IMG/VR virus record: IMGVR_UViG_3300018080_008436
Location: 412,249-476,248 of that record
DNA: 64,000 nt
Strand: one strand, 5' to 3'
Part shown: piece by piece, positions 1 through 64,000 of the stretch
Numbering within the stretch: the stretch's first letter is position 1
How the letters are laid out: the number at the start of each line of letters is the position of its first letter
Notes under the pieces: model-generated
Seen by the model: the letters and a program-made list of their open reading frames with translations, nothing else
Databases searched by the model: none
Told to the model about the DNA's origin: nothing
Position numbers and translations under genes: made by a program

Positions 1-330
1 CAGGTCATAATTTATGTTGTAGGACTCTTGCACTTTTACCTCCCGTATAGGAATTTTTTTGGGCTTTATCTCTCTACTCTCTTTAACTGTGGGTTTATGA
101 CCTTTTAAAGCATCATATTCTTCAATTAAAGACACTGTTCCATTTGACCCATCCGATTCAATAACTACTGTTTGAAATTCTTGAGGGCCATCTGGATGCT
201 TCCAACACTCAACAAAATCTGGCAGTTCAATATCTGGATCGTCATTTTCAGTATTTAGAATCTTCATCTCTGGCTTTGGCACTATGACTCTTTCACATGC
301 CAATTCATATGCCGACTTAATTTTTGACAT
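1..330 (-). CDS. hypothetical protein, 3'-truncated by the window edge (MSKIKSAYELACERV...)
   Basis: Manual translation is open from ATG at 330 to position 1; TGTATAAT element upstream at ~358-365; not in the ORF track because there is no stop inside the window. Confidence 0.6.
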   Translation of the reverse strand, partial: MSKIKSAYELACERVIVPKPEMKILNTENDDPDIELPDFVECWKHPDGPQEFQTVVIESDGSNGTVSLIEEYDALKGHKPTVKESREIKPKKIPIREVKVQESYNINYDL

Positions 331-409
331 AAGTAGAATTTGCATACCCTTTTGTGCATTATACATATTTTCAGGGTATAATTTAGTAAACCGCATAGGA
401 GAACAGACA

Positions 410-733
410 ATGAAAAGATGGGAAGCTGTAGGTAAAAATGATAGTGAGATCAATGAAGATGACATCAATTGGGAGTTGGTAAAAAACAGAGTCAAGTCTC
501 TCCAATTAAACAACAATGGTCAAATCATCCGTTTGCCTGACAATATGGAATATATACAAGGGAAGACTGCCAGTGCCAATCTTATGGGTGGAAAAGTTCA
601 GATTGAATCTAGGTATGTTGGCATAAAAGTTGGAAATAATATAGTTAAGATACGAGTGGATGAAAAAACCAACGATATTTCCATAGAGGTAGAAGATGAC
701 CCCAATTACATACCTAATCCAAAACAGGACTAG
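410..733 (+). CDS. hypothetical protein
   Basis: ORF 284..733; more likely start is ATG 410 (MKRWEAV) after AGGAGA. Confidence 0.55.
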   Translation: MKRWEAVGKNDSEINEDDINWELVKNRVKSLQLNNNGQIIRLPDNMEYIQGKTASANLMGGKVQIESRYVGIKVGNNIVKIRVDEKTNDISIEVEDDPNYIPNPKQD

Positions 734-1121
734 AATTCCCATCAATACTTTGGATGCAAAGTCCTTAACATTTGGTATGGTGGCTCCAAACGAAACGGCC
801 CAAACCAATATCGTACAGCTTTATGTACCAGATGCCGCCGCAATTACCAATATTCGACTTGCATTAATCGATACTGGAGGTATAATGTTTGGATCTACTA
901 CTTTTGGAGTAGATAACAGATCGTTTATCGACAATAATGTAGTACCCGAATCATTTTTTCAAGGTGTTAGCGACAAAAGCGTAAATTCGCCTTACAATAT
1001 ATCAGTAGCAAACCTAAATAGATTAGCCAGTGAGTACATATATCTGAATGTGGATATCCCAATTGGTCAAACTTTTATCGCTGGAACAATAAGATATCAA
1101 TGGCTTTTTGACTATGCATAG
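696..1121 (+). CDS. hypothetical beta-rich protein
   Basis: 141-aa ORF overlapping the previous gene in an operon-like arrangement. Confidence 0.6.
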   Translation: MTPITYLIQNRTRIPINTLDAKSLTFGMVAPNETAQTNIVQLYVPDAAAITNIRLALIDTGGIMFGSTTFGVDNRSFIDNNVVPESFFQGVSDKSVNSPYNISVANLNRLASEYIYLNVDIPIGQTFIAGTIRYQWLFDYA

Positions 1122-1128
1122 GGGTAAT

Positions 1129-3135
1129 ATGAGAGTACAAATACAACCAACAAAAGACGAACAAGAGCTTTTTGAACTATTAAGGAATACAGTTAAGAAA
1201 GTGGCCCCTGGAACTTCATTAAGAGTTGCAGGCGGGTGGGTTCGTGACAATCTTCTAGGGAAGAAGTCAAATGACATTGATTTCATGGTTGACAACATGT
1301 CTGGAGAGCAAATTGCTCGATTAATCACAAATGAGCTTGGTCTAAGTGGACCCCATGTTGTTCAAGCAAACCCAGATGCCTCCAAACATTTGGAAACCGC
1401 TGGAGCAGAAATCCCCATATCAAATGGCAAGGTGTTTGATCTTGATTTTGCCATCGCAAGACAAGAAATTTACCATGATGACTCAAGAATTCCTGAGATC
1501 AAACCAGCGACTCCAGAAGAAGACGCTTTCAGAAGGGATTTGACCATTAATTCTATGTTCTACAATATTATGACTGGAGAACTGGAAGATTTCACTGGAA
1601 GAGGAATGGAAGATCTTAAGAGTAGAACAATTAAAACTCCTGAAGACCCACTGAAAACATTCAAAGATGACCCTTTAAGAATTTTCAGAACTATTCGTTT
1701 CGCTTCAAGGTACAATGGTAATATTGACCCAGAAACACTTTCTGCTATGAATAATCCAGAATTACATAGCGAAATTAGAGAAAAAGTGTCAAAAGAGAGG
1801 ATTCAAGAGGAACTCTTCAAAACAATGAAGGGACCAAATCCTCTGATGGCCATCAATTTGCTGAAAGAAACTGGCATATTCAGAGACATCATAGAAGATG
1901 CTGTCAAAGGTAGTAAATTTGAAGGAAAAATCGCTCCACTTGACATGGAGCAGAACAATCCTCATCATGAGCTAACGGTTTGGGGTCACACCCTAAAAGT
2001 TGTCGAAAATCTGTTGATGTACTATCCAGACACAGATCCTGAGAAACGTGCTATCATGATCCTAACAGCGGTTATGCATGATTTAGGGAAGCTTTATTAC
2101 GACATTCATGTCGATAAGGGGGATCAAACTTCTTACTATGGACATGCAGACGCTAGTGGTGAAATTGCTGAGATGATTATGCGTTACTTGAAGTTTAATA
2201 ACAAAATGATTGATCAAGTCTCCAAGATGTCAAAGCATCATATGAGAGTTCACTTGGTTGAAAATGACAAAAACTTAAGTGGCGAAGGAAAACGTTTGGC
2301 ATTTTTCAGAAAATTTATTAGAAAGATGCTGGCTGAAGGTATCGATGCGATGGACATAATGAATCTTTCTATTGCTGATGCTTATAGCAAAGGTCACAAA
2401 ATTGTTGATCCTTCAGTAGTTAAAAACTATCAACTTTTAAAAACTCAACTTGAGCAGGCTTTGGCTTCAATAAGTGTTGACCAAAATCAAAAGAAAGTTG
2501 TCCCAGTGTTGAATGGACGAGAAATTATGACTATTCTAAACATTAATCCTGGGTGCATGGTTGGTGATGCGACTAGATTTGTTTATGAGTTAATGGATGA
2601 GAATCCTAAAATCACCAAAGATGAGGCCGCAGAAAGATTAGTTGAAGAGTTCGCACACAAAATTGACAACGAAGAAAAAATTAGGCAAGCTTCTGCATGT
2701 CCAAAGCATCTTCTGTTTAGCAAGATTGATGAAATAAAAGAAGCGATTAATGATGAGAATTGTGACAGAGCAATTACAATTATGACCACTCTCAAGAAAG
2801 AGAATGAAGATGACGAAAGTGTATATGCAGAAATTGCGAACCGTATGCTTGATGTCTTGCTTATAGACCGTTCGAAAAGGAACTTTGAACTTCTAGGTTA
2901 TGTATTTGACAAAGCAATAGATAACTTCTTTGATGTAGAAGTTTGCATACCTGTTCTTGGAATCTTGTTACTCTTAAAGACAGGTACAAAAGAAGAGCAT
3001 ATAGAAACATTATGTGAAAGAATGAAGAACATGGCGAATGATAAATTACAAGTCATGTTAAAGAAATTACCTGATGATGCTTATCATAAGAAATTCATAA
3101 AAAGGTTAAAGAATGGAAGATGTAACTGCAAATGA
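1129..3135 (+). CDS. cca: class II CCA-adding tRNA nucleotidyltransferase with HD domain and C-terminal extension
   Basis: VAGGWVRDNLLG..DIDF, RRDLTINSM and DDPLRIFRTIRFA motifs; HH..VWGHT and MHDLGK HD domain; LNGREIM...PG..VG tail; start MRVQ after AGGGG. Confidence 0.9.
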   Translation: MRVQIQPTKDEQELFELLRNTVKKVAPGTSLRVAGGWVRDNLLGKKSNDIDFMVDNMSGEQIARLITNELGLSGPHVVQANPDASKHLETAGAEIPISNGKVFDLDFAIARQEIYHDDSRIPEIKPATPEEDAFRRDLTINSMFYNIMTGELEDFTGRGMEDLKSRTIKTPEDPLKTFKDDPLRIFRTIRFASRYNGNIDPETLSAMNNPELHSEIREKVSKERIQEELFKTMKGPNPLMAINLLKETGIFRDIIEDAVKGSKFEGKIAPLDMEQNNPHHELTVWGHTLKVVENLLMYYPDTDPEKRAIMILTAVMHDLGKLYYDIHVDKGDQTSYYGHADASGEIAEMIMRYLKFNNKMIDQVSKMSKHHMRVHLVENDKNLSGEGKRLAFFRKFIRKMLAEGIDAMDIMNLSIADAYSKGHKIVDPSVVKNYQLLKTQLEQALASISVDQNQKKVVPVLNGREIMTILNINPGCMVGDATRFVYELMDENPKITKDEAAERLVEEFAHKIDNEEKIRQASACPKHLLFSKIDEIKEAINDENCDRAITIMTTLKKENEDDESVYAEIANRMLDVLLIDRSKRNFELLGYVFDKAIDNFFDVEVCIPVLGILLLLKTGTKEEHIETLCERMKNMANDKLQVMLKKLPDDAYHKKFIKRLKNGRCNCK

Positions 3136-3721
3136 AGTCGCTTCATACGTTGAGGCATTAAATGTAGCCAATATGGATGGCGAGATAAAGAAACCAGAAG
3201 TGCTTGGAGTTTTGCAATCTCTTCCATCCCCAAATCACATCAAAAGATACTTATCAAATGAAGAAGCAAGAGTCTTGTTTGAAAGCATCCGATGGATTTG
3301 GAAAGAAACAAGTGGTAAAGATATTAGTGAGACATTTAATTTCGAGCCTGCTCCAGAATCATTGCTAGGAAATTACTGGATGCTAAGGAATGGTCTGATC
3401 TTTCATGGTATCAACCATTATGGCATCATTAAAAGAAATATGACGCTCTTTTCTAACGTCCTGAAGTTAGAGCCGTTTGTACTGCATCAGAAGCTTGCAG
3501 GCATACCACAAGACCTAATTAAGTACGTTATAGACAATGGGGGGATGAGAATCTTCGTTACGGCTGACAAAAGAGCATATTTCCAAATGAATGATCAGGT
3601 TTATGCCAATTGGGGTAGGGCCAAAGTTAAAGGACTGGACTTCGGAAACAAAGTGGTCAAACTTGTTGACCCCACTACCCGATTTGACGGTTGGAACTCT
3701 GGAATTACCTTAAAACTCTAG
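3113..3721 (+). CDS. hypothetical protein
   Basis: 202-aa ORF overlapping the cca stop. Confidence 0.7.
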   Translation: MEDVTANEVASYVEALNVANMDGEIKKPEVLGVLQSLPSPNHIKRYLSNEEARVLFESIRWIWKETSGKDISETFNFEPAPESLLGNYWMLRNGLIFHGINHYGIIKRNMTLFSNVLKLEPFVLHQKLAGIPQDLIKYVIDNGGMRIFVTADKRAYFQMNDQVYANWGRAKVKGLDFGNKVVKLVDPTTRFDGWNSGITLKL

Positions 3722-5475
3722 TTCATAAAGAACGGGTCATCATCATCGTCGTCGTCATCAAATTCTACAGGTGGCAGATCTTCCTCAGGATGTTTTCTCT
3801 TAGGTGGCAATGGTTCGTCTTTCGTTGAAGGGCCAAACAATGATGCAAGTTCTGCTTCAAAATCTACATCATCCCATATCAACTCATCAAGATCTTCTTC
3901 TGCACCAGGAGAAAGTGGGTCTGATGGATCAACTTCTGCACCATCGATAGCATCTCCAGTACCTTCATCAATGTCACCAGCATCTTTGTCTTCTTCATCT
4001 GTTTCGGTTTCCCAGAAACCAGTTTCATCCAACTGATCTTTGAATCGATTCAGAATTTCTTTCGCTTCTTCTTGATCACTAATAATATAACTTGATGCTT
4101 CGAAAAGCTCTTGTACTGGTCCAGCACCCATATATCCAACCAATCCTAATCCAACGATATCTTCTGGTTTACATTGCATGAATCTTCTGAAGTTCTCAGG
4201 ACCAATCTGCATTTGCATTTGCTCATTTACCAATTCATCTGATTCTTTTAGAATGGCAATCGCCTCTTCCATCTCCAAAGGACGTTGTCCTCTGCTTGCT
4301 CTAGACTCATTGTCCAATTGGTGATCAGTTGCTTTTGAGAAAATACCCTTGGTAAGTTCCTGACAAATAATAATAAAGTTCATACCTTGAGCTACAGTGT
4401 TACCTTCATCATCATTATGACTCCAACCAGTTCCTTTTTGGCCTAACTGATCAGCCATCATCCTAACCATCTCTGGATCGATGTAATAAAAATGCTGACA
4501 CATCAAATTAGAGAACTTTTCATAAAGTCCTAAGAGTTGAGGATTAATGTCATTGATCGCACCTTGGACTTCTTCCATCTCAGTTACATCAAATAATTCA
4601 TTAAGTCCTGCGCCTTGAGCCAATGAATTCATGATGATGCGTTTGTTAATTTCACCTTCAAGTTCTGGAGTTATTTCAATATCTACTTCTGGGAAGTCTT
4701 CTTCACCTGAAGGACCCATCTCTTCCATATATTTGATTTCTAACTCATCCCTATCAACATTCCATTTACGAGAGATAACGTCTTTTGCGAGGTCCATCAA
4801 CTGCTCTTCATTTCCTTGTTCCAAAGCTTGGATTTCTCTAAGGAGTCCAAGAATCTGCATCATAACTTGTTGAATGTTAGTGTTTACAGGGATATCCTTC
4901 TCTTCTGCAATATTCGTAATATATTCATAGTTTGCGCGAGCTAGTTCATCACCATAATGAGAAAGCACTGGATTTTGAGAAAGGATATTGTTTTGAGGAA
5001 TATCTTGCCAGAAATTTCTTACACCTCTTTGTACTGAGGCATCGTAATCAGCGGCGGCGACCTTCTGTTCAAGAAGACGGATTTCGTAACCACTTATCTT
5101 TTTTTTTAACTCCGAAGTAATGGTCGGCAAGTTATCAGGGGATACTTGTGCGGCCAATGGAAGATCTTCTTCTGGTTCTTCAGCTTTAGGTTTTGGTTGT
5201 ACGATAGGTTTAGGATTACGTGGTCTTCTTTTCCCAGGTTTTCCAGGCTTAGTCTTTTCTCCTGGTGTAGTTCTGGGTTTGGTTGTTGGAGCGGCTGGAG
5301 CAGGTCCTGATCTTTCGGTTGATGGAGCAGGTTCAGCTTCTCTTACCATATCTTCTGCTTGAACAACTAAATTGCCATCTTCGTCTAGCCATCCAGCTTT
5401 TTTACCAAATTCTTCCCAATCTTTTTGAGACAATTTAACGGTCTTTTTGCCATTGGCGTTTTTTATAATTTTCAT
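3718..5475 (-). CDS. acidic hypothetical protein with shared N-terminal leader module; candidate internal virion protein
   Basis: 585 aa; begins MKIIKNANGKKTVKLSQKDWEEFGKKAGWL; AGG-N19-GAA motif upstream. Confidence 0.75.
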   Translation of the reverse strand: MKIIKNANGKKTVKLSQKDWEEFGKKAGWLDEDGNLVVQAEDMVREAEPAPSTERSGPAPAAPTTKPRTTPGEKTKPGKPGKRRPRNPKPIVQPKPKAEEPEEDLPLAAQVSPDNLPTITSELKKKISGYEIRLLEQKVAAADYDASVQRGVRNFWQDIPQNNILSQNPVLSHYGDELARANYEYITNIAEEKDIPVNTNIQQVMMQILGLLREIQALEQGNEEQLMDLAKDVISRKWNVDRDELEIKYMEEMGPSGEEDFPEVDIEITPELEGEINKRIIMNSLAQGAGLNELFDVTEMEEVQGAINDINPQLLGLYEKFSNLMCQHFYYIDPEMVRMMADQLGQKGTGWSHNDDEGNTVAQGMNFIIICQELTKGIFSKATDHQLDNESRASRGQRPLEMEEAIAILKESDELVNEQMQMQIGPENFRRFMQCKPEDIVGLGLVGYMGAGPVQELFEASSYIISDQEEAKEILNRFKDQLDETGFWETETDEEDKDAGDIDEGTGDAIDGAEVDPSDPLSPGAEEDLDELIWDDVDFEAELASLFGPSTKDEPLPPKRKHPEEDLPPVEFDDDDDDDDPFFMN

Positions 5476-5511
5476 AATATCAATATCCTCTAAAAACTAA
5501 TTGATGTTTAA

Positions 5512-5536
5512 TTCCAATTAAGGTAGTAATAATCCT
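5512..5536 (-). promoter_or_regulatory. AGG-N19-GAA putative phage late promoter
   Basis: AGG attattactaccttaattg GAATTA on the minus strand; same spacing recurs at 16 other sites. Confidence 0.7.
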
Positions 5537-5537
5537 T

Positions 5538-6488
5538 TTATGGATTTACTTCTAGCCCCATTCTTGCATATTCTTCTAGATTTATCGCTGGATTTGAGGC
5601 TTTGACTTTTACAAAAGTCGAATGGTCACATTCTTTCCACAAATCTTCTCTATCCTCTCCCCCTTCAAAGATTATCATATCATAATCTATGTGTGCGGGA
5701 GTCATCCACTCTCCATTATGCCAAATCTGGAAATCCACATCTGCATCTCTATATTGGTTCAACTTGTTGATATGGACTTCTGCATAAAGGAAATCTGGTG
5801 GTTTTTCAATTTTTAATGTATATTTATTATAGCCTGCTGGGACTATCCAAGGGTTTTGGAAAACAAAATACAAATCTTTTGAAACTTTTAACAAATCACC
5901 TCTTTGTTGAACCCAATTCCCCTTTTCATACCAATTCTTATTTTGAGAGAATGAAACAATTCCCCTTCTAACAACATTTTGCTTATCCTTATATGTCCCA
6001 TAATATCCTGATTTAGCAATGGGACTGTAAAAAGTCAGATGACTTCCATCGGCCTCCACTTGTCTTCGAGCGTTATTAAAGGCTCTAACTTCTTCATCTT
6101 CCTCTTCTTCAATAGGATCAGCTTCTTGAGGAGCGTTCGGATCAGCTTCTTGAGGAGCGTTCGGATCAGCTTCTTGAGGAGCGTTCGGATCTATCCCTGC
6201 CAGAAGTTGAGCATTTCGTTCTCTCTCCAATAATTCAAAAAGATCATCTGGTTCATCTATGTCTGGAATTTTCATTTTTCCATCTTTCAACGCATCGTCT
6301 ATTTGTTCTGGAGTTAGAGGTTTTTTATAACCTTTTATCTTCCCTTGTTTATCAAGTACTGGTTGCCTTTCTTCTTGCGTCCAGCCTATTTCTTTTAGCC
6401 TATTCTGATATTCTTTACATTCTATATAGTCTGCTCTTTGAGCCTCTTTAAGAAAAGAATAAAATTCAAATTGCTTGTACCAACTCAT
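5538..6488 (-). CDS. hypothetical protein with WY-type leader (MSWYKQ...LKEAQ) and DPNAPQEA repeats
   Basis: 316-aa ORF with AGGAGA SD. Confidence 0.75.
   Translation of the reverse strand: MSWYKQFEFYSFLKEAQRADYIECKEYQNRLKEIGWTQEERQPVLDKQGKIKGYKKPLTPEQIDDALKDGKMKIPDIDEPDDLFELLERERNAQLLAGIDPNAPQEADPNAPQEADPNAPQEADPIEEEEDEEVRAFNNARRQVEADGSHLTFYSPIAKSGYYGTYKDKQNVVRRGIVSFSQNKNWYEKGNWVQQRGDLLKVSKDLYFVFQNPWIVPAGYNKYTLKIEKPPDFLYAEVHINKLNQYRDADVDFQIWHNGEWMTPAHIDYDMIIFEGGEDREDLWKECDHSTFVKVKASNPAINLEEYARMGLEVNP
6115..6191. repeat. 3 x 24-bp perfect coding tandem repeat (DPNAPQEA)
   Basis: ggatcagcttcttgaggagcgttc x3. Confidence 0.9.
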
Positions 6489-6504
6489 AGAATCTCCTAA
6501 AAAC

Positions 6505-6912
6505 TTATAACATCATTAAATCACTAAAATCTGTATCTTCTCTTTCAGGTGGGTTACAAAGTTCCTCAAGCTGTTCTACAGAAAGGCTTGGCTTAATATT
6601 GTCAAGTCCTCTGAACTCAACAACTTGATCGGTCCCCTTGTTTTTAAGAACTATGGCGTAAAGATCTCCACTAATGAAGTAAACGGATATATCATTTCTA
6701 GCAAGATATTCTCTGGCATAAGATTCTGACTGGACACTCCAACCACCTTCTTGACCCAGTTCCATTAGTCTTTTTACACCTGTAACATCTTCTTTCGTAA
6801 AATTGAAGTTTCTGTTTGCAGTTTTTAGCCAACCAGATTTCTGACCCATGACCAACCACTCTTTTTTAGACATTTGAACTGTTGTCTTTCCAGCTTTTCT
6901 AACTAGTTTCAT
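6505..6912 (-). CDS. hypothetical protein with shared N-terminal leader module
   Basis: MKLVRKAGKTTVQMSKKEWLVMGQKSGWLKTA. Confidence 0.75.
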   Translation of the reverse strand: MKLVRKAGKTTVQMSKKEWLVMGQKSGWLKTANRNFNFTKEDVTGVKRLMELGQEGGWSVQSESYAREYLARNDISVYFISGDLYAIVLKNKGTDQVVEFRGLDNIKPSLSVEQLEELCNPPEREDTDFSDLMML

Positions 6913-6915
6913 TAT

Positions 6916-7197
6916 TTACTCCTCAACATTAGCAACATCTTTTTCAGATGGTGCTTGGCCATGTTCCAGATGCATTTTCATTGCATCACGTAGCTTGAAT
7001 TTATCTGTATATCTAACAGTAATTACTCCACCTGGATAAATGAGGTCCCAGCAGATTTCACCATCACAATCTTTATTCCTAATCATCCCTCCAGCATCAC
7101 GCCATCTGTCGATTAGTTCTTCCATTTCTCTTCTAAAAACAAAGACATCATTCTCTCTTTGTAAAAATGGCATCGCTATTTTAATAATCTTCATCAA
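6916..7197 (-). CDS. hypothetical protein with MKIIKIA leader
   Basis: 93-aa ORF; promoter motif at 7230-7254. Confidence 0.65.
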   Translation of the reverse strand: MMKIIKIAMPFLQRENDVFVFRREMEELIDRWRDAGGMIRNKDCDGEICWDLIYPGGVITVRYTDKFKLRDAMKMHLEHGQAPSEKDVANVEE

Positions 7198-7229
7198 ATA
7201 TCCCCAAATGAATTGCTTATTCTAATTTA

Positions 7230-7254
7230 TTCTTCAATATCAACCATCTAACCT
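7230..7254 (-). promoter_or_regulatory. AGG-N19-GAA putative late promoter
   Basis: AGG ttagatggttgatattgaa GAATAA. Confidence 0.65.
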
Positions 7255-7264
7255 TCATTAACAC

Positions 7265-7291
7265 AAAAAAAGCCCCTTGATTTCAAGGGGC
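7265..7291 (-). terminator. rho-independent terminator
   Basis: GCCCCTTG/CAAGGGGC stem followed by a U-tract on the minus strand. Confidence 0.8.
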
Positions 7292-7371
7292 AGAAATAAT
7301 GCTCTGTCATTCAGGGAAGCAAAAATAATGCCTTATTCCCAAACAGCATCCATAAGTTCATATATTTATTT

Positions 7372-7947
7372 TTATTTATTCTCGCAGACATCTATTAACT
7401 CATAGATTAAATCTTTTTGATCATCTGTGAATTTCCATCGGACATTAACATTTTTGTCTGCCCAGTCTTTTGCGCTATTACCTTTCTCTTGCCCCATACT
7501 GACCCAATCAGCCACCATTTCAGCTATGTCAATGTCCCCCATCTTAGTGCCATCAATCATTTTTTCGGGTGGTTTGTCTCTATCATTTCTGTTGATGAGA
7601 TCGACCGTTTCAGATGAATGAAACTCTGGATGATGCCTATTACTTTTTACATGATGCTCAGTAGCTTTATTCATCTTTTCATCCATCCCATCTGGCGGTT
7701 CCCAGTCTACACCATCATCTTTGCATTTATAACTCCATGTTACATAAAGATATGGTTCATACTCTGGATCTTCAAATTTACTATCGTCATGATGACTGGC
7801 CTGTTCGATAAGGTCTTCGAATTTGTCATCGTAGTCAGCAATCTTTTTGCAGTATTTCTGAACTCGCTTGATATGTTCTCTAGTTCTTTTTTCAAAGAAC
7901 TCTTCTATTTCTTTCTTCTCACTTTTCGCTGTCCTGATTAATTTCAT
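7372..7947 (-). CDS. HD-like phosphohydrolase (DUF5662-like) with MKLIRTA leader
   Basis: RTREHI..V, HHDDSKF, HHVKSNRHHPEFH and EMVADW motifs; start 7947 after GGAGG. Confidence 0.65.
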   Translation of the reverse strand: MKLIRTAKSEKKEIEEFFEKRTREHIKRVQKYCKKIADYDDKFEDLIEQASHHDDSKFEDPEYEPYLYVTWSYKCKDDGVDWEPPDGMDEKMNKATEHHVKSNRHHPEFHSSETVDLINRNDRDKPPEKMIDGTKMGDIDIAEMVADWVSMGQEKGNSAKDWADKNVNVRWKFTDDQKDLIYELIDVCENK

Positions 7948-7965
7948 TGTAATACCTCCATGATT

Positions 7966-8001
7966 ATTATACAAAAAACCCCTTGTAGAGACAAGGGGTT
8001 T
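7966..8001 (-). promoter_or_regulatory. terminator hairpin with an embedded sigma70-type promoter (TTGTCT-17-TATAAT)
   Basis: AACCCCTTGT/ACAAGGGGTT stem plus U-tract; -35 at 7989-7994, -10 at 7966-7971. Confidence 0.7.
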
Positions 8002-8018
8002 AGATGTACACAGAAAGC

Positions 8019-8333
8019 TTATTTTTCTGGTTTGGGTTGTGGAGGTTGGGGTCTGCCTTTTCCATGGCCTCTCATGCCTTTTCCAGGGCCATTACCATGT
8101 CTTCCCCTCATGCCTTCACGATGACGCTTCATCCTTTCTTTCATCATAGCAGTTAACTCTGAACGATCTAACTTACCATCTTTGTCAACGTCAAAGTTTT
8201 CCATGACTCTGTCCAATACCTTTTCCAAACACTTCTCTGGACTTGGACGTTCAGGGCGTTCGGGTCTCTCGGTTTCTTGGGCTGAAAGAGTGCAGGCAAA
8301 AACTAGGGCGAGTAATACGATTAATGCTTTCAT
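8019..8333 (-). CDS. secreted EF-hand protein
   Basis: Signal peptide MKALIVLLALVFACTLSA; EF-hand loop FDVDKDGKLDRSEL; Gly/Pro/Arg-rich tail; start 8333 after AAGGAG. Confidence 0.75.
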   Translation of the reverse strand: MKALIVLLALVFACTLSAQETERPERPERPSPEKCLEKVLDRVMENFDVDKDGKLDRSELTAMMKERMKRHREGMRGRHGNGPGKGMRGHGKGRPQPPQPKPEK

Positions 8334-8370
8334 AATAAGATCTCCTTTATTAAGCAATGAATTTGTTAAC

Positions 8371-8385
8371 GCAAGTGCTGTGCCA
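8371..8385 (-). promoter_or_regulatory. sigma54 (RpoN) -24/-12 promoter
   Basis: TGGCAC-AGCAC-TTGC matches the -24/-12 consensus spacing, 38 nt upstream of the EF-hand start. Confidence 0.7.
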
Positions 8386-8459
8386 AATGTTTTATTGGGT
8401 AAATGGTCACTATAGTGCGCAAATATTAGAATTTTGGTAAAAATAGTGCGCAAAATATG

Positions 8460-8795
8460 CTATCTAAACTCATTTCCCCATTTGTCGAGGTTTTCGTATG
8501 GTATTGTAAACAAATAATCTTCAACTTTGCTTGAACGTGTCCCAAAAGAGACATCATAATATATCCCATCACATTTGACTAAAGCGTGGTTAACTCCATC
8601 CTTTCTACAAACAACAACATCTGCTTTGTATCCCGCTTCTCTTAATGCTTTGCAATACCTTCCACACAGATTACTGCAATCATTGGCATTGGGAATCTTC
8701 TTTTCTTTATTAAGTGACCAGAAAATATCTGGTAATGGTATTTTTTGAAAATTTAGTAATTTGTATAAGAACGATTTGAACCATTTCATGATCAC
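8460..8795 (-). CDS. small transglutaminase/papain-fold-like protein
   Basis: DCSN...NHALV...YYDV putative Cys-His-Asp arrangement. Confidence 0.5.
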   Translation of the reverse strand: MIMKWFKSFLYKLLNFQKIPLPDIFWSLNKEKKIPNANDCSNLCGRYCKALREAGYKADVVVCRKDGVNHALVKCDGIYYDVSFGTRSSKVEDYLFTIPYENLDKWGNEFR

Positions 8796-9212
8796 TTAAC
8801 ATTCGTATGATGTCCTCTTTTCATACTCTGGGCTTCTAGAATAGCTCGTTATAAATACATCAGGGTAATTAGCACCGAATTGATCTGCCGTAATGTCAAT
8901 TATTACCTTATTGTTTAATTCAACCCAGCAATGGTAACTCTTCATACAGTTCCCGCAAACTTTTTTGGCATCGAACCCTCTTTTATTAAGTTCTGCGCAC
9001 AATTCTTCGCTCATCATTTCACAGAATGGAGGAGATAGGAATTTTCCCCCGCTAAGAATTTCGTCTAACCGTTCTCTTTTTTCATCATCGTTGTCATAAT
9101 CTTCATTAACTTCTTCAAGTAGCTCTGAAACATATTCATCCATCATTCTTTCTCTGATCTCTGAAGCGATCTCAAAAATAATCCCCATTCTTGCTACTTT
9201 AATGATTTTCAT
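8796..9212 (-). CDS. transglutaminase/papain-fold-like protein (DITADQF family) with MKIIKVA leader
   Basis: FCEMMS...YHCWVEL...IIDITADQF; start reassigned to 9212. Confidence 0.6.
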   Translation of the reverse strand: MKIIKVARMGIIFEIASEIRERMMDEYVSELLEEVNEDYDNDDEKRERLDEILSGGKFLSPPFCEMMSEELCAELNKRGFDAKKVCGNCMKSYHCWVELNNKVIIDITADQFGANYPDVFITSYSRSPEYEKRTSYEC

Positions 9213-9213
9213 A

Positions 9214-9495
9214 TTAACCAAGAGTATCTTGAACTCTGTCCTCTCGTAACCAAAATTCTCCACTTCCACCAACAGGTTTCAATTTATATTGTGTCCTGCC
9301 GAACATTTTACGTTTACTAAGAACTTCAACAGGAAAGAAAACAGAAGTTGACCCTCTTCCAATTTCATAAAACTGAGCATATTTTATTTGTCCAACTTCG
9401 CTCTCATCCAGTTCCATCTCTTCTGGCACTTTTCTTTCTGGCTCTTCCTTCTGTGGCATAGGAGGAATTACTTGAGCCGCCTTCATTATTTTCAT
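9214..9495 (-). CDS. hypothetical protein with MKIMKAAQ leader
   Basis: 93-aa ORF coupled to its neighbours. Confidence 0.65.
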   Translation of the reverse strand: MKIMKAAQVIPPMPQKEEPERKVPEEMELDESEVGQIKYAQFYEIGRGSTSVFFPVEVLSKRKMFGRTQYKLKPVGGSGEFWLREDRVQDTLG

Positions 9496-9920
9496 TATCC
9501 ATCTCCTTTTATTATCTCGAATCCATTATCTAACCAACCTGCAACTGGAACTCCTTCAACAGGAGAGATGCCCATGCCAAATTTCAAAGAGACGACATCA
9601 TATCCAAGCATTCTCAAAAGAACCAAAGCTTGACTGGAAGTATGACCAACATAACAAACAAGAAGAATCTTTTTGTCTTTAGGTAATTTATCCAGGTTCT
9701 CTTTTTCTAATAAATCTAGCCAGAAAATGTTCTCTGCTCCTTCGATATGCCCTTCAGCAAAGTCTTCGGGCTTTCTTATGTCTAAGATGAAGAAGTTATC
9801 CAAGCCTTTTTCCTTCAACTCAACAGGAGTGATGTAGTTCCAAGTATCGTCTGTTTTGTCAATGAACTCTTTCAGCTTTTCCGTGAAAGTTAGATCGCAT
9901 GATATTTTTATGAGCTTCAT
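9495..9920 (-). CDS. rhodanese-domain protein with MKLIKIS leader
   Basis: ILDIRKPEDFAEGHIEGAENI; active-site loop VCYVGHTS; LRMLGY...GW. Confidence 0.85.
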   Translation of the reverse strand: MKLIKISCDLTFTEKLKEFIDKTDDTWNYITPVELKEKGLDNFFILDIRKPEDFAEGHIEGAENIFWLDLLEKENLDKLPKDKKILLVCYVGHTSSQALVLLRMLGYDVVSLKFGMGISPVEGVPVAGWLDNGFEIIKGDG

Positions 9921-9958
9921 TCACCCTTCCTTAATTCATAAGTATAGTCTTATTATAC

Positions 9959-9983
9959 TTCTAAATAAGGTGTTAGTATCCCT
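9959..9983 (-). promoter_or_regulatory. AGG-N19-GAA putative late promoter
   Basis: AGG gatactaacaccttattta GAAGTA. Confidence 0.6.
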
Positions 9984-10073
9984 ACACAAAAATACCCCCT
10001 GAGGCGAACCTAAGCAAGTCCATCGCAAGCGATATACTCGCTTTGAGACGAATCCCAAGGGGCAAATACTAAG

Positions 10074-10427
10074 TTACCTGTTGGGTTTTATGACTATTAC
10101 ATCAAAAACTCCACTATTTTGATCATTAGCTTCATCTAATGAATCTATGTCAGGGGACATTCGCTCTACGGAATCTATGTGTCGCTCATCAGGTGTTATT
10201 TCCTCTAAGGAATCGACATACTGCTCATCAAACTCTTCTAAACTATCTGTAACTTTCATGACAACTTGGCGATTTTCTATTTCATCCCAAATGTCACTAA
10301 GATCGTTATGACTTTCTACGAAACCTAAGCTTCCAACTCTCATTTGGGTATTAGTATCAGTATTGTGTATGTAAATTACCCCAGTTTCATAAACCCTCAG
10401 TTCACAATTCCTAATGATTATTTCCAC
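10074..10427 (-). CDS. hypothetical protein
   Basis: 117-aa ORF, GTG start after AGGAG. Confidence 0.6.
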   Translation of the reverse strand: MEIIIRNCELRVYETGVIYIHNTDTNTQMRVGSLGFVESHNDLSDIWDEIENRQVVMKVTDSLEEFDEQYVDSLEEITPDERHIDSVERMSPDIDSLDEANDQNSGVFDVIVIKPNR

Positions 10428-10457
10428 TTTTGGCTCCTAGTTTATTACAGTAATCCT

Positions 10458-10709
10458 TTATTCACCTTCTCTGTACCTTCTTCTTTCCAAACATCTATTG
10501 TAATTGTCTCGATAATTTAACTCTATGTCAGGATTTGGCAACAATCTAAGATTGACACTAATCTGGGTTATAATATCCTCTATGCTATCCCCAATTAGTA
10601 CTTGCTTACCTTGTTCAACATTGCACGCAATATAATCTTCCACCAAATTTTCCTCTATCTCGCCAAGAACCTGAAATCCATTAAAAATAGTTACTAGCGT
10701 CTTCTTCAT
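10458..10709 (-). CDS. hypothetical protein
   Basis: 83-aa ORF with GAGG SD and TGTATAAT upstream. Confidence 0.6.
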   Translation of the reverse strand: MKKTLVTIFNGFQVLGEIEENLVEDYIACNVEQGKQVLIGDSIEDIITQISVNLRLLPNPDIELNYRDNYNRCLERRRYREGE

Positions 10710-10843
10710 GATTTAACCTCTTTATGCTACTTACCATAAGGACATTATACAGATAACCTTGATTCATTTTTCTCTTGTAAAAAGCAACATTTTTCCACCT
10801 GGACTCTTACTATCAGAGATTCTGGTTTTCAAGCAAAATCGAC

Positions 10844-10879
10844 AAAAAAAATGCCCCTTGGGACGAATCCCAAGGGGCA
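10844..10879 (-). terminator. rho-independent terminator with UUCG loop
   Basis: TGCCCCTTGGGA-TTCG-TCCCAAGGGGCA plus U8. Confidence 0.85.
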
Positions 10880-10919
10880 AATATCTTTTACGAAATATCT
10901 ACAGAGTAGGTGTAAATAA

Positions 10920-11318
10920 TTAGCTGTCTTGAATTCCTTCTCTTGCTTTTTGGAGTTTGTCCATTAGCATTTGGTGTTCTTCAGGAGTAGGTTCCTCTGG
11001 AACTATGTCTTCCATTTCGTCATGCTCAAACAAATCCCAAAGCCCTTGCCTTTTTAATTGCTCTTCTATTATAGCCGCACGGAATTTATTGCATTTACCT
11101 TCGAAATAATCATCTACTTCAGCCAAATCAAGTGGTTGGTTTATAGCATCTTGGAAAATTTTTCTGAACCTGGCTAATACAGCTTCTGTACCTCCATCCC
11201 AATCTCCTTCCAAATCGTTTGCTTTTTTCATCCACCCAGCCTTCTTCCCCATATCAGTCCACTCTTTGCGAGTCATCTTAATCCTAGTTTTTCCACCAGC
11301 AGTTTTAACTATTTTCAT
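10920..11318 (-). CDS. hypothetical protein with shared N-terminal leader module
   Basis: MKIVKTAGGKTRIKMTRKEWTDMGKKAGWMKKA; AGG-N18-GAATAA at 11354-11377. Confidence 0.75.
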   Translation of the reverse strand: MKIVKTAGGKTRIKMTRKEWTDMGKKAGWMKKANDLEGDWDGGTEAVLARFRKIFQDAINQPLDLAEVDDYFEGKCNKFRAAIIEEQLKRQGLWDLFEHDEMEDIVPEEPTPEEHQMLMDKLQKAREGIQDS

Positions 11319-11397
11319 TTTAATCTCTCCATTAAGGTCTTAATTCTAATTTATTCAAAATCTTTTCTTTTGATCCTTTAATCAGCAGTAATTGTTA

Positions 11398-11925
11398 TTA
11401 AGCCTTTGCCCAAGCCAAGCCTACCCCATTTACACCTAAAGCATTTTTACATGCTTCTATCGTTGTACCTTTAGTTATTACATTATCAACAAAATAAACA
11501 TTCTTGTTGTCTAAATCCATAACGTCTGCATCATCTCTGACAATCATATTGTGCTCTTCAACCGTGTAATTAGGAAGATTTTGCTTTCTCCTTTGATGAG
11601 ATGGTTCTATACTAGAAGACCGACCCAATGGATCATATATCTCAGATCCAGTTATTTTAGCAATTGCCTCGCATAAAAGCATGTTTGACCCCCTATCCCC
11701 TGATGATGATGGAACTGGTACTAAGAGGCTATTAGATGCAACATATTTCGCCATAGTATCAGCCGCTATCTTAATGGCATCTGAATTTTTGTTCTTTATT
11801 TCGTAAGATATCTTTCTAACAAAAGCTTCTTGCTGTGATAGTTCTCTTCTTCTAGGAGAAATATATTGATAAATGGCTATATTTTTGCCATCATTTAAAA
11901 ATTGAGCTTTTTTATACCAGTTCAT
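11398..11925 (-). CDS. phosphoribosyltransferase-fold (ComF-like) protein with MNWYKKAQ leader
   Basis: LLVPVPSS and PRPP-binding loop VYFVDNVITKGTT. Confidence 0.75.
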   Translation of the reverse strand: MNWYKKAQFLNDGKNIAIYQYISPRRRELSQQEAFVRKISYEIKNKNSDAIKIAADTMAKYVASNSLLVPVPSSSGDRGSNMLLCEAIAKITGSEIYDPLGRSSSIEPSHQRRKQNLPNYTVEEHNMIVRDDADVMDLDNKNVYFVDNVITKGTTIEACKNALGVNGVGLAWAKA

Positions 11926-11936
11926 AACAATATTAA

Positions 11937-11961
11937 TTCAAAAATCTGTTCTTCTGACCCT
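11937..11961 (-). promoter_or_regulatory. AGG-N19-GAA putative late promoter
   Basis: AGG gtcagaagaacagattttt GAATTA, 11 nt before the ATG. Confidence 0.65.
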
Positions 11962-11971
11962 TTGTAAACAC

Positions 11972-12004
11972 AAAAATATCCCCTGAGGCGAACCTCAGGG
12001 GATA
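11972..12004 (-). terminator. major capsid gene terminator (UUCG loop)
   Basis: TATCCCCTGAGG-TTCG-CCTCAGGGGATA plus U-tract. Confidence 0.85.
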
Positions 12005-12035
12005 AATACTTTCTACGAGATATCTAAGCTTTCGC

Positions 12036-12899
12036 TTAGCTACCAGCGGTAACTGTGACCTTGGCTACTGCGTAGGTATTGATGATTACAATACCAACTT
12101 CCTCATAAATTACCCAACCGAGGCGGAGCTTCTTTGGATCGTCTGCTGGGAGGACGGTGATATCCTGACGAATCGGGAATGCACCAACGTACTCAGCAGG
12201 AGCGAGCAAGAAGACGGTATCGGTAGGCATCTTTGAAGATACGTGAATATCAGCAGTAAAGAGATGTCCGAACAAACCAGTTGTAAGAACTTCTTTCTGT
12301 GTTGCTTCATCATAGACAGTCTTACCAAATCCACGAATGTCAGCGTAACGAAGAGCATGCATAACAAGCTTACCTACTGTGAGGTCGTGCTGTTCGATGG
12401 TTGCGAAAGCTTGGTTCAAGGCGTTAAGGGTAAGAGCACCACCAGTTGAAACAACGGTATGTGCGGCATCAATTGCGGCGGCGATAGCGTTGAAGATGTT
12501 AAGATCTTCTTCCTTCTGAATCGCTTCTTTAGCTTTGATCTGAGCACGGTCTACAATGTAGAATCTACGAGCTTTAATCTCACTCAAGCGAATAGTAGGA
12601 TTGGTTGCAATCTCGAACGTAGGAACGAGAATTTCTTCACCTTCGGTAATACCATCAGGTACAGCGCCACGACGAGGAATAACCTGGGCGGTCTGGCGAA
12701 CGTCTTTCTCGTAACGTGCATAAGCGCCCTGAGGAAGCTCATCCACCATGAGAAGTTTACGTCCAACTGCTTGATATTCCAATGCTCTACGAATTGGCTC
12801 GACCATGGCCTGAGCCAATGCTACTCTACCTTCAGGTGTCTCAAGCGCCTGAGCGATAAGAGCTTCTCTTTCTGCATTAACAGATCTTTTATTAATCAT
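12036..12899 (-). CDS. major capsid protein (HK97 fold)
   Basis: 287 aa; spine-helix-like DRAQIKAKEAIQKEEDLNIF; C-terminal GWVIYEEVGIVIIN..AV; follows protease/scaffold and decoration genes; strong SD and codon bias. Confidence 0.85.
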   Translation of the reverse strand: MINKRSVNAEREALIAQALETPEGRVALAQAMVEPIRRALEYQAVGRKLLMVDELPQGAYARYEKDVRQTAQVIPRRGAVPDGITEGEEILVPTFEIATNPTIRLSEIKARRFYIVDRAQIKAKEAIQKEEDLNIFNAIAAAIDAAHTVVSTGGALTLNALNQAFATIEQHDLTVGKLVMHALRYADIRGFGKTVYDEATQKEVLTTGLFGHLFTADIHVSSKMPTDTVFLLAPAEYVGAFPIRQDITVLPADDPKKLRLGWVIYEEVGIVIINTYAVAKVTVTAGS

Positions 12900-12969
12900 T
12901 TTGTTTCTCTCCTAATTAGTTGTTCTATAGGGGGTAATAGCCTATAAAATAAACCTTTTTTACTATACC

Positions 12970-13491
12970 TTATACAAGAAGCTTGTATTCGATATAAGTG
13001 TTAGAGTTATCGCCAGCAAGGGCCTGATCGCCATTGATGTCGATGCCAGGTACGCCACTTGGGTATGAGCCAGCGGCACGAGTCAAACGAGCAACAGGAG
13101 TTCCAGTGGTCAAACCACCTTCATCTGTAGTGTCGAGTACACCAAGGGCATTACCATAAAGCAATGCGCCAGGATTGGCGGATGATACGTTTGAAGCGAA
13201 CTGGTCGGTTGCAAACTCACCACCTGAGTGATAGACAGTCATTTTACCTGAAGCTTTGGTTTCGTCAAAATAATCGGAAACCCTGTTCTGCCATCCTGCT
13301 GAGATGCCAGGCATTGCTGAAGCGCTAGTTGACTTGGTGTCACCAGCTACACCGTAAACGGCGGCGTTGGTGCTTGCAAGTACTACTTCGCCAGATGTAT
13401 TAAGAGAGACAAGCTGTCCTTCTTTAATAGTTTCGCCAGAGGCGACATCCTGTTCAGCGGCTACTACATGAAATTTTTCTACAAGAGCCAT
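12970..13491 (-). CDS. putative capsid decoration/cement protein
   Basis: 173 aa, Gly/Ala-rich beta protein (IKEGQLVSL...YGVAGD...GKMTVY) directly upstream of the MCP. Confidence 0.6.
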   Translation of the reverse strand: MALVEKFHVVAAEQDVASGETIKEGQLVSLNTSGEVVLASTNAAVYGVAGDTKSTSASAMPGISAGWQNRVSDYFDETKASGKMTVYHSGGEFATDQFASNVSSANPGALLYGNALGVLDTTDEGGLTTGTPVARLTRAAGSYPSGVPGIDINGDQALAGDNSNTYIEYKLLV

Positions 13492-13677
13492 TTTTTGTTT
13501 CTCCTTTTAGAGTTAATTTTTTGTCAATTTTCATTGACGGTTTTTTAACCAATTTGGTAAACGAAAACCAGCTTAACGCTACGATCTTTCTTCATTGATT
13601 TACTGAAAAAGTTGCCGTCATCTTATTAATCAAAACTGCAAACATTGAATTACTTACCAACTTGTTATATCCCTTTG

Positions 13678-13702
13678 TTCTATATTAATAAGGTGATTTC
13701 CT
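13678..13702 (-). promoter_or_regulatory. AGG-N19-GAA putative late promoter for the decoration/MCP operon
   Basis: AGG aaatcaccttattaatata GAACAA. Confidence 0.65.
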
Positions 13703-13713
13703 GCTTACTATAC

Positions 13714-13760
13714 AAAAAAACCACGAAATATTGCTGATAAAAGCCATATTTCGTGGTTTT
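13714..13760 (-). terminator. rho-independent terminator
   Basis: AAAACCACGAAATAT/ATATTTCGTGGTTTT inverted repeat plus U-tract. Confidence 0.7.
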
Positions 13761-13780
13761 GGCACAAAAATGATTGTTGT

Positions 13781-14014
13781 TTATTCTTTTAGAGACTTTC
13801 TTCTTTGCAATTCTTTTTTCATAGCATCTCTGGTTTTATCTAACTCTTCTAAGTCATATCCCCAATCGATACCATAATTTTCCTGTTCAATAATTTGATT
13901 ATCATAATAAAGCCAAGCCAACTCATTTTCTAATTCTTCTGTTGGAATTTCTTCTATTGGTTCTTTAGATATAATGTATTTATGTTCTTTGTTAGACACT
14001 CTTATTAATTTCAT
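13781..14014 (-). CDS. small hypothetical protein with MKLIRVS leader
   Basis: 77-aa ORF; start overlaps the upstream gene's end. Confidence 0.6.
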   Translation of the reverse strand: MKLIRVSNKEHKYIISKEPIEEIPTEELENELAWLYYDNQIIEQENYGIDWGYDLEELDKTRDAMKKELQRRKSLKE

Positions 14015-14262
14015 AATTTCCCCAATATTTCATCTAATCTTGTTGAAATCTCGACATCTGATAATTGTCTGAATGGAGCCTTAAATACAGTCCCAGACGG
14101 CAATGTAACCTGCACCTTGTCTCCACCTCCCAACACCTCTCTAAACTCATGATAAGTTAATCTATTGGGCTTGGCTCTTAATCCCTTGACATATACGACA
14201 TTGTTGTTTGAGTCTACCCAAACAATCGATGGAATTTTAGAAGATATCTTGATTATTTTCAT
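14011..14262 (-). CDS. small hypothetical protein with MKIIKIS leader
   Basis: 83-aa ORF; AGG-N19-GAATTA at 14272-14296. Confidence 0.6.
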   Translation of the reverse strand: MKIIKISSKIPSIVWVDSNNNVVYVKGLRAKPNRLTYHEFREVLGGGDKVQVTLPSGTVFKAPFRQLSDVEISTRLDEILGKL

Positions 14263-14306
14263 AACAATTAATTCACTAATATAAAAAGAACTTCCTTTAA
14301 GAATAC

Positions 14307-14356
14307 AAAAAAAAGCCGCTCCGGTTTGCTTGCGAACAAGCAGAAGAGCGGCTTTT
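14307..14356 (-). terminator. terminator after the scaffold gene (extended UUCG hairpin)
   Basis: GCCGCTC...GAGCGGC outer stem with inner TGCTTG-TTCG-CAAGCA; U-tract. Confidence 0.75.
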
Positions 14357-14370
14357 AGAGTTAACCGAAC

Positions 14371-17300
14371 TTAACGTTGGTCGTTGTCAATCAAGTTGTC
14401 ATTTAACAACTTGGAACCAATCGTAAACGCTCCAGCGATTTTGTCCTGGAAGCTAGGCTCCTGGGCAGGCTGTGATTGAATTACGATAGCTGGAAGACCA
14501 GTTCCAGCAGTTTTAACTTGCTGTTCAGTAGAAGCAGTTTTAACGGCCTTAACTGGGAACATAGTTTCCGCAACTGAAGCAATTTTATCAACTTCAAACT
14601 GAGCTAATGCAGTAACAACATTATCAAATGTGCTCTTATCAGAAGCAATTCTGTTGTTAGCGGCTAACCATGAAGCAGTACGAAGAGCTTCCTCTTTACG
14701 TGCTTCCTTGATTCTAGCAAGTTGTTCTTCTCTTTTCTGTTGTACCTGTTTGAGATACTTATCATTGATGCCAGGCATATCTGACTGAGTTTCCTTCTCA
14801 ACGCCCATATAAGCGTTATCGATAGGTACATCAGGCTTAGGTGCGTTAACGTCGATGTTATCTGGTCCTTCCTGTCCCATAGTAGCTTTTGCTCTAGGAA
14901 CGTCTGGATTTGCCATCTTTACATCGATGTTGTCAGCGCCTTCATGACCCAAAGAAGCATCGGCTCTAGGAACTCCAGCTTCAACATCACCCTCAACGGT
15001 GTCAACTTCTTTCATCTTTTTCGCTAATGCAAGCTGTCTCTGAGCCTCTTTGAGGTTTTTCTCAGCTTCAGCAATTACAGTACCTTTAATCTCATTATTG
15101 ATTGCAGGCATATCTGATTGAGTAGCTTTCTCAATTCCCATGTAGGAACTATCAACAGCTACGTCTGGCAGACCAGCAGGTGGATTAATGTTATCTGCGC
15201 CTTCATGGCCCATGGTAGCATTAGATCTAGGAACCTGAGGTTTGGCCATAGGAACGTCAATATTATCTGCTCCTTCATTCATCATAGTTGCCTTACTACG
15301 AGGTACTCCAGCTTCAACGTCTTTCTCAATAGTTTTGATGAGCTTAGGCTTACCTGCCAACTTAATGTTGGACTCAGCGCCAGAGCGTCTTACTCTTGAG
15401 GAATTCATTGCCAAAGCCTCTGCAAGTGCGTCGGTATCAAATGTTTCCATATCTTCTCCTTCTGGAACTTCTTCAGCTTCAAATGCAACGTCCTCTGCGA
15501 TGTCCTCTTCCAAGGCTTCATCACCAGTATTTTCAACAACTTCGAGGTTGTCTCCAGTGATGGTTACAGATTCAACTGCGACTTCTTCTGGTTCTTCAAT
15601 AATCTCATCAACCTCTACATCGACTGAGTCGAGTGGTTCGAGATCATCTCCGATTTCAACTTCTTCCAAGATAGCCTGAGCTTTCTTGGCTAAGTTTTCT
15701 TCTTTCTGAATGAACAATTCGTTCATTGTAGCGAGATCGTATTGGCTAAGTGCAATCTTTCCTTCTTTTGCTTCATCAGCAAAAGCTTGGACGTAAATGT
15801 TATCAGATTCTTCTTTAGCGAACTTCTTCTTAATGCAGTTGCAAATTGAAGTTGCTTGAACAACATCATGTCCTTTGCTCTTTTGATCTTCAATACATTC
15901 ATCCATTGGATCTACTTGCATTAAAGTGTCAGCCAATTTTTTCATTTGACGGACTTTGGTAAAACCAAGTCTCTTCAGTTCTTTGCATACGCATTCAGCC
16001 AATGGCTTATCTTTGCAAGGACCGAATCTAGCTACAGTGTTTCCACCATAAGTTCTAGCAATTCTTTCAACGCAGTTAGCAGTTGGGAACGTATCGGCGT
16101 TAGCCTGAGCAGTCTTCAACATTCCAACAACCTTAAGCTTAGAAGCGAACTTCCTTGCTTCTTCTTTGCATTCTGGGCAACTATTGTCAGGAGAAAGATC
16201 CCATTCAACTCTTAACAAGCCGTTTGAAGGATTCTTACTACTAACAATGAGGTTCTTCTCGAAAGAAGTTCCGCATTGTCCGCATTCGCATTTGGTGCGA
16301 CCATCGCCGCTTGCGATGACATCACATTTCTTATTTCCGCAAGCTGGGCAGACATCGCCATGGGCCTCTCTGTTAGCGGCAATACGAACAATAGAATCTT
16401 TATCAATTCTAGTTTGAGCGGCAACTGGAAGTGCTGGCATTTCTTCAGGCTCTTCAGGGCCTTCAACGTCTTCCATACCTTCTTCGCCAACGCTTTTGGT
16501 AGGTTTGATGATTCTAAATTCAATTTCTTTCTTAATGAGAGCTTCGTATTCGGCTCCGCAATTCTGGCAGTTACCGATAATTCCACCGTCATCTTCTTTA
16601 GTTACATCAACATCAGATGAACCACACTCTGGGCAAATGCTCCAAGGAGCTTGCTTTTCGCCAACAGTTGGGATCTCATCCTCTAACTCATCCTCATTAC
16701 CAGTGGTGAGAGCTTGAAGAGCAGGATCTTCTCCCATTGGAGGAGCGTCAAGACCTTCCTCAGGAGCGCCTGGAGCGGCGACTTCGCCTGCGGCCCCTGG
16801 CATTCCGCCACCCATTGGTGACTGAGCAGTTCTTTTCATCTTCTTATTATTATAGGCAACCTGATTAAGGTTTTCCATTTCAATATCAGCGTCAAGTCCG
16901 TCCTCAATGCCTTCTCCTACGAGATCGCCTTCAGGAACGATTTCTTCTTCAATTGGTGCTACTTCTTCGCCAATCGGAATTTCAACTGACTCTTCGCCAG
17001 CATCAGTCTGGACAGCGATTTGAATGGTATTACCATCAATAGTAACATTAGTGATAGAAGCAAGCTTCATATTTTCAGTTGCTAAAGCGCCTTTAGCAAA
17101 CTTAACGATATCTTTCTTGAAAGTGGCAGAAGTCTTTTGAGAACCAAGTTCTTCGAAATCGGTTTCAATTACGATGTCTGCTCCATCAAGTTTTTCAGGA
17201 TTAAGAATTTCTTCCTGAGCCTGGACTCGCTTTCTTGATTCCAAAGAAGCTAGAATTTCTTCTCTTTCAGCATCTCTTTTAGCCTTTTCGTTTTTAACGA

Positions 17301-17460
17301 CAGCTTTGGTTGATGCTTCTTTAGTTTCTTTCTTCTCTTCTTTTTCTTCGCATTCTTCATCCTCTTCGTCACACTCTTCTTCTCCAGCGACAGCTTGCTT
17401 CAGAGCATTTCTAAGTTCGTCCTTAACGTTAACTTTTGCTACTGTAGAGGCTTCAGCAGT
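14371..17460 (-). CDS. C-terminal scaffold/core part of the prohead protease-scaffold protein (Zn-ribbons, internal repeats); reached by a -1 shift
   Basis: Frame is open 72 codons upstream of the TTG at 17244, up to ~17463, with no ATG/GTG; many CxxC pairs; repeated VEAGVPR...EGADNID units. Confidence 0.7.
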   Translation of the reverse strand, partial: TAEASTVAKVNVKDELRNALKQAVAGEEECDEEDEECEEKEEKKETKEASTKAVVKNEKAKRDAEREEILASLESRKRVQAQEEILNPEKLDGADIVIETDFEELGSQKTSATFKKDIVKFAKGALATENMKLASITNVTIDGNTIQIAVQTDAGEESVEIPIGEEVAPIEEEIVPEGDLVGEGIEDGLDADIEMENLNQVAYNNKKMKRTAQSPMGGGMPGAAGEVAAPGAPEEGLDAPPMGEDPALQALTTGNEDELEDEIPTVGEKQAPWSICPECGSSDVDVTKEDDGGIIGNCQNCGAEYEALIKKEIEFRIIKPTKSVGEEGMEDVEGPEEPEEMPALPVAAQTRIDKDSIVRIAANREAHGDVCPACGNKKCDVIASGDGRTKCECGQCGTSFEKNLIVSSKNPSNGLLRVEWDLSPDNSCPECKEEARKFASKLKVVGMLKTAQANADTFPTANCVERIARTYGGNTVARFGPCKDKPLAECVCKELKRLGFTKVRQMKKLADTLMQVDPMDECIEDQKSKGHDVVQATSICNCIKKKFAKEESDNIYVQAFADEAKEGKIALSQYDLATMNELFIQKEENLAKKAQAILEEVEIGDDLEPLDSVDVEVDEIIEEPEEVAVESVTITGDNLEVVENTGDEALEEDIAEDVAFEAEEVPEGEDMETFDTDALAEALAMNSSRVRRSGAESNIKLAGKPKLIKTIEKDVEAGVPRSKATMMNEGADNIDVPMAKPQVPRSNATMGHEGADNINPPAGLPDVAVDSSYMGIEKATQSDMPAINNEIKGTVIAEAEKNLKEAQRQLALAKKMKEVDTVEGDVEAGVPRADASLGHEGADNIDVKMANPDVPRAKATMGQEGPDNIDVNAPKPDVPIDNAYMGVEKETQSDMPGINDKYLKQVQQKREEQLARIKEARKEEALRTASWLAANNRIASDKSTFDNVVTALAQFEVDKIASVAETMFPVKAVKTASTEQQVKTAGTGLPAIVIQSQPAQEPSFQDKIAGAFTIGSKLLNDNLIDNDQR

Positions 17461-19940
17461 TTTTCATCAACTTTCTTACTGATACTCTGTTCACCAAGTT
17501 CGCCATCTGAGAGAACATCAACAGCATCAATAATAGTATCTGGATTAATAGTGTCATCAGATGCAATTACTCTCAACTTGTTAACAAGACAGTGTTCGAC
17601 TTCAGTTGGGGAAGCAGTTGCAACTTTTACGTTTTTGGCGTTCCAATAGGATGATCGCTTCGAAAAAGAAGCAGATTCAGAAGATTGAGGTTCTTCTAAC
17701 AAAGATCCTGCTAATCTTACACGTTCCTTAGTGGTTGCAACGCAGTTGTTCGCAATTTCTTGCAATTCTTGTGGGGTTGCTCCAGTTTCAAGGGAAACCT
17801 CTGCAAACGCTTCAACGACAGCATCCATGTGTTCCTTAGCGGACTTAAATAGAGATGCATCTCTGTTGGCCTGACGTGCCCATGCAGGATCGACATTGTC
17901 TAACTGCTTCTGGGTGATTACTTCAGGCTCATTGTTGGTACGATAGCCTTCACTATCCAATTGTTTTTGGGTGACAGTATGTTTGTCCTCATCCTTACGG
18001 GGAGATACACCATTACTATCATTATCCAATTGTTTTTGGGTAATGACTTCAGGTTCGTCATCCTGTCTGGGGTTCAGCTTCAACTCGCTGTCATCCAACT
18101 GTTTCTCAGTGATAACTTCTTTTTCACCTTTTCTTGGACTCGCGTTATCATTGCTGTCCAGTTGTTTTTGTGTGATGACCTGCTGTTCTTCCCCAGTGCG
18201 ACCGTGATACAACTCGGATCTGTGATCTTCGAGTTGTTTCTGAGTGATCACTTCTGGAGTTGCAAGAACGGTATTGGCACCAGCCTCTTTAGTTTCTTTA
18301 CTCATTCTTTCTACTCCTTCTCTTGGATTTGTTTTGGCGAATAAATCTAAAAATTGATGAGCCGCTACTTTTGGCGACTCACTGATTAAATTCTTATCTT
18401 GATCTGACAGATCGTCATAGGTCCAAATTTGCATTCTGTCAGAGTTAGTGTCCTCCGCGACGATGATAAATGAATCGTCTCTATTTTTCACTGCGAGTTT
18501 TAAATTACCAATTTGCATTGATGGTACTTCTTTTATATACTCAAAAAAGCTTTGTTTTTCCTGCCACGAGTCAGATAAAACTTGCATAGCTTTTTCACGT
18601 TGTTTTTCTTTACTAGCTACGGTTCGTCTTTTTCCCATAGATTTAACTCCCGTTTTATTCATTTTATCGCACAGACTCGCGGCCTTTTGCAAAACAGAAG
18701 CTCCGAACTCATAATGATCTACGGCCTCATCTGCGACTCTCCTAATTAAATGTGAACTCTGGGCGGCTGGACGCATAGGTGCGGTAATAGGCATCTGCGG
18801 TGTATTTACTGGAGGTTGCCCTGGCGCTCCAGTTGTCGTTCCAACTTCCATCGCTTGTTCTGAAGCAACTGGCATTGGTGCGGCATCTCTTGGAGCCGTT
18901 TCCAATCCCCCTCCTGGTGTTGGTGGTACTTCCCCTGTTGGAGGCATACCTTCTTCTGGAGCGTTACCCTCGGTTCCAGGAACCTGAGATTCAACACTTC
19001 CATATCCAGCCCCTACTAATTCATCTGACCAAGTTTGTAGACTAGCAATAATATCTACTAAATCACTTGCAAATTCAACTTCAACTTGTTGTCGGTTCTT
19101 AATCAAGTTAACAGCAATGTTCTCTAATGTTTCAAGAACCTGATTAATCTGATCAATTTCTTCCTGACTTGCATTTTTCTCAAGTGCCGCAGTCTTAATC
19201 ATTCTAAGGTAATTCTCAACATTGGCAACTCTTGCAAGATAATCATCGTTTGGAATTATACCTTCAATATGGCAACTTGGGCAAGCAGGATCAACAACTC
19301 CACTTAACTCAATAAACTTGATCCCATAATTATGTTCAAATACTGGTTCGTCTTTGAATTCCTTCACTTCGCCAGTTCTAACGTTTCTGGCCCTACCAGT
19401 AAATTTTCTGCTCTTTCTATTTCTAATATGTTCGCAGTAATCTTCAGTTCTCTCAGCTTTGTTTTCGCAAATACTGCAAGTACTGTATTCAACTGAAGCA
19501 CCCATGGAGACTCCAGTCATATATCCTTGTTCAATACCGCGACAAATATGAGGATAAGCATCTCTATCTACAAAAGCTATTGTATAAACAGCATTATCAT
19601 CTTCGTTCCATTCGGCCCAGATGATCTTACCTTTAGCCTTTTCTATATCTTGATTTTCATGATTGGTAAAGAAAGGGACACCTTCGAAACTCTTATAAGC
19701 TTTAAGCAATTCTTCTTTCGAAAATGAATCACCATTACTATTAGGTTCGTCAGCTTTGATTGCTTTAGCCCTGAAAAATAAAGCATTTGGATGCTTTGTA
19801 ATTTCTGCTTGAACAATCTTTTCTTTCTCTGAACCAGGCTCTATCAAAACTCTGCCAGAGGCAGTTTTAATCATAACCTCGTCTTCCTTAGAAATTTGCT
19901 CTACAGGACAAGGTTCGGTTAAAGCAACTTTTATTAACAT
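17439..19940 (-). CDS. prohead (maturation) protease with scaffold extension
   Basis: NSNGDSF...FFTNH...AKGKI...GVSMGASVEYSTCSIC...CEHI...FIELSGVVDPA, typical of HK97-type prohead serine proteases; located between portal and MCP. Confidence 0.8.
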   Translation of the reverse strand: MLIKVALTEPCPVEQISKEDEVMIKTASGRVLIEPGSEKEKIVQAEITKHPNALFFRAKAIKADEPNSNGDSFSKEELLKAYKSFEGVPFFTNHENQDIEKAKGKIIWAEWNEDDNAVYTIAFVDRDAYPHICRGIEQGYMTGVSMGASVEYSTCSICENKAERTEDYCEHIRNRKSRKFTGRARNVRTGEVKEFKDEPVFEHNYGIKFIELSGVVDPACPSCHIEGIIPNDDYLARVANVENYLRMIKTAALEKNASQEEIDQINQVLETLENIAVNLIKNRQQVEVEFASDLVDIIASLQTWSDELVGAGYGSVESQVPGTEGNAPEEGMPPTGEVPPTPGGGLETAPRDAAPMPVASEQAMEVGTTTGAPGQPPVNTPQMPITAPMRPAAQSSHLIRRVADEAVDHYEFGASVLQKAASLCDKMNKTGVKSMGKRRTVASKEKQREKAMQVLSDSWQEKQSFFEYIKEVPSMQIGNLKLAVKNRDDSFIIVAEDTNSDRMQIWTYDDLSDQDKNLISESPKVAAHQFLDLFAKTNPREGVERMSKETKEAGANTVLATPEVITQKQLEDHRSELYHGRTGEEQQVITQKQLDSNDNASPRKGEKEVITEKQLDDSELKLNPRQDDEPEVITQKQLDNDSNGVSPRKDEDKHTVTQKQLDSEGYRTNNEPEVITQKQLDNVDPAWARQANRDASLFKSAKEHMDAVVEAFAEVSLETGATPQELQEIANNCVATTKERVRLAGSLLEEPQSSESASFSKRSSYWNAKNVKVATASPTEVEHCLVNKLRVIASDDTINPDTIIDAVDVLSDGELGEQSISKKVDEKLLKPLQ
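17895..18260 (-). repeat. six degenerate (E/Q)VITQKQL protein repeats in the scaffold
   Basis: EVITQKQLEDHR, QVITQKQLDSN, EVITEKQLDDS, EVITQKQLDND, TVTQKQLDSE, EVITQKQLDNV. Confidence 0.85.
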
Positions 19941-19941
19941 A

Positions 19942-22900
19942 TTATCTTCCTTTTCTAAGATTCTTCGAGAACTTCTTTGCTAACCTTAAGAGTTCTAAAG
20001 ATTCATGTGATTTTCCTTCATTGTCCAATTCTTGGGACAACTTTATGATGTTTTTAAGAGCGTCAGTCGATGCCTGTGGGCCATCATCATCGTCATCATC
20101 CACATCAAAATCTTCTTGAAGACCATCAAGAAGTCCAGGCAATGCAGGTGTTGCAGGTTGTTTTGCAGGAGGTTGCTCCCTTCTTTCCCCAGGTTGTTCT
20201 ACGACATCGACTTCTCTGTCAATAACAACCTCTGGCAAATCAGGTGTTACTTCTTCAGGACCTTCAGGACCTTCAGGAACAACCTCTTCAGCGCCATCAC
20301 CAACATCATTTATTTCGAAATCTTCTTGATCCAACAAATCTCCTTCATCAAGTACCTGTTCAAGCTCAAGTGCAACCTGATCCAACATATCTTGATCAAC
20401 ATCATGAACTCCTCTCATATAAGCGAGGTCTTCTGTGTTAATTCTAATCATTGCTTCGTCACCATATATCTCTTCGAAATATTTTCTCATGGTTTCATCA
20501 CTTCTGATTGTTCTGTATAACTTTCTTTGAGCAGGTGTTCTGGCATAGAATTCATATGCCAATTGATTTGAAGTTACATTGTCTGCTGGAGGTCTCTGGA
20601 ATACCAACGCAATTCTTTGAATATTCTTGTCCCCATTCTCATCCATAGATATCAGTGGAGTCTTGGTCCCTGGATCTGTAAGTCTCGTTCCTTTCTCAAC
20701 AAACTCAAAAGCCATTGTTTCAGTTATTTCTCCAACATCAAGAAATGCATCTAACAAACTATTATGAACTCCAAATTGACTCATTTCTTGTTTATCTTCA
20801 TCCCAAACAATACTAACAGCATTGCCAACATCTTCATCGGCACCTTTCTTTGTTCTCTTGCCATCAATTTGTTTTTGTCGTCTATAAACCTTTTCCATTT
20901 CATGAGCATAACTTCTTGCTTTCTTGGCTATGTCTTTTATTTCAGAATCAATTTGAATTTGTTCCCCATTTTCCCCTTCTTCAACATATGGTCTAAATGG
21001 CTCCAATTCTTTTATTTGTAAAGGTACATCTAATTGCCTTGCTCGAATAGCCCTTGTCATCATTGCTCTAACCTGACTTGGGAGAAACTTATTGGCATGT
21101 CCATTCTCATTAAGGAAGATTCGGCCCCTTTCTACAGAATCTTTATCTATCTGTTCTCTGGTGGTAATATTGTTCTCACCCATGAACTCAGCCAAAGTGT
21201 CTAAAGCATTTTTCTTATCGAAGAATTGCAATACTTTCTCCATAGGAGTTCTAACTGTATTCTCATTAAAGCATCTTGGGAAACCATTGGCATCCAAAAA
21301 TCGGACTACAGTTTCGGCAGTACCTTGACCAACATGAGCAAAGTTATTTGCCTCCATACACTCAGCAACCTTCTTTTTAACAACTCTGTCCAAAACTTTA
21401 ATCATTAATGGCTTTACATTACCCTTATTAAATAATGGAGTATAATTGTTAAACTCATCTTTGTGTTTCTTTCTCTTACCCCTACCACTAGCACTTCCAC
21501 CTGGGCCTTTGGGATCTCCACCAGCATTTAAGAAATCAACTACAACTTGCATTGAGTCTTCACTTATCTCTTCTATATTTCTAGAAGCCATAAATTCAGC
21601 AATTTCAGCAATAAGATTCTTCTCATTCTTCACATTTGATTTAATCTGAAGGGCTGAGTTTCTTAAAGCGCTACTAGGTTTAATGAATGCATGAGTCTCA
21701 CTCATTCTTTTGAAGTTCTTTCGCATAACATCAATACTTAATAACTTATCAATGTCTTCTTCTGCCAATTCTCTCTCTTCTTCTGTAGAGTCAGGGTCGC
21801 TAATAATATCTTTGCGGTTTTTGATTTTTTCTTCAATTATGTTTTCATAGAAAGCAAATATATGAGTGACTAACTTATTAAAGATTCTGTTCCCACTATA
21901 TCCATTAAGAGCGCCATCTTTAGAGAAGTTAAAGTTATCTAGGTTAAGAACTCCACCATTAGTAACCTGTTGTCTTGGATCTGGGTTATCTGCCTGTCGT
22001 TGACCTTCTTCCCATTCGTTCAGAGCTTCCTGCCTATCTTCAGAAACGCCACCAATTCCAGTTAGGAAATTAACAAATGTTCTAAAATCACTTGTAAAAT
22101 CAAACCCTGCTTGACCTGCTTGAGGGATTCCCCCAAGAAGTCTGTATCGGTATCTCTCTCCACCAGTTATATTTTGATCTTGGAGATAGGATCTCACATA
22201 ATGTAAAAGATCTTCATTGTATTGTTTGAACTCTTCCATTCCCATCATGTTAGCCAAAAGTTTCCTTAAACCATTTCTATTTAAGAACATTCTTGTTCCA
22301 TTTGGAGAAATGATCATGTTATTCTCAGCGGCTTGATTGTAATTAGCGAAAGAATAGATCTGACAATCAGGATCATTCATATAATTTGCGGGTAAAGTAG
22401 AATCTCTTTTAAGAAGACGATTGTCTACCATAGGACCAACAGCTTTTTTCTGGAAGAATCTTGGACCTTCTGTCTTCTTATCAAGATTATAAATAGTTCT
22501 ATAGTTAAAGATGTAGGAATAGTCATCCAATCCGAACTTCTGAATAAGAGGTGATGGACTCTCGGGATTGGTTAAGCTTTCCACTTGTTGTTCCTGAGTA
22601 ACATGATCTTCTCCTAGATCTTGGAACATATCAAGTTTATGAATTTTGAGATTCTTTTCTAATTCTTCATTCTCTCTGTTTGGAGCAGGGACTGGATAGG
22701 ATCTATGGAATGCTTGGAATTTCCCAAATGCGTCTGCGTAATACAAACCTGCTAGGTTAAGAACTTGATCTCCTTGTATCTTTTTCCCTCTAACTTTTGC
22801 AAATGCGGCATCCTTAGCTTTTCTTTTAGCCACTTCATCGGCGGCTTCCTGATCTTCATGTTTTGGATTTCTACGTTCTTCTTCTTGAATGTTTGGCAAT

Positions 22901-23859
22901 AACATTTGATAGAAGTGATCTTGAACCATCCCTTGAATTTGTCCAGATGACTTTTTGAGAAGTTGTATGATTGTTCCCATAGGGATATCTTCCCCATTTT
23001 CTGCATGGGGGTACATTCCCATAATACGCAATGCGTCACACAATCTACCGTTATCCTCTGGGGCCATTAAATAAGGCCCAACATAAATAGCATGAAGACC
23101 ATGATGTTTACTAAATCCGACATAAGTCTTAAAAATCTTTCTCATTTCTGCGGCACCAGCAGGATCAACTAATTCATCATCTTGACCCTCTTTCGCATCT
23201 CCATATCCATACTTTCTTTTATAGTATGCATATCTCTTCCTCTTCTCATCTTTGATGTCTTGTAATGCGCCTTCGAATGACGGGTTGTCTGCTATAAACT
23301 CTTTCAAGTCATCAGCTTCGTCTAGCATAATCGCTTCATATGGAACCCAAATATAATCGACTCTGTATCTAAGAGCGTCTGCGCCCATAGCTTCTTTAAT
23401 AATTACATCGATATTGAACGATTCTAGTTTCTTTTCTCTCTCTTCTTCCCTCTCTTCCTTTTTCTCTCTCTTGGCTTTCCAATCATTCACTTTCTGAGAA
23501 AGTCCATGGAGTTGTTTTGAGGTATAAGGTTTCAAGCTACTGGGGGTGGGGACTCCCCAAGTTTCTTTAGCATATTTAGCGGCTGAGTCTAAACTGTCGA
23601 AATATTTTCCACCAGCAGAGTAAGTAGCGGGTAGCTTTCTTACGCCTGCGAAGAATTTAGCTCTAGGAGCGTGTACTTTAGCTGGTCCAATAATACAATA
23701 GTATCCGTCACCATTTGGGGCTTGCCCTTCAAAACGGAAATAACTGCCTGGACCGACAACATCTTCAAACTGATCTTTGAGAAATTGGGTTTTATCAGTA
23801 TATTTCTCGCCCCACTTGATGTTTTTCTCAACGAGTTTTTCTTTGGATTCTTTGCGCAT
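19942..23859 (-). CDS. large hypothetical head-associated protein (1305 aa)
   Basis: Lies between portal and protease; AGG-N19-GAA at 23904-23928; internal IIKEA motif; acidic tail ending in a helix NIIKLSQELDNEGK. Confidence 0.7.
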   Translation of the reverse strand: MRKESKEKLVEKNIKWGEKYTDKTQFLKDQFEDVVGPGSYFRFEGQAPNGDGYYCIIGPAKVHAPRAKFFAGVRKLPATYSAGGKYFDSLDSAAKYAKETWGVPTPSSLKPYTSKQLHGLSQKVNDWKAKREKKEEREEEREKKLESFNIDVIIKEAMGADALRYRVDYIWVPYEAIMLDEADDLKEFIADNPSFEGALQDIKDEKRKRYAYYKRKYGYGDAKEGQDDELVDPAGAAEMRKIFKTYVGFSKHHGLHAIYVGPYLMAPEDNGRLCDALRIMGMYPHAENGEDIPMGTIIQLLKKSSGQIQGMVQDHFYQMLLPNIQEEERRNPKHEDQEAADEVAKRKAKDAAFAKVRGKKIQGDQVLNLAGLYYADAFGKFQAFHRSYPVPAPNRENEELEKNLKIHKLDMFQDLGEDHVTQEQQVESLTNPESPSPLIQKFGLDDYSYIFNYRTIYNLDKKTEGPRFFQKKAVGPMVDNRLLKRDSTLPANYMNDPDCQIYSFANYNQAAENNMIISPNGTRMFLNRNGLRKLLANMMGMEEFKQYNEDLLHYVRSYLQDQNITGGERYRYRLLGGIPQAGQAGFDFTSDFRTFVNFLTGIGGVSEDRQEALNEWEEGQRQADNPDPRQQVTNGGVLNLDNFNFSKDGALNGYSGNRIFNKLVTHIFAFYENIIEEKIKNRKDIISDPDSTEEERELAEEDIDKLLSIDVMRKNFKRMSETHAFIKPSSALRNSALQIKSNVKNEKNLIAEIAEFMASRNIEEISEDSMQVVVDFLNAGGDPKGPGGSASGRGKRKKHKDEFNNYTPLFNKGNVKPLMIKVLDRVVKKKVAECMEANNFAHVGQGTAETVVRFLDANGFPRCFNENTVRTPMEKVLQFFDKKNALDTLAEFMGENNITTREQIDKDSVERGRIFLNENGHANKFLPSQVRAMMTRAIRARQLDVPLQIKELEPFRPYVEEGENGEQIQIDSEIKDIAKKARSYAHEMEKVYRRQKQIDGKRTKKGADEDVGNAVSIVWDEDKQEMSQFGVHNSLLDAFLDVGEITETMAFEFVEKGTRLTDPGTKTPLISMDENGDKNIQRIALVFQRPPADNVTSNQLAYEFYARTPAQRKLYRTIRSDETMRKYFEEIYGDEAMIRINTEDLAYMRGVHDVDQDMLDQVALELEQVLDEGDLLDQEDFEINDVGDGAEEVVPEGPEGPEEVTPDLPEVVIDREVDVVEQPGERREQPPAKQPATPALPGLLDGLQEDFDVDDDDDDGPQASTDALKNIIKLSQELDNEGKSHESLELLRLAKKFSKNLRKGR

Positions 23860-23945
23860 TTGGTAATCTCCAACAAAAAAGATCTATTATCATTTTTTCT
23901 CTTTTCTAAAAAAATGACACAGATCCCTTTTTTATGATAAAAATG

Positions 23946-26168
23946 TTACTCTTTTGGTGCTTGATTTTGAATAGCCATTTCCTTTTTCATAATTGTCTGC
24001 ACAATTTTACTCATTGCCTGCTGTGGCTGTTTCTCTATCTCACTATCTTTAAACCTTAAAACAGTCCAGCCCATCTGGGCAAGTTGCCTATCTCTTTCTT
24101 GGTCTTTTTGAATCTGTTTTGGAGAATTGTGAAAAATCTCTCCATCTGCTTCAATAATAAGTCTCAAATGAGGGAGGGCAAAGTCTACAGGATGTTCCAT
24201 ATTTCCTATCATAATCTTATACTGAGGGATAATAGGATATTTAATAATCCCGTCTTTTTGATGTTGAACCATATGATCCATCAATTCTCTTTCAATTTTT
24301 GTAAAAGCGATTCTCCCCTTCTCATCTCTTACCTGTCCATCTTTCCCTTGCGAATAGGAAGATGGTTTTGCGGTCTCTGAACGCATTTTCTTTTGCTCAG
24401 AAACTAATTTATCTCTGGTTTTCTTTTTCAAAACCTTTCCGCCAAATTGTGATGGATCAGCAACTTCCGCAGTCAATGGCCCTGTTTTTGCCAATACGGG
24501 TTCTCCACCTGTTGGTGCGGCTGGCGCTCCACCGAGATCTCCTCCTGGCTCAATAGGGGGTTCTCCCCCCATACCTCCCATTCCACCTCCAAGATCCATG
24601 CCTCCTGGCATTCCGCCGAAGCCACCACCCATGTCTCCTCCAGGCTGTTGCCCCATACCTTGTCCAAGGGCCATCATTTGAACGGCATCATAGCGTTTTC
24701 TTTCAATTTCTTGATCTGGGTCAATATCAAATGCTTCAAGAACAGTCTGCGCACTAACAAGACCCTTCTCGTACAATTGAATAATAAATGTTCTGTATTG
24801 CTGTTGATCTCTAAGATGCATGGAGTTCCATTTAATCTTAGGAACCAGATACTCTTCTTCTCCCGTCTCAGGATTTGTATCAATAAACCCTTGTCGTTTA
24901 GCTTCTGGGAGATATAGGAAATCTGTTATCCAATCAGCTATTTGACTTCTAAATGTGTCCAACCTGTGAATCATAGCTTCAATACCAACAGAAGCGCTTG
25001 CAAATGTTGGACCTTCACCATTAAGAAGAGCATTGTTAATCATCATACCATCAAGGACTTCCTGATTGATGAATTCAAACTCATTACTAAGAGTAAGAAC
25101 TTTGCCAGAAGCACCCACCCAGTCAAAATCAAATGCATGGTGTGTGACAATGGTAAGGTTAGGGTCATTAGCAGTTTCGGCAAGCTGTGCTTGTACAGCG
25201 GCAATATCGGCAGGTCCAGCAGGACGTTCATCACTACCGACTTTAACAATCTTAATAGGAACGATTAGACGTTCTGCAACGATCCACTGAGCTACCATGA
25301 GCTTAGTTTTATATGAAAGTATAGGGAATAATCTACGGACCATTCCGATTCCATAACGAGTATATCCACTTTCACCATATTTCAAGTGAGAAACGTTACG
25401 ATTATCTAATCGGATAGGCTGACCTGACGAAACAAGTGCGATTACATCTGGAGAAAGTTTCTCATATCCAGGTGTTTTTCTCTGGACCATATTGATGAGT
25501 TCTTCATCTGGTTTCAAAGCGATAATCGGGTCAGGATTTAAAGGTGGGGTATAGACATCTACAAAGTCAGGGTTAAGGATGACCATTCTTCTGACCGTTC
25601 CTCCCTCATGATCGCAAATAATATCTCCGACCATTCCAGAGCCTCCACAATGCTCACAATGGATTTCTGCAAATGGGAAGCAATCGCCAAGCAAATGGAC
25701 TTCATGACTTATCAAACGACACCATTTAGTCAGTTCGAGTCTTTTTTTGAATTTATCAAAGTATAACTTAATCTCTCTATCTTTACACTCATGTTCCCAA
25801 TCACTCATTGGAAAATAACTGTAGAAATCAATTGCAGAAGCTACCTTGGGTTCGTTTTCATAGAAGAATCTTGCCCATTGATATTGTTCTATTCTTTTAC
25901 TTGGGATCTGCCAGTTGATTGGAGTATGAACTGGGGAGAAAAATTGAGGCTGACCATAAATAGTTCCTGCACTTGCTACGGAACTAAATTTCGCCATACC
26001 ATTTCCCCATTGGGTACTGGCACCAGTCGTTGGGGCATAGTTTTGTCTTGGGATAGGTCGATATGATTGGTGCTGTGGAACCTCGCTGGTAGCGAGTTTA
26101 GCGGGATCTCTATTTCTTAATGCTCTAAAAGTCTCTTCTAGATTGGTAGTTTGTAGGTGAACTTGCAT
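23946..26168 (-). CDS. portal protein with C-terminal DUF559/Vsr-like endonuclease domain
   Basis: WARFFYENEPKVASAIDFYS, HLLGDCFPF, YGIGMVRR, IVPIKIVKVG portal-like core; Gly/Met/Pro linker; then PVDFALP..RLIIEADGEIFH...KDQERDRQL..GWTVLRF. Confidence 0.8.
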   Translation of the reverse strand: MQVHLQTTNLEETFRALRNRDPAKLATSEVPQHQSYRPIPRQNYAPTTGASTQWGNGMAKFSSVASAGTIYGQPQFFSPVHTPINWQIPSKRIEQYQWARFFYENEPKVASAIDFYSYFPMSDWEHECKDREIKLYFDKFKKRLELTKWCRLISHEVHLLGDCFPFAEIHCEHCGGSGMVGDIICDHEGGTVRRMVILNPDFVDVYTPPLNPDPIIALKPDEELINMVQRKTPGYEKLSPDVIALVSSGQPIRLDNRNVSHLKYGESGYTRYGIGMVRRLFPILSYKTKLMVAQWIVAERLIVPIKIVKVGSDERPAGPADIAAVQAQLAETANDPNLTIVTHHAFDFDWVGASGKVLTLSNEFEFINQEVLDGMMINNALLNGEGPTFASASVGIEAMIHRLDTFRSQIADWITDFLYLPEAKRQGFIDTNPETGEEEYLVPKIKWNSMHLRDQQQYRTFIIQLYEKGLVSAQTVLEAFDIDPDQEIERKRYDAVQMMALGQGMGQQPGGDMGGGFGGMPGGMDLGGGMGGMGGEPPIEPGGDLGGAPAAPTGGEPVLAKTGPLTAEVADPSQFGGKVLKKKTRDKLVSEQKKMRSETAKPSSYSQGKDGQVRDEKGRIAFTKIERELMDHMVQHQKDGIIKYPIIPQYKIMIGNMEHPVDFALPHLRLIIEADGEIFHNSPKQIQKDQERDRQLAQMGWTVLRFKDSEIEKQPQQAMSKIVQTIMKKEMAIQNQAPKE

Positions 26169-26209
26169 GCACACATTCCTGATTTAGATTTTTTTTATTA
26201 TACAAAATC

Positions 26210-27541
26210 TTAGAGTTCATCAATTTCGAATGTGTCTACCTCTTCAACCTCTTGAACATCTTGAACACCCATTTCTTCGCCAACTTCATTTAGACCAATC
26301 TCATCTGCCGCATCCTGAATTGATTCAACTTCACCATTCTCGTCAAGTGCATCAAGGGCTTCAGTAAGATTTGAAATGTCAGTTTTGATAATGACAGTTT
26401 GACCGACCCCTTTCCCAGAAGCAATATCATAATTGCCTTGTGGAGTATTTGGGTCATCTACAAGAATTGTTCCCTGTAAAAGATTGACAGGAACATTCCC
26501 ACCATCTCCCATTGTTTCAGCCGCAAGGTCACTTAACAATCTGTAGGTTGACCTTGAATTTGCTGTTTTGACAGGTTTAACATCAAATGCATAAGCAATT
26601 TGATCATGTTTCTTCACCATCGTATCAGCAAACTTTCCGATCTGTGCTACGTTCGTTATTGAAGTGTCGTAATGCTCAGAGATCAAATCCAACATATTCT
26701 CATATCCGATGCCTGCCGCTTTCATATCCATGTAATCAGTAAAGATGCTATAAACAATATCATCAAACCTATTTACAGGGGTCTTACTAGCTGTTTTAAC
26801 CAATTTATTAAAAGAATTGGCAGTCGTCGTTACTTCAAGATCATAAGTCTCATTGCCTCTGGCCTCTTCCAGTCTTCTTTCAGTTGAATACTGATGAGGT
26901 CTTGGCTTTCTGGTCCTTTCATTCAGACCTAATTCCATTTGGTTTCCGCCATCTCTTGGAGCGTCTGGATTGGCAGGAGTACCAGCAGTAGGGTAAACAT
27001 GGAATCTGTCATTGATATATCCACCAACCCATTGTCCTTCTTCTGTTTTATACTCTCTGTAGAATTTGTCCATGACATACATTCTCCAGATAGCTTCCCC
27101 ACTATAAACACGATCAGGATCAGCGTCAAAAGAAATGGCATCTGGAGCATAATGAGTGAAATCAAAAAACTGATCTCTGTCAACTCTCCAAGGAGTGTCT
27201 TCATTATAAGCATCTACTGCTCTATTCCATTTATTACGCTCTCCTCGCATCCAACCGTTTCTCTGTCTGCTTTGAGCTTTCTTTTCCATATAAACACCTT
27301 TATTTAATGCCTCTGTTAAATTGTGTTTGGACAAAATTTTATACAATACATTAGACGCATCTTCGTCATCATCATTATAGATCGCTGTACAAGCGTCTTT
27401 AATGTCCAACTCATCCTCAATAAAGTCAATGTCAGTAGTTATCTTCACTACCTTCATTAACTCGTTAAATGCATCTCCTAACGTATCTTTATCTCTAATC
27501 CAATCATTAAGATCATTTGGATTTTTGAAAAAATTCGCCAC
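26210..27541 (-). CDS. hypothetical head-associated protein
   Basis: 443 aa; internal MEKKAQ, LVKTAS and VKTAN motifs. Confidence 0.7.
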   Translation of the reverse strand: MANFFKNPNDLNDWIRDKDTLGDAFNELMKVVKITTDIDFIEDELDIKDACTAIYNDDDEDASNVLYKILSKHNLTEALNKGVYMEKKAQSRQRNGWMRGERNKWNRAVDAYNEDTPWRVDRDQFFDFTHYAPDAISFDADPDRVYSGEAIWRMYVMDKFYREYKTEEGQWVGGYINDRFHVYPTAGTPANPDAPRDGGNQMELGLNERTRKPRPHQYSTERRLEEARGNETYDLEVTTTANSFNKLVKTASKTPVNRFDDIVYSIFTDYMDMKAAGIGYENMLDLISEHYDTSITNVAQIGKFADTMVKKHDQIAYAFDVKPVKTANSRSTYRLLSDLAAETMGDGGNVPVNLLQGTILVDDPNTPQGNYDIASGKGVGQTVIIKTDISNLTEALDALDENGEVESIQDAADEIGLNEVGEEMGVQDVQEVEEVDTFEIDEL

Positions 27542-27545
27542 AAAA

Positions 27546-28574
27546 TTATCCTAAATGTTTCTTCAACTCTTCAGTGAAGTGGTCACTAACCATTCTAGAA
27601 GGAGCGGCCTTGGTTTCTTCCCAAGTCCTATTTTCAGATTTAGTTTCTCTCTGAATAGAAGCTTTTCTAGTTTCGTTCTGCTGAGCTAAACTCTCACCAG
27701 CAGTTTTCTCAGGAAGATTTTTGAGGTCAGCTTCGCTATAAGCTCCCATGAAGCTACTACTAACTCCAGAGCCAACGTTCCCAACCTCAGTTGGGAAGAC
27801 AACACCTTGAGCCTCAAATCCATCAGCTTGCATTTCAGCGACCTTTTCTTCCTGCCAAGCTTGATGCTCTCTTTCTCTTTTCTTGGATCTTTCAAAATTA
27901 TCAAAGACAAGCTTTTCGCCAGGAGTGAATGTTTCACTTTCTTCAAGCCTTTCAATGGCCCCAGGATCGGCAATAGAATTCTGATTAGGAGCAAGGCTAG
28001 GTTGATTAGCAATTCTGTAATCCTCTCCACCTCTAATAGGACAAATACCTCCAAGCATAGCAACACCTGGAGCATCGCCTAATTTAGCCTCAGGAGCAAC
28101 CTGTTGCCAATTTGCTTCTTTCATGTGGTCCATATTTGTTCTTTCATCGATATGGAACGGATCGCCAAGAACTTCTTTCAGAGCTTCTTCCATTGTGGAA
28201 GTCTGAGGTTCTGCACTGGCAGTCTTAACCATTTGTTCAGATGAAGCCGTTCTCTCTACTACGGATGTAGGATCAATTCCAACAATTCGGTCTGTACCAA
28301 GTCCACATACAGAAGCGAACTCTTTAAGATGACGAACGTCTCTTTCAGACCAAGTTGAGTTATAGTAATAAGGTTGGTTGTTGGACGCACATTTCTCTAT
28401 TTGTTCACATTCTTCGAACAAGCACATCTCATCAACCTTAGAAGCGGCTGTGACATTAAGCCTATCAATGCCAGCTTGAAGCAGTCTTTCATTCTCTTCT
28501 ACTGCTTCTAAGTATGTTCCTGCGGTAACCCAATCAGGGACGTTATGAACATCTTGTGTTCTATTAATTTTCAT
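27546..28574 (-). CDS. hypothetical head-associated protein
   Basis: 342 aa; VERTAS, MVKTAS, EKTAG; tandem AGG-N19-GAA sites upstream. Confidence 0.7.
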   Translation of the reverse strand: MKINRTQDVHNVPDWVTAGTYLEAVEENERLLQAGIDRLNVTAASKVDEMCLFEECEQIEKCASNNQPYYYNSTWSERDVRHLKEFASVCGLGTDRIVGIDPTSVVERTASSEQMVKTASAEPQTSTMEEALKEVLGDPFHIDERTNMDHMKEANWQQVAPEAKLGDAPGVAMLGGICPIRGGEDYRIANQPSLAPNQNSIADPGAIERLEESETFTPGEKLVFDNFERSKKREREHQAWQEEKVAEMQADGFEAQGVVFPTEVGNVGSGVSSSFMGAYSEADLKNLPEKTAGESLAQQNETRKASIQRETKSENRTWEETKAAPSRMVSDHFTEELKKHLG

Positions 28575-28612
28575 GTTAATATCATCCTGTAATTAATGAC
28601 TTTTCGAACTTA

Positions 28613-28681
28613 TTCGTTAAAAATAAACAAAAGTCCTATTCCCATGTCATACTTAGTTCAACAAATATTATACACAAACCT
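28613..28681 (-). promoter_or_regulatory. two tandem AGG-N19-GAA putative late promoters
   Basis: 28613-28637 (AGG acttttgtttatttttaac GAATAA) and 28657-28681 (AGG tttgtgtataatatttgtt GAACTA). Confidence 0.65.
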
Positions 28682-28692
28682 TCATAAAACAC

Positions 28693-28720
28693 AAAAAAAG
28701 ACCACCCGAAGGGGTGGTCC
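28693..28720 (-). terminator. rho-independent terminator (CUUCGG loop)
   Basis: GACCACCC(C)-TTCG-GGTGGTC plus U7. Confidence 0.8.
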
Positions 28721-28750
28721 TTAATGGTACATTAGTATGTTAGAAAACGG

Positions 28751-28954
28751 TTACCAGTCGAAGTTTAACAGTACTTCTTCTTCAGGTTCGCATCCTATTG
28801 AAGTTAACCACTCTTCAATAGAACCTCCTATTTCTCCAACTGTTGTCCTAACGGCTGTTCTGTTCAAATCTCCGAGCCAACCGCCAATTTCTTTTCTAAC
28901 TTCTTTTGGAGCGTCATTGACATCAACGACTTTCATTATTTGTACAGTACCCAT
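28751..28954 (-). CDS. small hypothetical protein
   Basis: 67-aa ORF just after the AAA gene, with GAGG SD. Confidence 0.55.
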   Translation of the reverse strand: MGTVQIMKVVDVNDAPKEVRKEIGGWLGDLNRTAVRTTVGEIGGSIEEWLTSIGCEPEEEVLLNFDW

Positions 28955-28956
28955 GA

Positions 28957-30981
28957 TTATTCCTCTTGAAATCCTTTGGTCTCTTTGAGCTTCTCAACAT
29001 CCGTGACAGAGTCCTCGAACTCAACCTGGATTTCTTCAGGATCATCCTTGTAATAATCCCTATCGCCAAGTTTAAGCTCTCCAGTCGTTGCTCCCTTGAC
29101 AGAACCTTCGCTGTTCTCAAGAACCTTGACGAATGATTCAGTTGTCCATGGAATACCTCGGTCATCACCGTACTTATTGAAGTAGTAACGATGAGCCGCC
29201 ATTTCAATCATAAGCATCTCAACATCACGAACGGTGAACTTCTTAGTCATTGCCAATTCAGACAACTTTTCGAGATCCAGACCGTTGATTGCTCTCTGGA
29301 AGTCTTCTTGATCCTCAAAACCAATAACATCAACGCCTCGATTGTGCATTCTTCTTGCGCAAGTCTCAAATGTTTCCATCATACTTGCGGAATCGAAGTT
29401 ACCAATGTCAATGGCAAGGTCAGTACGACCAGAACGAAGCAGAGGTCCAGTGAAATTCTCAAGATGGTTCGTAGTCAAAACGAGGAAGATATTTCTTTTA
29501 ACAAAAAGATTCTCTTCCTGATTGTTCTGAAGCCAGTTCATGAACTCACTCTCAACCTGCTTATGAGCTTCATGCATTCCGCCACCTCGATCATTGGTGG
29601 AACCCATAGCTCTGTCATACTCATCAATTCGAATGATAATATGACTGGTTGAAGCGATTTTATCCAAAGACTTTCTCATCTGTTCGGAACCCTGACCAAT
29701 CCACTTTGAATGACATGCATTGATGTTGAAGTCCCAAACATCAATATCAAGCAATCCAGCCAAGTGAACGGGAAATGCAGACTTACCAACACCGCCCTGA
29801 CCATACAGAACAATAACATGAGGCATTCTGGTTCGAAGATCCTCAATGCTTTTATCGAGGACAGACATTTGGTCTCTTGCCTCATTAATCTTCTTGGCTG
29901 ATTTATTCTTGCTCTTCTGATGGATCTCTTTCTTCTCGTCAGAAAGAAGATCAACCTCATCAAAATCACGCATCAACTTCTGAACATCATAGGTGAAGTT
30001 ACTGTTCTTTGGACAGATATAGTCTTCCCAAGGTCTTCCCTGCAACTGAGTCAAACCAAAGCCATCCTTCATCAGGTTCTTATTGATCTTTGTTCTCAGA
30101 AGTCTCAGGGCTTCTCCCATGTCAATGTAGTCCTGACCGTTTGCATCTGTTGTAATCGCCCTTGGAAGGCAATATCCAAGAACATCACAAGCTTCACTGT
30201 AATTCAGACCAGCGAGTTTGCGGATTGTCTGGTTCATCTGAGATTCGGTGATCGAAAGACGAATGTTCTTTGCGCTGTAGCTCTTGACGTAAACATTGAA
30301 AAGGTGTTTAACCTCAAACTCGTCAACAGTACCAATCTCAACAACATCGACTTTAAAAGGGAACTTGAGTGGGACATTCGAAATCAGAACCAAAACACAT
30401 CCAAGACGAACGGTTGGGTTTCTGAATTTATCAAACAGGAACAAAGCTCTGGTGTCTACAACTCCTGGCTCTTCTGGTTTGCAGAAATCAAGGCAGAAAT
30501 CGACATTACTAATCAACAGAATTTTATCTCTGCACCCACCAGCTTCAGACTTTTTGCGAAGATCCTTTCTGGTTACAAGGCCATTCTCTTTTCTCCTGAT
30601 CTCACCAGTTTGTTCATTGATATCTGGCTCAGGATCTCCATTTGGCCCATTCTTGATTTTGTAAGCGCCATAGATCAACTCATCAAAGAAACGAACACTT
30701 GCTCCTTTCCCAGGTCTACCATGCTGTAACTCAACAGCATCAAATTTGGTTGTTCCATTGAAGAGTTGCTCTACACAGAACGTTTTCTTCAGGATGGACT
30801 GAACGAGGTAAGGATTTTCATGATTGACAACGAAATTGACGATACCAGTTATAGAGATGGAGCAAGTAGACTTCATCTCTTTAATTACCTTATTAATACC
30901 TGGGCTGTTTTCCAGCAGGTAAGGCATTCCAGTTTTCTTCTGCTTGTTGTCTTCTGTGGCACTTTTCTTGTCTTCGCTCAT
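28957..30981 (-). CDS. AAA+ ATPase, Ycf46-like
   Basis: Walker A GQGGVGKS, SKWIGQGSE pore loop, Walker B IRIDEYD, sensor TTN, Arg finger LLRSGRTD; degenerate N-terminal AAA domain. Confidence 0.8.
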   Translation of the reverse strand: MSEDKKSATEDNKQKKTGMPYLLENSPGINKVIKEMKSTCSISITGIVNFVVNHENPYLVQSILKKTFCVEQLFNGTTKFDAVELQHGRPGKGASVRFFDELIYGAYKIKNGPNGDPEPDINEQTGEIRRKENGLVTRKDLRKKSEAGGCRDKILLISNVDFCLDFCKPEEPGVVDTRALFLFDKFRNPTVRLGCVLVLISNVPLKFPFKVDVVEIGTVDEFEVKHLFNVYVKSYSAKNIRLSITESQMNQTIRKLAGLNYSEACDVLGYCLPRAITTDANGQDYIDMGEALRLLRTKINKNLMKDGFGLTQLQGRPWEDYICPKNSNFTYDVQKLMRDFDEVDLLSDEKKEIHQKSKNKSAKKINEARDQMSVLDKSIEDLRTRMPHVIVLYGQGGVGKSAFPVHLAGLLDIDVWDFNINACHSKWIGQGSEQMRKSLDKIASTSHIIIRIDEYDRAMGSTNDRGGGMHEAHKQVESEFMNWLQNNQEENLFVKRNIFLVLTTNHLENFTGPLLRSGRTDLAIDIGNFDSASMMETFETCARRMHNRGVDVIGFEDQEDFQRAINGLDLEKLSELAMTKKFTVRDVEMLMIEMAAHRYYFNKYGDDRGIPWTTESFVKVLENSEGSVKGATTGELKLGDRDYYKDDPEEIQVEFEDSVTDVEKLKETKGFQEE

Positions 30982-31054
30982 TGTTTACTCCAGTAATTGA
31001 TGGTCGCCTTCTAGGTTTTCAAGTTAAACTAATATTAGTATATCCCCCTAAAAC

Positions 31055-31095
31055 AAAAAAGCAAGCCGATAAATGCATATCGACTTGCTTTTTTT
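31055..31095. terminator. bidirectional-looking terminator
   Basis: AAAAAAGCAAGCCGAT...ATCGACTTGCTTTTTTT. Confidence 0.7.
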
Positions 31096-31116
31096 CGAGA
31101 TTCTTGGGATTACGAC

Positions 31117-31791
31117 TTATTTTTCGTAATCTTTTACCATTAACTTGACAAAGTCTTTGGGGTATCCAAGCTGTCTTGACCAGTAATCGTAGATCTTCTT
31201 ACGATTCTTTGGACTGATCTCAGCAAGCTTTACCCAATCATCAGCGGAAGCTTCAACAACTTCATCTTCTTCGTCTTCGGCTTCTACCACTTCATCTTCT
31301 TCGGAAGCTTCAACAGTTTCTTCGGAAGCTTCAACAGTTTCGTTTTCATCAGTTGCACATTTTTGAGTTGGACACTCTTCGCCACCTTCGATAACTTCTT
31401 CCTCAACTTCCATTTCGAATTCCTCTACAGGAGCATCTTCAGTTTCTCCACCAAGACACTCAACAGCATCTTCAATGGCATCCTGTGCTCTTTCGAGACA
31501 TTCAACTGCGGCATCTTCGCCTTCAGCTACTTCTTCGACTTGACCTTCGAATTCAACACCGTCAGTTTCAACAGCATCAGTCTCTGCAAGCTCATCGCCA
31601 CCCATAGCCATGCCACAACCTTGTGCGGCTTCTTTTTCTTCGTAATTAGCCACTACTTGTTTTGCGGCTTCGAAAAGATCATCTCTATATTGTTCCTGTT
31701 CGGAAACTTCTCCTTCATTATTTGAAGCGGTTTTCACCATAACTTTGGGAAGCCAATCCGTAGAACCTTTTCCAGAAGGCATAATTCTCAT
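31117..31791 (-). CDS. acidic hypothetical head-associated protein
   Basis: 224 aa; MVKTAS, ETVEASE repeats, WVKLAE; AGG-N19-GAATAA at 31857-31881. Confidence 0.7.
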   Translation of the reverse strand: MRIMPSGKGSTDWLPKVMVKTASNNEGEVSEQEQYRDDLFEAAKQVVANYEEKEAAQGCGMAMGGDELAETDAVETDGVEFEGQVEEVAEGEDAAVECLERAQDAIEDAVECLGGETEDAPVEEFEMEVEEEVIEGGEECPTQKCATDENETVEASEETVEASEEDEVVEAEDEEDEVVEASADDWVKLAEISPKNRKKIYDYWSRQLGYPKDFVKLMVKDYEK

Positions 31792-31853
31792 TTTAAACTC
31801 TCCTTATCTATGTTTTGTTGGTTTACACACTTGAAAAAGTATGGAATTCTCTC

Positions 31854-32057
31854 TTATTCTAAATAAGAGTCCTTTTTCCCTACATCTTTCTTGTCATATT
31901 TGTCTTGGCAGGTTTGCCATGCATCTTGAGGACTGTCCCCTTCATCAAGACACTCTTTCTGACAGTCCATCTTTTTCCTTTCTGGACGCATCAATTCTTG
32001 AGCACCTTCATAAAAGGCTTTCTTTTTTAAATGCCTTTTCAAATTGAAAATAGCCAT
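31854..32057 (-). CDS. small hypothetical protein
   Basis: 67 aa; MAIFNLKRHLKKKAF N-terminus. Confidence 0.55.
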   Translation of the reverse strand: MAIFNLKRHLKKKAFYEGAQELMRPERKKMDCQKECLDEGDSPQDAWQTCQDKYDKKDVGKKDSYLE

Positions 32058-32060
32058 AAT

Positions 32061-32975
32061 TCACCTAATAATGTTTTTTAACCTGTCCCACAAATTTTGT
32101 GGTTCTTCTATTGTTTGTTCTTGTTCTGGAGAGGTTTCTCCTTCATCAACTTTTATTTCTAGACTGATTATGTTATCAATCAAGAAGTTCTTTGGCGTTC
32201 CCCCTTCAATACTCCATCCACTTCCATTAATAGTAGGAGAAGCATCATAAGCCGTAAAATATCTTCCGTTAGGTCCAGACTTAATTGGATACCCTTCACC
32301 TGGAACTGGCATCAATCTTCTTGGTGGTAAAACCCTTCCGCTCAAAGTCCAGTAGACGATATCCATCTCCTGGTTATTTTGTTCTGCATACTTGATCTTA
32401 GCTGTCTGGTTCATGTTGTACTCAACAACTTGATTGGGCTGTGGAGGCTGTTCATACATTTGTTGTTGTTCAGGAGTAACTGGTATTTCTTCCATTGGGG
32501 CTTCTTGAAGAACTTGCTCTTCTTCGGGAGTTAACTCACCCTCTAAATCATTCGGCTCCATCAAAGGATCTTCATTCTCAACATTAACTTGAGCAAATCT
32601 TGAAAGATTCTTGTAAGTAACATTGCTTTTAAGAGTTCTCACCCAATCATCTCCATCAAACATCTGGAAACCAACATCAATATTGTTTTTGGAAAACCAC
32701 CCTTTATTAACTTCAACAGCATATTGGCATGGGCTTGAGGAAGTCGTCATTCTTGTACTCATTGGGGCCATGGATTCTATTTGCATAATCTTTCCACTAT
32801 CATCAAGAAAAGCAATATCCAATGGAATATAGGTGTTCTGCATCCAAAAACTTTGGGGATGCTTTCTAGGAAAGATGAATATCATTCCATCATTTTCCCC
32901 CAGTGTTTTACGATCCATTAAACCATAAGATCGTTTATGGGGAGTATCCGCTATTTCCAAACTCAAATAAGCCAT
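32061..32975 (-). CDS. DUF192 domain fused to a WYL-like domain
   Basis: EIADTP.KRSYGLM.R..L..NDGMIFIF...FWMQNTYIPLDIAF...YAVEVNKG (DUF192); C-terminal MDIVY...RRLMP...YFTAYD...KNFLIDNIISLE (WYL-like). Confidence 0.75.
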   Translation of the reverse strand: MAYLSLEIADTPHKRSYGLMDRKTLGENDGMIFIFPRKHPQSFWMQNTYIPLDIAFLDDSGKIMQIESMAPMSTRMTTSSSPCQYAVEVNKGWFSKNNIDVGFQMFDGDDWVRTLKSNVTYKNLSRFAQVNVENEDPLMEPNDLEGELTPEEEQVLQEAPMEEIPVTPEQQQMYEQPPQPNQVVEYNMNQTAKIKYAEQNNQEMDIVYWTLSGRVLPPRRLMPVPGEGYPIKSGPNGRYFTAYDASPTINGSGWSIEGGTPKNFLIDNIISLEIKVDEGETSPEQEQTIEEPQNLWDRLKNIIR

Positions 32976-33231
32976 ATCTTACCTCTTCATCCCAAGGGAT
33001 TCCGCTTTGATCCAAAGCATCGCAAAGCACTTCGGAAATTTCTCTATCCTCACACTCAAATTGGAGAACCTTAGAACCTGCTTTGTTGGTCATTTCAACT
33101 CCACTAGGAATTTCTAAAGTTGCCAGACCATGAATTAGCATATTGTAATGTCTTCTTGACAATACAGCCCTAATAGCTACTGGTCCGTTTCCTGGTTCGT
33201 GTTTTTTATTCCTGATCAGCATCTTTGACAT
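32935..33231 (-). CDS. hypothetical protein
   Basis: 98-aa ORF overlapping its neighbours in the operon. Confidence 0.55.
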   Translation of the reverse strand: MSKMLIRNKKHEPGNGPVAIRAVLSRRHYNMLIHGLATLEIPSGVEMTNKAGSKVLQFECEDREISEVLCDALDQSGIPWDEEVRYGLFEFGNSGYSP

Positions 33232-33676
33232 TAAGATTGTTTGATGTGTTAGAGCAGAATTTTGGAATGCGATATCCTTCCTTCCCTCTCTTATCCATGC
33301 TTGCCATGATTTCTAAATAACTCTTATCCGATTTACCTTTCTCGAACTTATTACCTTCACCAAGGGCCATAACAGTAATAACCTGTCTCCCTCGTTCAGT
33401 TATTCTAACTTCAGAAGAATCACCAGAAACCAACCCATAGGTTTTCAGTCTCATGATATCTCGGTTACTAAGACCCATATCAGAAGAAATCACAAACTTA
33501 TCATCATTGTTCTCTGCTTCGAGCCAAATTCTCATCAAAATCTCTGCGTCTTTATTACTAGCAGTGATTTTCTTTCTTTTCTCATCACTCTTAATGACTT
33601 CTTGTGCAAGAAACGAATAATCAACAAAACGATTGTTTTCTTGTGGATCTTGCATTGGTCTAATAGGTATAGGCAT
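33206..33676 (-). CDS. winged-helix-like hypothetical protein
   Basis: IMRLKTYGLV...VRITERGRQVI resembles a wHTH wing; KKITAS motif precedes it. Confidence 0.55.
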   Translation of the reverse strand: MPIPIRPMQDPQENNRFVDYSFLAQEVIKSDEKRKKITASNKDAEILMRIWLEAENNDDKFVISSDMGLSNRDIMRLKTYGLVSGDSSEVRITERGRQVITVMALGEGNKFEKGKSDKSYLEIMASMDKRGKEGYRIPKFCSNTSNNLNVKDADQE

Positions 33677-33678
33677 AA

Positions 33679-36063
33679 TTACTCTCCAAAATCCAATATT
33701 TTATCTAATTCATACTTCTTAAAAAGTTCCTGGGCTTCCTCTTCATTGAGTGACTCTATCTTTGCCTTCGCAAACTGCAAGAAGTCAACAGAATACTTTT
33801 CCAAAAGAACGGGAGCGTATTTTCCAATAGCTTCCTCTAATTCACTATCAATATCAAGACCAAGCTTGATTGACAAATACAACGCTCTCAATATAATGAA
33901 TGGGTTGAATGACAATACATCATCTGCATCCATGACCGTTTCGATATAATTATCTCCATTAAAAGGAGTGATGAACGATCCAGTGTAAGGGTTATATCCT
34001 CTAGCATTAATAGTGAAATCCTTGTTGCAAATATCATGCAATACATGGCTGGAAGAATCAAGATCCTGTTTTTTCATCCATCTCTCGATAGTTGGGATCT
34101 TTTGTCCTCCATTGAAACAAATCTTCACGCCTTTGTGATTAAAACAAAAACATCTAGTTGCTGGATCAATCTCAGAGACCTGTTCTCCCAATTCTTCAGC
34201 CAACAAACTTCCGAATTTATGGCAGTTTTGGGATGAATCACTTGTAAATTCAAGTTCCTCAACTTCTGGAGATCTGTTCCCAAAAGATTTCTCTCTTGCA
34301 TAAGAACCGATAGCATAAACATCTTTGATATCGTATTCATGAGCCACACTCTTTGCGGCATCCATAATGCAACTAATAGCATCTTCAAGCGTTGGTCTGC
34401 AACCAACAACCTTTGACATAATCTCTCTTAGTTGTTCATCATTGTTCTGAATAGCATCTTCGACTTTTTCAATTTCTTCACTACCAACTCCCCTATGAAT
34501 CCAGCAGGAGTATATCTCTTCTCCATCGGACTCTCCCAAAGAAAACATATCGACTCCAATAGGACTGCGCCCCATTGACTTTTCAATAACTGACAACATA
34601 TCTTCACTACAAACAATCCTAGTTGCCTTCATATCGCCCCTAAGAATGATTGATCGTATTTTTCTCAACATATCAACAATATGTCCAAGCCCACCCGAAG
34701 CAAAACGTTTTGCAGGATGAGTGTTGCTTAAGTCTCTTGTTGAATCAAACCAACTCTCTGGTTTGAACCTTGGCTCGATCCATCTGTAATAAAACCCCTT
34801 GATGTCATATGTTGGGTTATATCTAGGTTGTGACTTTATCCAGTCCTCTTCTTCTGAAAAACATTCATCTCTGTCATCCCAGGCCATGACTCTGTCACCT
34901 AACCCAGGAATAGTTGATCCATCAGAAATTTCGAGATTATTGTACCACCCAAAAACTGTCGCCATCTTTGTCATCTTTGATGCTTGCTTTAAAGGCATCA
35001 TCAATGGTTGTGGTCTAGTATCTTCCAGAAGATCTTCAGTGATTCTATATCCAGTATCGTCTTTGAGCCTGTCTTTGTCAAGCAATTCTTCAAAAATGAG
35101 ATCAGGATCTAATTCCCAATCACCTTCAGTAAATTTCCTCAACTGAACTTCATAGATGTCATGTTCTGGAGATAGGTCTGGAGGGAGTGGAGCCTGATAC
35201 TGTCTGCCAAGCATTTCTTCGATTGCTCGATTTTGATATTGATGGGCGATCATACCCCAATCTGGTTGGGCCTGGAAATTTGCTCCATGATCACCATATC
35301 TTCCTGACAAATCAGATCCTGAGGGAGGATAGAATGGAAAGTGGCTTTGAGCTTCTTTATACCAATTATTTGAGGCTCCTTGCCTTAAACTTAGTTCACC
35401 CTCTATGCTGTATTTCTGCTGAATCTCTCTCATGGCAGATTCAAGTAATGCTGTCTCAACTTGAGTTGGACCTGCTTCGTCTTCTGCCCCTTTAGCATGA
35501 GTGGCTTCGTGAGCCATTGTAGCGGCCATGTGAGCTATCATAAGATCTTGTCTTAGCTCTGCATGCATTTCTGGTGGAACGATGTCCTGAAGGTTCCTAA
35601 AGGATTGCTCCATCTCATTACGAGTGTCTGCTACATTCAGTCCTAGAACTGATCCTCCTTTACTTTCTAGATCAGCATATACTTGCTGGATTTCATTACG
35701 GATAGTTTCTTGGTCTTTCTCTTCTTTAGTGTCATACGCTCGAAGCATTCCATCTTCTTCGACAATTTCATAACCTCTTGATTCAAGTCTTTTTTGAAGT
35801 TCTTGGGTTTTGACTGCCCTATCTAGTGACGGAACATAAACTCCATAAACACCAGCTTTCGCGAAGTTGAACATATAAACAATATTCTGCAAAAGATTTG
35901 AGTCGAATCGATTGACTAAGTCAACTGATTTCTGGGCATCGCCAAATTGGGAAGAGATGTTGGAGATGTTAACACTTGGGCTTCCGATCAAACTACCTTT
36001 ATACTCTGGAGCATCACCAGAGTAATACCCTCCGTAGTCTTGAGATACTTTTATGATTTTCAT
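33679..36063 (-). CDS. multidomain protein: MKIIKVSQ leader, HExxH domain and degenerate CCA/poly(A)-polymerase domain
   Basis: MAHEATH; internal NNWYKEAQ; VYAIGSYARE...ELEF...DICNKDFTINA...NPFIILRAL; AGG-N19-GAATAA at 36100-36124. Confidence 0.7.
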   Translation of the reverse strand: MKIIKVSQDYGGYYSGDAPEYKGSLIGSPSVNISNISSQFGDAQKSVDLVNRFDSNLLQNIVYMFNFAKAGVYGVYVPSLDRAVKTQELQKRLESRGYEIVEEDGMLRAYDTKEEKDQETIRNEIQQVYADLESKGGSVLGLNVADTRNEMEQSFRNLQDIVPPEMHAELRQDLMIAHMAATMAHEATHAKGAEDEAGPTQVETALLESAMREIQQKYSIEGELSLRQGASNNWYKEAQSHFPFYPPSGSDLSGRYGDHGANFQAQPDWGMIAHQYQNRAIEEMLGRQYQAPLPPDLSPEHDIYEVQLRKFTEGDWELDPDLIFEELLDKDRLKDDTGYRITEDLLEDTRPQPLMMPLKQASKMTKMATVFGWYNNLEISDGSTIPGLGDRVMAWDDRDECFSEEEDWIKSQPRYNPTYDIKGFYYRWIEPRFKPESWFDSTRDLSNTHPAKRFASGGLGHIVDMLRKIRSIILRGDMKATRIVCSEDMLSVIEKSMGRSPIGVDMFSLGESDGEEIYSCWIHRGVGSEEIEKVEDAIQNNDEQLREIMSKVVGCRPTLEDAISCIMDAAKSVAHEYDIKDVYAIGSYAREKSFGNRSPEVEELEFTSDSSQNCHKFGSLLAEELGEQVSEIDPATRCFCFNHKGVKICFNGGQKIPTIERWMKKQDLDSSSHVLHDICNKDFTINARGYNPYTGSFITPFNGDNYIETVMDADDVLSFNPFIILRALYLSIKLGLDIDSELEEAIGKYAPVLLEKYSVDFLQFAKAKIESLNEEEAQELFKKYELDKILDFGE

Positions 36064-36134
36064 ATTTTAACTCAGGAAAATTGTACAATTGCATTTTTAT
36101 TCTCACTTTTCCGTTGAATGTCCTATTTGGGCAC

Positions 36135-36162
36135 AAAAAAACGGGACTATTTCTAGTCCCGT
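36135..36162 (-). terminator. rho-independent terminator
   Basis: ACGGGACTA/TAGTCCCGT stem plus U-tract. Confidence 0.8.
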
Positions 36163-36192
36163 ATATTATACATTTTATTGTGGGCCGAAAAC

Positions 36193-36540
36193 TTAGATGC
36201 CAAAACCTCCTGCATCATAAGGATCAACGGCCATTGGGGAGTCGTCCAGAGGATTGTAGCCGTCCTCTTCCTCTTCTTCGTCATTTTCAAGTGGATTGAA
36301 AGTGACAGAGGCTTGGCGATGCACCATCTCCCCCTTCTTTGTTAATTCTGGTTCCCCAGAAGATCCGCCAATTTGTTCAGCGATGTACTTCACAATTTTG
36401 GCATTGATGTTTTCACCGTTTTCATCAATCGCAGTACATGAGACTTGCTCCCCATGGTCCAAGATTGTAACGGTGTACTTTCCTGTCAATTTGTCGATTT
36501 TTACTTCGACATCGAGATGAGTTCCAAAAAGGTCAGCCAT
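36193..36540 (-). CDS. DUF2997-like protein
   Basis: VEVKIDKLTGKYTVTI...SC pattern; adjacent to a DUF1257-like gene. Confidence 0.45.
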   Translation of the reverse strand: MADLFGTHLDVEVKIDKLTGKYTVTILDHGEQVSCTAIDENGENINAKIVKYIAEQIGGSSGEPELTKKGEMVHRQASVTFNPLENDEEEEEDGYNPLDDSPMAVDPYDAGGFGI

Positions 36541-36550
36541 TGTTATACTC

Positions 36551-36994
36551 CTAAACCATTCCGTTCAAAATGTCGTCACCATCGATCTTGAACTTGAAGA
36601 TGAAGTTATCATCATCTTCTTCCTCGGTGAAGCCCAGTACGTCCAAACGATTGACCATCGTCTTGGCTTTGTACCTTCCGATTTCACCTGGGAGTTCATC
36701 TTCGAACTTCTTCTGGCGCTTTCCAGCGACAGAGCTATGACCACCCAAAGCAACAATCCATTTATTGCCTTCCCGTCTCATACCGAATTCCTCGTAGCAA
36801 ACTCCTTTTGCTCCGACTGGAACGCGAATGTGATAGGTTGACTTGGCTTGTTGATAGCCACTTCTCAAAGAAATGTTTCCAGATTCAGAAGTGTCGATTT
36901 GACCTTTCCATTCTGGGACCATGTTTTCGAGAACTCTGGCCATTGTTTGGACATCGCAATTTGCTTGCACTTCACCATAAACATAGTGACTCAT
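36551..36994 (-). CDS. DUF1257 (Ycf35)-like protein
   Basis: Start reassigned to MSHYV (36994, after AGGAGA); EFGMRREGNKW motif. Confidence 0.5.
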   Translation of the reverse strand: MSHYVYGEVQANCDVQTMARVLENMVPEWKGQIDTSESGNISLRSGYQQAKSTYHIRVPVGAKGVCYEEFGMRREGNKWIVALGGHSSVAGKRQKKFEDELPGEIGRYKAKTMVNRLDVLGFTEEEDDDNFIFKFKIDGDDILNGMV

Positions 36995-37020
36995 TGCTCT
37001 TCTCCTTGGTTGTTTTTGTT

Positions 37021-38082
37021 TTATCTTGCTACTTGAATACCATTCTTTTCGCAAAATTCGATGGCGTATATTGAGAATACTCCAGCACTCAATCCGTAGT
37101 TGTCGTTGTCTCCAACAATTGCAGTTATTACTCCGATAACCTTACCATCATGACGATTGATAATTGGACCGCCACTGTTTCCTGGTAATATTGCGAGATC
37201 TAAAAACATGTATAGAGGTGCTCCATTATGAGAATAGATCTCCCTGTCAAGAGAGCTAACATAACCGAAAGTTGTGTTGTTTTCGAATCCATGAGGACTT
37301 CCAACTGCAAAAATTTCATCTCCGACATTAACGATTTGATCGAATTCAAAAGGTTTTGCATTGATATCGGCCTTCAGTAAAGCTAGGTCTTTAGCTCCAT
37401 CAAAGGCTATAACCTCTGCGTTAACCATCTGATCTCCATCTTTGATCAGTACCCTTATCATATCCTCATATTCAGAGAAGTCAAGCGAGCTTTCAGTATT
37501 TTTGTTGTAATTTTTTACGACATGGGCGCAAGTAAGGAAATAATTAGGGGCTACGCAGAAAGCAGAACCCGTTTCCTCAGTATTCGTGCTGAAGTTCTGT
37601 GACTTTACAACAAACGTCTTTTCAAGAGCCTCATCAACTTGATTTGGTTCTGGTTCAGCTTGCGCTACTCTAGAGATCCATTTGACAAGAACTCCCCTCT
37701 CTTCCATCTTTCTTCGATATTGTTGAGCCGATTCCAAAGATGGGAAAGTTTTATAGCCACCTCTAACCTTTAACTTCCAAACCTCTTTATCACCAGAATT
37801 ATTAGTAAGGTTTCTGAAGATGTCTAAATCTCTTTCTCTTCTTTTGTAATCGTCACCCTCATCTTTGTAAGATCCAGGTTGAGATTCTTCGTTCCTTGAC
37901 CAATCTCCCCAATCACCTTGTTGACCTGGGAGTTTATATTGTTTGCCAGTCAATACATCCCATATGGTATGCACATTATTGAAGGGCATAACGGATTTTG
38001 GAGTAGTGGGACTTAAGCCAGAGCCTGGATATAGAATCTCAGGCATTGTTGTGCGATAAGCTTTTTTCTTTTGTTTGCCCAT
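37021..38082 (-). CDS. trypsin-like (S1/HtrA-type) serine protease with N-terminal extension
   Basis: GSAF...FLTCAHVV, DLALLK, GNSGGP triad; AGG-N19-GAATAA at 38116-38140. Confidence 0.85.
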   Translation of the reverse strand: MGKQKKKAYRTTMPEILYPGSGLSPTTPKSVMPFNNVHTIWDVLTGKQYKLPGQQGDWGDWSRNEESQPGSYKDEGDDYKRRERDLDIFRNLTNNSGDKEVWKLKVRGGYKTFPSLESAQQYRRKMEERGVLVKWISRVAQAEPEPNQVDEALEKTFVVKSQNFSTNTEETGSAFCVAPNYFLTCAHVVKNYNKNTESSLDFSEYEDMIRVLIKDGDQMVNAEVIAFDGAKDLALLKADINAKPFEFDQIVNVGDEIFAVGSPHGFENNTTFGYVSSLDREIYSHNGAPLYMFLDLAILPGNSGGPIINRHDGKVIGVITAIVGDNDNYGLSAGVFSIYAIEFCEKNGIQVAR

Positions 38083-38140
38083 TTTTGATACCTAAATTAA
38101 GTGTACTCTAACTTATTCAAAAAAAGTACACTTTGAACCT

Positions 38141-38971
38141 TTAGACTTCAATAAAGGCATCTCCAAGTTGATCTTCTTCATCAACTTCATCTGGAATGAA
38201 GGCATTTTCCACATCTTCATCTACAGGTTCTTCTTCATCGATAAAAGCATCTTCTACATCATCTCCGAAGATTTCATCAACATCTAGGAAATTTGCATCT
38301 GGTCTATCACCGAAAGCATTGTTTTTCATTTCAACCTGGGTTGCCTTGCCATTGCCAGCGCCAATAACAGCGGTTGTTCCCATTCTTTCAGATGGATCTA
38401 ACAAAGATTCATCGATGGGTGTTTCTTCCTCAACCTCTTCCCCTGCCTCTTCTGCATCAAGCTTTGCGGCGGCTTTCATGGATGCCTCACAACGAGGCTC
38501 ATTTTCATCAATTTCCCCATTCATCTTGTGAACCATCTCTTGAGTCTTAGGCCCTACATCAGTCATTACAACCACTTTCTCTTTTGGTTTTTCTTCCTTT
38601 TCAGCCTTCTTTTCAGTTTTCTTGCTTTTGCTCTTGCCTCTTCTTGACTTAGGCTTCCTTTTGGGCTTCTCTTCTTCAGCCTTTTCTTCAGGCTTTTCTT
38701 CAGGCTTTTCTTGGGGAGGTTCAGTGGTCAGAATCTCTTCTACCTTTTCTGCTTCTTTAGGTTTTTCTTCGATCACTTCCATACGAATCAAACCATAGTT
38801 GGCAACTTGTCTGAGTTCACTTGCTTGCGCTTCGTTTTCAACTTCGATATTTAAAGCGTAACTACATCCATCACATTTTTTAGGATTGGGGTCATATTTA
38901 CCCCTAAGCATCATGCCAATAGTGTTGAAGGAAATTGTAGCTTCTGTCAAACCATATACGTTAACTTTCAT
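38141..38971 (-). CDS. hypothetical protein with Lys/Glu-rich low-complexity segments
   Basis: 276-aa ORF; TGTATAAT upstream at ~39005-39012. Confidence 0.7.
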   Translation of the reverse strand: MKVNVYGLTEATISFNTIGMMLRGKYDPNPKKCDGCSYALNIEVENEAQASELRQVANYGLIRMEVIEEKPKEAEKVEEILTTEPPQEKPEEKPEEKAEEEKPKRKPKSRRGKSKSKKTEKKAEKEEKPKEKVVVMTDVGPKTQEMVHKMNGEIDENEPRCEASMKAAAKLDAEEAGEEVEEETPIDESLLDPSERMGTTAVIGAGNGKATQVEMKNNAFGDRPDANFLDVDEIFGDDVEDAFIDEEEPVDEDVENAFIPDEVDEEDQLGDAFIEV

Positions 38972-39208
38972 AATAAAACTCCCAATTTAGTCTTGGTGTT
39001 GTTTATTATACAAATTAACCGAGCAGATCTAACCCTATGTTTTTGTCTTGCATAAAGGTGTTGATGTGTTTAAGGAAAAGAGCTTTCTCTTGTGGAGTAA
39101 AAAATGCAGATGCAAGTAAACTACTCAACTCATCACTTGTCGCAGGGATATCATCCTCGTCAAACGATCTTTTGAATGAAACAAATGCTCGACTTACTTT
39201 CTGGTCAT

Positions 39209-40150
39209 CTACTTTTTTTTTGTAGCTTCAACGATTTGACGGTTTTTGAAATAATTGGATGCAAAGAGTCTATCTTCCTCATCCATTAGATCTTCTTCGT
39301 CTAAGTCAGTTACTTCAAAATCCTCACCCACTTCGTCAAGACCGATTTGGTAAGTTACAATGCCCTGACTAAGTTTTGAATCATCAAATGAAGCTAATGA
39401 AAATGGAATTTCGCCATGATGTTTGGACATGAAGTATTCCAAATCGTCAGCGATATCTTCCAAAGTCAAACTACTTGTATCGTTTGTACCAGTTATTTCA
39501 AGTTTACCAACAGCGGTAGGGGTTCCACCTATGTCAATCTCTTCGTAGTAGACTTCTTTAACAGCTTCTAGAACATCATCGTCGTCTCCGAGGTCTTCTA
39601 TTGGAAAATCAGGATCGATTTCATTAATTTCAAAGTCCTGTCCATAAGGATCATCTAGGATATCATCCATATTGTCTTCAAGACTACGATCACGTTCCAC
39701 ATAATCCCAATCAATATCCATTGACTGAGCTTTCTTCTCGAAAGCTATTTTAAGGCCATCTTCGCTTTTGATTTCCCACCATCTTTGTCGCTTGGGAGTT
39801 TCTGAGGCTGTCTCATACTCCTCTCCTTCGATATTGTAATCGGCCAATCGTTTCTCTTCAAGCTTATTCATATCACCTTCATAAGCTTGAGCATTTCTGT
39901 GTTTAGAACCAAATTCATCTTTGGCTTCATCTAGGTTTTTCTCAATAACAACTTCTGCACTACCAGTTCTGTTGTTTTCAAGAAGCTTTTCCATAACTGA
40001 ATCTTTGTCACCTACGTGATGAGGATCTAACTGCTTATCTGTAATTTCCTCTGGAATGTCGCCATGGGATTCTGACAACATGCGATCAGTATGGGCATCT
40101 TCATCTAATTTTTCATAGACTACAAATTTATATTCAGACATTTTATGCAC
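39209..40150 (-). CDS. acidic hypothetical head-associated protein; candidate -1 frameshift extension to 39015
   Basis: 313 aa ending ACA AAA AAA AAG TAG; AGG-N19-GAACAA at 40176-40200; LKIAFEKKAQ motif. Confidence 0.7.
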   Translation of the reverse strand: MHKMSEYKFVVYEKLDEDAHTDRMLSESHGDIPEEITDKQLDPHHVGDKDSVMEKLLENNRTGSAEVVIEKNLDEAKDEFGSKHRNAQAYEGDMNKLEEKRLADYNIEGEEYETASETPKRQRWWEIKSEDGLKIAFEKKAQSMDIDWDYVERDRSLEDNMDDILDDPYGQDFEINEIDPDFPIEDLGDDDDVLEAVKEVYYEEIDIGGTPTAVGKLEITGTNDTSSLTLEDIADDLEYFMSKHHGEIPFSLASFDDSKLSQGIVTYQIGLDEVGEDFEVTDLDEEDLMDEEDRLFASNYFKNRQIVEATKKK

Positions 40151-40200
40151 TCTCCTGAAGAATATTTCTTATTTGTTCTTCTTCTATTATAAAAAATCCT

Positions 40201-42036
40201 CTAAAATCTCATCCTAACAGTTACAGGTTCTGGAAGAGCAGGGTTCAGTCCATCAGTAGCAGAAGAAACAGCCCCTACTAAGCAATCAACTACATCATCT
40301 GTCTTCACATCTGCATTTTTATCTGGCAGAAGAGAAATTCCTCTTGCAATTCTTTTGAATTTTAAGTGTTGCATCTCTGCTAACATATATGAAGCATGTC
40401 CATCATCATCATAAAGATAAATTTCAGGATTTGGTTGATACTCCATCATCATCTTCATATTTCTATATAATTTCTGTTTAACACTTCTGTTATATTGAAT
40501 CTTTTGACAATTTACTCCATGACTCCTCAAAAACTGCAAACTGTGTACAGACTGAAAGTCATCATAAGTAACTCTCAATGGTCTAAAGATTTTGCAAATA
40601 GTTAGAACATCTCTATCAATCTCATGGAATTGTAATCCAATACCTGGAACTGGTTTCCAGATCCATACGCCAGCTAATTCAACCATCCATCTCTTTTCCC
40701 CCTGATTGTTTCTATATTTCTTAGCGGCAATCAAAACCATACTGAAGTTATTTCCGCCATTGGCTGGATCAACATGAGCATAATAATTGTATCCTGGTGC
40801 TGGTTTGGCATGAGGGCCAAGATCTGCCCTTACACATCTTTCAAGCAATCCTTCCTCAAAATAGTTACCATAAATACCGCCACTAGCCCATTGAGCGCCA
40901 TACTCAATAGCAAACATTTCTGGGTTACTCTCTCTATCACCAACCATCTCTTTGTTATAAAAATCAATATCATCATTTACACACCAAGTTGGCAACTGAA
41001 ACGATAAGATAGAATCATCTTCTAATGATCTTCGATACATATCATAGAAAATACCCATCCTATTGTTCGGTGATGATATCATCACTATTCGAGCCGCATT
41101 ATATTTGTAGAATTTAGATAATGATGGCTTTAATCTGTTGAAGAAATAGGTCCCTGTTACCTTACCACTCTCATCATAGAATGCAATCTCGTCAAACAGA
41201 ATAAGAATAGCACTATATCCAGCAAGTGAGTCTGGATTACTATGACCACAAAGAAGTAGAATAGATCCCGCAACTTCAATGTCAACTCCCTGACTTTTCT
41301 TTTCTAAGTCAGAGTCAGTATACAAACGAATCTCCGAAGAAATTGATTTAGCGATTCGTCCTTTGAAAAAAGGAGAGTTTCTAATTCTAGCCTGAATCTG
41401 TCCAAACAAACGTCCAGCCTGAGATTGTGACAAGGCAACATTAATAATTGCAATTTCATCATCACTAGGTAGATTATAGTAGCTATGGGGATTACCCTCA
41501 TTAATAACTAGTAACTTGTACGCTTCATACACAGTTATGATTGAAGCCATCAAGGTTTTACTTCCACGTCTACCTAAGACAAGATGCAACATACTAAAAT
41601 ATTCAGGTCGTCTGTCTTCTGGCTTCTTCCCCTCATTTTCATCATTCCCCTTGGCCTTCTCATCGTGGAACCTGTCCATCTCGATCATTTTTTTGATAAC
41701 CTCTTTGATGTTCCTTTCATAAGTAACACCTTCAAGAGTCTCATCTTCTTCATTACCGTAAAGCCACTCCCACTCTTCTTTATTGAGATGAAGGTCTTCA
41801 TTTCCTATAGTGTTCTTGTAGAAGCACTTAAGGATAACTCTTTGGGAAGTCCAGAGATCAAGCTGATTCTCTTCTGATGGTAAGTTTAGGTAGTCTGGAT
41901 GATCACAAAACGTTATGATATCGACTATCTCTTTGTAACCCTTGTTCTTTTTCAGAATCGGGTTTTTGGTATTAATCTGAAGTATTGCTTCTTCAAGTGG
42001 ATTAATAGCTTTCTGCTTCTTCTGGCGACTCGACAT
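40201..42036 (-). CDS. terL: terminase large subunit
   Basis: Walker A GRRGSKT, Walker B ILFDEIAF, motif III ISSP, EYGAQW, RNase H-like HVDPA and C-terminal DDVVD. Confidence 0.9.
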   Translation of the reverse strand: MSSRQKKQKAINPLEEAILQINTKNPILKKNKGYKEIVDIITFCDHPDYLNLPSEENQLDLWTSQRVILKCFYKNTIGNEDLHLNKEEWEWLYGNEEDETLEGVTYERNIKEVIKKMIEMDRFHDEKAKGNDENEGKKPEDRRPEYFSMLHLVLGRRGSKTLMASIITVYEAYKLLVINEGNPHSYYNLPSDDEIAIINVALSQSQAGRLFGQIQARIRNSPFFKGRIAKSISSEIRLYTDSDLEKKSQGVDIEVAGSILLLCGHSNPDSLAGYSAILILFDEIAFYDESGKVTGTYFFNRLKPSLSKFYKYNAARIVMISSPNNRMGIFYDMYRRSLEDDSILSFQLPTWCVNDDIDFYNKEMVGDRESNPEMFAIEYGAQWASGGIYGNYFEEGLLERCVRADLGPHAKPAPGYNYYAHVDPANGGNNFSMVLIAAKKYRNNQGEKRWMVELAGVWIWKPVPGIGLQFHEIDRDVLTICKIFRPLRVTYDDFQSVHSLQFLRSHGVNCQKIQYNRSVKQKLYRNMKMMMEYQPNPEIYLYDDDGHASYMLAEMQHLKFKRIARGISLLPDKNADVKTDDVVDCLVGAVSSATDGLNPALPEPVTVRMRF

Positions 42037-42853
42037 AATATTCCTCCAATATATAAACACAACCATTGTCTGATGGACAAAAGGTCAGAATTTTATTTCC
42101 AACCTTATATATTTCAAACAAATGAGTCGCATCTCCTTCAGAGGAAAGCATATGCACAGTATTGTCACTTAAAAAGAAAAGTTTGTTCTTGACATAATAT
42201 ATGTCTTTTAGGTCTTTGCAGTCATCGATAATTGTGTACGTTGAGTTTTTTCGTATCCCCCTTAAGCAATTGTTACCACTGTCTGCAAAACAGACAGTTT
42301 TTCCCATTATTGCAACTCCAGTTGGTTTAGAAATCCTCGTATTTTTTAAATTTGATATTGAGAATCCAGCCTTACCACAACCTATAAGTGGAAAGGCGTT
42401 CTCCTCATTCATTATAAAGCATCTGTGACAATTTGTAGTGCTCCAGATGACTTGATTTTCTAATGAAGTTACATAAGTCCTTGAGTCGCTTCTTCCAAGG
42501 ACTTTTCTTCTAAATTGTTTAGCACTGTTTTTTGAGATCAAATTCTCAAAATCCATCAACTCCAAATCGACTTTGTGAATTCGGCTACCACCTTCTGAAA
42601 CTATATATAAACAATCATAACTGGAATTATAGCATATCGAACTGAAAGTTGAAAAGTCTGGCTTCTCAGTATATGTGAGTTCATAACGCCAATCAGGATT
42701 GCAGTCGCCATTATTCATCTTTCCTATGCCATCATCATGTAGGAAAAACAGATTATCCCCAACACAACAAAAATCCTTGATCTCGAAGTTGATCTCGAAA
42801 TTTCGTTGTTTTCGGGTGGTAAGGTTCTTTTCTGTAAGTTTATAGATCATCAA
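42002..42853 (-). CDS. NHL-repeat/beta-propeller-like protein
   Basis: KPTGVAI...FADSGNNCLR NHL-like repeat. Confidence 0.55.
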   Translation of the reverse strand: MMIYKLTEKNLTTRKQRNFEINFEIKDFCCVGDNLFFLHDDGIGKMNNGDCNPDWRYELTYTEKPDFSTFSSICYNSSYDCLYIVSEGGSRIHKVDLELMDFENLISKNSAKQFRRKVLGRSDSRTYVTSLENQVIWSTTNCHRCFIMNEENAFPLIGCGKAGFSISNLKNTRISKPTGVAIMGKTVCFADSGNNCLRGIRKNSTYTIIDDCKDLKDIYYVKNKLFFLSDNTVHMLSSEGDATHLFEIYKVGNKILTFCPSDNGCVYILEEYYVESPEEAESY

Positions 42854-44207
42854 TGATTTCGAACTGATCTTCTACCATTCTACAAATGTGATTACCAAAG
42901 TTAATATCAACTTCCAAATGATCACCAAATGGTATAACTTGGACAACATGTCCTGTTTGTTGATAATAGCTTTCCAAAGTTGGATCAGTGCAAACAACAA
43001 TTGCGCCTTTTCCATTTTGGTAGTAATCCTGTTCAGAGTATTTTGATCCTGCTTCTTTCGTCATTGAAGATGGATTAACAAACCAAGCAGGTTTGTCTCC
43101 TTTAAAAGAAACAGTAAAAGTTGATGCCGCCTTAGATTCTTTATCTATTGTTTCGAAAGTAGGGCTTTCATAGGGAAAGTCTTTAGGTATGTCTGGTAAA
43201 CTACGTCCCTCTAAATGTAATACAGATGAATTGTCTCCTACACAGCAATGCCCTATCTTCTCCACAATTGGCTTCCAATATGCTTGATAGAACTCCAGGG
43301 AGTGATATGGATACATATCCCTGATTTTGCCCCCAGGTCTTATGTCTTGCAAAAACAAATCTTTCCCAATATCTAATGCGATTACAATATCGTCACCATC
43401 AAATAAATCAATACCATGGGAATGTTTTACCCATACTGCACTTGGATGATTATTTTCAACTGCTGAACAAGCACGTTTGCCATACTCATTCATCAACTCT
43501 TGGATTGCATCAGCGTCGATGTCTCCCCAAGCATCTTGATAAGAAGTAAGAGATTGGGCTTGCTTTATTAAAGACTTAGATGAGGCCATCGGCATTTCCA
43601 TTGGATCGGCCATTGGCATCCCTCCCATCGGATCGGCCATCGGATCAGCCATTGGATCAGCCATTGGGACATCTTCCTCTTCTTCACTTTCTTTTTTGTC
43701 CTTGGCTAAATCCTCAGAATAATATTTGTGGACAAGTTCCTTTATTTTAGAAATAATTCCGTTCAGTCTTTCTTCGCTTTTTTCTTTATCTTCTTCTTCA
43801 GCGAGTTCATCTTCGTCCATGTTGTCTATCACAAACAAAATTTCACTAACAACAGCTTTTGCTTCGAAGTAATTTACTTTCTTCTGATTCTTATCCTCTT
43901 CATCCATGCCATCCGCCGTATCCACGAGACCATCATAAATTTCTTCATAATGATCTGCTAATCTCGTCTCTGCCGAAACATCTTCTACTAATGGCTTTTG
44001 CAAATCCTCTATAGCGAATTTTTCTAAAGCGTCAATGTGATAAGAATGTTTCTCCGCAATTTGTTTGGCATCGCTATATGCTTCCCAGGCGTAACGATAC
44101 AAAGGTTCTGAGAATTTTGTAAGGTTACTGTGATGGATGGATGAGAATTTGTTTATTGTAAAACAATATCTGTCTTTTATCTTGAAAACTTTAATGTGTT
44201 TGTTCAT
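42840..44207 (-). CDS. hypothetical head-associated protein with PMAD repeats
   Basis: 455 aa; LEKFA, LIKQAQ, MTKEAG; AGG-N19-GAA at 44242-44266. Confidence 0.7.
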   Translation of the reverse strand: MNKHIKVFKIKDRYCFTINKFSSIHHSNLTKFSEPLYRYAWEAYSDAKQIAEKHSYHIDALEKFAIEDLQKPLVEDVSAETRLADHYEEIYDGLVDTADGMDEEDKNQKKVNYFEAKAVVSEILFVIDNMDEDELAEEEDKEKSEERLNGIISKIKELVHKYYSEDLAKDKKESEEEEDVPMADPMADPMADPMGGMPMADPMEMPMASSKSLIKQAQSLTSYQDAWGDIDADAIQELMNEYGKRACSAVENNHPSAVWVKHSHGIDLFDGDDIVIALDIGKDLFLQDIRPGGKIRDMYPYHSLEFYQAYWKPIVEKIGHCCVGDNSSVLHLEGRSLPDIPKDFPYESPTFETIDKESKAASTFTVSFKGDKPAWFVNPSSMTKEAGSKYSEQDYYQNGKGAIVVCTDPTLESYYQQTGHVVQVIPFGDHLEVDINFGNHICRMVEDQFEIIDDL

Positions 44208-44218
44208 AGCTAAAACCT

Positions 44219-44266
44219 AAAAAAGGCTGTATCGTGTTTATTTCCACAAATACAGCCTTTTTACCT
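44219..44266 (-). terminator. terminator after RNR, overlapping an AGG-N19-GAA promoter
   Basis: AAAAAGGCTGTAT...ATACAGCCTTTTT. Confidence 0.7.
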
Positions 44267-44275
44267 TTTATATGA

Positions 44276-47200
44276 TTACGAGTCTTTTTCGCTTAGCTTC
44301 TCACGTATGGATACTCCAAGTGCTCCGCTTTCACAATGACCGCCTGAGCAAGCGTCTCCAGCCCCGCCACCATAATTGTCTAAATTGCCATATTCATCTT
44401 CATAACATCCTGACCAGTCAACATCAATATATGTTCTAGTCAGATCTAACCACTTCTTCCAGTTCGCGACATCTTTAAGGCAATATGTCATTTTTCTAAC
44501 ATCACCTTCAAAATAGCGATCTGCAAATTGTTTTGCCCTTCTGACCCAATCCAATTTTTCTTTGTAGTTTTCTACATTATGGTTAAGCCAAGCTTCAAGT
44601 AGTTTGTCTGGAGAGTCAGGGGACAATCCTTCGTTTTTCCACTTGATCCCATTTGTTTCAAAATCTCTGGAGATCTTATTTCTTAAAGGATCAACATAGA
44701 TAATCTCTCCAATGCCAAGCAAACAATCACAAGCTTCCCAAAGATTGTCTTTAAATACTCTCAATCCGTCAACAATAAGACCGCTGGCGAATAAACTGCC
44801 ATCCCCATACTCTCTGACGATCTCTGTGATGGTCATAACTGCCGTAAAAGGCGCTTGAGGGTAATCTTTGTCCCCAGACATAGGTAACATAGAAATTCCC
44901 GCATAATACCTTCTATTGCGATAAATGTGGTTAGCAACATCATCCCATTCATGTGGCTTGATGTTAATAGTGTTTGATACATTATGTCTTAGCCAAGGAT
45001 AAATAGCCGTATCATGTCTTGTCCCTGACTCAACCCAATTCTGTTGAGTAAGCTTAACATTCTCAAGAAGAGTTATGGCACCGACCTGATTTTTGGTTTT
45101 GGCTCCATCAGGAACTTCGCATAAGAAGGTAATAACAACATCAGTGTTATTATTTGACCATACTGATTCTTCGATAGCATCTGGGTTATGTTTTTCAAAA
45201 TATTTCAGCGGAGTCTCAAGTTTGTTTGCTTGAACTCTCCTGAAATATCTTTTGGCATGATGAGGATGAATCCCAGATGCAGTTCCCAAAACACAACTCG
45301 TAGATCCAGCAGGCTTAACACATGTAGCTCTTGCACATAAATTGATGCCAAGTATTCCTGCAATCTTCTCATTAGTTTTAAGAATAAGTTTAGCACCCTT
45401 CCTTTGTAATGCAGGATCAAAGGCCATATCAGGATTATCTGCCATACCTGTCATAGAAACACCGAGAAGTGCCTCAAGCTTTACGATTTCCTGAGTGATG
45501 TTGCCCAAATAATGAAAGGTATCATACGAAGCTTGAATAGTGCCAATGATTGCCGCCGCTTTACAAGAGTCAAGAAAATCCTCTTCGGTTTTAACCTTCT
45601 TTACATTGATCTCACATAAATTGCAAAATTGCCATCCGCTAAGATATTCATTATTGTCCTGAGCGATAACAGCAGAGGCAAATTCTTTGCGGAATTGATC
45701 ATTCAAAGGGAGCTTTGGGACCATGCCGATTTCAACACAGTTATGTACATAAACTCCGTTTCCATCGAACGCATGAACAACGGGAACAGTACAATCATAT
45801 ACTTTTTCAATCCCCTTACTCTCTTTAGAGGCAACTGTAGCTATGAATTTACTCTTATTTGGTTTTCTTTTATATTGACTCAACAAACTATCAAGTTTTT
45901 GAATTTTATATGGTTCTGAAAACCCGATCCTATTTCTATAAACCCAAATAGATTCATTTGAAATAACAAGTTCATGGGCCGTTTGGCAAAAATAATCTTT
46001 TTTACCACCTTTTCCGTCAGGCATTGGTTTAAAACCCTCACCTCTACGGTTTTTATAAACTTTAGACACAATACCAAGGCGGAGGAGCATCCTTTGTACA
46101 GTTTTTAAATTGTTAAGAGAGATGCTGTGTAAACGTATTGACATCCCCTTCTTTAAATCGCCCTGGACAGATCCATCTGCATCAAAATACCCCTGAAGGA
46201 ACCCTCTATACATATCTGAAGAACTTCCCTCTATTTTACACCCTATCTCCTTTTCACCACGTTTTATTCCGTAGTATTCTGCCATCTTTTTTAACCCAGA
46301 AGAATATAACCTTAATTTACCGACATTTGACGTTTGTTTTCCTCCTGTCATTTCTTTATATGTATGAAGTCCTGACATTTTTATTCTTTTGATAGCCATC
46401 TTCATCATATGAGACCTTGACTCTCCCCAATAGTCAAGCAATGCACTATTTTTAGTAAAGGTTCCGTCCCCAAGCAAACTGCCCAACAACCAACCTTTAT
46501 CAAAGGTTTCATGAAACCCTTCTCCCTTCCATGTAAGATTTTGGTGATTATGTAAAACTATTTGATCTCCAACGTTTAGGTCTTTCAGTTCAACCCAACC
46601 CTCTGGAGTCATTATCTGGTGATTACTGGTCGCCTCTATGCAAAATCCCTCTTTAGTTTCTAAACCAAAAAGCTCTTTTTCCCCAGTTTCAAACATCCCC
46701 TTTTTTGTAGTAGGATATACTTGACCATCAACTATTGCTCCAAACTGTTTGCCCAAAAGATTTTTTGCTTTCTTCGGGCCATGATCTGTCATAACCCAAG
46801 TGTCACCACTAACACATGGATTATAAACGATGTCATTACTTTCTGCCCAAACGAAGCCTGGTTCACCAAATTCTTTGTTCAATTCAATGAATTTCATGAA
46901 CTGCTCTTTGGAGGTTTCGCTTCGCACTAAAATAACAGAATTATTTGATCTTCCTCTTTGAGGATTCTCTTTGCGCCAAGCGCCAGTTTTGGCTTTTGCC
47001 ATCTCTTCGTCTTCAGGAGAGAATAAACAAATAGATGCACTGCGGCGAATTCCACCAGACAAAACAGCATCAGAGGAATGCATCATGATATCATAAGCAT
47101 CAATTGGCCTAAGACAGTCACCAAACTTACAACATCTATTAAGCAGAACATTGATATTATATAGTGATATTTTCAGTCCATCTGGTCCAGGGGCCTTGCT

Positions 47201-47779
47201 TCCTGAGGAAATTGGAGCACCTTCTGGTCGAATTTGGGAAAAATCGAAGATCACTTCATATCCTTGATATTCTGGGAAAGGAACGTCATCTCCAATAAAA
47301 AATGAAGATAACAAAACCCCGACAGAATCGGCCCATCCTTCGATGCTGTCTGGGATTACGAAAGTCTTAGTCCCTTTAGTCGGGTTGGCTATGCCAGGAA
47401 GCTTCGCGACATGGTGGGTTTGAACTGAAAATCCGATTCCACAACCACAAAGTAAAAGGAACATACCTTCTTGAAAAAATCTTGGTCTGTCACAATACGA
47501 GACCGTACAATTGTATAACTTCTCATGCTTGTCTAGAATTGGTTTCCCCCCAAACTGCAATGCCCTTTGAGATCCAAGAACCCTTTTTCTTCGAACCATT
47601 CGTTCTGCGAAATCCATTTCTTCTTTTAATTGCTCACAAATCTCTGGCCCAAGCTTCTTTCGATGCATGTCAAATACTCTAGTGACTTGTTCTTCCCAAG
47701 TCTCTCGTCTTTTCATCTCAGGTAGGTATTTGGCATACTTCGAAAAACGTGTATATTCTTGAAGTGCTCTGACGGACAT
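44276..47779 (-). CDS. nrdJ: class II (adenosylcobalamin-dependent) ribonucleotide reductase with intein
   Basis: RRETWEE, YNCTV, GCGIGFSV, GGIRRSA, GEPGF, NP[intein]CVEI, CNLCEIN, TCVKPAGS, HNVSNT and C-terminal CSGGHCE. Confidence 0.9.
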   Translation of the reverse strand: MSVRALQEYTRFSKYAKYLPEMKRRETWEEQVTRVFDMHRKKLGPEICEQLKEEMDFAERMVRRKRVLGSQRALQFGGKPILDKHEKLYNCTVSYCDRPRFFQEGMFLLLCGCGIGFSVQTHHVAKLPGIANPTKGTKTFVIPDSIEGWADSVGVLLSSFFIGDDVPFPEYQGYEVIFDFSQIRPEGAPISSGSKAPGPDGLKISLYNINVLLNRCCKFGDCLRPIDAYDIMMHSSDAVLSGGIRRSASICLFSPEDEEMAKAKTGAWRKENPQRGRSNNSVILVRSETSKEQFMKFIELNKEFGEPGFVWAESNDIVYNPCVSGDTWVMTDHGPKKAKNLLGKQFGAIVDGQVYPTTKKGMFETGEKELFGLETKEGFCIEATSNHQIMTPEGWVELKDLNVGDQIVLHNHQNLTWKGEGFHETFDKGWLLGSLLGDGTFTKNSALLDYWGESRSHMMKMAIKRIKMSGLHTYKEMTGGKQTSNVGKLRLYSSGLKKMAEYYGIKRGEKEIGCKIEGSSSDMYRGFLQGYFDADGSVQGDLKKGMSIRLHSISLNNLKTVQRMLLRLGIVSKVYKNRRGEGFKPMPDGKGGKKDYFCQTAHELVISNESIWVYRNRIGFSEPYKIQKLDSLLSQYKRKPNKSKFIATVASKESKGIEKVYDCTVPVVHAFDGNGVYVHNCVEIGMVPKLPLNDQFRKEFASAVIAQDNNEYLSGWQFCNLCEINVKKVKTEEDFLDSCKAAAIIGTIQASYDTFHYLGNITQEIVKLEALLGVSMTGMADNPDMAFDPALQRKGAKLILKTNEKIAGILGINLCARATCVKPAGSTSCVLGTASGIHPHHAKRYFRRVQANKLETPLKYFEKHNPDAIEESVWSNNNTDVVITFLCEVPDGAKTKNQVGAITLLENVKLTQQNWVESGTRHDTAIYPWLRHNVSNTINIKPHEWDDVANHIYRNRRYYAGISMLPMSGDKDYPQAPFTAVMTITEIVREYGDGSLFASGLIVDGLRVFKDNLWEACDCLLGIGEIIYVDPLRNKISRDFETNGIKWKNEGLSPDSPDKLLEAWLNHNVENYKEKLDWVRRAKQFADRYFEGDVRKMTYCLKDVANWKKWLDLTRTYIDVDWSGCYEDEYGNLDNYGGGAGDACSGGHCESGALGVSIREKLSEKDS
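45740..46816 (-). mobile_element. 359-aa intein with LAGLIDADG homing endonuclease, inserted before the catalytic Cys of RNR
   Basis: Begins CVSGDT, block B ATSNHQI, WLLGSLLGDG and FLQGYFDADG motifs, ends VYDCTV...VHN followed by C. Confidence 0.92.
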
Positions 47780-47790
47780 AAAGTGTCTCC

Positions 47791-49011
47791 TTATTTCTCT
47801 ATTAAATCTTCTACAAAACTACTGACAACTTCGAACATAAACTGCTTTACATCCCCCCTAAAGTCATCCACATCATCGATTGGTTGATCCAATCGTTTCA
47901 ATAACTCTCTCCCATCTTCAACAATGTCTTCTGTGTCATCAAACGTTTGCAGTTTTATCAGAGCATCTTTGATTTCATCATGCACTTGCAATCTCCAGGG
48001 TTCTTTGCGATAAATATCACTACAATTTAACAATCTCAAGTCATGAACTTGGTTTTTGTCTGAAAAATTTCTGGAGATATGATAGCTATGAGTTGTTGTG
48101 ATGATTTGACTATCCTCAAAACATCTTTTCATAGCCCTGATTAAAGGTAAATGTCTTCCACTTTCAACATGCATTTCTACATTATCTATTAGGATTATAG
48201 ATGGGACGTATTCTAAATTCAAAAGAGAAGAAAATGTTTTCATGATTTTCCTCTCTCCATCGCTACATTCTTTATAGTGAATTGTTTCATTGGGTTTGTG
48301 TACGTAGAACCCGAACACATACTCTTTTTTAATTCTGGAGTTTCCGACAGAGAATTCCGTTTCTTCTTCTTCTATCTCAAATCCAGTTACAGCTTCAAAC
48401 AATTCTTTGAAGATCACCCATTTACCTCTGTCCAATTGGAACTTTCTTAGCTCCTGATCAAATCGAGTGAAGTAACATAATCTCATTACGAGATTTCTGA
48501 TTTTTTCAGGGTGTCCTTTCTTAAATCCCTCCTTAGTGAGTATAACTTCATAATCTCCCAAAGATGTCCCCAGAGTTGCCCTAATGCAGAAGTCGGCATC
48601 CCCATAAACACCTGACTTATCCCCTCCTTCCACATGACGAACAGCCTTACCAAGTATGGATTTTAGACGAACTTCATCATATTGTTCGTAATTAGTAAAA
48701 AGGGAGTAAATAATTTCAAGGGTTGTTGACTTTCCACAGCCATTGGGTCCGATAAAACAGGCAAAATTGCTGGTTTCATCTTTATAAGTAAAGTCTATTA
48801 AGAAGTCATGGAAGATTTTATAGTCTCTTATGTAGAGACGCTTCACTTTGACGTAAGGAAAATCTTTCTCTGAGAAATTGGGCATAGCAGAAATGAGCTT
48901 CTGAAGGTCATCAGTGACATTTGTCTCATTGGTTACCTGATCTTCGGCACAATCAAACTCAGTTTTGTTCTCTATGAAAAAATCTTTACCTTTTGTCGTC
49001 ACTTCGTCCAT
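47791..49011 (-). CDS. ABC-type ATPase (AAA_15/AAA_21, OLD/AbiEii-like)
   Basis: GPNGCGKST, signature-like CSDGE, Walker B ILIDNVEMH, H-loop TTHS. Confidence 0.75.
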   Translation of the reverse strand: MDEVTTKGKDFFIENKTEFDCAEDQVTNETNVTDDLQKLISAMPNFSEKDFPYVKVKRLYIRDYKIFHDFLIDFTYKDETSNFACFIGPNGCGKSTTLEIIYSLFTNYEQYDEVRLKSILGKAVRHVEGGDKSGVYGDADFCIRATLGTSLGDYEVILTKEGFKKGHPEKIRNLVMRLCYFTRFDQELRKFQLDRGKWVIFKELFEAVTGFEIEEEETEFSVGNSRIKKEYVFGFYVHKPNETIHYKECSDGERKIMKTFSSLLNLEYVPSIILIDNVEMHVESGRHLPLIRAMKRCFEDSQIITTTHSYHISRNFSDKNQVHDLRLLNCSDIYRKEPWRLQVHDEIKDALIKLQTFDDTEDIVEDGRELLKRLDQPIDDVDDFRGDVKQFMFEVVSSFVEDLIEK

Positions 49012-49174
49012 ACTTGCCTCCGCATAACTTCTTTGTTACTGTTCTATCAATAATCATTCGTCGTTTTTCATATTCAGTTTCAGGTTCAGGTGCAGGTTTA
49101 TTTTCTGTATTTACTCTTGCACCATCTGGCACATGGACATAGAATCCACCCAATTCATATTTTTCATCATTCAT
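48986..49174 (-). CDS. small hypothetical protein
   Basis: 62-aa ORF filling the operon gap. Confidence 0.45.
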   Translation of the reverse strand: MNDEKYELGGFYVHVPDGARVNTENKPAPEPETEYEKRRMIIDRTVTKKLCGGKYGRSDDKR

Positions 49175-49178
49175 TCTA

Positions 49179-49649
49179 TTACCAATCCAAAGATCTGAGT
49201 TCTTCAGTAAGTATTCTGGGCAGTAGACTTATGTGAAATTTAAATTTTGCAACATTTCCGAGAACTGTTACACCAAACTTTCTATGAGTTTTTGACGATA
49301 TCGCCTCAATATAATCTTGTGCTTCTAATTTAGAGGTTAACTCTACAAATTGGCTGATATTCTCTCTTACCAAGAACTCTCCCAAGAAGTCGATCATGAA
49401 AGTGGAGAAGAACTCTTTCTCATATTTGATGTAGGTTTCTCTATCAAACCCCATATCATCCATGAATACTGAGAAAGTGATATCTTCGGTATCAATCGCT
49501 TCTTCATTTTCATTTTGAGACTGGACAAAAGAAAGAGATCTGATTTGAGGCTTCGTTTTTATAAAGCGCTCAATCATTTCTCGACAATGAAAACACTTGC
49601 CTCCATTCGAGTCTTGAAACAACTTATTGTTTGTTTGCTCTTTATTCAC
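49179..49649 (-). CDS. hypothetical protein
   Basis: 156-aa ORF. Confidence 0.6.
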   Translation of the reverse strand: MNKEQTNNKLFQDSNGGKCFHCREMIERFIKTKPQIRSLSFVQSQNENEEAIDTEDITFSVFMDDMGFDRETYIKYEKEFFSTFMIDFLGEFLVRENISQFVELTSKLEAQDYIEAISSKTHRKFGVTVLGNVAKFKFHISLLPRILTEELRSLDW

Positions 49650-49716
49650 TTAATCTTGCCCTTGTTAGATTATGGTTATAAGCCTTTGATATTATAACCT
49701 GAGACGACCCAAAATC

Positions 49717-50184
49717 CTAGAACTTTATTGTCATTTTTAGGCCGACCTTTAAATTTTTCTTAAGTTTATCTCCGATTTCTTGGATATCGTCGTTCATATA
49801 GTCTGGACCTTCGCCTTCTTTGAAAGGTGTAAGTCCAATATCTGGTCTGACATGTTTCTTTATAAAATTACCTATTCTTCCCAATCTCGTCTTGGGTCTT
49901 TTGTCGAATTCTGTCTCTTGAACTGGCTCAACACTCTCTAAAATTTCTTTCTTTTCTTCGTCTGTAAGTCTAAATATCTCGGTTTTAGTTGGCGGTTTTG
50001 AGTCTTCCGTTTCGACTATTTCCACCTTATCCTCTGAAGTTCCAAAAAGAGAGTTCAAATCGTCTTGGACATCTTCCAGTTTTTCCGTCTCTTTTTGTTT
50101 TTGAAGTGCTTTTTCGGCTTCTCTAGCTTCTTTCTCCCGCCGTCTTCTCTCTTTTCTTTCTCGGAGTTTTCGTAGTAATCCCAT
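49717..50184 (-). CDS. charged hypothetical protein
   Basis: 155-aa ORF; AGG-N19-GAA at 50232-50256. Confidence 0.6.
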   Translation of the reverse strand: MGLLRKLRERKERRRREKEAREAEKALQKQKETEKLEDVQDDLNSLFGTSEDKVEIVETEDSKPPTKTEIFRLTDEEKKEILESVEPVQETEFDKRPKTRLGRIGNFIKKHVRPDIGLTPFKEGEGPDYMNDDIQEIGDKLKKNLKVGLKMTIKF

Positions 50185-50189
50185 GTGAA

Positions 50190-50256
50190 AGGTTTTTCTC
50201 GATTTTAGTTAGAATTATTGGTAAGTTATAGTTCAAAAAAGTCAAGTTAAAAACCT
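50190..50256. promoter_or_regulatory. face-to-face AGG-N19-GAA promoter pair serving divergent genes
   Basis: Plus strand 50190-50214 (AGG tttttctcgattttagtta GAATTA); minus strand 50232-50256. Confidence 0.65.
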
Positions 50257-50267
50257 GTATCTGAAAA

Positions 50268-51044
50268 ATGATTAACAACAAAAATAATTGGTATTCTGAG
50301 GCTAGAGAAGCCTCTTTAATCGTTCAAGAAGCTGGTATCACTGATAACTGGAAAACATTGGTGTTTGCGGTTGCACTTGTTTTATCAGGGTTATCTCTAA
50401 TTGATGTATCTGAGAAGACTGGATTACCACCTGAACAAATACAACAAGCCCTCAATAATAAAGAAATAGTTGAACAAGCTCAAAATCAGGAAGAATCATC
50501 AATGCCTAGATTAGATTTCTCTGGAATCGAGGAATTAATTCGACAGCATGAAGTTTCTGGTGCCGAAAGGTATGTTAGAGTTAAAGGTAAAAACGTTGAC
50601 ATAAGAAAAGCATATCCTGATCCTATTCATGGATGGAAAGTTCCAACCATTGGTGTTGGTTATAATTTAAACAAACCTGAAGCCAGAGGGGAAATTGAAG
50701 CTCTAGGACTAGATTATGACAAAGTCCGTAAAGGAGAGCAAGCCCTAACTGATGAACAGGTAAATATACTATACCGAGACGATATAGCAAAAGCAATACT
50801 TTCTGCAAGAAGATTCCTACCGAATTTCGATCAACAACCAACTGAAGTAAAAACAGTAATCGTAGACATGGCTTTTAATTTAGGTGAAACCCGATTGAGA
50901 AAATTTAAAAAATTCAGGAAAGCGCTCGAAAACAACAATTATCAAGAAGCCGCAGAAGAGATGAAAAACTCTAGGTGGTATCATCAAGTTGGGAATAGAG
51001 CGAAAAGAAACGTTGAAAAAATGTTGGAATTTCACTCCAAATAG
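50268..51044 (+). CDS. T4-type (GH24) lysozyme with WY-type leader and hydrophobic helix
   Basis: IRQHE...AYPD...PTIGVGYNL, DMAFNLG, SRWYHQVGNRA; N-terminal NNWYSEAREA and LVFAVALVLSGL. Confidence 0.85.
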   Translation: MINNKNNWYSEAREASLIVQEAGITDNWKTLVFAVALVLSGLSLIDVSEKTGLPPEQIQQALNNKEIVEQAQNQEESSMPRLDFSGIEELIRQHEVSGAERYVRVKGKNVDIRKAYPDPIHGWKVPTIGVGYNLNKPEARGEIEALGLDYDKVRKGEQALTDEQVNILYRDDIAKAILSARRFLPNFDQQPTEVKTVIVDMAFNLGETRLRKFKKFRKALENNNYQEAAEEMKNSRWYHQVGNRAKRNVEKMLEFHSK

Positions 51045-51190
51045 CCTATTTTTTCTCCCAGAATCGTAACACTTATATAATACTATATCTTACTTATTAA
51101 TATAATAACTTATTATAATAATAAAGGCGAAACCCAACTTTCACAAACCATTGATAACTTTATTGTTACATAAGTGCTATTTATTTTTCG

Positions 51191-51298
51191 TTAGTAAAAA
51201 TTACTAACCCTTGAGCCACACTTTAGTAAAAATTACTAACGAAAAATTAAAGATTAGTAAAAATTACTAATTTGCCATTTTTTAGTAAAAATTACTAA
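51191..51298. repeat. four identical 17-bp palindromes TTAGTAA-AAA-TTACTAA
   Basis: Copies at 51191, 51223, 51254 and 51282. Confidence 0.95.
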
Positions 51299-51447
51299 TT
51301 TGCAAAAATCTTGCATTTTTTCTTGGAATCAGAAAATGTGGTTGTATAATGACAATATGCTTTCGAAACCAATTGTTTTGAAAGTGAACCCTTCCTAGCG
51401 GGGTATAGGCTAGAGAGCGAGAGACATAATAAAAGGAGAAAAGTATC

Positions 51448-52371
51448 ATGTCTAATGAAACGCCCACCGACTCTTGGGAGTCAAGAATCAACCAAGTTGC
51501 TAAGATCCTTAGCAAAACCCCAGATGACATTGAGGAAATCCTCAGTGCAGATCCGTTCAGAATTACTCAGGACCCAAACCGTCTTGAGATGCTGGCGGAT
51601 GAAGAAGTAACCCCATTCGGAGATCTTCGCAAGATGTTTTGCGATGAGAATGGAGTTTCCCTACCCCAATTACGTATGTGCATGAAAGTATTACGTGGAC
51701 CTAAAGGTAGCCAGAAGGCTTCTGAAATGGATACAAACGTACTTGCTTTCAATGCTAAGTATGGATTGGAAACTCATGTAGAAGATCTGGACATTGAACA
51801 GATCCTCCCATTCTACAATCCCAAAAAGCGCAATAGAATTCATGAACTCATTCGTGATCGTTATGAAAGTGAGTTCGGCCCTGTTATCGCTTTCAAACCG
51901 AACTCTGAAAAGATTGCTGTTGAAGAAACACTTGATTACATTGCTGATCTTGAATCTGGCCTTCCAGCAGAAGAAAGTATCGAGGTAGATGGGGAACTTG
52001 TCCGTCTTTATAAAGTTGGAGAAGTTCCAAACGAAAAGGTCGATGAAGATCCACTCTTCCCAGACTGTCCATTGAGAAAAGGCCGTTCTACTCATAACAG
52101 AGTGAATTGGACTGACATCTCAATAGAAGTTCGTCAATTCTTCCGCATTCTTCATGAGTATTCTGAGGATATCGATCCAAACAATCGTCTTGAACTACGT
52201 AAAGTGGTTCGTCTTCCTCTTGATGAACTTAGAGAAATCTTCCCAGAAATCTATTTGATTTACAAAGAGCTTAAGGCAGACAACAAACTGCCAAGTTTGA
52301 AGATGTCTTTAAGAACCGTTACTTCAAGAACGCAAAATCCATTTGCCATTGGCAGAAACAGAACTCGATAA
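51448..52371 (+). CDS. hypothetical protein
   Basis: 307 aa, strong AAGGAG SD, TGTATAAT at ~51343-51350. Confidence 0.75.
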   Translation: MSNETPTDSWESRINQVAKILSKTPDDIEEILSADPFRITQDPNRLEMLADEEVTPFGDLRKMFCDENGVSLPQLRMCMKVLRGPKGSQKASEMDTNVLAFNAKYGLETHVEDLDIEQILPFYNPKKRNRIHELIRDRYESEFGPVIAFKPNSEKIAVEETLDYIADLESGLPAEESIEVDGELVRLYKVGEVPNEKVDEDPLFPDCPLRKGRSTHNRVNWTDISIEVRQFFRILHEYSEDIDPNNRLELRKVVRLPLDELREIFPEIYLIYKELKADNKLPSLKMSLRTVTSRTQNPFAIGRNRTR

Positions 52372-52425
52372 AAATATAAGGGAGTGGGGTTATCCTCACT
52401 CCCTTTACTTTCTGGGAGAATAATT

Positions 52426-53571
52426 ATGAAAAATTTTGATACCGTATGGGATTATGAATACTGGATGAAATCCAATGGGATGTTTGTTGGACTAAATACC
52501 CCCGAAGCTCTTAAGTCCGAAGATTTTAATCATGGTCTGCCACCATATGCTAGAAGAAAATCATTTCTAGTAGATGAATACCCAGCTTGCCCTAAAAACT
52601 GGATGCAAAGTGAAGGAACGTTAGCCAGTTATTTTGTTCCTGTAAAAGAAGGTAATGGAATGTGGTTAGATTTCAATAAAAACTATGACCATGACTATGA
52701 TGTGGCTATCGTCATTTCAATTCAAGGTGTAAACCCAATTTCAGGTTTACCTTGTAAAGATGAATATCTGGAGCAATACATTGAATGTTGTCCAAAATGC
52801 GAGACTCCTTTCAAACCAGATAGGTTGTGTGAGAAGTGTAACATTAGATATCCTAAGCAGAATTATATTGCTACAACTACAACTCCAAAAGGCAAACTTT
52901 GGCTTGATGGGTTCAGAAGTTTAGAGGGTATCGTTCGTCAATACATTTTAACAGCAGAAAAAATGAGAGGTGTCGCATCTAACGTAAAAGGAGTTGGGAG
53001 CAATAGAGTGTTCGCTATTGGAGTCTCTTTCTTTTTAAGTAAGGAAAAGAAACCAGTATATGAATCTTCATCTTCGTCTTCATCATGGGGGTTCCCATGT
53101 TCATCATCTTCTTCGTCTTCTATTGGAAGTGCATCATCATCTTCGATTCCTGACGCTTATGAAGATGATGACGACGATTACACATATTTGGATATGGATT
53201 TTGAAAGTATAAGTAGCGCTGACAACAAATCCAGTGAGAGTTACAAGATTACATGTGACAACTCTGACATACATAAAGTTTTTTCCAAAAAATCACGTCT
53301 CTCTAAACCACAACGTTCAGCCAAACCAGTAACTTGCAACTTTATCCAACAAGTTAAAACCAAAAAGCTTGAGGTTGGTGCTGGAGCGAACATTGATCAA
53401 CAGGTTTATGATGATAACGAAAAGATTGATTTCTGGAGAAGTGAACCTGAAGCCAGAATTTGCGTAAATTACGTCCTTGAGGAAGACGCAGTTAAGATCA
53501 TTGAGCAAGGAAGAAGAATATTGGAAGGCCACAAGGAAGGCTTTCTGCAAAACGTACCAGTAGGAAATTAA
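52426..53571 (+). CDS. conserved protein of unknown function (MWLDF...VNPISG...WLDGF...VRQY...GAGA.I.Q family) with Zn-ribbon insert
   Basis: Start reassigned to 52426; motif pattern recalled from an uncharacterised family; CPKC..C..C insert. Confidence 0.65.
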   Translation: MKNFDTVWDYEYWMKSNGMFVGLNTPEALKSEDFNHGLPPYARRKSFLVDEYPACPKNWMQSEGTLASYFVPVKEGNGMWLDFNKNYDHDYDVAIVISIQGVNPISGLPCKDEYLEQYIECCPKCETPFKPDRLCEKCNIRYPKQNYIATTTTPKGKLWLDGFRSLEGIVRQYILTAEKMRGVASNVKGVGSNRVFAIGVSFFLSKEKKPVYESSSSSSSWGFPCSSSSSSSIGSASSSSIPDAYEDDDDDYTYLDMDFESISSADNKSSESYKITCDNSDIHKVFSKKSRLSKPQRSAKPVTCNFIQQVKTKKLEVGAGANIDQQVYDDNEKIDFWRSEPEARICVNYVLEEDAVKIIEQGRRILEGHKEGFLQNVPVGN

Positions 53572-53582
53572 GGAGAATTAAA

Positions 53583-54281
53583 ATGCCTAGAGAAGATTAT
53601 ACCCATTTAGTTTTTGTCGTTGATCGTTCTGGATCTATGTCTGGAATCGCATCAACAATGTGTGAAGGATATAACGGACTTATGGTTGATCAAAGAGAAG
53701 TCGATGGTAAAGCAACCGTCACATTAGCTCAATTTGATGACCGATATGAGTTGTTATATGATATGGTTGACATTGAGACCGTTCCAGAGCTTACATTGCA
53801 ACCAAGAGGCTGTACGGCCCTTCTGGACGCAATGGGAAGGACCATGAATACTGTCTTAGAACAGATTATGGAGATGGAAGAGTCTGAAAGACCAGCAAGA
53901 TGTCTGTTTGTTACCATTACTGACGGTGGAGAAAATTCATCAATGGAATATACCAGAGATCGGATTTTCCAAATGATCCAGGATTGCCAGGAAAGAGACG
54001 ATATTAACTTTGACTTCACTTTCCTTGGAGCTAACCAAGATGCTATCGCTGTTGGTGGAGGTCTTGGTATTCGTCAAGATGCGGCTTTGACTTATGCCGC
54101 AAACAATGTCTCTGCTCAAGCAATGTGCGATACTTTGTCAAGAAGCATGACGCAGTATAGATGTTGTAAATCTAGGGATGCTTCATTGAGTTATTCTCTT
54201 GAAGATCGGGAAAATGTATTGGGAGAAAACCCCCTTGTCCCTGACATCGATTCTGATGTAATCAAGAATTTCAAGAAATAA
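53583..54281 (+). CDS. von Willebrand factor A domain protein
   Basis: MIDAS DRSGS, GCTALLDA, ITDGGENSS, FLGANQDA. Confidence 0.88.
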   Translation: MPREDYTHLVFVVDRSGSMSGIASTMCEGYNGLMVDQREVDGKATVTLAQFDDRYELLYDMVDIETVPELTLQPRGCTALLDAMGRTMNTVLEQIMEMEESERPARCLFVTITDGGENSSMEYTRDRIFQMIQDCQERDDINFDFTFLGANQDAIAVGGGLGIRQDAALTYAANNVSAQAMCDTLSRSMTQYRCCKSRDASLSYSLEDRENVLGENPLVPDIDSDVIKNFKK

Positions 54282-54293
54282 TTCATCGTACAG

Positions 54294-54346
54294 TTGTCAA
54301 ATATCCAACGGTTAGTTATAATATCTCTAACCGTTGGATATTTTTT
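54294..54346 (+). promoter_or_regulatory. sigma70-type promoter (TTGTCA-17-TATAAT) nested in a terminator hairpin
   Basis: 16-bp inverted repeat 54300-54315/54327-54342 plus T-tract; the -10 lies in the loop. Confidence 0.75.
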
Positions 54347-54369
54347 GTTAAGATTAGGAGAATAAAGAC

Positions 54370-54942
54370 ATGGGTAAAGAAGACACCAATCCCTGCAACA
54401 ATCTTGAAGACAACCGAATTATTTATGTAAATGGAAATTTCAACGAAGAAATGACCAAGAACATATATGAAAAGCTAATAGCACTGGAAACAAAAGATCC
54501 TAGAAAAGACATTTTCATGGTCATTGACTCTTATGGTGGATACTGCCACAGCTTCCTTGCAATTCATGATGCCATGAAAATGTGTAGGTGTGATGTTGCA
54601 ACGTTTTGTATTGGGAAAGCTATGTCATGTGGGCAAATGTTATTGATGTCTGGGACTAAGGGTAAGAGATTTGCCTCCCCAAATTGCAGAATACTTGTCC
54701 ATCAACTTTCTAGTGCTTGTTGGGGAACTTTGTCAGAAATGCAGGTCGAAGTTACTGAGAGTGAAGAAATCCAGAAAATTATGGACAAAATCATTCTTGA
54801 GAACACTGGGATGACCAAAAGGGAATTAAAAAAGCTGATGTCAAGAGATTCTTATCTATCTCCAGAAGAAGCTATAGAATTTGGAATTGTTGATAAGGTC
54901 GTTACCAGTTATAAAGACATTTACAAAACGGTAAAAATCTAA
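54370..54942 (+). CDS. clpP: ClpP-family serine protease
   Basis: IDSYGG, GKAMSCG (Ser), ILVHQ (His), RDSYLSPEEAIEFGIVDKV (Asp). Confidence 0.9.
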   Translation: MGKEDTNPCNNLEDNRIIYVNGNFNEEMTKNIYEKLIALETKDPRKDIFMVIDSYGGYCHSFLAIHDAMKMCRCDVATFCIGKAMSCGQMLLMSGTKGKRFASPNCRILVHQLSSACWGTLSEMQVEVTESEEIQKIMDKIILENTGMTKRELKKLMSRDSYLSPEEAIEFGIVDKVVTSYKDIYKTVKI

Positions 54943-55746
54943 TTACCAGACTGTTCTATAGATCTTCAAGCCAAGAACATGATTGTTTTGTGTTCCTGCT
55001 GGATAATAAACATATGTTCTTACCCTTGCCGCTTCTTGAGTAACACTTGGGTCCAATGGGAATCCGAATGTATTCAAACAGCTAATCCATTGCCCTTCAT
55101 AAGGGTATAGATAACTATCAAAGAATGGTAGTGATCCTCCCATAGAAGTAGGTATATTAGGTGCCAATACACAATAGAGTTGATGCCCCCAAGCGTCTCC
55201 ACTTAGGTTTTTATCACACCAGAAAGTTCCCCCCATTGTATCAACATCCAATGCGGCTGGAGTTTCTGCTTGATCATTAGCTACATAATCCCATATAGAT
55301 AAAACACCATTATTGTTTGCATCAGTCTCATCTGAGCAAGCTGTGTAGCCTGAAGAATCGTCCCCTTTATAACATCCAACAAAAGATAGCTCTCCCCAAC
55401 TTGTCCTTTTATTGGTTGAAGTGTTAACTCTCAAATCTTCGAATGTATCAGAAAGTGTTGCTGTTGTTAATTTAAAATCTCTAAATGACATGTAGTAACC
55501 AGATCTTGCTGGTTGTTGAACAAATCTTTGAACATAACCAACTGTTGGTTTCTCAAGTGTAGCCATGTTTGCAATTTCTACAGCTTCCCCTTCTGTTGTT
55601 TCTACAACACTAGTTTTATTACTGTCAATTGTATGTCCAACTGGATCTGCTGGACAAGTTGTTGGTGCTGTTTCACTTTCTGACCAGAGATATTCCCATT
55701 GAGAATCAGTGTCGCACCATACTCTATATTTATATAATACTGCCAT
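54943..55746 (-). CDS. hypothetical virion (tail/fibre-associated) protein
   Basis: 267 aa, last gene of the fibre operon. Confidence 0.6.
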   Translation of the reverse strand: MAVLYKYRVWCDTDSQWEYLWSESETAPTTCPADPVGHTIDSNKTSVVETTEGEAVEIANMATLEKPTVGYVQRFVQQPARSGYYMSFRDFKLTTATLSDTFEDLRVNTSTNKRTSWGELSFVGCYKGDDSSGYTACSDETDANNNGVLSIWDYVANDQAETPAALDVDTMGGTFWCDKNLSGDAWGHQLYCVLAPNIPTSMGGSLPFFDSYLYPYEGQWISCLNTFGFPLDPSVTQEAARVRTYVYYPAGTQNNHVLGLKIYRTVW

Positions 55747-55756
55747 AATTTTCTCT

Positions 55757-56392
55757 CTATTTTACGACTGCTGATGAAATCCTCAGTTCATTACCTTTAT
55801 TATTGATTCTACCCTCTATACTTAGGACTACTTCGTCTGTTGGAAGATTTGCTAATGGCGTAAGAGTTACAATAGAAGGAAGATTATTAGTCTTACCTGT
55901 AGCTTCGACAATTACATCTCCAGTATCTTCTCTTACAATCCTAACATCATATGAATCGTTTGATTTAGTCTGCCATGAAACTAACTTAATTACTGTTGGG
56001 ACTCCAAGCGTATCAATTCCCTCGAATATAAAACTTGCTATAACACTATAGTTTGTTGAAGTTGTTCTGGTGTAAGGTTTTCTCCCAGATGGAAAAATAA
56101 CATTAACATCGGACATTTTTTGCTCAGCAACAACTGATTGGTTCTTAAATAACTGAATTAAACCAGTTTGAGGCGACTTAAGGGTTATTATAAGTTCGTT
56201 CTTTTTATTGCCAGGTGAGGTCATAACACTTTCTATAAGGTCTTCTCTAGATTTCCCATTAAGAATTACTTTTGCTGTTAGATCTTTGTATCCAAGGTTA
56301 TGAGTCACTGTTATAACTGATTCAGGTGATAGAGTTCCTTCCTCTTCATCATATCCAAAGATATGCCTGTATACCAATACATCTTTAGCCAT
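55757..56392 (-). CDS. hypothetical virion (fibre-associated) protein
   Basis: ITVTHNLG motif, typical of phage fibre/baseplate proteins. Confidence 0.6.
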   Translation of the reverse strand: MAKDVLVYRHIFGYDEEEGTLSPESVITVTHNLGYKDLTAKVILNGKSREDLIESVMTSPGNKKNELIITLKSPQTGLIQLFKNQSVVAEQKMSDVNVIFPSGRKPYTRTTSTNYSVIASFIFEGIDTLGVPTVIKLVSWQTKSNDSYDVRIVREDTGDVIVEATGKTNNLPSIVTLTPLANLPTDEVVLSIEGRINNKGNELRISSAVVK

Positions 56393-58698
56393 TACAATTT
56401 ACCTCCATGAGTCCATTTTACTCCACTTAATCCGAGTTCAACCACTCCTATTTGTGAAGAAGACGTTCCTAAATCATCTAACTCAAATCTAATAAAAACC
56501 ATGTCTCCAGGATAATACCCAGATATATAAAATGGGCCAAATTCAACAAACTGAATTTTAGTTGTGTCAACATCGTCAACTTTTACAGAATCTGACTGAG
56601 CGGCAGTTGCCGTTTTTGATTCTGTATTGACTAAAGTCCTTGCAACAGGAGTTATCCCTCCAGATGGATCTGCTTCCAAGACACCTTGCACTTCAACAAC
56701 TTTAAAGCCAATAGTCATATCTATATCTAAGCCAGATCCTGTATTAACAGTATCTAGGAAAGTTAAATCAACAAAAATAGGTAAGCTTGTGTCCATCCCC
56801 TTAGGTATGCTGAATTGATAGTATATTGCATCCCCCGCGTCATTTAACAATGAGTTTGGACATTGATGTGTCCATCCGTCAGGCTCAGTTCCCAAGCCAA
56901 TTGCAGTCGTCCAAGCCGCAACCCCACCAGATTCTCCAAAAACATTCCCAGCGGCGTTTAGAGATACCCTGAATCTAGATCTTCCATGATAAGTGTTCGT
57001 TCCATCTGGATTAGCTTCAAATCTATTGCAACTTAATTTAAATTGTTCGAAAACTGGAGCAGTTGTAACAGCAGTATCAATTCTAATTCTTGTCCAATAT
57101 AGATTTTTACTATCAATTGTTTTCTTTGTCCAGTCAGTACCAGTAACATCTTCAGTTAGTCCAAATCTAATATGTTCACTTGAGTTTGCTCTGATAAATA
57201 CTTCGTCAGCATAATTGTAAAATTCAGATGATTCTGTTGACTGAACTGCGAACTCTGTCCAGGCACTGCCATTCCAATACTCAAAAACAAAACTTTTAGG
57301 AGTTACTTCAACAGCGGCTGTGGTTTGTTTGACTTTTATTCCCCAATGTTTAACCAAATCTGTTGCAGTTTGTCTTTGTGAACCAATTAAAATTGTATGA
57401 TTCGCCGCAGTACCTTGGAATGAAAAAGTACTGCCTGATGAAGAAGACGCATCCTCTGATTCATCTACGAAATTACCACCATCAGTAGTTGATGACGCTG
57501 TGCTGTCTGTAGTTAAAACAACCATTCCTGAGGTATAAGAGTCACCTTCTCCAGCAATAAGTTCAGATCCACGATCTGGTCGTCCAACTGCGAGTTCTCC
57601 AGAGAATTTAAAGCCTTCATCACCTTCAAAATCATCTTGAATAAATACAATTTCATTAGCATATCCTGCTGGAAATTGAGCTAACCCAAAATTAGCGTCC
57701 AAACCAATAATGTGAATCTCCACATCAAGACTTTCTACCAAAAAATCAAGACTTGACGATGTACGGAATTCACACGACGAAATAGTAATCTTACCTGTCC
57801 CATCGGCTCTCATCGCGTTGGTGCAATTTCTTATCGTCATGGAAGATATTATTAACGATGAATCTGTTCCTAAGATATAAACCCCATCAGTTGCTCCATC
57901 AATTTCACCAGCACGAACGGTAAGAGTTGCTCCATCATCACACTTTATCCCTGTAGTAACATTAGTTGACACACACTCAAAAGTTACAAAATCAATTTTT
58001 GATGTAGAACCATTTGCGTGAAAAACATTTGTTATGCTACAAGCAACTGGCACAACAAGGCCAGTACCTCTTATTGTTCCACTATTCGCATAAATAAGGT
58101 TGGTTACTGAACCAACTGGCGCTGTAGTTAAGTTAATAACAACAACGCTTGAACTCGAAGTACATTCAATACCATTCGCACAATTATAAATAACACAGTC
58201 TTTAACTATAGATGACGGAACACCTGGAGTTGCCATTAAGAATGCTGTTCCTGAAGTTGCTCCAGTCAAAGAAAATCCTGCCAAAGTGTTATATCCAGTA
58301 GATGTTACTATTGTATCACTTGCGCTTGATGCTGAAATAGTAGTTGTAAATGGACCAGCTATGGCTCGTATATCAACATAGTTCTTCATTGCTATGGGAG
58401 TTTCTGTGTAAATTCCAGGTGCAACTGCAATTGTATAGCTATTGGTTGGACCATTGTCTGTAATGTTTGATAAGGCCCCATTTATAGTTAAATATGGGCT
58501 ATGTGCATCACCGTCACCTTCTGTATCGCTACCCGTTTTGGATACATATAAAACGTTTGAAAGTGGAACAAGAAGATTTTCTCTTTTGATATATTGTGAT
58601 TCATAACTTCCACCACCAAGGTTTTTTGAAACAGCGACTAAGTCATCTGCTTCTAAAGTGGTCATTTCTGAAAGTTGTGATAATGATTTGTCAGCCAT
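56392..58698 (-). CDS. tail spike/fibre with right-handed beta-helix
   Basis: LYVSKTGSD..GDG..SPYLTI..AL...IAVAPGIYTE cap followed by beta-helix repeats; AGG-N19-GAA at 58729-58753. Confidence 0.7.
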   Translation of the reverse strand: MADKSLSQLSEMTTLEADDLVAVSKNLGGGSYESQYIKRENLLVPLSNVLYVSKTGSDTEGDGDAHSPYLTINGALSNITDNGPTNSYTIAVAPGIYTETPIAMKNYVDIRAIAGPFTTTISASSASDTIVTSTGYNTLAGFSLTGATSGTAFLMATPGVPSSIVKDCVIYNCANGIECTSSSSVVVINLTTAPVGSVTNLIYANSGTIRGTGLVVPVACSITNVFHANGSTSKIDFVTFECVSTNVTTGIKCDDGATLTVRAGEIDGATDGVYILGTDSSLIISSMTIRNCTNAMRADGTGKITISSCEFRTSSSLDFLVESLDVEIHIIGLDANFGLAQFPAGYANEIVFIQDDFEGDEGFKFSGELAVGRPDRGSELIAGEGDSYTSGMVVLTTDSTASSTTDGGNFVDESEDASSSSGSTFSFQGTAANHTILIGSQRQTATDLVKHWGIKVKQTTAAVEVTPKSFVFEYWNGSAWTEFAVQSTESSEFYNYADEVFIRANSSEHIRFGLTEDVTGTDWTKKTIDSKNLYWTRIRIDTAVTTAPVFEQFKLSCNRFEANPDGTNTYHGRSRFRVSLNAAGNVFGESGGVAAWTTAIGLGTEPDGWTHQCPNSLLNDAGDAIYYQFSIPKGMDTSLPIFVDLTFLDTVNTGSGLDIDMTIGFKVVEVQGVLEADPSGGITPVARTLVNTESKTATAAQSDSVKVDDVDTTKIQFVEFGPFYISGYYPGDMVFIRFELDDLGTSSSQIGVVELGLSGVKWTHGGKL

Positions 58699-58751
58699 AA
58701 TTTTTCCTCGGCATTAATTATTTTCTATTTCTATATTTATGTTAAATAATC

Positions 58752-61700
58752 CTATTGGCTTTCGCTAGAACTTTCGCTAAACATTTCAGATGAAGAGGAA
58801 GATGACTCACCTTGAGATGATGTTGATGAGCTTTCGGAGTATAACTCACTAGAGGTACTTGAGCTTTCGGAGTATAACTCACTAGAGGTACTTGAACTTT
58901 CAGAGAATCCTTCAGATGATGTACTTGAACTATCGGTACTTTGTGAGTATTGTTCACTAGATGTACTTGAACTATCAGTACTCTCTGTTAATCTACGGAA
59001 AGTTCCATCCTCCCAAATTGCGTTTCCTAAATCACCATCCCAGACAAAGTTATCTCCATTCTCTAGTATCCATTGTTCGTCATTAATGGATGAAGATGAA
59101 CTTTCTGAACCAGAGCTTGTGGAGAATGGACAACTTTCTTCAACAAATCCAGGGTCGCCAAATCCCCTGCCTTTTGTCCAGACATTACCTTGATTAATTG
59201 GATAAATTTGGTTTGGGTCACTATAGAACATCCAAAGATTTATGTCATTAGTAACTGTATCGTTAACGGCCCAATAAAAATTACCACCTGATTCTCCATA
59301 AAATAGATATAAGTCATTTGTATAACGTTTATATATTGGATACCCATTAAATGTTTGTATAGTTTTGTAATACGGCCCATTAACATCTTGAGCAGGGACA
59401 GAGCTTGAACTTGATTCTGAAGAAAATTGTTCACTTGATGTTGAGGAACTCTGAGAAATACTGCTAGATGATTCAGATTTTGATGAATCGCTTACTGAAC
59501 TTTCAGAAAGTGAGCTTGAACTTTCAGATTGAGAGCTAGAAGACTCACTAGTAAATCCTCCAGAACTTGTACTACTAGAGTCTTTAGAACTTGAACTACT
59601 TTCTCCAACTCCATCAGCAAGGGTTGAAAGTCTAATGGCAGATAAACCAATTTGGCTTGCTACCGTTAAATCTGTTCCACCTGCCTGACCTTGGAGAGAT
59701 GTCCTTAACTCAACTTCCTCCCCCGCTGTCAATTCAAGGACAGTGTGGGCGTTAAAACCACCATTCCAAGTGTCTGCTCCCCCCTGAGAACCACGTTTGT
59801 AATTACCATGACCCCCAATATTACTTTCGACATCATCAACAAACCAATCCGCGCCAAATGTAAGTCTTGTCCCACTAGTTGAAACTGTATCATCTGACAA
59901 TCCATTCCCCATAAACAAATAATCATCAGTAATATTAACTTGAACTTCAGCATTAGAGTTTTGAGTATAGGAGTTTGTGTCAATTTGATCAACATCTCTA
60001 GCAATATTAAGAATGGTACTTGCTCCCACATCCTGTCCACCAGTACTATCATGAGTAATAATGGTTTCTGTATGCCATGGTACTTCCATAATTTCCAGAC
60101 TAGATGAGTTAACAACTCTGGCCATACCTGTTCCATCAATGTCTGCGTTACCTCTTTGGATTTGCAAGATAAGATCTTGATTTGCAGTTGTATTATCGAC
60201 TAGAAAAAGCGCATGAGCCACACCTGGACCTGAACTATTACCTCTTTCATAGACATATGAATAACTACCCTCAATTGCTGTACCACCCAAAGTTGTCCTT
60301 AATATTCTTTGTGTTCTACTAGATCCAGGTCCAAACTTGAAAGAATATTTGACAAGATATTTTGCGACCTTTTTAAGTCGAACGGTTGTTGCATTTTGTT
60401 GTTCGATAACATCTGTGTCAGTTTCGTCTTTAGTATTAAATGTAATGTCCTGCCATACTGTTCCAACGTAAGCTGTAGTATCTATATCGTCAAAGTATTG
60501 TCCATATGCGACTTTGTCTTCACTTGGCAATTTTACCAACATTAATGAAGTTTTAGAGTTCGATAACACATCAGATGCACTTATAAGTACGGGTTGCCAT
60601 TCAACTCGGACATCTTGTCCTCTAACTACATCTATAAAAACCGCTCCAGATGTAAAGCCTTCATCATTCTCATTATTTCTGGCATAGCCATATCCATAAC
60701 CACCATCTTGAACTACACCATTAACCAAAACTCTTGATTGAATTGAATGTCTGCCATCAGATGTTGATGTTGATCTAATCTCATACATGAGTAGGTATTT
60801 ACCATTGCTATCTATAGTGATGTCTGTATTGTTTACGTTTTTGTTATAAATGCTGTCTTCTCTAACAGTGTTATTAAATTGAACTCCTTCCCATACCCCA
60901 ATGTTTCCTATTGTTTGGGTATTATTTGTGTCTTGGTAAATTGCAATAAGTCCAGTATTTTCTACATCAGACTCACTACTGGAACTTGTGATTCCCTCAC
61001 TACTGGAACTATTGGAACTGTCAGAACTAAATTCATCGTTAAGCCATTTATCAGCGAGATATGCTTCTACTTCATATCTCTCTGATGTAGACAGAACCCT
61101 ATCATAGAGAAGTATTTCAGCGACTAAACCTTCAGTATATGAATCATTATTTCTGTTTCTTCCAACAGCATAAAAATCAAACAACGGATTGAAAACGGAA
61201 CCAAGAGTTTGATCTAAGGTTTTCAATCCATTTATATAACCTTTTAAACTATTGGCACCATCAGCAGTAATTGATAAAACGGTTGGCAATCTATTCCCAG
61301 AAGATTGCTCAATGGAATATTCTGTAGCTCCTACTCTAATTCCTAAAGTATCTGATGCATTATAATTGACTTGAAAGGAAGTGTCTGGAGTTTCTGAAGA
61401 ATCATTACAAAACCAACTATCAAATTCAGATTGAGTTTCTGTTGATTTATAAACCAAGAAAAAAGTCATTGGGCCTTGCCAATTAACGATATCTCTGTCT
61501 AAATAATCGTTATCACCATCAAACTCAACAGTGTTCCTTCCATTCATTGAGTTCAAGTTGTAAACTGGTTGATTTGCAGGGGTTGTCTGCTCCACATTAA
61601 GTATATTACCAGATTTGTCAGCCCAAGCAGATACATTACTTCCGTTCAAGGTAATAGTGGATGCATCATCTGCATCTAGCCATAACCTCAATCCATTGGA

Positions 61701-61835
61701 CGGGAGTCCTTCTGATGATGTTGAGCTACTATCTCTGCTTGAACTGGAGCTACTATCTCTACTGGAAGAGCTAGAACTACTGTCTCTGCTTGAGCTTGAG
61801 CTACTATCAAAACTACTTGAACTACTTGAAGCCAT
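58752..61835 (-). CDS. Ser-rich modular fibre protein with LamG/ConA-like domain and repeated beta-sandwich domains
   Basis: LWLDADD...VSAWADKSGN...EILLYDRVLS..ERYEVEAYLADKW; poly-Ser/Glu linkers. Confidence 0.75.
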   Translation of the reverse strand: MASSSSSSFDSSSSSSRDSSSSSSSRDSSSSSSRDSSSTSSEGLPSNGLRLWLDADDASTITLNGSNVSAWADKSGNILNVEQTTPANQPVYNLNSMNGRNTVEFDGDNDYLDRDIVNWQGPMTFFLVYKSTETQSEFDSWFCNDSSETPDTSFQVNYNASDTLGIRVGATEYSIEQSSGNRLPTVLSITADGANSLKGYINGLKTLDQTLGSVFNPLFDFYAVGRNRNNDSYTEGLVAEILLYDRVLSTSERYEVEAYLADKWLNDEFSSDSSNSSSSEGITSSSSESDVENTGLIAIYQDTNNTQTIGNIGVWEGVQFNNTVREDSIYNKNVNNTDITIDSNGKYLLMYEIRSTSTSDGRHSIQSRVLVNGVVQDGGYGYGYARNNENDEGFTSGAVFIDVVRGQDVRVEWQPVLISASDVLSNSKTSLMLVKLPSEDKVAYGQYFDDIDTTAYVGTVWQDITFNTKDETDTDVIEQQNATTVRLKKVAKYLVKYSFKFGPGSSRTQRILRTTLGGTAIEGSYSYVYERGNSSGPGVAHALFLVDNTTANQDLILQIQRGNADIDGTGMARVVNSSSLEIMEVPWHTETIITHDSTGGQDVGASTILNIARDVDQIDTNSYTQNSNAEVQVNITDDYLFMGNGLSDDTVSTSGTRLTFGADWFVDDVESNIGGHGNYKRGSQGGADTWNGGFNAHTVLELTAGEEVELRTSLQGQAGGTDLTVASQIGLSAIRLSTLADGVGESSSSSKDSSSTSSGGFTSESSSSQSESSSSLSESSVSDSSKSESSSSISQSSSTSSEQFSSESSSSSVPAQDVNGPYYKTIQTFNGYPIYKRYTNDLYLFYGESGGNFYWAVNDTVTNDINLWMFYSDPNQIYPINQGNVWTKGRGFGDPGFVEESCPFSTSSGSESSSSSINDEQWILENGDNFVWDGDLGNAIWEDGTFRRLTESTDSSSTSSEQYSQSTDSSSTSSEGFSESSSTSSELYSESSSTSSELYSESSSTSSQGESSSSSSEMFSESSSESQ

Positions 61836-61894
61836 TAAATGTTTCCATTACTATTTTTCGTATTCTATATTATAAATTTTTTTCTATTAATCCC

Positions 61895-64000
61895 TTATCC
61901 AAAACCAAATAAACAGTATTGATCTGGGAATGCCTCTGATGAACTTGAACTTTCGGAGAATCCTTCGCTTGAACTTGAACTTGAACTTTCGGAGAATCCT
62001 TCGCTTGAACTTGAACTTTCTGAAGAAGAGCTTTCTGAAGAAGAGCTTTCAGAGAAACCCTCTGATGAACTGCTACTTGAATCTTTAGAACTACTTGATG
62101 ACGAAATATCAGCTTCAAAACAAGTTGCCATTGCTGACAAACTGATATTAGTACCAGTAACAGTAGTTCCTGTTTCAGTGTACCACCTACCTTTAATGGT
62201 ATAGGTTCCTGCTGGTAATTTATTTTCTGTTCTTACAAAAATTGAGCAACTTCCATCTTCATTAGCTGTTCCATGACTTCTTCTAATCTCACCATAATCA
62301 GTTCCATCAATGTTGATCGTGAAAAGAACATCTCTATTTGCAACATCTGCTGATGTCTGTAATGTCATGCATGCAAAAATGTGGCCCTCTTGATTTAACT
62401 GTAGGGTTATGGAAGATCCATCTATATCCTCTATGGAAGTTGCAGTTGTTGTATCAGAATTAACTATTGTCTGGGATGATGGAAGAAACTCTTCTTGATT
62501 TGTTTCGCATCCGAAGGCCGTAAGCATAAATGGAGCACCAGTGGCAGTAACTGGAGATTCAACACTCCACCTTCCTTTAACTGTTATGTCTCCAGGACCA
62601 AAGTTACTTCCAGTTCTTGAAGCTATACATATAGAAGATCTGTCTCCTGCACTTGAATGGAACCTGGTAATAGGCAACTCTTGACCACCAATGTTCAGGG
62701 CGCAAGTAATGTCTTTGGCGGCTCCACCAGAAATGTATGTGGTTGCAGATAGGAAACCAAAAATTGGATGGTTCGTCTGCATGGTCAAGTCTTGAGTTAA
62801 GCCATCAATATCCTCTAGTGTTGCAGATGTTGTTGTGTCATTTGCAACTGTATCATATATTGATGGGATTTCATTTCCATAACAACTCTGCATAGGAATG
62901 GCGATAACAGTGATGCTAGTTGCAGATAGAGTTCCTCCTTCAGTATACCATCTACCTTTAACTGTGTATGTCCCTGCTGGAAGAGTGCTTGGAGTTCTAT
63001 AAACAACACCAACACTACCATAATCATTTGAACTTGACTGGTATCTAGTAATCACAGGAGAATCTGTTCCATTGATGCTAATGGCGAAATAACCTTCTTG
63101 GTTATTAGTTGTATTGTTGCTTGATAACGACATGAATCCCATTATGTGGGCATCGTCAACCAATATAACGTCAACGCTTGCTCCATCGATATCCTCAAGA
63201 GCGGTTGTATTGGTTGTGGAGTCAGATGCAACAACTGCTCTTTCAACAAACATGCAATTAAGACATTCCAAGCTTGAAGAGCTACTTGATGAACTGCTAA
63301 ATCCTTCACTACTTGAGCTTGAAGGAGAAGATTCAGAAATACTTGACGATGACTCAGACAGAGATGAAGACGATTCGGACTGAGAACTCTCTGAGAAAGA
63401 ACTCTCAGATTGACTACTGCTGGATTCTGATGTACTACTTGAGCTAGATGATTCTGAGCTTATACTTTCAGTAAACTCATCGCAGTGTCTGTACCTAAAA
63501 TGAACGTTCTCTGTAGAACTACTTGATGAGTTACTACTTGATGATTCACTCTGCGAACTTGAACTTTCTGAGAATCCTTCGGATGAACTGCTTGAAGGAG
63601 AGGATTCCGACTGACTAGATGATGATTCTGATTGAGAACTACTAGACTCACTTTGTGATGACGAACTCTCTGACTGAGAAGATTCACTTTGAGAACTAGA
63701 ACTCTCTGACTGCGAAGAACTGGATTCAGATTGAGATGAATCGGACTGACTACTTGAGCTTTCAGACTGACTACTTGAGCTTTCAGATTGAGATGAATCG
63801 GACTGACTAGATGAACTTTCAGATTGACTACTTTCACTTTGTGAACTGCTTGACTCTGATTGACTACTTTCAGACTGAGATGATTCACTTTGAGATGATT
63901 CCGATTGACTACTTATACTTTCGGTAAATAAATCGCATAACAAATATTTGTAATGAACGTTTTCTGTTGAACTACTTGATGATTCACTACTTGAGCTTTC
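61895..64000 (-). CDS. Ser-rich modular fibre protein, start lies beyond the window edge
   Basis: Frame stays open from 63943 to 64000; (SQSESSS)n tracts; three repeats of TT.T..EDIDG...T.KGRW domains. Confidence 0.75.
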   Translation of the reverse strand, partial: ESSSSESSSSSTENVHYKYLLCDLFTESISSQSESSQSESSQSESSQSESSSSQSESSQSESSSSQSDSSQSESSSSQSESSSSQSDSSQSESSSSQSESSSSQSESSQSESSSSQSESSSSQSESSSSQSESSPSSSSSEGFSESSSSQSESSSSNSSSSSTENVHFRYRHCDEFTESISSESSSSSSTSESSSSQSESSFSESSQSESSSSLSESSSSISESSPSSSSSEGFSSSSSSSSSLECLNCMFVERAVVASDSTTNTTALEDIDGASVDVILVDDAHIMGFMSLSSNNTTNNQEGYFAISINGTDSPVITRYQSSSNDYGSVGVVYRTPSTLPAGTYTVKGRWYTEGGTLSATSITVIAIPMQSCYGNEIPSIYDTVANDTTTSATLEDIDGLTQDLTMQTNHPIFGFLSATTYISGGAAKDITCALNIGGQELPITRFHSSAGDRSSICIASRTGSNFGPGDITVKGRWSVESPVTATGAPFMLTAFGCETNQEEFLPSSQTIVNSDTTTATSIEDIDGSSITLQLNQEGHIFACMTLQTSADVANRDVLFTINIDGTDYGEIRRSHGTANEDGSCSIFVRTENKLPAGTYTIKGRWYTETGTTVTGTNISLSAMATCFEADISSSSSSKDSSSSSSEGFSESSSSESSSSESSSSSEGFSESSSSSSSEGFSESSSSSEAFPDQYCLFGFG

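What the first reader, a model, noticed from the sequence alone, without database searches (positions are those of the whole stretch)
17439..17470. Prohead protease and scaffold joined by a -1 frame break (about 1856-aa fusion)
Seen: the 833-aa ORF ends GAT GAA AAA CTG CTG AAG CCT CTA CAG TAG. The -1 frame opens right after TGA TGA at the A5 run (17460-17464) and reads EK-TAEASTVAKVNV... for 72 codons with no ATG/GTG into the 957-aa ORF. The junction recreates a KTA motif. It is either a programmed shift that sets protease:scaffold stoichiometry or a one-base homopolymer assembly error. The site is not a canonical X XXY YYZ heptamer.
Basis: partly seen in the sequence, partly recalled or inferred. 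Interest (0 to 1): 0.6.

Follow-up and report, generated by a model that had tools for sequence, protein, structure and literature searches.

The report
One-base gap splits one phage gene
The "frame break" between the 833-aa and 957-aa ORFs is one base missing from this sequence record: the phage has one continuous 1856-codon gene with a head-maturation protease domain at its start, so there is no programmed frameshift.

Summary

The break is not biological.
- A second IMG/VR record of the same phage matches the window over 60,000 bases except for one extra base here. It reads GAA AAA CTT GCT GAA and gives one 1856-aa ORF.
- An independent assembly (Logan) of the run flagged as the likely source sample has the same extra base, at depth 64.
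- More than 100 listed protein relatives (33-75% identity) are continuous proteins of about 1700-1900 aa, longer with inteins. Thirty IMG/VR loci (29 besides the same-phage record) have one frame open across the whole fetched stretch.
- The break lies in a conserved, gap-free block (KVDEKLAEA).
- The missing base is the third base of Leu828 (CTT), next to the A5 run, not in it. A 75%-identical relative has GAA AAG there, so the run is not conserved.
- There is no slippery heptamer and no downstream RNA structure.

What is really there is a giant fusion protein in a huge phage (the source contig is about 0.5 Mb). Its N-terminal domain has the T4 gp21/assemblin protease fold, and the gene lies between the portal and major capsid genes. 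A conserved internal Shine-Dalgarno site plus ATG at Met546 suggests a nested product without the protease domain. That is an inference.

The parts
14371..19940 (-). One gene of 1856 codons plus stop once the missing base is counted. In this record it is split into an 833-codon ORF (19940..17439) and a startless open frame (17463..14371).
   Evidence: The intact 1856-aa ORF is in the sister record, L002 6001..11571. More than 100 listed full-length relatives.
17457..17459 (-). Site of the missing base. The coding strand reads CT-G here where the sister record and the Logan contig read CTT G (Leu828 CTT). On the + strand one A is missing beside 17458.
   Evidence: L002 sequence. (14,484 bases, 0 mismatches, 1 gap). 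table 4 ('put in behind 17457: A', X1 contig depth 64.3). (codon view, with the 75%-identical relative L010 also showing CTT).
17439..17441 (-). Premature TAG stop created by the one-base gap. It is not a real gene end.
17460..17464 (-). It is identical in the intact record, and relative L010 has GAA AAG here, so it is not where the difference lies and is not conserved.
17242..17244 (-). TTG, the first possible start of the downstream frame. It is an internal Leu codon of the continuous gene, not a start.
   Evidence: upstream residues are conserved in relatives.
19251..19793 (-). Head-maturation (prohead) protease domain, about residues 50-230. His94, Ser145, Ser153, Cys155/158/169 and His171 are invariant.
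   Evidence: phrog_18299 at 1.9e-19 and phrog_2774 at 2.1e-32. tblastn to phage G gp19 and Gordonia/Mycobacterium phage proteases. AF2 model (pLDDT 73.6) matches T4 gp21 (5jbl, E 4.6e-4, TM 0.57 by target) and herpesvirus assemblins, and BFVD prohead proteases.
18303..18317 (-). Internal GGAG (18317..18314), 8 nt of spacer, then in-frame ATG (18305..18303, Met546). Candidate nested start for a 1311-aa product without the protease domain.
   Evidence: sequence; 25 of 30 distinct relatives have GGAG 5-10 nt before an in-frame ATG at this position, against 45 of 947 other in-frame ATGs, and the GGAG sits in different codon registers; this genome's structural genes use the same kind of ribosome-binding site. 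Inference only, not shown.
17901..18251 (-). Repeats of V-I-T-Q/E-K-Q-L, five exact matches to the motif, at residues 564-680. The Q and L are invariant across relatives.
15841..16635 (-). Cys-rich region (residues 1103-1367) with invariant CxxC pairs. Weak zinc-ribbon similarity, all below the Pfam cut-offs.
14854..15276 (-). Four EG(A/P)DNI motifs (starting at residues 1556, 1580, 1667, 1691) with VPR motifs between them, conserved in relatives. A helical C-terminal region follows.
23946..26174 (-). Portal protein gene (context).
   Evidence: phrog_16240 at 1.6e-47.
12036..12899 (-). Major head protein gene (context). A 173-aa ORF (12970..13491) and an 83-aa ORF (14011..14262) lie between it and the fusion gene.
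   Evidence: phrog_2522 at 1.8e-72. Gordonia phage Pupper has the same order: portal ... 864 aa, 1082-aa capsid maturation protease, 171 aa, major head protein.

Best explanation
The phage carries one continuous gene of 1856 codons. This record lacks one base, the third base of Leu828 (CTT), which puts a TAG eleven codons downstream and shifts the rest of the gene into the -1 frame. The gap is most likely an assembly or consensus error, or at most a minority allele picked up by that assembly. It is not a recoding signal. The gene product is a giant fusion protein. It has an N-terminal serine-protease domain of the T4 gp21 / HK97 gp4 / herpesvirus assemblin fold, followed by about 1600 residues of conserved but unassigned sequence (repeats, zinc-ribbon-like Cys clusters, acidic linkers, a helical C-terminus). 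The gene is encoded between the portal and major capsid genes. By analogy with other long capsid maturation proteases, I infer that it is built into the prohead core and processed there. I also infer that a conserved internal ribosome-binding site and ATG at Met546 gives a second, protease-less product from the same frame. That would be the way this family sets the ratio of protease to core protein.
For: Same phage, other assemblies:
- L002 (IMG/VR, 296 kb) equals the window over 14,484 bases with 0 mismatches and 1 gap. Window 1-60000 matches that record at 100% except for that base. L002 has a 1856-aa ORF.
- The Logan contig of run X1, flagged as the likely source sample, is 12,110 bases at depth 64. 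It covers 16400-18270 with 0 mismatches and the same extra base.
- The gapped 34-mer occurs in no other IMG/VR record. In JGI metagenome contigs it occurs in only one, a 524,692-bp contig that is presumably the record's own source. The intact 35-mer is in L002's record.

Relatives:
- 152 relatives were found in all; more than 100 of the 120 listed are full-length, 33-75% identical, 1700-1900 aa or longer with inteins.
- An alignment of 20 shows the block PD..ID..DV.S....ISxKVDEKLAEA....K.ELR.ALK running through the break with no gaps.
- 30 of 30 IMG/VR loci, fetched without any filter on protein length (one is L002's own record), have one frame open through the whole locus.
- The 75% relative L010 reads GAT GAA AAG CTT ACT GAA GCC.

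No recoding signal: there is no X XXY YYZ heptamer, and the 119 nt downstream fold no better than shuffles (z +0.53).

Protease and nested start: for the protease; for the nested start.
Against: Raw reads could not be seen. Logan contigs show which version is present, not the share of reads with each version, so a real minority or sample-specific deletion allele is not excluded. X1 is only flagged as a possible source. One 63%-identical relative (L007) also has a frame break nearby, seven codons upstream of this one. It is a one-base insertion giving a +1 frame and lies 412 nt from a contig end. That is an odd coincidence. The role of the C-terminal 1600 residues and the nested start rest on inference only.
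Confidence: 0.92

Rival explanations
1. A genuine one-base deletion allele is fixed or dominant in the sampled population of this phage. The gene is then truly split or inactivated there, as a pseudogene or a two-piece gene.
For: The gapped form is in the JGI contig that probably underlies this record. Illumina assemblies rarely make indel errors outside long homopolymers. Another relative (L007) also carries a break within seven codons.
Against: The Logan assembly of the likely source run has the intact form at depth 64. The sister record is identical over 60 kb except for this base, so any such mutation would be extremely recent. The downstream piece has no start codon for 72 codons. A head gene conserved in all relatives is unlikely to be dispensable.
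Confidence: 0.06
2. A programmed -1 ribosomal frameshift on G AAA AAC joins protease and scaffold at a set ratio.
For: The -1 frame opens exactly at the A run. tRNA-Lys could re-pair from AAA to AAA after a one-base slip.
Against: The same phage has an intact ORF in two other assemblies. None of the more than 100 listed full-length relatives and none of 30 loci has a two-frame arrangement at this site. The A run is not conserved, being GAA AAG in L010. There is no canonical heptamer. The downstream fold has z +0.53, and 139 of 200 shuffles fold at least as well. The break lies inside a conserved gap-free block, not at a domain border.
Confidence: 0.01
3. There are two separate genes, and the downstream one starts independently at TTG 17244.
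For: TTG 17244 is the first common start codon in the downstream frame.
Against: The 72 codons upstream of it are open against a chance of 0.007. They are homologous to conserved residues of the continuous proteins of relatives. No relative has a gene border there.
Confidence: 0.01

Closest known systems
Long 'capsid maturation protease' of Gordonia phage Pupper (gp94, 1082 aa) and its homologues in large Mycobacterium and Gordonia myophages
   Same: The N-terminal protease domain is 35-39% identical over residues 39-219. The gene order matches: portal ... large unknown protein, long protease fusion, a protein of about 170 aa, major head protein. The Pupper protein is a BFVD fold match at 4.5e-20.
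   Different: This gene is 1856 aa against 1082 aa. Nothing beyond the protease domain aligns. The Cys-rich region and the two repeat families are found only in the metagenomic relatives.
Bacillus phage G gp19 (300 aa)
   Same: It is the best cultured-phage match to the protease domain, 42.7% identity over residues 66-215 and BFVD fold E 1.3e-21. It also lies between the portal and head genes of a huge phage.
   Different: It is a stand-alone protease with no long C-terminal extension.
T4 gp21 prohead protease (PDB 5jbl) and herpesvirus assemblins
   Same: The predicted fold of residues about 50-230 matches 5jbl (Foldseek E 4.6e-4, probability 1.0, TM 0.57 by target), followed by HCMV, HSV, VZV and PrV proteases.
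   Different: Sequence identity is 9-16%. There is an inserted Cys/His-rich loop (C155, C158, C169, H171, C220, C223). I did not check how the catalytic residues superpose.
Nested protease/scaffold genes: lambda C/Nu3 and herpesvirus UL26/UL26.5 (from my own knowledge, not tested here)
   Same: One frame encodes a protease fused to an assembly protein, with an internal in-frame start that gives the protease-less part in excess. Here a conserved GGAG-N8-ATG at Met546 fits that pattern.
   Different: No expression data exist here. There is no sequence homology to Nu3 or UL26.5. A scaffold role for the C-terminal part is not shown.
Programmed -1 frameshift sites of phages (tail chaperone G/GT type, dnaX type; from my own knowledge)
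   Same: Only the appearance in this record: two ORFs overlapping in the -1 frame at an A-rich site.
   Different: There is no X XXY YYZ heptamer, no stimulatory structure and no conservation of the two-frame layout. The break is absent from other assemblies of the same phage.

Membership tests
Programmed -1 ribosomal frameshift site | Slippery heptamer X XXY YYZ in the 0 frame | tested here: not met
   The 0-frame codons are GAT GAA AAA CTG. Only single-tRNA re-pairing on A AAA is possible.
Programmed -1 ribosomal frameshift site | Stimulatory RNA structure a few bases downstream | tested here: not met
   The 119 nt downstream have MFE -20.1 against a shuffle mean of -21.5, z +0.53.
Programmed -1 ribosomal frameshift site | The two-frame arrangement is conserved in relatives | tested here: not met
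   More than 100 listed full-length relatives are continuous proteins, and 30 of 30 loci have one open frame. The one other split (L007) is a +1 break at another codon.
Programmed -1 ribosomal frameshift site | The frame break is reproducible in independent sequences of the same genome | tested here: not met
   L002 and the Logan contig of X1 both carry the extra base.
Prohead (capsid maturation) protease, T4 gp21 / HK97 gp4 / assemblin fold | Profile or sequence similarity to known phage head maturation proteases | tested here: met
   phrog_18299 at 1.9e-19. tblastn found 290 phage records, best E 8e-28. There was no Pfam hit.
Prohead (capsid maturation) protease, T4 gp21 / HK97 gp4 / assemblin fold | Assemblin-like fold | tested here: met
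   The AF2 model has pLDDT 73.6, with the core at 83-95. It matches 5jbl at E 4.6e-4 and assemblins at probability 0.9-0.98.
Prohead (capsid maturation) protease, T4 gp21 / HK97 gp4 / assemblin fold | Conserved catalytic Ser and His | tested here: inconclusive
   His94, Ser145, Ser153 and His171 are invariant in 48 sequences. Inteins of relatives sit after residues 148 and 168, beside these residues. Superposition on the catalytic residues of gp21 was not done.
Prohead (capsid maturation) protease, T4 gp21 / HK97 gp4 / assemblin fold | Gene located in the head module between portal and major capsid protein | tested here: met
   Portal at 23946..26174 and major head protein at 12036..12899.
Nested protease-scaffold gene (lambda C/Nu3, UL26/UL26.5 type) | Internal in-frame start with its own ribosome-binding site | tested here: inconclusive
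   Sequence evidence only. GGAG-N8-ATG at Met546 is conserved in 25 of 30 relatives against a 4.8% background, and it sits in different codon registers. There are no expression data.
Nested protease-scaffold gene (lambda C/Nu3, UL26/UL26.5 type) | The C-terminal part acts as scaffold or core protein and is removed on maturation | not testable with these tools
   No family, solved relative or fold match for residues 330-1856.

The most novel reading that the evidence does not exclude
In this family of huge-phage head genes, one roughly 1800-codon frame gives two products: the full-length protease fusion, and a protease-less protein of about 1300 aa that starts at a conserved internal Shine-Dalgarno/ATG (Met546; window ATG 18305..18303). 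The ratio of protease to core protein would then be set by nested initiation, not by frameshifting. The intein insertions of relatives, beside Ser145 and His171, mark the active site.
Probability: 0.5. Interest if true: 0.35.

Novelty: not a real feature. Interest (0 to 1): 0.12.

Why it matters
As a recoding candidate it does not matter, because it is a one-base flaw in a metagenome-derived record. The practical points are these:
- The two ORFs of this record should be annotated as one 1856-codon gene, and the record should be flagged as having a frameshift at 17458.
- A giant, widely conserved protease fusion protein of huge phages remains unassigned over about 1600 residues. It is a reasonable target for structural and proteomic work on how very large capsids are built.
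- The conserved internal start site gives a simple, testable account of how the protease:core ratio could be set.

Tried and rejected
- blastn of the 5.6-kb gene against deposited phages: no match.
- tblastn of the downstream 1030-aa part against phages: no match.
- Pfam on both parts and on five segments: nothing above the cut-offs, only weak zinc-ribbon hints.
- Profile of 20 relatives against PDB sequences: nothing below E 0.1.
- ESM Atlas look-alikes for residues 900-1856: no usable hit.
- AF2 of residues 920-1400: poor model (pLDDT 59.5). The best VIA Z was 5.2, below the level that means anything, so no fold is assigned.
- Paper search for inteins in prohead proteases: nothing on this family.
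- Runs X2 and X3 hold the phage at depth about 3, but their contigs stop at 17418 and 17481, so they say nothing about the site.
- Fragments P0093 and P0097 start at Met546. I considered them as evidence for a separate gene and rejected them, because both lie 105-153 nt from a contig end.
- The L007 break was considered as support for a conserved shift and rejected: it is a +1 break, at another codon, next to a contig end.
- Read laying was given 2,101 bases.
Full report
**Observation.** The genes here are on the minus strand. An 833-codon ORF (19940..17439) ends ...GAT GAA AAA CTG CTG AAG CCT CTA CAG TAG. The -1 frame opens after TGA TGA at 17463 and is open for 1030 codons to 14371. Its first ATG/GTG/TTG is TTG 17244. 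From the gene's base composition, 72 stop-free codons have a chance of about 0.007, and the other two frames of that stretch hold 3 and 10 stops.

**The same phage elsewhere.** The window is the last 64 kb of a 476,248-bp IMG/VR virus record. A search with the 833-aa protein found a second IMG/VR record of 296 kb from another metagenome.
- Over 14,484 bases the two records differ by 0 mismatches and exactly one gap.
- Window 1-60000 matches that record at 100% apart from that one base.
- The sister record reads GAT GAA AAA CTT GCT GAA GCC where the window reads GAT GAA AAA CT- GCT GAA GCC. It therefore has one ORF of 1856 codons.
- The missing base is the third base of Leu828, one base past the A5 run, not in the run.

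**Reads.** Only Logan contigs were available, not raw reads.
- Run X1 is flagged as the possible source sample. Its 12,110-base contig at depth 64 covers 16400-18270 with 0 mismatches and one difference: an A put in behind 17457 on the + strand. That is the same extra base as in the sister record.
- Two other runs hold the phage at depth about 3, but their contigs do not cover 17419-17480.
- The gapped 34-mer occurs in no other IMG/VR record. In JGI metagenome contigs it occurs in only one contig of 524,692 bp, presumably the contig from which the window's record was cut.
- The intact 35-mer is in the sister record.

**Relatives.**
- The word search with the 1856-aa protein gave 152 relatives. 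Of the 120 listed, more than 100 are full-length proteins, 33-75% identical. They are 1700-1900 aa long, or 2000-2650 aa when they carry inteins.
- An alignment of 20 of them runs straight through the break. The family consensus is ...ISxKVDEKLAEA...K.ELR.ALK, and residues 801-850 form a gap-free block with mean identity 0.50.
- The protein search is blind to short fragments, so I also fetched DNA without any length filter. All 30 IMG/VR loci found with residues 440-1000 (one of them L002's own record) have one frame open through the whole fetched stretch (1082-1515 codons). Sixteen give a single tblastn alignment across the junction.
- A 75%-identical relative reads GAT GAA AAG CTT ACT GAA GCC, so the A run is not conserved while the CTT codon is.

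**Recoding signals.** There is no X XXY YYZ heptamer. The 119 nt downstream fold no better than shuffles (z +0.53). The 'KTA' at the junction exists only in the hypothetical slipped reading.

**A nearby second break.** A search with the 833-aa part found one other split gene on a long contig: L007, 63% identical. Its upstream piece ends DVISDS*, seven codons before the window's break, and the downstream frame is +1. Compared with kin it has an in-frame loss of eight codons plus one extra T (AGT T AAG). It lies 412 nt from the contig end. It differs from the window's break in direction and codon, so it does not support a conserved shift. I record it as a coincidence that I could not resolve.

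**What the gene is.**
- Residues about 50-230 match head-maturation protease profiles: phrog_18299 at 1.9e-19 and phrog_2774 at 2.1e-32.
- The same residues match 290 phage records by tblastn. The best are Bacillus phage G gp19 (42.7% identity) and large Gordonia and Mycobacterium phages.
- An AlphaFold2 model of residues 1-320, built from 48 sequences (pLDDT 73.6, core 83-95), matches T4 gp21 (5jbl, E 4.6e-4, TM 0.57 by target), then herpesvirus assemblins, and many predicted prohead proteases in BFVD.
- His94, Ser145, Ser153 and His171 are invariant.
- In intein-bearing relatives the inteins sit after residue 148 or residue 168, beside those invariant residues. Inteins are often found at active sites (my own knowledge).
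- The gene lies between the portal gene (23946..26174) and the major head protein gene (12036..12899, phrog_2522 at 1.8e-72). Gordonia phage Pupper has the same order, and its 1082-aa gene is annotated as capsid maturation protease.
- The remaining 1600 residues are conserved within the family but unassigned. They hold five VIT(Q/E)KQL repeats, an acidic linker of variable length, invariant CxxC pairs with weak zinc-ribbon similarity, four EGADNI motifs and a helical C-terminus.
- Pfam, PDB sequence search, the Atlas and a fold search of residues 920-1400 gave nothing usable. 'Scaffold' is therefore a guess from gene position only. The 173-aa ORF just upstream of the capsid gene is an equally open candidate.

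**A lead on stoichiometry.** Met546 is nearly invariant, and its ATG (18305..18303) is preceded by GGAG with an 8-nt spacer.
- In 25 of 30 distinct relatives a GGAG lies 5-10 nt before an in-frame ATG within four codons of that position. Only 45 of 947 other in-frame ATGs have one (4.8%). Two more relatives have it at an 11-nt spacing.
- The motif sits in different codon registers (GAA GGA G.., TCA GGA GTT, AAG GAG ...) while the encoded residues vary. That points to a constraint on the nucleotides rather than on the protein.
- The genome's own head genes use the same kind of ribosome-binding site.
- I infer a nested in-frame start that gives a protease-less product of 1311 aa. This is the arrangement known from lambda C/Nu3 and herpesvirus UL26/UL26.5 (my own knowledge). 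It is not shown: the sequences are related to one another, and there are no expression data.

**Verdict.** The frame break is a one-base omission in this record, most likely an assembly or consensus error and at most a minority allele. The phage's gene is continuous. As a recoding candidate the finding is not a real feature. The underlying gene is a new, very large member of the known class of prohead protease fusion proteins.

Noticed in passing
Relatives P0005-P0120 (none in the window); sites correspond to window about 19497 and 19437 (after residues 148 and 168): About 40 relatives of the 1856-aa protein carry inteins (Pfam LAGLIDADG_3, Intein_splicing, Hom_end_hint). The inteins sit at two recurrent sites of the protease domain: after GVSMGA(148) and after EDY(168), next to invariant Ser145 and Cys169/His171. 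Several relatives have both.
   Followed up: partly
window 18303-18317 (minus strand): A conserved internal GGAG-N8-ATG at Met546 of the fusion gene. It is present in 25 of 30 relatives against a 4.8% background and suggests a nested protease-less product.
   Followed up: yes
L007 7519-7545: A 63%-identical relative (JGI contig of 39.5 kb) also has this gene split, seven codons upstream of the window's break. The cause is one extra T, which gives a +1 frame, with an ATG for the downstream piece overlapping the stop. The break lies 412 nt from the contig end. Whether it is real or an artefact is not resolved.
   Followed up: partly
window 23946-26174 (minus strand), residues about 659-728: The portal protein carries a C-terminal DUF559 / REase_MTES_1575 endonuclease-like domain (Pfam 5.6e-13). 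The portal of relative L007 has the same domains.
   Followed up: no
whole record (G000, G001, L042): The same phage appears as a 476-kb and a 296-kb IMG/VR record, both labelled 'provirus' and 98% complete, and in a 524,692-bp metagenome contig. The window is the last 64 kb of the 476-kb record, while the 296-kb record runs about 32 kb further. The 'provirus' trimming and the completeness figures look unreliable for this huge phage.
   Followed up: no
window 58784-59550: Short stretches of 30-140 nt inside the 1027-aa ORF (58752..61835) have several 69-91% identical copies elsewhere in the sister record. This is a dispersed repeat or a repeated protein module.
   Followed up: no
window 19942-23859 (minus strand): A 1305-aa ORF between the portal and protease genes has no Pfam or PHROG match. 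Its size and position are conserved in relatives (1302 aa in L007, at least 1220 aa in L010, 864 aa in Gordonia phage Pupper).
   Followed up: no

What the first reader, a model, noticed from the sequence alone, without database searches (positions are those of the whole stretch)
23946..24330. Portal protein fused to a DUF559/Vsr-like endonuclease
Seen: after the portal core and a Gly/Met/Pro linker comes a domain with the DF...IEADG..FH...DxxRDxxL...GWTVLRF signature. No intein C...HN boundaries flank it. Portals are not normally nuclease fusions. Inference: a nuclease ring at the packaging vertex (nick or branch resolution), a cleaved and ejected nuclease, or a domesticated homing endonuclease.
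Basis: partly seen in the sequence, partly recalled or inferred. Interest (0 to 1): 0.65.

Follow-up and report, generated by a model that had tools for sequence, protein, structure and literature searches.

The report
Megaphage portal with built-in nuclease
The portal protein of this roughly 0.48-Mb phage, and of every complete relative found in a large uncultivated clade related to Bacillus phage G, ends in a conserved and apparently active Vsr/DUF559-type DNA nuclease on a long flexible tether, so twelve nuclease copies should sit inside each capsid next to the DNA channel, an arrangement I could not find described.

Summary
ORF 23946..26174 (-) encodes a portal core (36% identical to phage G gp14), a Gly/Ala/Pro/Met-rich tether, and a C-terminal DUF559 / Vsr-like PD-(D/E)xK domain (Pfam 5.6e-13). 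Its AlphaFold model best matches the I-Bth0305I catalytic domain, NGO0050 and Vsr.

It is not a misassembly. Every complete homologue with a core at least 47% identical carries the module in the same frame (118 of 120 proteins; about 72 IMG/VR loci). Phage G and two close relatives have the disordered tail but no nuclease.

All six catalytic positions are invariant. dN/dS of the module (0.007) equals that of the core. Core and module co-diverge (Spearman 0.90). In some relatives a classical intein splits the catalytic ExDG motif. No free-standing close relative was found, and no fusion in 50,697 deposited phage genomes.

Because the portal C-terminus (crown) faces the capsid interior, I infer a fixed, domesticated nuclease enclosed in the capsid and tethered to the portal. 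Its substrate is unknown.

Leading options are cargo or a gate nuclease, packaging-linked DNA processing (RuvC is detected only in phage G), or a competition or homing nuclease. TerL's own nuclease looks intact. I rate it a new variant of a known kind, of moderately high interest.

The parts
23946..26174 (-). Portal-nuclease gene: 742 aa from GTG 26174, more likely 740 aa from ATG 26168; stop codon at 23946..23948
   Evidence: ORF list and translation. The database copy P0002 is 740 aa, and homologues start M..IQTTNLE. Coordinates.
24657..25982 (-). Portal core (aa 65-506: clip, stem, wing, crown). The last helices (aa ~458-506) form the crown.
   Evidence: phrog_16240 1.7e-47. 36% identity to phage G gp14. 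AF2 model pLDDT 76; Foldseek top hits are solved portals (P7-1, HK97, lambda, T4, G20c).
25608..25658 (-). Cys/His-rich insert (C-x2-C ... C-x-H, aa 173-189) in the portal core; it looks like a zinc ribbon. It is absent from phage G, and in relatives its second Cys is an intein insertion point.
   Evidence: Gap opposite this stretch in the phage G alignment. P0050 reads ...CEN|C(intein)...N|CGGSG. Coordinates. Metal binding was not tested.
24468..24656 (-). Disordered Gly/Ala/Pro/Met-rich tether (aa 507-569)
   Evidence: Between the crown end and the FGGK motif, 85 homologues have 73-191 residues (median 88): G 35%, A 12%, P 10%, M 9%. dN/dS is 0.10, against 0.006 for the core. The end of the core model has low pLDDT.
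24315..24467 (-). Conserved ADPSQ-FGGKVLKKKTR motif, basic helix and short hairpin preceding the nuclease (aa 570-620)
   Evidence: G12, G13, L16 and K17 are nearly invariant and R21 is invariant in alignment A1. AF2 models helices at residues 8-11 and 18-35 with pLDDT ~83. Phage G keeps ADPSSFGFPGKG in its nuclease-less tail.
23970..24314 (-). DUF559 / Vsr-like PD-(D/E)xK nuclease domain (aa 621-735). Predicted catalytic residues: E628, D664, E675, D677, H682, D691.
   Evidence: PF04480 5.6e-13 and PF18741. PDB profile hits 3hrl (1.4e-10) and 3r3p (3.9e-5). AF2 pLDDT 85.7. Foldseek hits 3r3p, 3hrl, 4oq2, 1vsr. The residues are invariant in 60 sequences and were mapped to Vsr and I-Bth0305I through PMC3239194.
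40201..42066 (-). Large terminase (context). Its own C-terminal nuclease motifs are intact.
   Evidence: phrog_2 5.3e-28. The profile of three TerLs hits the nuclease domains of G20c and P74-26 TerL (5m1f, 5tge, ~2e-4). HVDPA and TDDxVD are invariant.
17439..19940 (-). 833-aa protein with an N-terminal head-maturation-protease domain (context), two genes downstream of the portal
   Evidence: phrog_18299 'head maturation protease' 1.9e-19, aa 63-220.

Best explanation
What it is (largely shown). Each portal subunit of this ~476-kb phage carries at its extreme C-terminus a compact ~165-residue module. The module is a basic helix plus a complete DUF559 / Vsr-like PD-(D/E)xK domain, joined to the portal crown by a 73-191-residue Gly-rich disordered tether. 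The module was added once to a pre-existing disordered portal tail, after the split from the phage G lineage. It has since been inherited vertically under strong purifying selection, without a single detected loss.

How it most likely works (inferred). The crown end of every solved portal faces the capsid lumen, so portal assembly automatically encloses twelve tethered nuclease modules around the inner mouth of the DNA channel. The portal tail therefore acts as a built-in loading and positioning device for a metal-dependent DNA endonuclease. Its chemistry should be Vsr-like: Asp/Glu metal ligands and a His general base.

I think it most likely serves as an encapsidated DNase. It would act either on DNA at the inner mouth of the channel or, after release by the co-encoded head maturation protease, as cargo that leaves with the genome. 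It would stay harmless to the packaged genome through specificity or lack of cofactor, as staphylococcal nuclease does when artificially packaged in T4.

I put active, domesticated and enclosed in the capsid at about 0.8. I put the cargo or gate role at about 0.4.
For: Fusion and fold.

Universal, in-frame retention. 118 of 120 best homologues (51-100% identity) carry PF04480 and the ExDGxx[FY]H motif; the two exceptions look cut short (P0091 lies on a 1.9-kb contig, P0049 ends just after the FGGK motif). Among 77 clade loci in IMG/VR, no complete portal ORF lacks the module. Only phage G, L076 and L077 (35% identical core) lack it. ESM Atlas holds viral 'DUF559 + Portal_Mu' clusters of 52 and 524 members.

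Catalytic competence. E628, D664, E675, D677, H682 and D691 are invariant. They correspond to Vsr E25, D51, the F62 position, H64, H69 and D97, and to I-Bth0305I E170, D196, N208, H213 and D222.

Selection and vertical descent. dN/dS is 0.007 for the module, 0.006 for the core and 0.10 for the linker. Core and module identities correlate at Spearman 0.90 over 561 pairs.

The active site is a conserved target. A classical C1...HN/C+1 intein is inserted between E and xDG in L050, L057, L068 and L075.

Contrast with selfish elements. Inteins in the same gene are sporadic, 0-4 per gene at five or more sites; the nuclease is fixed.

No free-standing close relatives. The word search found four short proteins. 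In the best 150 representatives, 76 carry the portal core and 74 are short pieces, with the module at or near the C-terminus. All four short pieces I looked up lie at contig starts.

Topology. The tether starts right after the crown helices of a canonical portal fold. C-terminal GFP fusions of T4 gp20 lie within the capsid and are tolerated, and packaged staphylococcal nuclease coexists with DNA in viable T4 (PMC3012670).

Plausibility of release and cargo. A head maturation protease domain lies two genes away. Giant-phage proteases process portals (PMC5694885). Phage G virions contain many nucleic-acid enzymes (PMC12484599). Portal-bound MuF proteins often carry C-terminal nuclease toxins (PMC5576092).
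Against: No biochemical, proteomic or structural data exist for any member, so activity, location and any cleavage are all inferred. No conserved protease motif was found in the tether. The only conserved tether motif (ADPSxFG) is also present in phage G, which has no nuclease.

The module has no recognisable sequence-specific DNA-binding domain, so how the packaged genome is spared is unexplained. There is no immunity-like small ORF next to the gene (86-bp gap to the next gene).

A tethered domain cannot reach the host, so delivery requires an unproven cleavage. dN/dS rests on only 6 unsaturated pairs. The complementary RuvC pattern points towards the packaging or recombination rival instead.
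Confidence: 0.45

Rival explanations
1. Packaging- or recombination-linked DNA processing. The portal-borne nuclease is the clade's debranching or end-trimming enzyme, a covalent version of T4 endonuclease VII (gp49) recruited by portal gp20, or of the T4 gp4 head-completion nuclease. It would replace a stand-alone Holliday-junction resolvase.
For: RuvC (PF02075) is found in phage G (7.7e-23). It is not found in six near-complete fusion-bearing genomes or in three partial fusion-bearing records. RusA, RecU and Hjc are not detected, and Phage_endo_I only below threshold. Endonuclease_7 occurs only in G002. The portal copy is the only DUF559 in G001-G004, and phage G has none. T4 gp49 associates with the portal dodecamer (PMC3012670). 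T4 gp4 is a REase-fold nuclease needed for head completion (PMC7824862).
Against: The module hangs from the crown, inside the capsid. Branches stall outside, at the terminase, with the channel filled by DNA, so only unassembled portal could act as a resolvase. The non-fusion side of the phyletic pattern is a single complete genome. Most genes of these phages are unannotated, so an unrecognised resolvase may exist. No DUF559 or Vsr-type enzyme is known to me as a junction resolvase (own knowledge). TerL keeps its own nuclease.
Confidence: 0.2
2. A selfish or competition nuclease. A free-standing EDxHD/DUF559 homing endonuclease gene landed at the 3' end of the portal gene and became fused in frame. 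It acts in the cytoplasm on the genomes of co-infecting relatives (marker exclusion or gene conversion), and its tethering to the portal is incidental.
For: The nearest solved fold is the homing endonuclease I-Bth0305I. The portal gene of this clade is a hotspot for selfish elements, with 0-4 inteins per gene. The same genome has a free-standing HTH + DUF559 gene. The module diverges faster than the core at long range: 32% against 51% identity.
Against: There is no presence/absence polymorphism, unlike the inteins in the same gene. No separate-ORF version turned up among the full-length genes examined. Module and core co-diverge strictly (Spearman 0.90), and dN/dS is as low as in the core. The module has no NUMOD or HTH target-recognition domain. 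The portal module is only 31% identical over 68 aa to the genome's free-standing copy.
Confidence: 0.15
3. A non-catalytic DNA-binding appendage. The nuclease fold is used only to hold DNA, for example anchoring the first-packaged end or sensing headful, in the way RAP/FASTK Vsr-like domains bind RNA.
For: Vsr-like folds are used for binding in mitoribosomal and RAP proteins (hits; weak RAP match). A conserved basic helix precedes the domain. Phage G already has a long portal tail, so the tail itself has some role.
Against: All six catalytic positions, including the His general base, are invariant across cores that have diverged to ~47-50% identity. An intein targets the ExDG motif, as inteins typically target active sites (own knowledge).
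Confidence: 0.08
4. An artefact: misassembly, a frameshift error, or a read-through of two genes.
For: The linker is a GGN-rich low-complexity stretch, where assemblers and sequencers can slip.
Against: The same architecture occurs in hundreds of independent assemblies from JGI, ENA, NCBI and Logan, with linkers of different length and sequence, always in frame.
Confidence: 0.01

Closest known systems
Bacillus phage G portal gp14 (Donellivirus gee)
   Same: It has a homologous portal core (36% identity over aa 65-493). Its C-terminal tail is also long and disordered and contains the ADPSxFG motif. It is a virion protein confirmed by proteomics and cryo-EM (PMC12484599).
   Different: It has no nuclease domain (no PF04480 hit) and no Cys/His insert. 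Phage G encodes a RuvC-like resolvase that the fusion-bearing genomes lack.
I-Bth0305I (EDxHD homing endonuclease of Bacillus phage 0305phi8-36), catalytic domain, PDB 3r3p
   Same: It is the best structural match (Foldseek 6e-5; profile 3.9e-5). The Vsr-derived active-site residues are shared.
   Different: I-Bth0305I is encoded in a group I intron, has an N-terminal NUMOD/HTH recognition region, and is sporadically distributed. The portal module has no such region and is fixed at the end of an essential structural gene.
DUF559 proteins (PF04480; e.g. NGO0050, PDB 3hrl) and E. coli Vsr (1vsr)
   Same: The module belongs to the same family by HMM, and the same fold is the best sequence-profile hit in the PDB (3hrl, 1.4e-10). 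The catalytic constellation is the same.
   Different: Those are small stand-alone or wHTH-fused bacterial proteins (AbiEi + DUF559). Vsr nicks at T:G mismatches and binds zinc. The module does not hit the Vsr family model PF03852.
T4 endonuclease VII (gp49) bound to portal gp20, and the T4 gp4 head-completion nuclease
   Same: They set a functional precedent for a nuclease working at the portal vertex during head filling or completion (PMC3012670; PMC7824862).
   Different: They are separate proteins with other folds (His-Me finger; TnsA-like) and act on the outside of the head. Here the nuclease is covalently fused and predicted to be inside.
MuF polymorphic toxins (SPP1 gp7-like minor capsid proteins with C-terminal toxin domains)
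   Same: A protein enclosed in the capsid and associated with the portal carries a C-terminal nuclease, and is proposed to be delivered with the DNA (PMC5576092).
   Different: The carrier there is MuF, not the portal, at 1-2 copies per capsid. Its toxin domains are polymorphic and come with immunity genes. Here one nuclease family is fixed at 12 copies, and no immunity ORF is seen.
Engineered T4: gp20 C-terminal GFP fusions, and CTS-targeted staphylococcal nuclease
   Same: They show that bulky C-terminal portal fusions end up inside the capsid, and that a nuclease can be co-packaged with the genome in viable phage (PMC3012670).
   Different: Those are artificial, and only about half of the portal positions tolerate a fusion. 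Here the fusion is natural and is presumably present on all twelve subunits.

Membership tests
Tailed-phage portal protein | Sequence homology to established portal families | tested here: met
   phrog_16240 'portal protein' 1.7e-47 plus three more portal PHROGs. 36% identity, E 2e-88, to phage G gp14.
Tailed-phage portal protein | Canonical portal fold (clip, stem, wing, crown) | tested here: met
   The AF2 model (pLDDT 76) matches solved portals of P7-1, HK97, lambda, T4 and G20c, with Foldseek E from 9e-10 to 1e-6 and TM ~0.5.
Tailed-phage portal protein | Dodecamer at a unique capsid vertex | not testable with these tools
   This needs cryo-EM or biochemistry. The gene lies in a head module with a maturation protease and TerL.
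DUF559 (PF04480) / Vsr-like PD-(D/E)xK nucleases | Family HMM above the curated cut-off | tested here: met
   49.1 bits against 20.6 for the whole protein; 53.2 bits for the C-terminal 143 aa. PF18741 scores 41.8 against 38.2.
DUF559 (PF04480) / Vsr-like PD-(D/E)xK nucleases | Restriction-endonuclease-like fold | tested here: met
   AF2 pLDDT 85.7. Foldseek hits 3r3p, 3hrl, 4oq2, 1vsr.
DUF559 (PF04480) / Vsr-like PD-(D/E)xK nucleases | Catalytic residues (Vsr E25, D51, H64 position, H69, D97, plus the acidic residue at the F62 position) | tested here: met
   E628, D664, D677, H682, D691 and E675 are invariant in 60 aligned modules. ExDGxx[FY]H is present in 118 of 120 homologues. The mapping is from PMC3239194.
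DUF559 (PF04480) / Vsr-like PD-(D/E)xK nucleases | Nuclease activity | not testable with these tools
   This requires expression and an assay.
EDxHD homing endonucleases (I-Bth0305I type) | Vsr-like catalytic domain with the composite E-D-x-H-D residues | tested here: met
   The position of I-Bth N208 / Vsr H64 is Asp here.
EDxHD homing endonucleases (I-Bth0305I type) | N-terminal NUMOD/HTH target-recognition region | tested here: not met
   No such domain hits the protein. The nuclease is preceded by a low-complexity tether and one basic helix.
EDxHD homing endonucleases (I-Bth0305I type) | Residence in an intron, an intein or a free-standing mobile ORF, with sporadic distribution | tested here: not met
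   It is fixed in frame at the 3' end of the portal gene in all complete clade members and co-diverges with the core.
Vsr mismatch endonuclease (PF03852) | Match to the Vsr family model | tested here: not met
   PF03852 is not listed for this protein at E <= 1. Only a fold-level match to 1vsr, E 1.3e-3.
Intein | Hint/splicing domain with C/S1 ... HN / C,S,T+1 boundaries around the insert | tested here: not met
   No intein family hits the window's portal, and the nuclease is terminal. Relatives do carry inteins, including one inside the nuclease.
MuF polymorphic toxins | MuF domain carrier with polymorphic C-terminal toxins and an adjacent immunity gene | tested here: not met
   No MuF family hit. 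One and the same nuclease family occurs in all members. An 86-bp gap separates it from the next gene, and no ORF of 60 aa or more lies wholly within it.

The most novel reading that the evidence does not exclude
The twelve tethered nucleases form a self/non-self gate at the inner mouth of the portal channel. They would cut DNA entering the phage's proheads that does not belong there: genomes of co-infecting related megaphages, satellites, or host DNA. That would stop competitors from using the phage's very costly capsids, while the phage's own genome is spared through sequence or modification.

This would explain several observations at once: the fixed tethering on the inner side, the twelve copies, the universal retention, the fast divergence of non-catalytic surfaces combined with frozen catalytic residues, and the lack of an immunity gene. 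Nothing tested here excludes it, and nothing tests it directly.
Probability: 0.08. Interest if true: 0.9.

Novelty: new variant of a known kind. Interest (0 to 1): 0.68.

Why it matters
Portals are among the best-studied parts of tailed phages and are regarded as passive or sensor rings. A whole clade of ~0.25-0.5-Mb phages that builds an enzyme into every portal subunit would be a new functional class of portal.

It would also be a natural counterpart of the engineered T4 portal fusions and packaged nucleases. It gives a concrete, clonable handle (a ~170-residue module) on the biology of uncultivated megaphages.

It raises a sharp question that experiments can answer: what does a nuclease do inside a capsid full of DNA? 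The answer bears on genome packaging quality control, protein delivery with the genome, and competition between phages.

The intein lodged in the nuclease active site, and up to four further inteins in the same gene, make this locus a striking example of layered selfish elements in an essential structural gene. The architecture is already common in databases, but only under automatic names such as 'very-short-patch-repair endonuclease', which hide the fact that these proteins are portals.

Tried and rejected
- Misassembly or read-through: rejected, because the fusion is conserved in frame in hundreds of independent assemblies.
- Separate translation of the nuclease from an internal start: rejected. 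The Met residues in the pre-domain of the window protein are not conserved in homologues.
- The portal nuclease replacing a missing terminase nuclease: rejected. Terminase_6N and Terminase_6C models found nothing in the genome. However, the divergent TerL at 40201..42066 matches phrog_2. It is conserved in relatives, and its profile hits solved TerL nuclease domains with the Asp motifs intact. A single-sequence PDB search with TerL gave nothing.
- Free-standing close relatives of the module: not found. The four short hits and the short representatives are contig-edge fragments where I checked them.
- A group of 14 short representatives with a longer pre-domain looked like a possible stand-alone family. 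They start with Gly/Pro-rich stretches, and the two I looked up begin at contig starts, so they are most likely fragments of a further portal subclade.
- Fusion in deposited phage genomes: none. tblastn with the whole protein and with the module alone and megablast of 10 kb gave no match.
- Literature: 8 full-text searches found no description of a portal-DUF559 fusion. The library is open-access only.
- A conserved protease cleavage motif in the tether (A-x-E or L-x-E type): none conserved, by eye.
- The Pox_A22 resolvase search is uninformative, because its control stayed silent.
Full report
**The observation**

The window is the last 64 kb of a 476,248-bp IMG/VR virus record that CheckV rates 98% complete. 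On the minus strand an uninterrupted ORF runs 23946..26174. It is 742 aa from a GTG. Homologues and the database copy P0002 indicate the ATG at 26168, giving 740 aa.

The protein has four parts:
- Residues ~65-506 are a portal core. Evidence is phrog_16240 at 1.7e-47 and 36% identity to Bacillus phage G gp14 over aa 65-493.
- Residues 507-569 are a Gly/Met/Pro-rich low-complexity stretch.
- Residues 570-620 hold a conserved ADPSQ-FGGKVLKKKTR motif and a basic helix.
- Residues 621-735 match Pfam DUF559 (PF04480, 5.6e-13, 49 bits against a cut-off of 20.6) and PF18741.

**Fold**

I built an alignment of 60 C-terminal modules (A1). It gave an AlphaFold2 model with mean pLDDT 85.7 and the strand and helix order expected for a restriction-endonuclease-like domain.

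Foldseek against the PDB ranks four structures first:
- the I-Bth0305I homing-endonuclease catalytic domain (3r3p, 6e-5);
- the DUF559 protein NGO0050 (3hrl);
- the PvuRts1I nuclease domain;
- E. coli Vsr (1vsr).

A sequence profile also finds 3hrl (1.4e-10) and 3r3p (3.9e-5).

**Is the fusion real?**

The word-based protein search returned 498 homologues. The best 120 are 51-100% identical. All carry PF04480 and PF18741 except two that look cut short: P0091 lies on a 1.9-kb contig, and P0049 ends shortly after the FGGK motif. The motif ExDGxx[FY]H is present in 118 of the 120.

A scan of IMG/VR gave 80 loci. I searched their six-frame ORFs with HMMs of the core and of the module:
- Every complete portal ORF whose core is at least 47% identical carries the module in the same ORF.
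- Five loci are cut by the contig end before the module.
- One locus (L083) is a fragmented gene that still has the module.
- Only phage G itself (L074) and two relatives (L076, L077; 35% identity) have complete portals without it.

ESM Atlas holds viral clusters named 'DUF559 / Portal_Mu' with 52 and 524 members. I also ran an exhaustive profile search of 1.84 billion representatives with A1. It lists 150 best hits, with the module at or near the C-terminus. Of these, 76 contain the portal core and 74 are short pieces, mostly with Gly/Pro/Ala/Met-rich N-termini. All four pieces I looked up begin at the first bases of their contigs.

The fusion is therefore not a misassembly. It is the norm in a very diverse clade whose near-complete genomes are 255-498 kb, with contigs up to 525 kb carrying the same protein. 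It is absent from 50,697 deposited phage genomes.

**Evolutionary status**

Phage G's portal tail (aa 494-648) is Pro/Gly-rich low complexity. It keeps the motif ADPSSFGFPGKG but has no nuclease. So the nuclease was appended to a pre-existing disordered tail after the two lineages split.

Selection and descent were measured on 34 distinct intein-free genes:
- In the six pairs with unsaturated synonymous divergence, dN/dS is 0.007 for the module, 0.006 for the core, 0.10 for the tether and 0.078 for the pre-domain.
- Pairwise amino-acid identities of core and module correlate strongly (Spearman 0.90, 561 pairs). That indicates co-divergence rather than domain shuffling.
- The module diverges faster at long range (32% identity where the core is 51%).

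The catalytic set is invariant in A1: E628, D664, E675, D677, H682 and D691. These correspond to Vsr E25, D51, the F62 position, H64, H69 and D97, and to I-Bth0305I E170, D196, N208, H213 and D222 (PMC3239194).

In four IMG/VR loci (L050, L057, L068, L075) a ~390-residue insert sits exactly between the catalytic Glu and the following (C)DG. It begins CLHP..., ends ...HN, and is followed by Cys. This is a classical intein in the nuclease active site. Inteins typically occupy conserved functional sites (own knowledge).

Inteins in this gene are sporadic: 0-4 per gene at five or more sites. The nuclease is fixed. That contrast argues that the nuclease is domesticated rather than currently selfish.

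**Topology**

An AF2 model of the core (pLDDT 76) matches solved portals of Pakpunavirus P7-1, HK97, lambda, T4 and G20c. Its last helices (P0001 ~458-506) are the crown, and the tether starts immediately after them.

In all solved portals the crown faces the capsid interior (established knowledge). C-terminal GFP fusions of T4 gp20 lie within the capsid (PMC3012670). The tether from the crown end to the FGGK motif is 73-191 residues in 85 homologues (median 88; G 35%, A 12%, P 10%, M 9%).

I infer that twelve nuclease modules are enclosed around the inner mouth of the DNA channel. This step is an inference, not an observation.

**Mechanism**

What is shown is an intact, selected nuclease active site, covalent linkage to the crown through a flexible tether, and universal retention. 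The function is inferred.

I favour (about 0.4) an encapsidated DNase for which the portal tail is the loading and positioning device. It would act on DNA at the inner mouth, or leave with the genome after proteolytic release. Four pieces of supporting context apply:
- A head-maturation-protease domain lies two genes downstream (window 17439..19940).
- Giant-phage prohead proteases are known to process portals (PMC5694885).
- Phage G virions contain many nucleic-acid enzymes (PMC12484599).
- Portal-bound MuF proteins often end in nuclease toxins thought to be delivered with the DNA (PMC5576092).

Staphylococcal nuclease packaged in T4 heads is compatible with viable phage until calcium is added (PMC3012670). 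A packaged nuclease is therefore not necessarily suicidal.

Against this model, I found no conserved cleavage motif, no specificity domain and no immunity gene.

**Rivals**

*(a) Packaging-linked debranching or end processing*, like T4 gp49 bound to gp20 or the T4 gp4 nuclease. A lead in its favour is a complementary phyletic pattern:
- RuvC is detected in phage G (7.7e-23). It is not detected in six near-complete fusion-bearing genomes or three partial fusion-bearing records.
- RusA, RecU and Hjc are not detected, and T7-type endonuclease I only below threshold.
- Endonuclease_7 occurs only in G002.
- The portal copy is the only DUF559 in four of the five fusion genomes.

The non-fusion side of this pattern is a single complete genome, and unrecognised resolvases may exist. 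A module inside the capsid also cannot reach junctions stalled outside.

The idea that the module replaces the terminase nuclease is rejected. TerL (40201..42066) is conserved in relatives, and its profile hits solved TerL nuclease domains with the Asp motifs intact.

*(b) A selfish or competition nuclease acting in the cytoplasm.* The homing-endonuclease fold relatives and the selfish-element hotspot support it. Fixation, co-divergence, strong purifying selection and the absence of a recognition domain weaken it.

*(c) A non-catalytic DNA anchor.* The invariant catalytic residues weaken it.

*(d) An artefact.* Excluded.

**Comparison with what is known**

- The protein is a member of the portal family and of the DUF559 / Vsr-like superfamily; the defining features I could test were met.
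- It works like the catalytic domain of EDxHD homing endonucleases. It fails two defining features of that family, the NUMOD/HTH recognition region and mobile, sporadic residence.
- It does not match the Vsr family model.
- It is not an intein.
- It lacks the MuF carrier and the polymorphism of MuF toxins.

Eight full-text searches found no description of a portal-DUF559 fusion. The library is open-access only, so this is not proof of absence. Databases name these proteins 'very-short-patch-repair endonuclease' or 'DUF559 domain-containing protein', which hides that they are portals.

**Verdict**

This is a real, conserved and apparently undescribed portal variant with a built-in nuclease. I rate it a new variant of a known kind. 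Interest is 0.68: the anatomy and evolution are solid, and the function is open but directly testable with a ~170-residue recombinant module.

**Limits**

- There are no experimental data.
- dN/dS rests on six pairs.
- The resolvase survey uses Pfam models only.
- No alternative genetic code was used, and nothing resembling human sequence was met.

Noticed in passing
L050, L057, L068, L075 (IMG/VR relatives; portal ORFs 2642..7000, 3851..8299, 2..4504, 277..5883): A ~390-aa classical intein (CLHP... to ...HN, then Cys) with a LAGLIDADG-like middle splits the nuclease between the catalytic Glu and the (C)DG of the ExDG motif.
   Followed up: partly
Relatives L004-L083 and P0007-P0120; e.g. L078 (open frame of at least 2021 aa, cut by the contig end), L048 (1841 aa): The portal gene of this clade is an intein hotspot, with 0-4 large inserts per gene at five or more distinct core positions plus the nuclease site. 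About a third of homologues carry PF14528, PF14890 or PF05203 domains. The window's own portal has none.
   Followed up: partly
window 25608..25658 (-), aa 173-189 of the portal: A C-x2-C ... C-x-H insert (zinc-ribbon-like) sits in the portal core. It is conserved in the clade and absent from phage G. In P0050 an intein is inserted at its second Cys.
   Followed up: partly
G000:C1:222440..223315 (-) (locus L003 1204..2079), outside the window: The genome has a second DUF559 gene. It is a free-standing 291-aa protein with an N-terminal HTH_23, a DUF559/RAP-like core, C-terminal Cys clusters and an HTH, like a homing endonuclease. It is only 31% identical over 68 aa to the portal module.
   Followed up: partly
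G000-G004, G011 versus G005 (phage G): RuvC resolvase is detected only in phage G. The six near-complete fusion-bearing genomes show no RuvC, and the five of them also screened for RusA, RecU and Hjc (not G011) show none. Endonuclease_7 occurs only in G002. This pattern is complementary to the portal nuclease, but the non-fusion side is one genome.
   Followed up: partly
window 44276..47779 (-): A 1167-aa ribonucleotide reductase (phrog_367 6.6e-97, class II insertion domain) is interrupted by a LAGLIDADG intein (PF14528 4e-22, PF14890 2e-11, aa ~360-680).
   Followed up: no
G003 and G004 (loci L086, L087): The large terminase genes of two relatives sit in open frames of 1005 and 1047 aa with intein-like text (…HEIEATDNHP…), so TerL also carries inteins in this clade. 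The window's TerL (621 aa) does not.
   Followed up: no
window 17439..19940 (-): The head maturation protease domain (aa ~48-220) is the N-terminus of an 833-aa protein. The remaining ~600 residues match nothing.
   Followed up: no
window 19942..23859 (-): A 1305-aa ORF immediately downstream of the portal has no Pfam or PHROG match, and has acidic runs near its C-terminus. A large gene follows the portal in the same way in L092 and L093.
   Followed up: no
window 1108..3135 (+): A 675-aa protein has poly(A) polymerase / CCA-adding head, RNA-binding and HD domains (PF01743 1.3e-25). The window itself has no tRNA genes (ARAGORN).
   Followed up: no
window 47791..49011 (-): A 406-aa ABC/SMC-like ATPase (AAA_21, AAA_15; the Pfam description of AAA_21 mentions AbiEii) lies next to the RNR gene.
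   Followed up: no
L004 (IMGVR_UViG_3300017991_005548, 296,327 bp) versus G000 (476,248 bp): An identical portal core occurs in a second IMG/VR record of very different length. Both are rated 98% complete and both are labelled 'provirus'. The labels and completeness estimates for these megaphage records look unreliable.
   Followed up: no
P0227 (1274 aa, metagenomic representative): A non-portal protein combines Hint/PT-HINT, a Vsr domain, an intein splicing domain and two DUF559 stretches. It is another odd nuclease and intein mosaic among the nearest relatives of the module.
   Followed up: no

What the first reader, a model, noticed from the sequence alone, without database searches (positions are those of the whole stretch)
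33679..36063. Leader-tagged polyprotein with a degenerate second CCA/PAP domain and an HExxH domain
Seen: the C-terminal ~230 aa parallels the intact CCA enzyme at 1129 but with GGWVRD changed to GSYARE, DxD to ELE, RRD to NKD and DPLR to NPFI. The N-terminal part has HEATH. Segments are separated by WYKEAQ, LKQAS/TKMA and KRFAS motifs. Inference: a packaged polyprotein processed into a metallopeptidase-like module and a tRNA-binding pseudo-enzyme or a nucleotidyltransferase with altered specificity, possibly countering tRNA-targeting defences.
Basis: partly seen in the sequence, partly recalled or inferred. Interest (0 to 1): 0.65.

Follow-up and report, generated by a model that had tools for sequence, protein, structure and literature searches.

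The report
Modular phage head protein, dead CCA domain
A 794-residue protein in the head-gene block of a 476-kb marine phage joins a new zinc-hydrolase-like domain to a catalytically decayed copy of a tRNA CCA-adding enzyme, with its modules separated by a short motif that looks like this phage group's head-protein processing signal.

Summary
The ORF at window 33679-36063 (-) encodes 794 aa. Its C-terminal 234 aa are a true class II CCA/poly(A)-polymerase head+neck fold. The active site is degenerate: GS for GG, ExE for DxD, Cys at the third carboxylate, NKD for RRD, NPFI for DPLR. The N-terminal domain is zincin-like, with an invariant HExxH...E.

More than 180 relatives exist, all from metagenomes and none annotated. 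The catalytic set was lost many times and the NTase was truncated in some lineages. The domain is nevertheless under strong purifying selection, so it reads as a pseudo-enzyme.

The junction motifs (leader MKIIKVSQ, WYKEAQ, KMAT, KRFAS) are conserved instances of one short motif, [KR]-x-A-[QST]. That motif is about 3-fold enriched only in this phage's head-gene block. It is conserved in position in orthologues, and it marks the exact points where modules are gained or lost in relatives.

The gene lies between terminase and portal, beside a trypsin-like protease. My best reading is a leader-tagged, proteolytically processed head ("polyvalent") protein. Packaging and cleavage are inferred, not shown.

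Unexpectedly, the same zincin-like domain is also fused to the C-terminus of complete CCA-adding enzymes. This points to a specific zincin-CCA partnership.

The parts
36040..36063 (-). N-terminal leader MKIIKVSQ (aa 1-8) ending in a K-x-S-Q copy of the junction motif
   Evidence: Conserved as M-[KR]-I-x-[KR]-x-[AS]-Q in short homologues. The same K-x-A-Q precedes the DFGGYF block at the internal junction of long homologues. About 13 ORFs of the genome carry similar N-termini.
35368..36039 (-). Zincin-like domain (aa 9-232) with HEATH...E (aa 185-196; window 35476-35511)
   Evidence: pLDDT is 80-97 over aa 10-225. VIA gives Z 7.3 to YbeY 7y7o_A, 7.2 to the zincin-like 3e11_B, 6.5 to Wss1 and 6.1 to deuterolysin. 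H185, E186, H189 and E196 are invariant in 119 of 120 sequences. There is no Pfam or PHROG hit.
35347..35364 (-). Junction motif WYKEAQ (aa 234-239)
   Evidence: W115, Y116, K105/R15, A110 and Q114 of 120. The same WYKxAQ serves as an N-terminal leader or internal junction in other proteins.
34957..35346 (-). Middle segment 1 (aa 240-369), partly helical, ending in LKQAS/TKMAT (aa 358-369; window 34957-34992)
   Evidence: pLDDT is 37-83. K366, A368 and T369 are conserved in 115, 113 and 108 of 120.
34696..34956 (-). Most conserved block (aa 370-456, LFGW...HPAKRFAS), ending in KRFAS (aa 452-456; window 34696-34710)
   Evidence: Mean column conservation reaches 0.93, but pLDDT is below 55. The block occurs, flanked by the same two motifs, in other architectures such as P0168 and P0170.
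34384..34695 (-). Small alpha/beta subdomain (aa 457-560), DUF2023-like
   Evidence: High pLDDT. VIA gives Z 10.5 to 2guk_B with 102 of 112 residues aligned. The Atlas gives TM 0.64 to DUF2023. R482, W521 and E535 are invariant.
33682..34383 (-). Class II NTase head+neck (aa 561-794), degenerate active site, no body or tail domains
   Evidence: establish the fold. G586-S587, E603-x-E605, C649, N680-K-D682 and N720-P-F-I correspond to GG, DxD, the third carboxylate, RRD and DPLR.
37021..38082 (-). Neighbouring trypsin-like serine protease (353 aa), a candidate processing enzyme
   Evidence: Pfam Trypsin_2 E 4e-23. It is syntenic in every homologous locus examined. It is fused to the N-terminus of homologue P0098. 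Its own R-x-A-Q site at aa 138 is conserved in 5 of 5 orthologues.
17439..19940 (-). 833-aa protein with a head-maturation-protease domain (aa 48-220), the other candidate processing enzyme
   Evidence: phrog_18299 E 1.9e-19. The protease domain is flanked by K-T-A-S at aa 25 and K-N-A-S at aa 255.
1108..3135 (+). Intact CCA-adding enzyme with HD domain (the comparator)
   Evidence: Pfam PolyA_pol 90.6 bits, PolyA_pol_RNAbd and HD. GGWVRD, DID, RRD and DDPLR are all present.

Best explanation
The gene encodes a modular head-associated protein of a clade of huge marine phages. It is a phage-type 'polyvalent' protein. It carries a short N-terminal leader and three or four internal copies of a short linear motif, [KR]-x-[AS]-[QST], often preceded by aromatic or hydrophobic residues (WYKxAQ, VKTAS). 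I infer that this motif is the capsid-targeting and cleavage signal read by a phage head protease. The candidates are the prohead-protease domain of the 833-aa protein, the adjacent trypsin-like protease, and the protein's own zincin domain. Processing would release four pieces: a zincin-like metallohydrolase (aa 9-239), two conserved middle pieces (240-369 and 370-456), and a DUF2023-like domain joined to a CCA-type NTase head+neck (457-794). In this phage the NTase part has lost the third catalytic carboxylate and the base-templating motif, so it most likely acts as a nucleotide- or RNA-3'-end-binding pseudo-enzyme rather than a polymerase. SHOWN: the folds, the residue states, conservation and purifying selection, head-module location and synteny, motif enrichment and positional conservation, and module gain and loss at the motif. 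INFERRED: cleavage, packaging or ejection, and any tRNA-directed activity.
For: Folds and homology.

Active-site decay: the target has GS/ExE/C649. Only 26 of 112 relatives keep G[GS]+[DE]x[DE]+[DE]. At least 14 state changes are needed on a tree built from the N-terminal part, and 7 relatives are truncated after strand 5.

Purifying selection: pN is 0.079 in the NTase domain and 0.075 in the zincin domain, with pS about 0.76, for the closest pair.

Head module: TerL, trypsin-like protease, target, DUF192, AAA, portal, prohead-protease fusion and MCP. The order is conserved in loci at 40-70% identity.

Motif enrichment: 47 observed against 16.4 +/- 3.9 shuffled (maximum 30 in 200) in the head block. 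The rest of the genome gives 125 against 117.7 +/- 10. An unbiased sliding scan peaks only at 405-467 kb, with an observed/expected ratio of 2.9-3.4. Sites are conserved in position while their flanks vary, in the protease and in the 224-, 342- and 443-aa proteins.

Module boundaries: long homologues have leader + extra domain + KxAQ + DFGGYF. P0098 has the trypsin-like protease fused at that junction. P0180, in the same synteny, has a leader joined directly to the middle region with no zincin domain. P0226 has three internal SWYKxAQ motifs ahead of a CCA enzyme.

Precedent: T4 capsid-targeting sequences and multi-site processing of giant-phage ejection proteins (PMC5694885); polyvalent proteins with zincin-like MPTase hubs (PMC5512222).
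Against: There is no virion proteome, no cleavage data and no cultured relative. The nearest phage record shares only 25% TerL identity.

The motif is short, and its flanks (WY, FGW, HPAK) are also conserved, so it could instead be a binding or structural element at domain edges. The head-module boundaries for the first enrichment test were chosen after seeing the data, although the sliding scan confirms the peak.

The zincin assignment rests on Z of about 7 plus the motif, with no sequence-family match. The protease-substrate complex prediction gave no verdict. The middle region, which is the most conserved part, has no confident structure or function.
Confidence: 0.55

Rival explanations
1. 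The protein is itself a head-maturation or assembly protease. On this reading the zincin domain cuts the [KR]xA[QST] sites in scaffold, portal-proximal and internal proteins, and in itself. The rest of the protein anchors it in the prohead. It would not be an ejected effector.
For: The HExxH...E is invariant. The motif flanks the zincin domain on both sides in every architecture, including CCA-zincin fusions. The gene sits in the head module. Jumbo phages of another group carry an extra uncharacterised zincin-like peptidase that has been proposed to act in maturation (PMC7824862).
Against: P0180 and P0160 lack the zincin domain, yet P0180 keeps the same synteny and both keep the motif. A canonical prohead protease and a trypsin-like protease are both present, and each is flanked by the motif. 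Stand-alone zincin homologues occur outside recognisable head modules.
Confidence: 0.2
2. It is an unprocessed cytoplasmic multidomain enzyme acting on tRNA 3' ends. The zincin-like hydrolase and the CCA-type domain would cooperate on one substrate, for example by removing a 3'-terminal adduct or trimming a damaged end. The conserved motifs would be interdomain structural or docking elements.
For: The same zincin-like family is fused to seven complete CCA-adding enzymes in the opposite order, and once to a 2H/Acb1-like phosphoesterase. That is a partner-specific 'Rosetta stone' pattern. The best structural match of the zincin domain is the RNase YbeY. The phage encodes 59 tRNAs and an intact CCA enzyme.
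Against: The NTase lacks the body and tail domains that hold tRNA in known enzymes. Its catalytic set was lost repeatedly, and the domain is truncated in some lineages. This reading does not explain head-module-specific enrichment of the motif in unrelated proteins, nor the motif's use as an N-terminal leader.
Confidence: 0.2
3. The C-terminal domain is an active nucleotidyltransferase with altered specificity. It would use Glu-x-Glu for metal binding and a changed nucleotide pocket.
For: G-S and E-x-E fit the general Pol-beta superfamily pattern hG[GS]...[DE]h[DE]h. [RK]-D-F-T-I-N and the second Arg of motif D are nearly invariant. The domain is under purifying selection. About a quarter of relatives keep a full triad.
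Against: The third carboxylate is Cys in the target and C/S/Y/F/R/L/M/H in its close relatives, so the position is not conserved. The motif D Asp and Arg that read the base are replaced in all members. One clade has lost everything after strand 5.
Confidence: 0.1

Closest known systems
Class II tRNA nucleotidyltransferases (CCA-adding and A-adding enzymes, poly(A) polymerase I; Pfam PF01743)
   Same: Head and neck fold: Z 19.7 to 4wby_A, and profile E 2.4e-17. The order of motifs A, B and D is recognisable.
   Different: There are no body or tail domains. GG is replaced by GS, DxD by ExE, the third carboxylate by Cys, RRD by NKD, and [ED]DxxR by xNPx[IV]. A DUF2023-like domain precedes the head. 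The target itself scores below the Pfam cut-off.
Phage-type polyvalent proteins with zincin-like MPTase hubs (Iyer et al. 2017, PMC5512222)
   Same: Several unrelated domains sit in one polypeptide, one of them an HExxH zincin-like domain. The gene is encoded beside the portal and terminase genes. Those proteins are proposed to be packaged and cut into units. A relative (P0173) carries a 2H phosphoesterase domain, which that paper lists as a phage-type module.
   Different: That survey found Pol-beta NTases only as minimal versions in conjugative-element proteins, not class II CCA-type domains in phages. This zincin family matches no Pfam model. Its fusion partners are almost only CCA-type NTases rather than a diverse set.
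T4 capsid-targeting sequences and processed ejection proteins of giant phages (T4 IPs/Alt; phiKZ, SPN3US; PMC5694885)
   Same: A short N-terminal leader ends in the protease site. There are several sites per protein, and many head proteins share one cleavage motif.
   Different: The motif here is [KR]-x-A-[QST], not L/I-x-E or A/S-x-E. In form it is closer to the V/L-x-A|S sites of herpesvirus assemblin (my recollection, not tested). Cleavage here is inferred only.
YbeY and minimal zincins (3e11, Wss1/SprT, deuterolysin)
   Same: The three-strand-plus-helices zincin core, and the H-x-x-x-H-x-x-G spacing.
   Different: Z is only about 7 with 8-16% identity. The third ligand appears to be Glu at +7 after the second His. 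Inserts roughly double the domain size.

Membership tests
Class II tRNA nucleotidyltransferase / PolyA_pol head (PF01743) | Head+neck fold of the class II enzymes | tested here: met
   AF2 pLDDT 93.6; VIA Z 19.7 to 4wby_A over 208 residues; Foldseek E 2e-9 to 1vfg
Class II tRNA nucleotidyltransferase / PolyA_pol head (PF01743) | Score above the Pfam gathering cut-off | tested here: not met
   The target scores 17.2 bits against a cut-off of 23, over a partial stretch. Homologue P0024 scores 41.8 bits over the full model.
Class II tRNA nucleotidyltransferase / PolyA_pol head (PF01743) | Motif A GGxVRD plus DxD and a third acidic residue on strand 5 | tested here: not met
   The target has GSYARE, E603-L-E605 and C649. 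Only 26 of 112 relatives keep the full set.
Class II tRNA nucleotidyltransferase / PolyA_pol head (PF01743) | Motif B RRD and motif D [ED]DxxR (ribose and base recognition) | tested here: not met
   NKD, with N in 100 of 120 at the first position. N-P-x-[IV], with N in 111 of 120 and I/V in place of Arg.
Class II tRNA nucleotidyltransferase / PolyA_pol head (PF01743) | Body and tail domains that bind the tRNA acceptor/T arm | tested here: not met
   The protein ends after the neck. Matches cover chain residues of about 1-250 only.
Zincin-like metallopeptidases | HExxH on the active-site helix plus a downstream third metal ligand | tested here: met
   H185, E186, H189 and E196 are invariant in 119 of 120 sequences, and are also conserved in distant stand-alone and CCA-fused homologues. 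The ligand role of E196 is inferred.
Zincin-like metallopeptidases | Zincin core fold | tested here: inconclusive
   The top VIA hits are all zincins or YbeY, but Z is only 6-7.3. Foldseek found nothing at E<0.001.
Zincin-like metallopeptidases | Peptidase activity | not testable with these tools
   Needs biochemistry. YbeY, the top match, is an RNase with the same fold.
Phage-type polyvalent proteins (PMC5512222) | Two or more disparate domains including an MPTase-type zincin, encoded in a portal/terminase neighbourhood | tested here: met
Phage-type polyvalent proteins (PMC5512222) | Packaged in the capsid and delivered with the DNA | not testable with these tools
   No proteome or cultured relative exists.
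CTS-tagged internal head proteins (T4 type) | Short N-terminal leader ending in the head-protease motif, shared by several head proteins | tested here: met
   The leader is conserved in homologues. The same motif is enriched about 3-fold only in the head module.
CTS-tagged internal head proteins (T4 type) | Leader removed by the prohead protease; mature protein present in virions | not testable with these tools
   The complex prediction gave no verdict.

The most novel reading that the evidence does not exclude
Huge marine phages use an undescribed sequence code, [KR]-x-A-[QST] with WYKxAQ or MKIxKxAQ leaders, to load and cut head cargo. One cargo class is a zincin-like hydrolase that is specifically partnered, in both domain orders, with CCA-type nucleotidyltransferases. 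This would mean phages deliver a tRNA-3'-end-directed repair or attack module, or its pseudo-enzyme decoy, with the genome at the moment of infection.
Probability: 0.25. Interest if true: 0.8.

Novelty: new variant of a known kind. Interest (0 to 1): 0.6.

Why it matters
If the reading is right, it supplies three things.

1. A candidate cleavage and targeting code for a whole clade of uncultured huge phages. With it, head cargo could be predicted from sequence alone.

2. A clear case of an enzyme domain turning into a conserved pseudo-enzyme inside a virion-associated protein, with active-looking and dead versions on one tree.

3. A specific, previously unreported association between a new zincin-like family and CCA-adding enzymes. 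It suggests an unrecognised step in phage handling of tRNA 3' ends, an area now central to phage-defence biology.

All three are testable with standard expression, mass spectrometry and tRNA assays.

Tried and rejected
PHROGs gave no hit for the target. Pfam gave no consistent hit for the zincin domain across 60 members.

tblastn against 50,697 phage records found only one weak partial hit.

Foldseek of the N-terminal model against the PDB, and the ESM Atlas shape search, gave nothing usable. The Atlas feature search on the alpha/beta subdomain gave only weak DUF2023 and other small alpha/beta matches.

The word-index search for stand-alone zincin proteins found only fragments. The exhaustive HMM search later showed that stand-alone and CCA-fused versions do exist, so that blank was a sensitivity limit.

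Genome-wide motif counts alone were only mildly enriched. The signal appeared only when the counts were resolved by region.

dN/dS could not be computed as a ratio because synonymous sites are saturated even in the closest pair. I report pN against pS instead.

The complex prediction used the trypsin-like protease domain, the prohead-protease domain and the WYKEAQ segment. It returned no verdict, with a score of 0.00, so it is no evidence either way.

The DUF192 site R-F-A-Q is not kept in the distant orthologue L002, so not every instance of the motif is conserved.

P0172, which seems to start at the third junction, lies 10 nt from a contig end and was not counted.

I considered that the N-terminal extension of long homologues was a fusion of one of the two small upstream genes, and rejected it. 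BLAST found no similarity, and the small genes are still present beside long forms.
Full report
**What is there.**
The window is the last 64 kb of a 476-kb virus record, estimated 98% complete, 39% GC. The phage occurs in sediment and seawater metagenomes. The finding is a single ORF on the minus strand, 33679-36063, encoding 794 aa.

**The C-terminal domain.**
- Taken alone, the protein barely resembles a CCA enzyme: Pfam PolyA_pol scores 17.2 bits against a cut-off of 23, and BLASTP against the window's intact CCA enzyme gives E 0.021.
- The family profile settles it. The word-index search found 139 homologues at 35-71% identity, none with a functional name.
- A profile of their C-terminal parts matches the A-adding enzyme 4wby at E 2.4e-17. 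It matches the window's own CCA enzyme at 97.7% probability and E 2e-12.
- The AF2 model of aa 456-794 has pLDDT 93.6. It superposes on class II enzymes at Z 19.7 over 208 residues, with Foldseek E 2e-9.
- Only the head and neck are present. The tRNA-holding body and tail are absent.
- The head is preceded by a roughly 100-aa alpha/beta subdomain that resembles the DUF2023 structure 2guk (Z 10.5).
- In addition, the acidic residue on strand 5 is Cys649. It aligns with the Glu of the KLEF strand in 4wby. Its role as the third metal ligand is my recollection of the family's chemistry.

**Is the domain dead, and is it drifting?**
- Across 120 aligned homologues, 26 of 112 full-length members keep G[GS], [DE]x[DE] and the strand-5 acid. 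Most of these have the canonical GG/DxD/D.
- The target's well-supported clade is almost entirely degenerate. The strand-5 position there varies among C, S, Y, F, R, L, M and H.
- On a tree built from the N-terminal part only, the catalytic state changes at least 14 times (5-7 changes are forced by strongly supported branches). Seven members have lost everything after strand 5.
- Motif D is N-P-x-[IV] in essentially all members. So even the 'full-triad' members are not ordinary CCA enzymes.
- The domain is nevertheless not decaying. In the closest pair (88.6% identical), pN is 0.079 in the NTase domain, against 0.075 in the zincin domain and 0.056 in the middle. pS is about 0.76, which is saturated.
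- Together this is the signature of a pseudo-enzyme retained for a non-catalytic role.

**The N-terminal half.**
- Residues 10-225 fold confidently, with pLDDT 80-97.
- Sequence methods find nothing, and Foldseek finds nothing.
- The exhaustive structural aligner puts YbeY, a minimal zincin (3e11), Wss1 and deuterolysin at the top, but only at Z 6-7.3.
- Combined with an HExxH and a Glu seven residues after the second His that are invariant in 119 of 120 sequences, I call it zincin-like. I give this about 80% confidence and leave its substrate open.
- Residues 232-455 are the best conserved in the protein, with column conservation up to 0.93. They are nevertheless modelled with pLDDT mostly below 55. 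Their role is unknown.

**The motifs.**
- The leader (K-V-S-Q), WYKEAQ, K-M-A-T and K-R-F-A-S are instances of one pattern: a basic residue, any residue, Ala (or Ser), then Gln, Ser or Thr. Each is conserved in more than 100 of 120 homologues.
- In homologues with an extra 200-380-aa N-terminal domain (one family of 52 sequences, absent from this genome), that domain is itself preceded by an MKIxKx[AS]Q or MNWYKKAQ leader. It is followed by K-x-A-Q immediately before the zincin block.
- One homologue has the neighbouring trypsin-like protease fused at that same junction.
- One orthologue in conserved synteny (P0180) has a leader joined directly to the middle region and no zincin domain.
- The 87-aa conserved block occurs in other proteins, bounded by the same two motifs.
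- Modules are therefore gained and lost exactly at the motif, and the motif is interchangeable between 'leader' and 'junction' positions.

**The motif beyond this protein.**
- The gene lies in the head block. In order along the minus strand: large terminase (40201-42066), trypsin-like protease (37021-38082), two small genes, the target, two small genes, DUF192 (32061-32975), an acidic protein, an AAA ATPase (28957-30981), portal (23946-26174), a 1305-aa protein, an 833-aa protein with a head-maturation-protease domain (17439-19940), a 957-aa protein, and the HK97-type major head protein (12036-12899).
- This order is kept in loci sharing 40-70% identity.
- In the head block the motif occurs 47 times, against 16.4 +/- 3.9 in composition-preserving shuffles (maximum 30 of 200). 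In the rest of the genome it occurs 125 times against 117.7 +/- 10.
- A sliding scan over all 595 ORFs shows one peak only, at 405-467 kb, with an observed/expected ratio of 2.9-3.4. Elsewhere the ratio never exceeds 1.96.
- Individual sites are conserved in position in orthologues while the surrounding residues change. Examples are the site ahead of the trypsin-like catalytic domain (5 of 5) and the VKTAS sites of the acidic, 342-aa and 443-aa proteins.
- The prohead-protease domain is bracketed by two such sites.
- This is the pattern expected for a head-maturation cleavage and targeting signal. T4 capsid-targeting sequences and the multi-site processing of phiKZ and SPN3US head proteins are the precedents (PMC5694885).
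- Which bond is cut, and by which of the three candidate proteases, I cannot say. The complex prediction gave no verdict.

**An unexpected link.**
- An exhaustive profile search with the N-terminal half found 188 relatives.
- Beyond the family itself and a more distant clade of the same architecture, the zincin-like domain occurs in two other settings. It occurs alone (about 180-270 aa). It also occurs at the C-terminus of seven complete CCA-adding enzymes, which have the PolyA_pol head, RNA-binding, HD and tRNA_NucTran2_2 domains; GGxVRD and DxD are seen in five of the seven and RRD in two.
- One family member carries an inserted 2H/Acb1-like phosphoesterase.
- So this zincin family is fused, in both orders, almost only to CCA-type nucleotidyltransferases. 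That argues for a specific functional partnership rather than a generic 'hub' peptidase.
- Four of the CCA-zincin proteins begin with a WY[KR] leader like the WY[KR]xAQ leaders (only P0228 has the full WYKTAQ), and one has three internal SWYKxAQ junctions.
- Stand-alone versions in another phage group sit among genes that begin MKxFKxWLxE. This resembles the T4 capsid-targeting sequence as I recall it. It is a lead, not a test.

**Comparison with known systems.**
- The closest described class is the phage-type polyvalent protein (PMC5512222). These are multidomain proteins with a zincin-like hub, encoded near the portal and terminase genes, and proposed to be packaged and cut into units.
- That survey did not report class II CCA-type domains in phage polyvalent proteins. 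It found Pol-beta NTases only as minimal versions in conjugative elements.
- A jumbo-phage survey mentions CCA enzymes and zincin-like peptidases separately, not fused (PMC7824862).
- No paper in the library contains the motif strings.
- I therefore rate this a new variant of a known kind.

**Verdict.**
The fold assignments and the pseudo-enzyme reading are well supported. Processing and packaging have good comparative support but no direct evidence. The tRNA-defence idea is untested.
- Interest is moderate to high. The reasons are the candidate head-cargo code and the zincin-CCA partnership, both of which can be tested directly.

Noticed in passing
window 3718-5475, 6505-6912, 10920-11318 (all -); L002 13348-13842 and 20252-20581: Several otherwise different proteins share a roughly 30-aa N-terminal element of the form MKI.K.A.GK.....S.KEW...GKKAGW. 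It looks like a second recurring N-terminal module in this phage group.
   Followed up: no
window 11398-11925 (-): The gene just downstream of the major head protein starts MNWYKKAQ. The same leader starts some long homologues of the target.
   Followed up: partly
window 32061-32975 (-); L010 6065-6409: A DUF192 gene sits close to the zincin/NTase gene in this family. It also sits next to a PolyA_pol gene and a CCA-zincin fusion in an unrelated phage contig. The repeated association is unexplained.
   Followed up: partly
window 44276-47779 (-) and 23946-26174 (-): The ribonucleotide reductase carries an intein with a LAGLIDADG domain. The portal gene ends in a DUF559/MTES_1575 endonuclease-like domain. 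Homologous loci have inteins in TerL-like and AAA genes instead.
   Followed up: no
window 58752-61835 and 61895-63943 (-): Two large ORFs begin with long serine-rich low-complexity repeats (SSSSSRD and SQSES units).
   Followed up: no
whole genome G000: The genome holds 59 tRNA genes covering all amino acids. 501 of 595 crude ORFs lie on one strand. The record is labelled provirus, but it looks like a near-complete free huge-phage genome.
   Followed up: partly
L008 (contig with stand-alone zincin P0251): About 10 of 22 genes, including the zincin gene, begin MKxFKxW[LF]xE. This is a different shared leader and is reminiscent of the T4 capsid-targeting sequence.
   Followed up: partly
L002 18644-19072: A PTH2 peptidyl-tRNA hydrolase gene sits in the homologous head block of a relative. 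It is absent at the matching place in this window.
   Followed up: no
window 14371-17244 (-): The 957-aa protein downstream of the prohead-protease gene carries ten copies of the [KR]xA[QST] motif. It is a candidate scaffold or core protein.
   Followed up: partly
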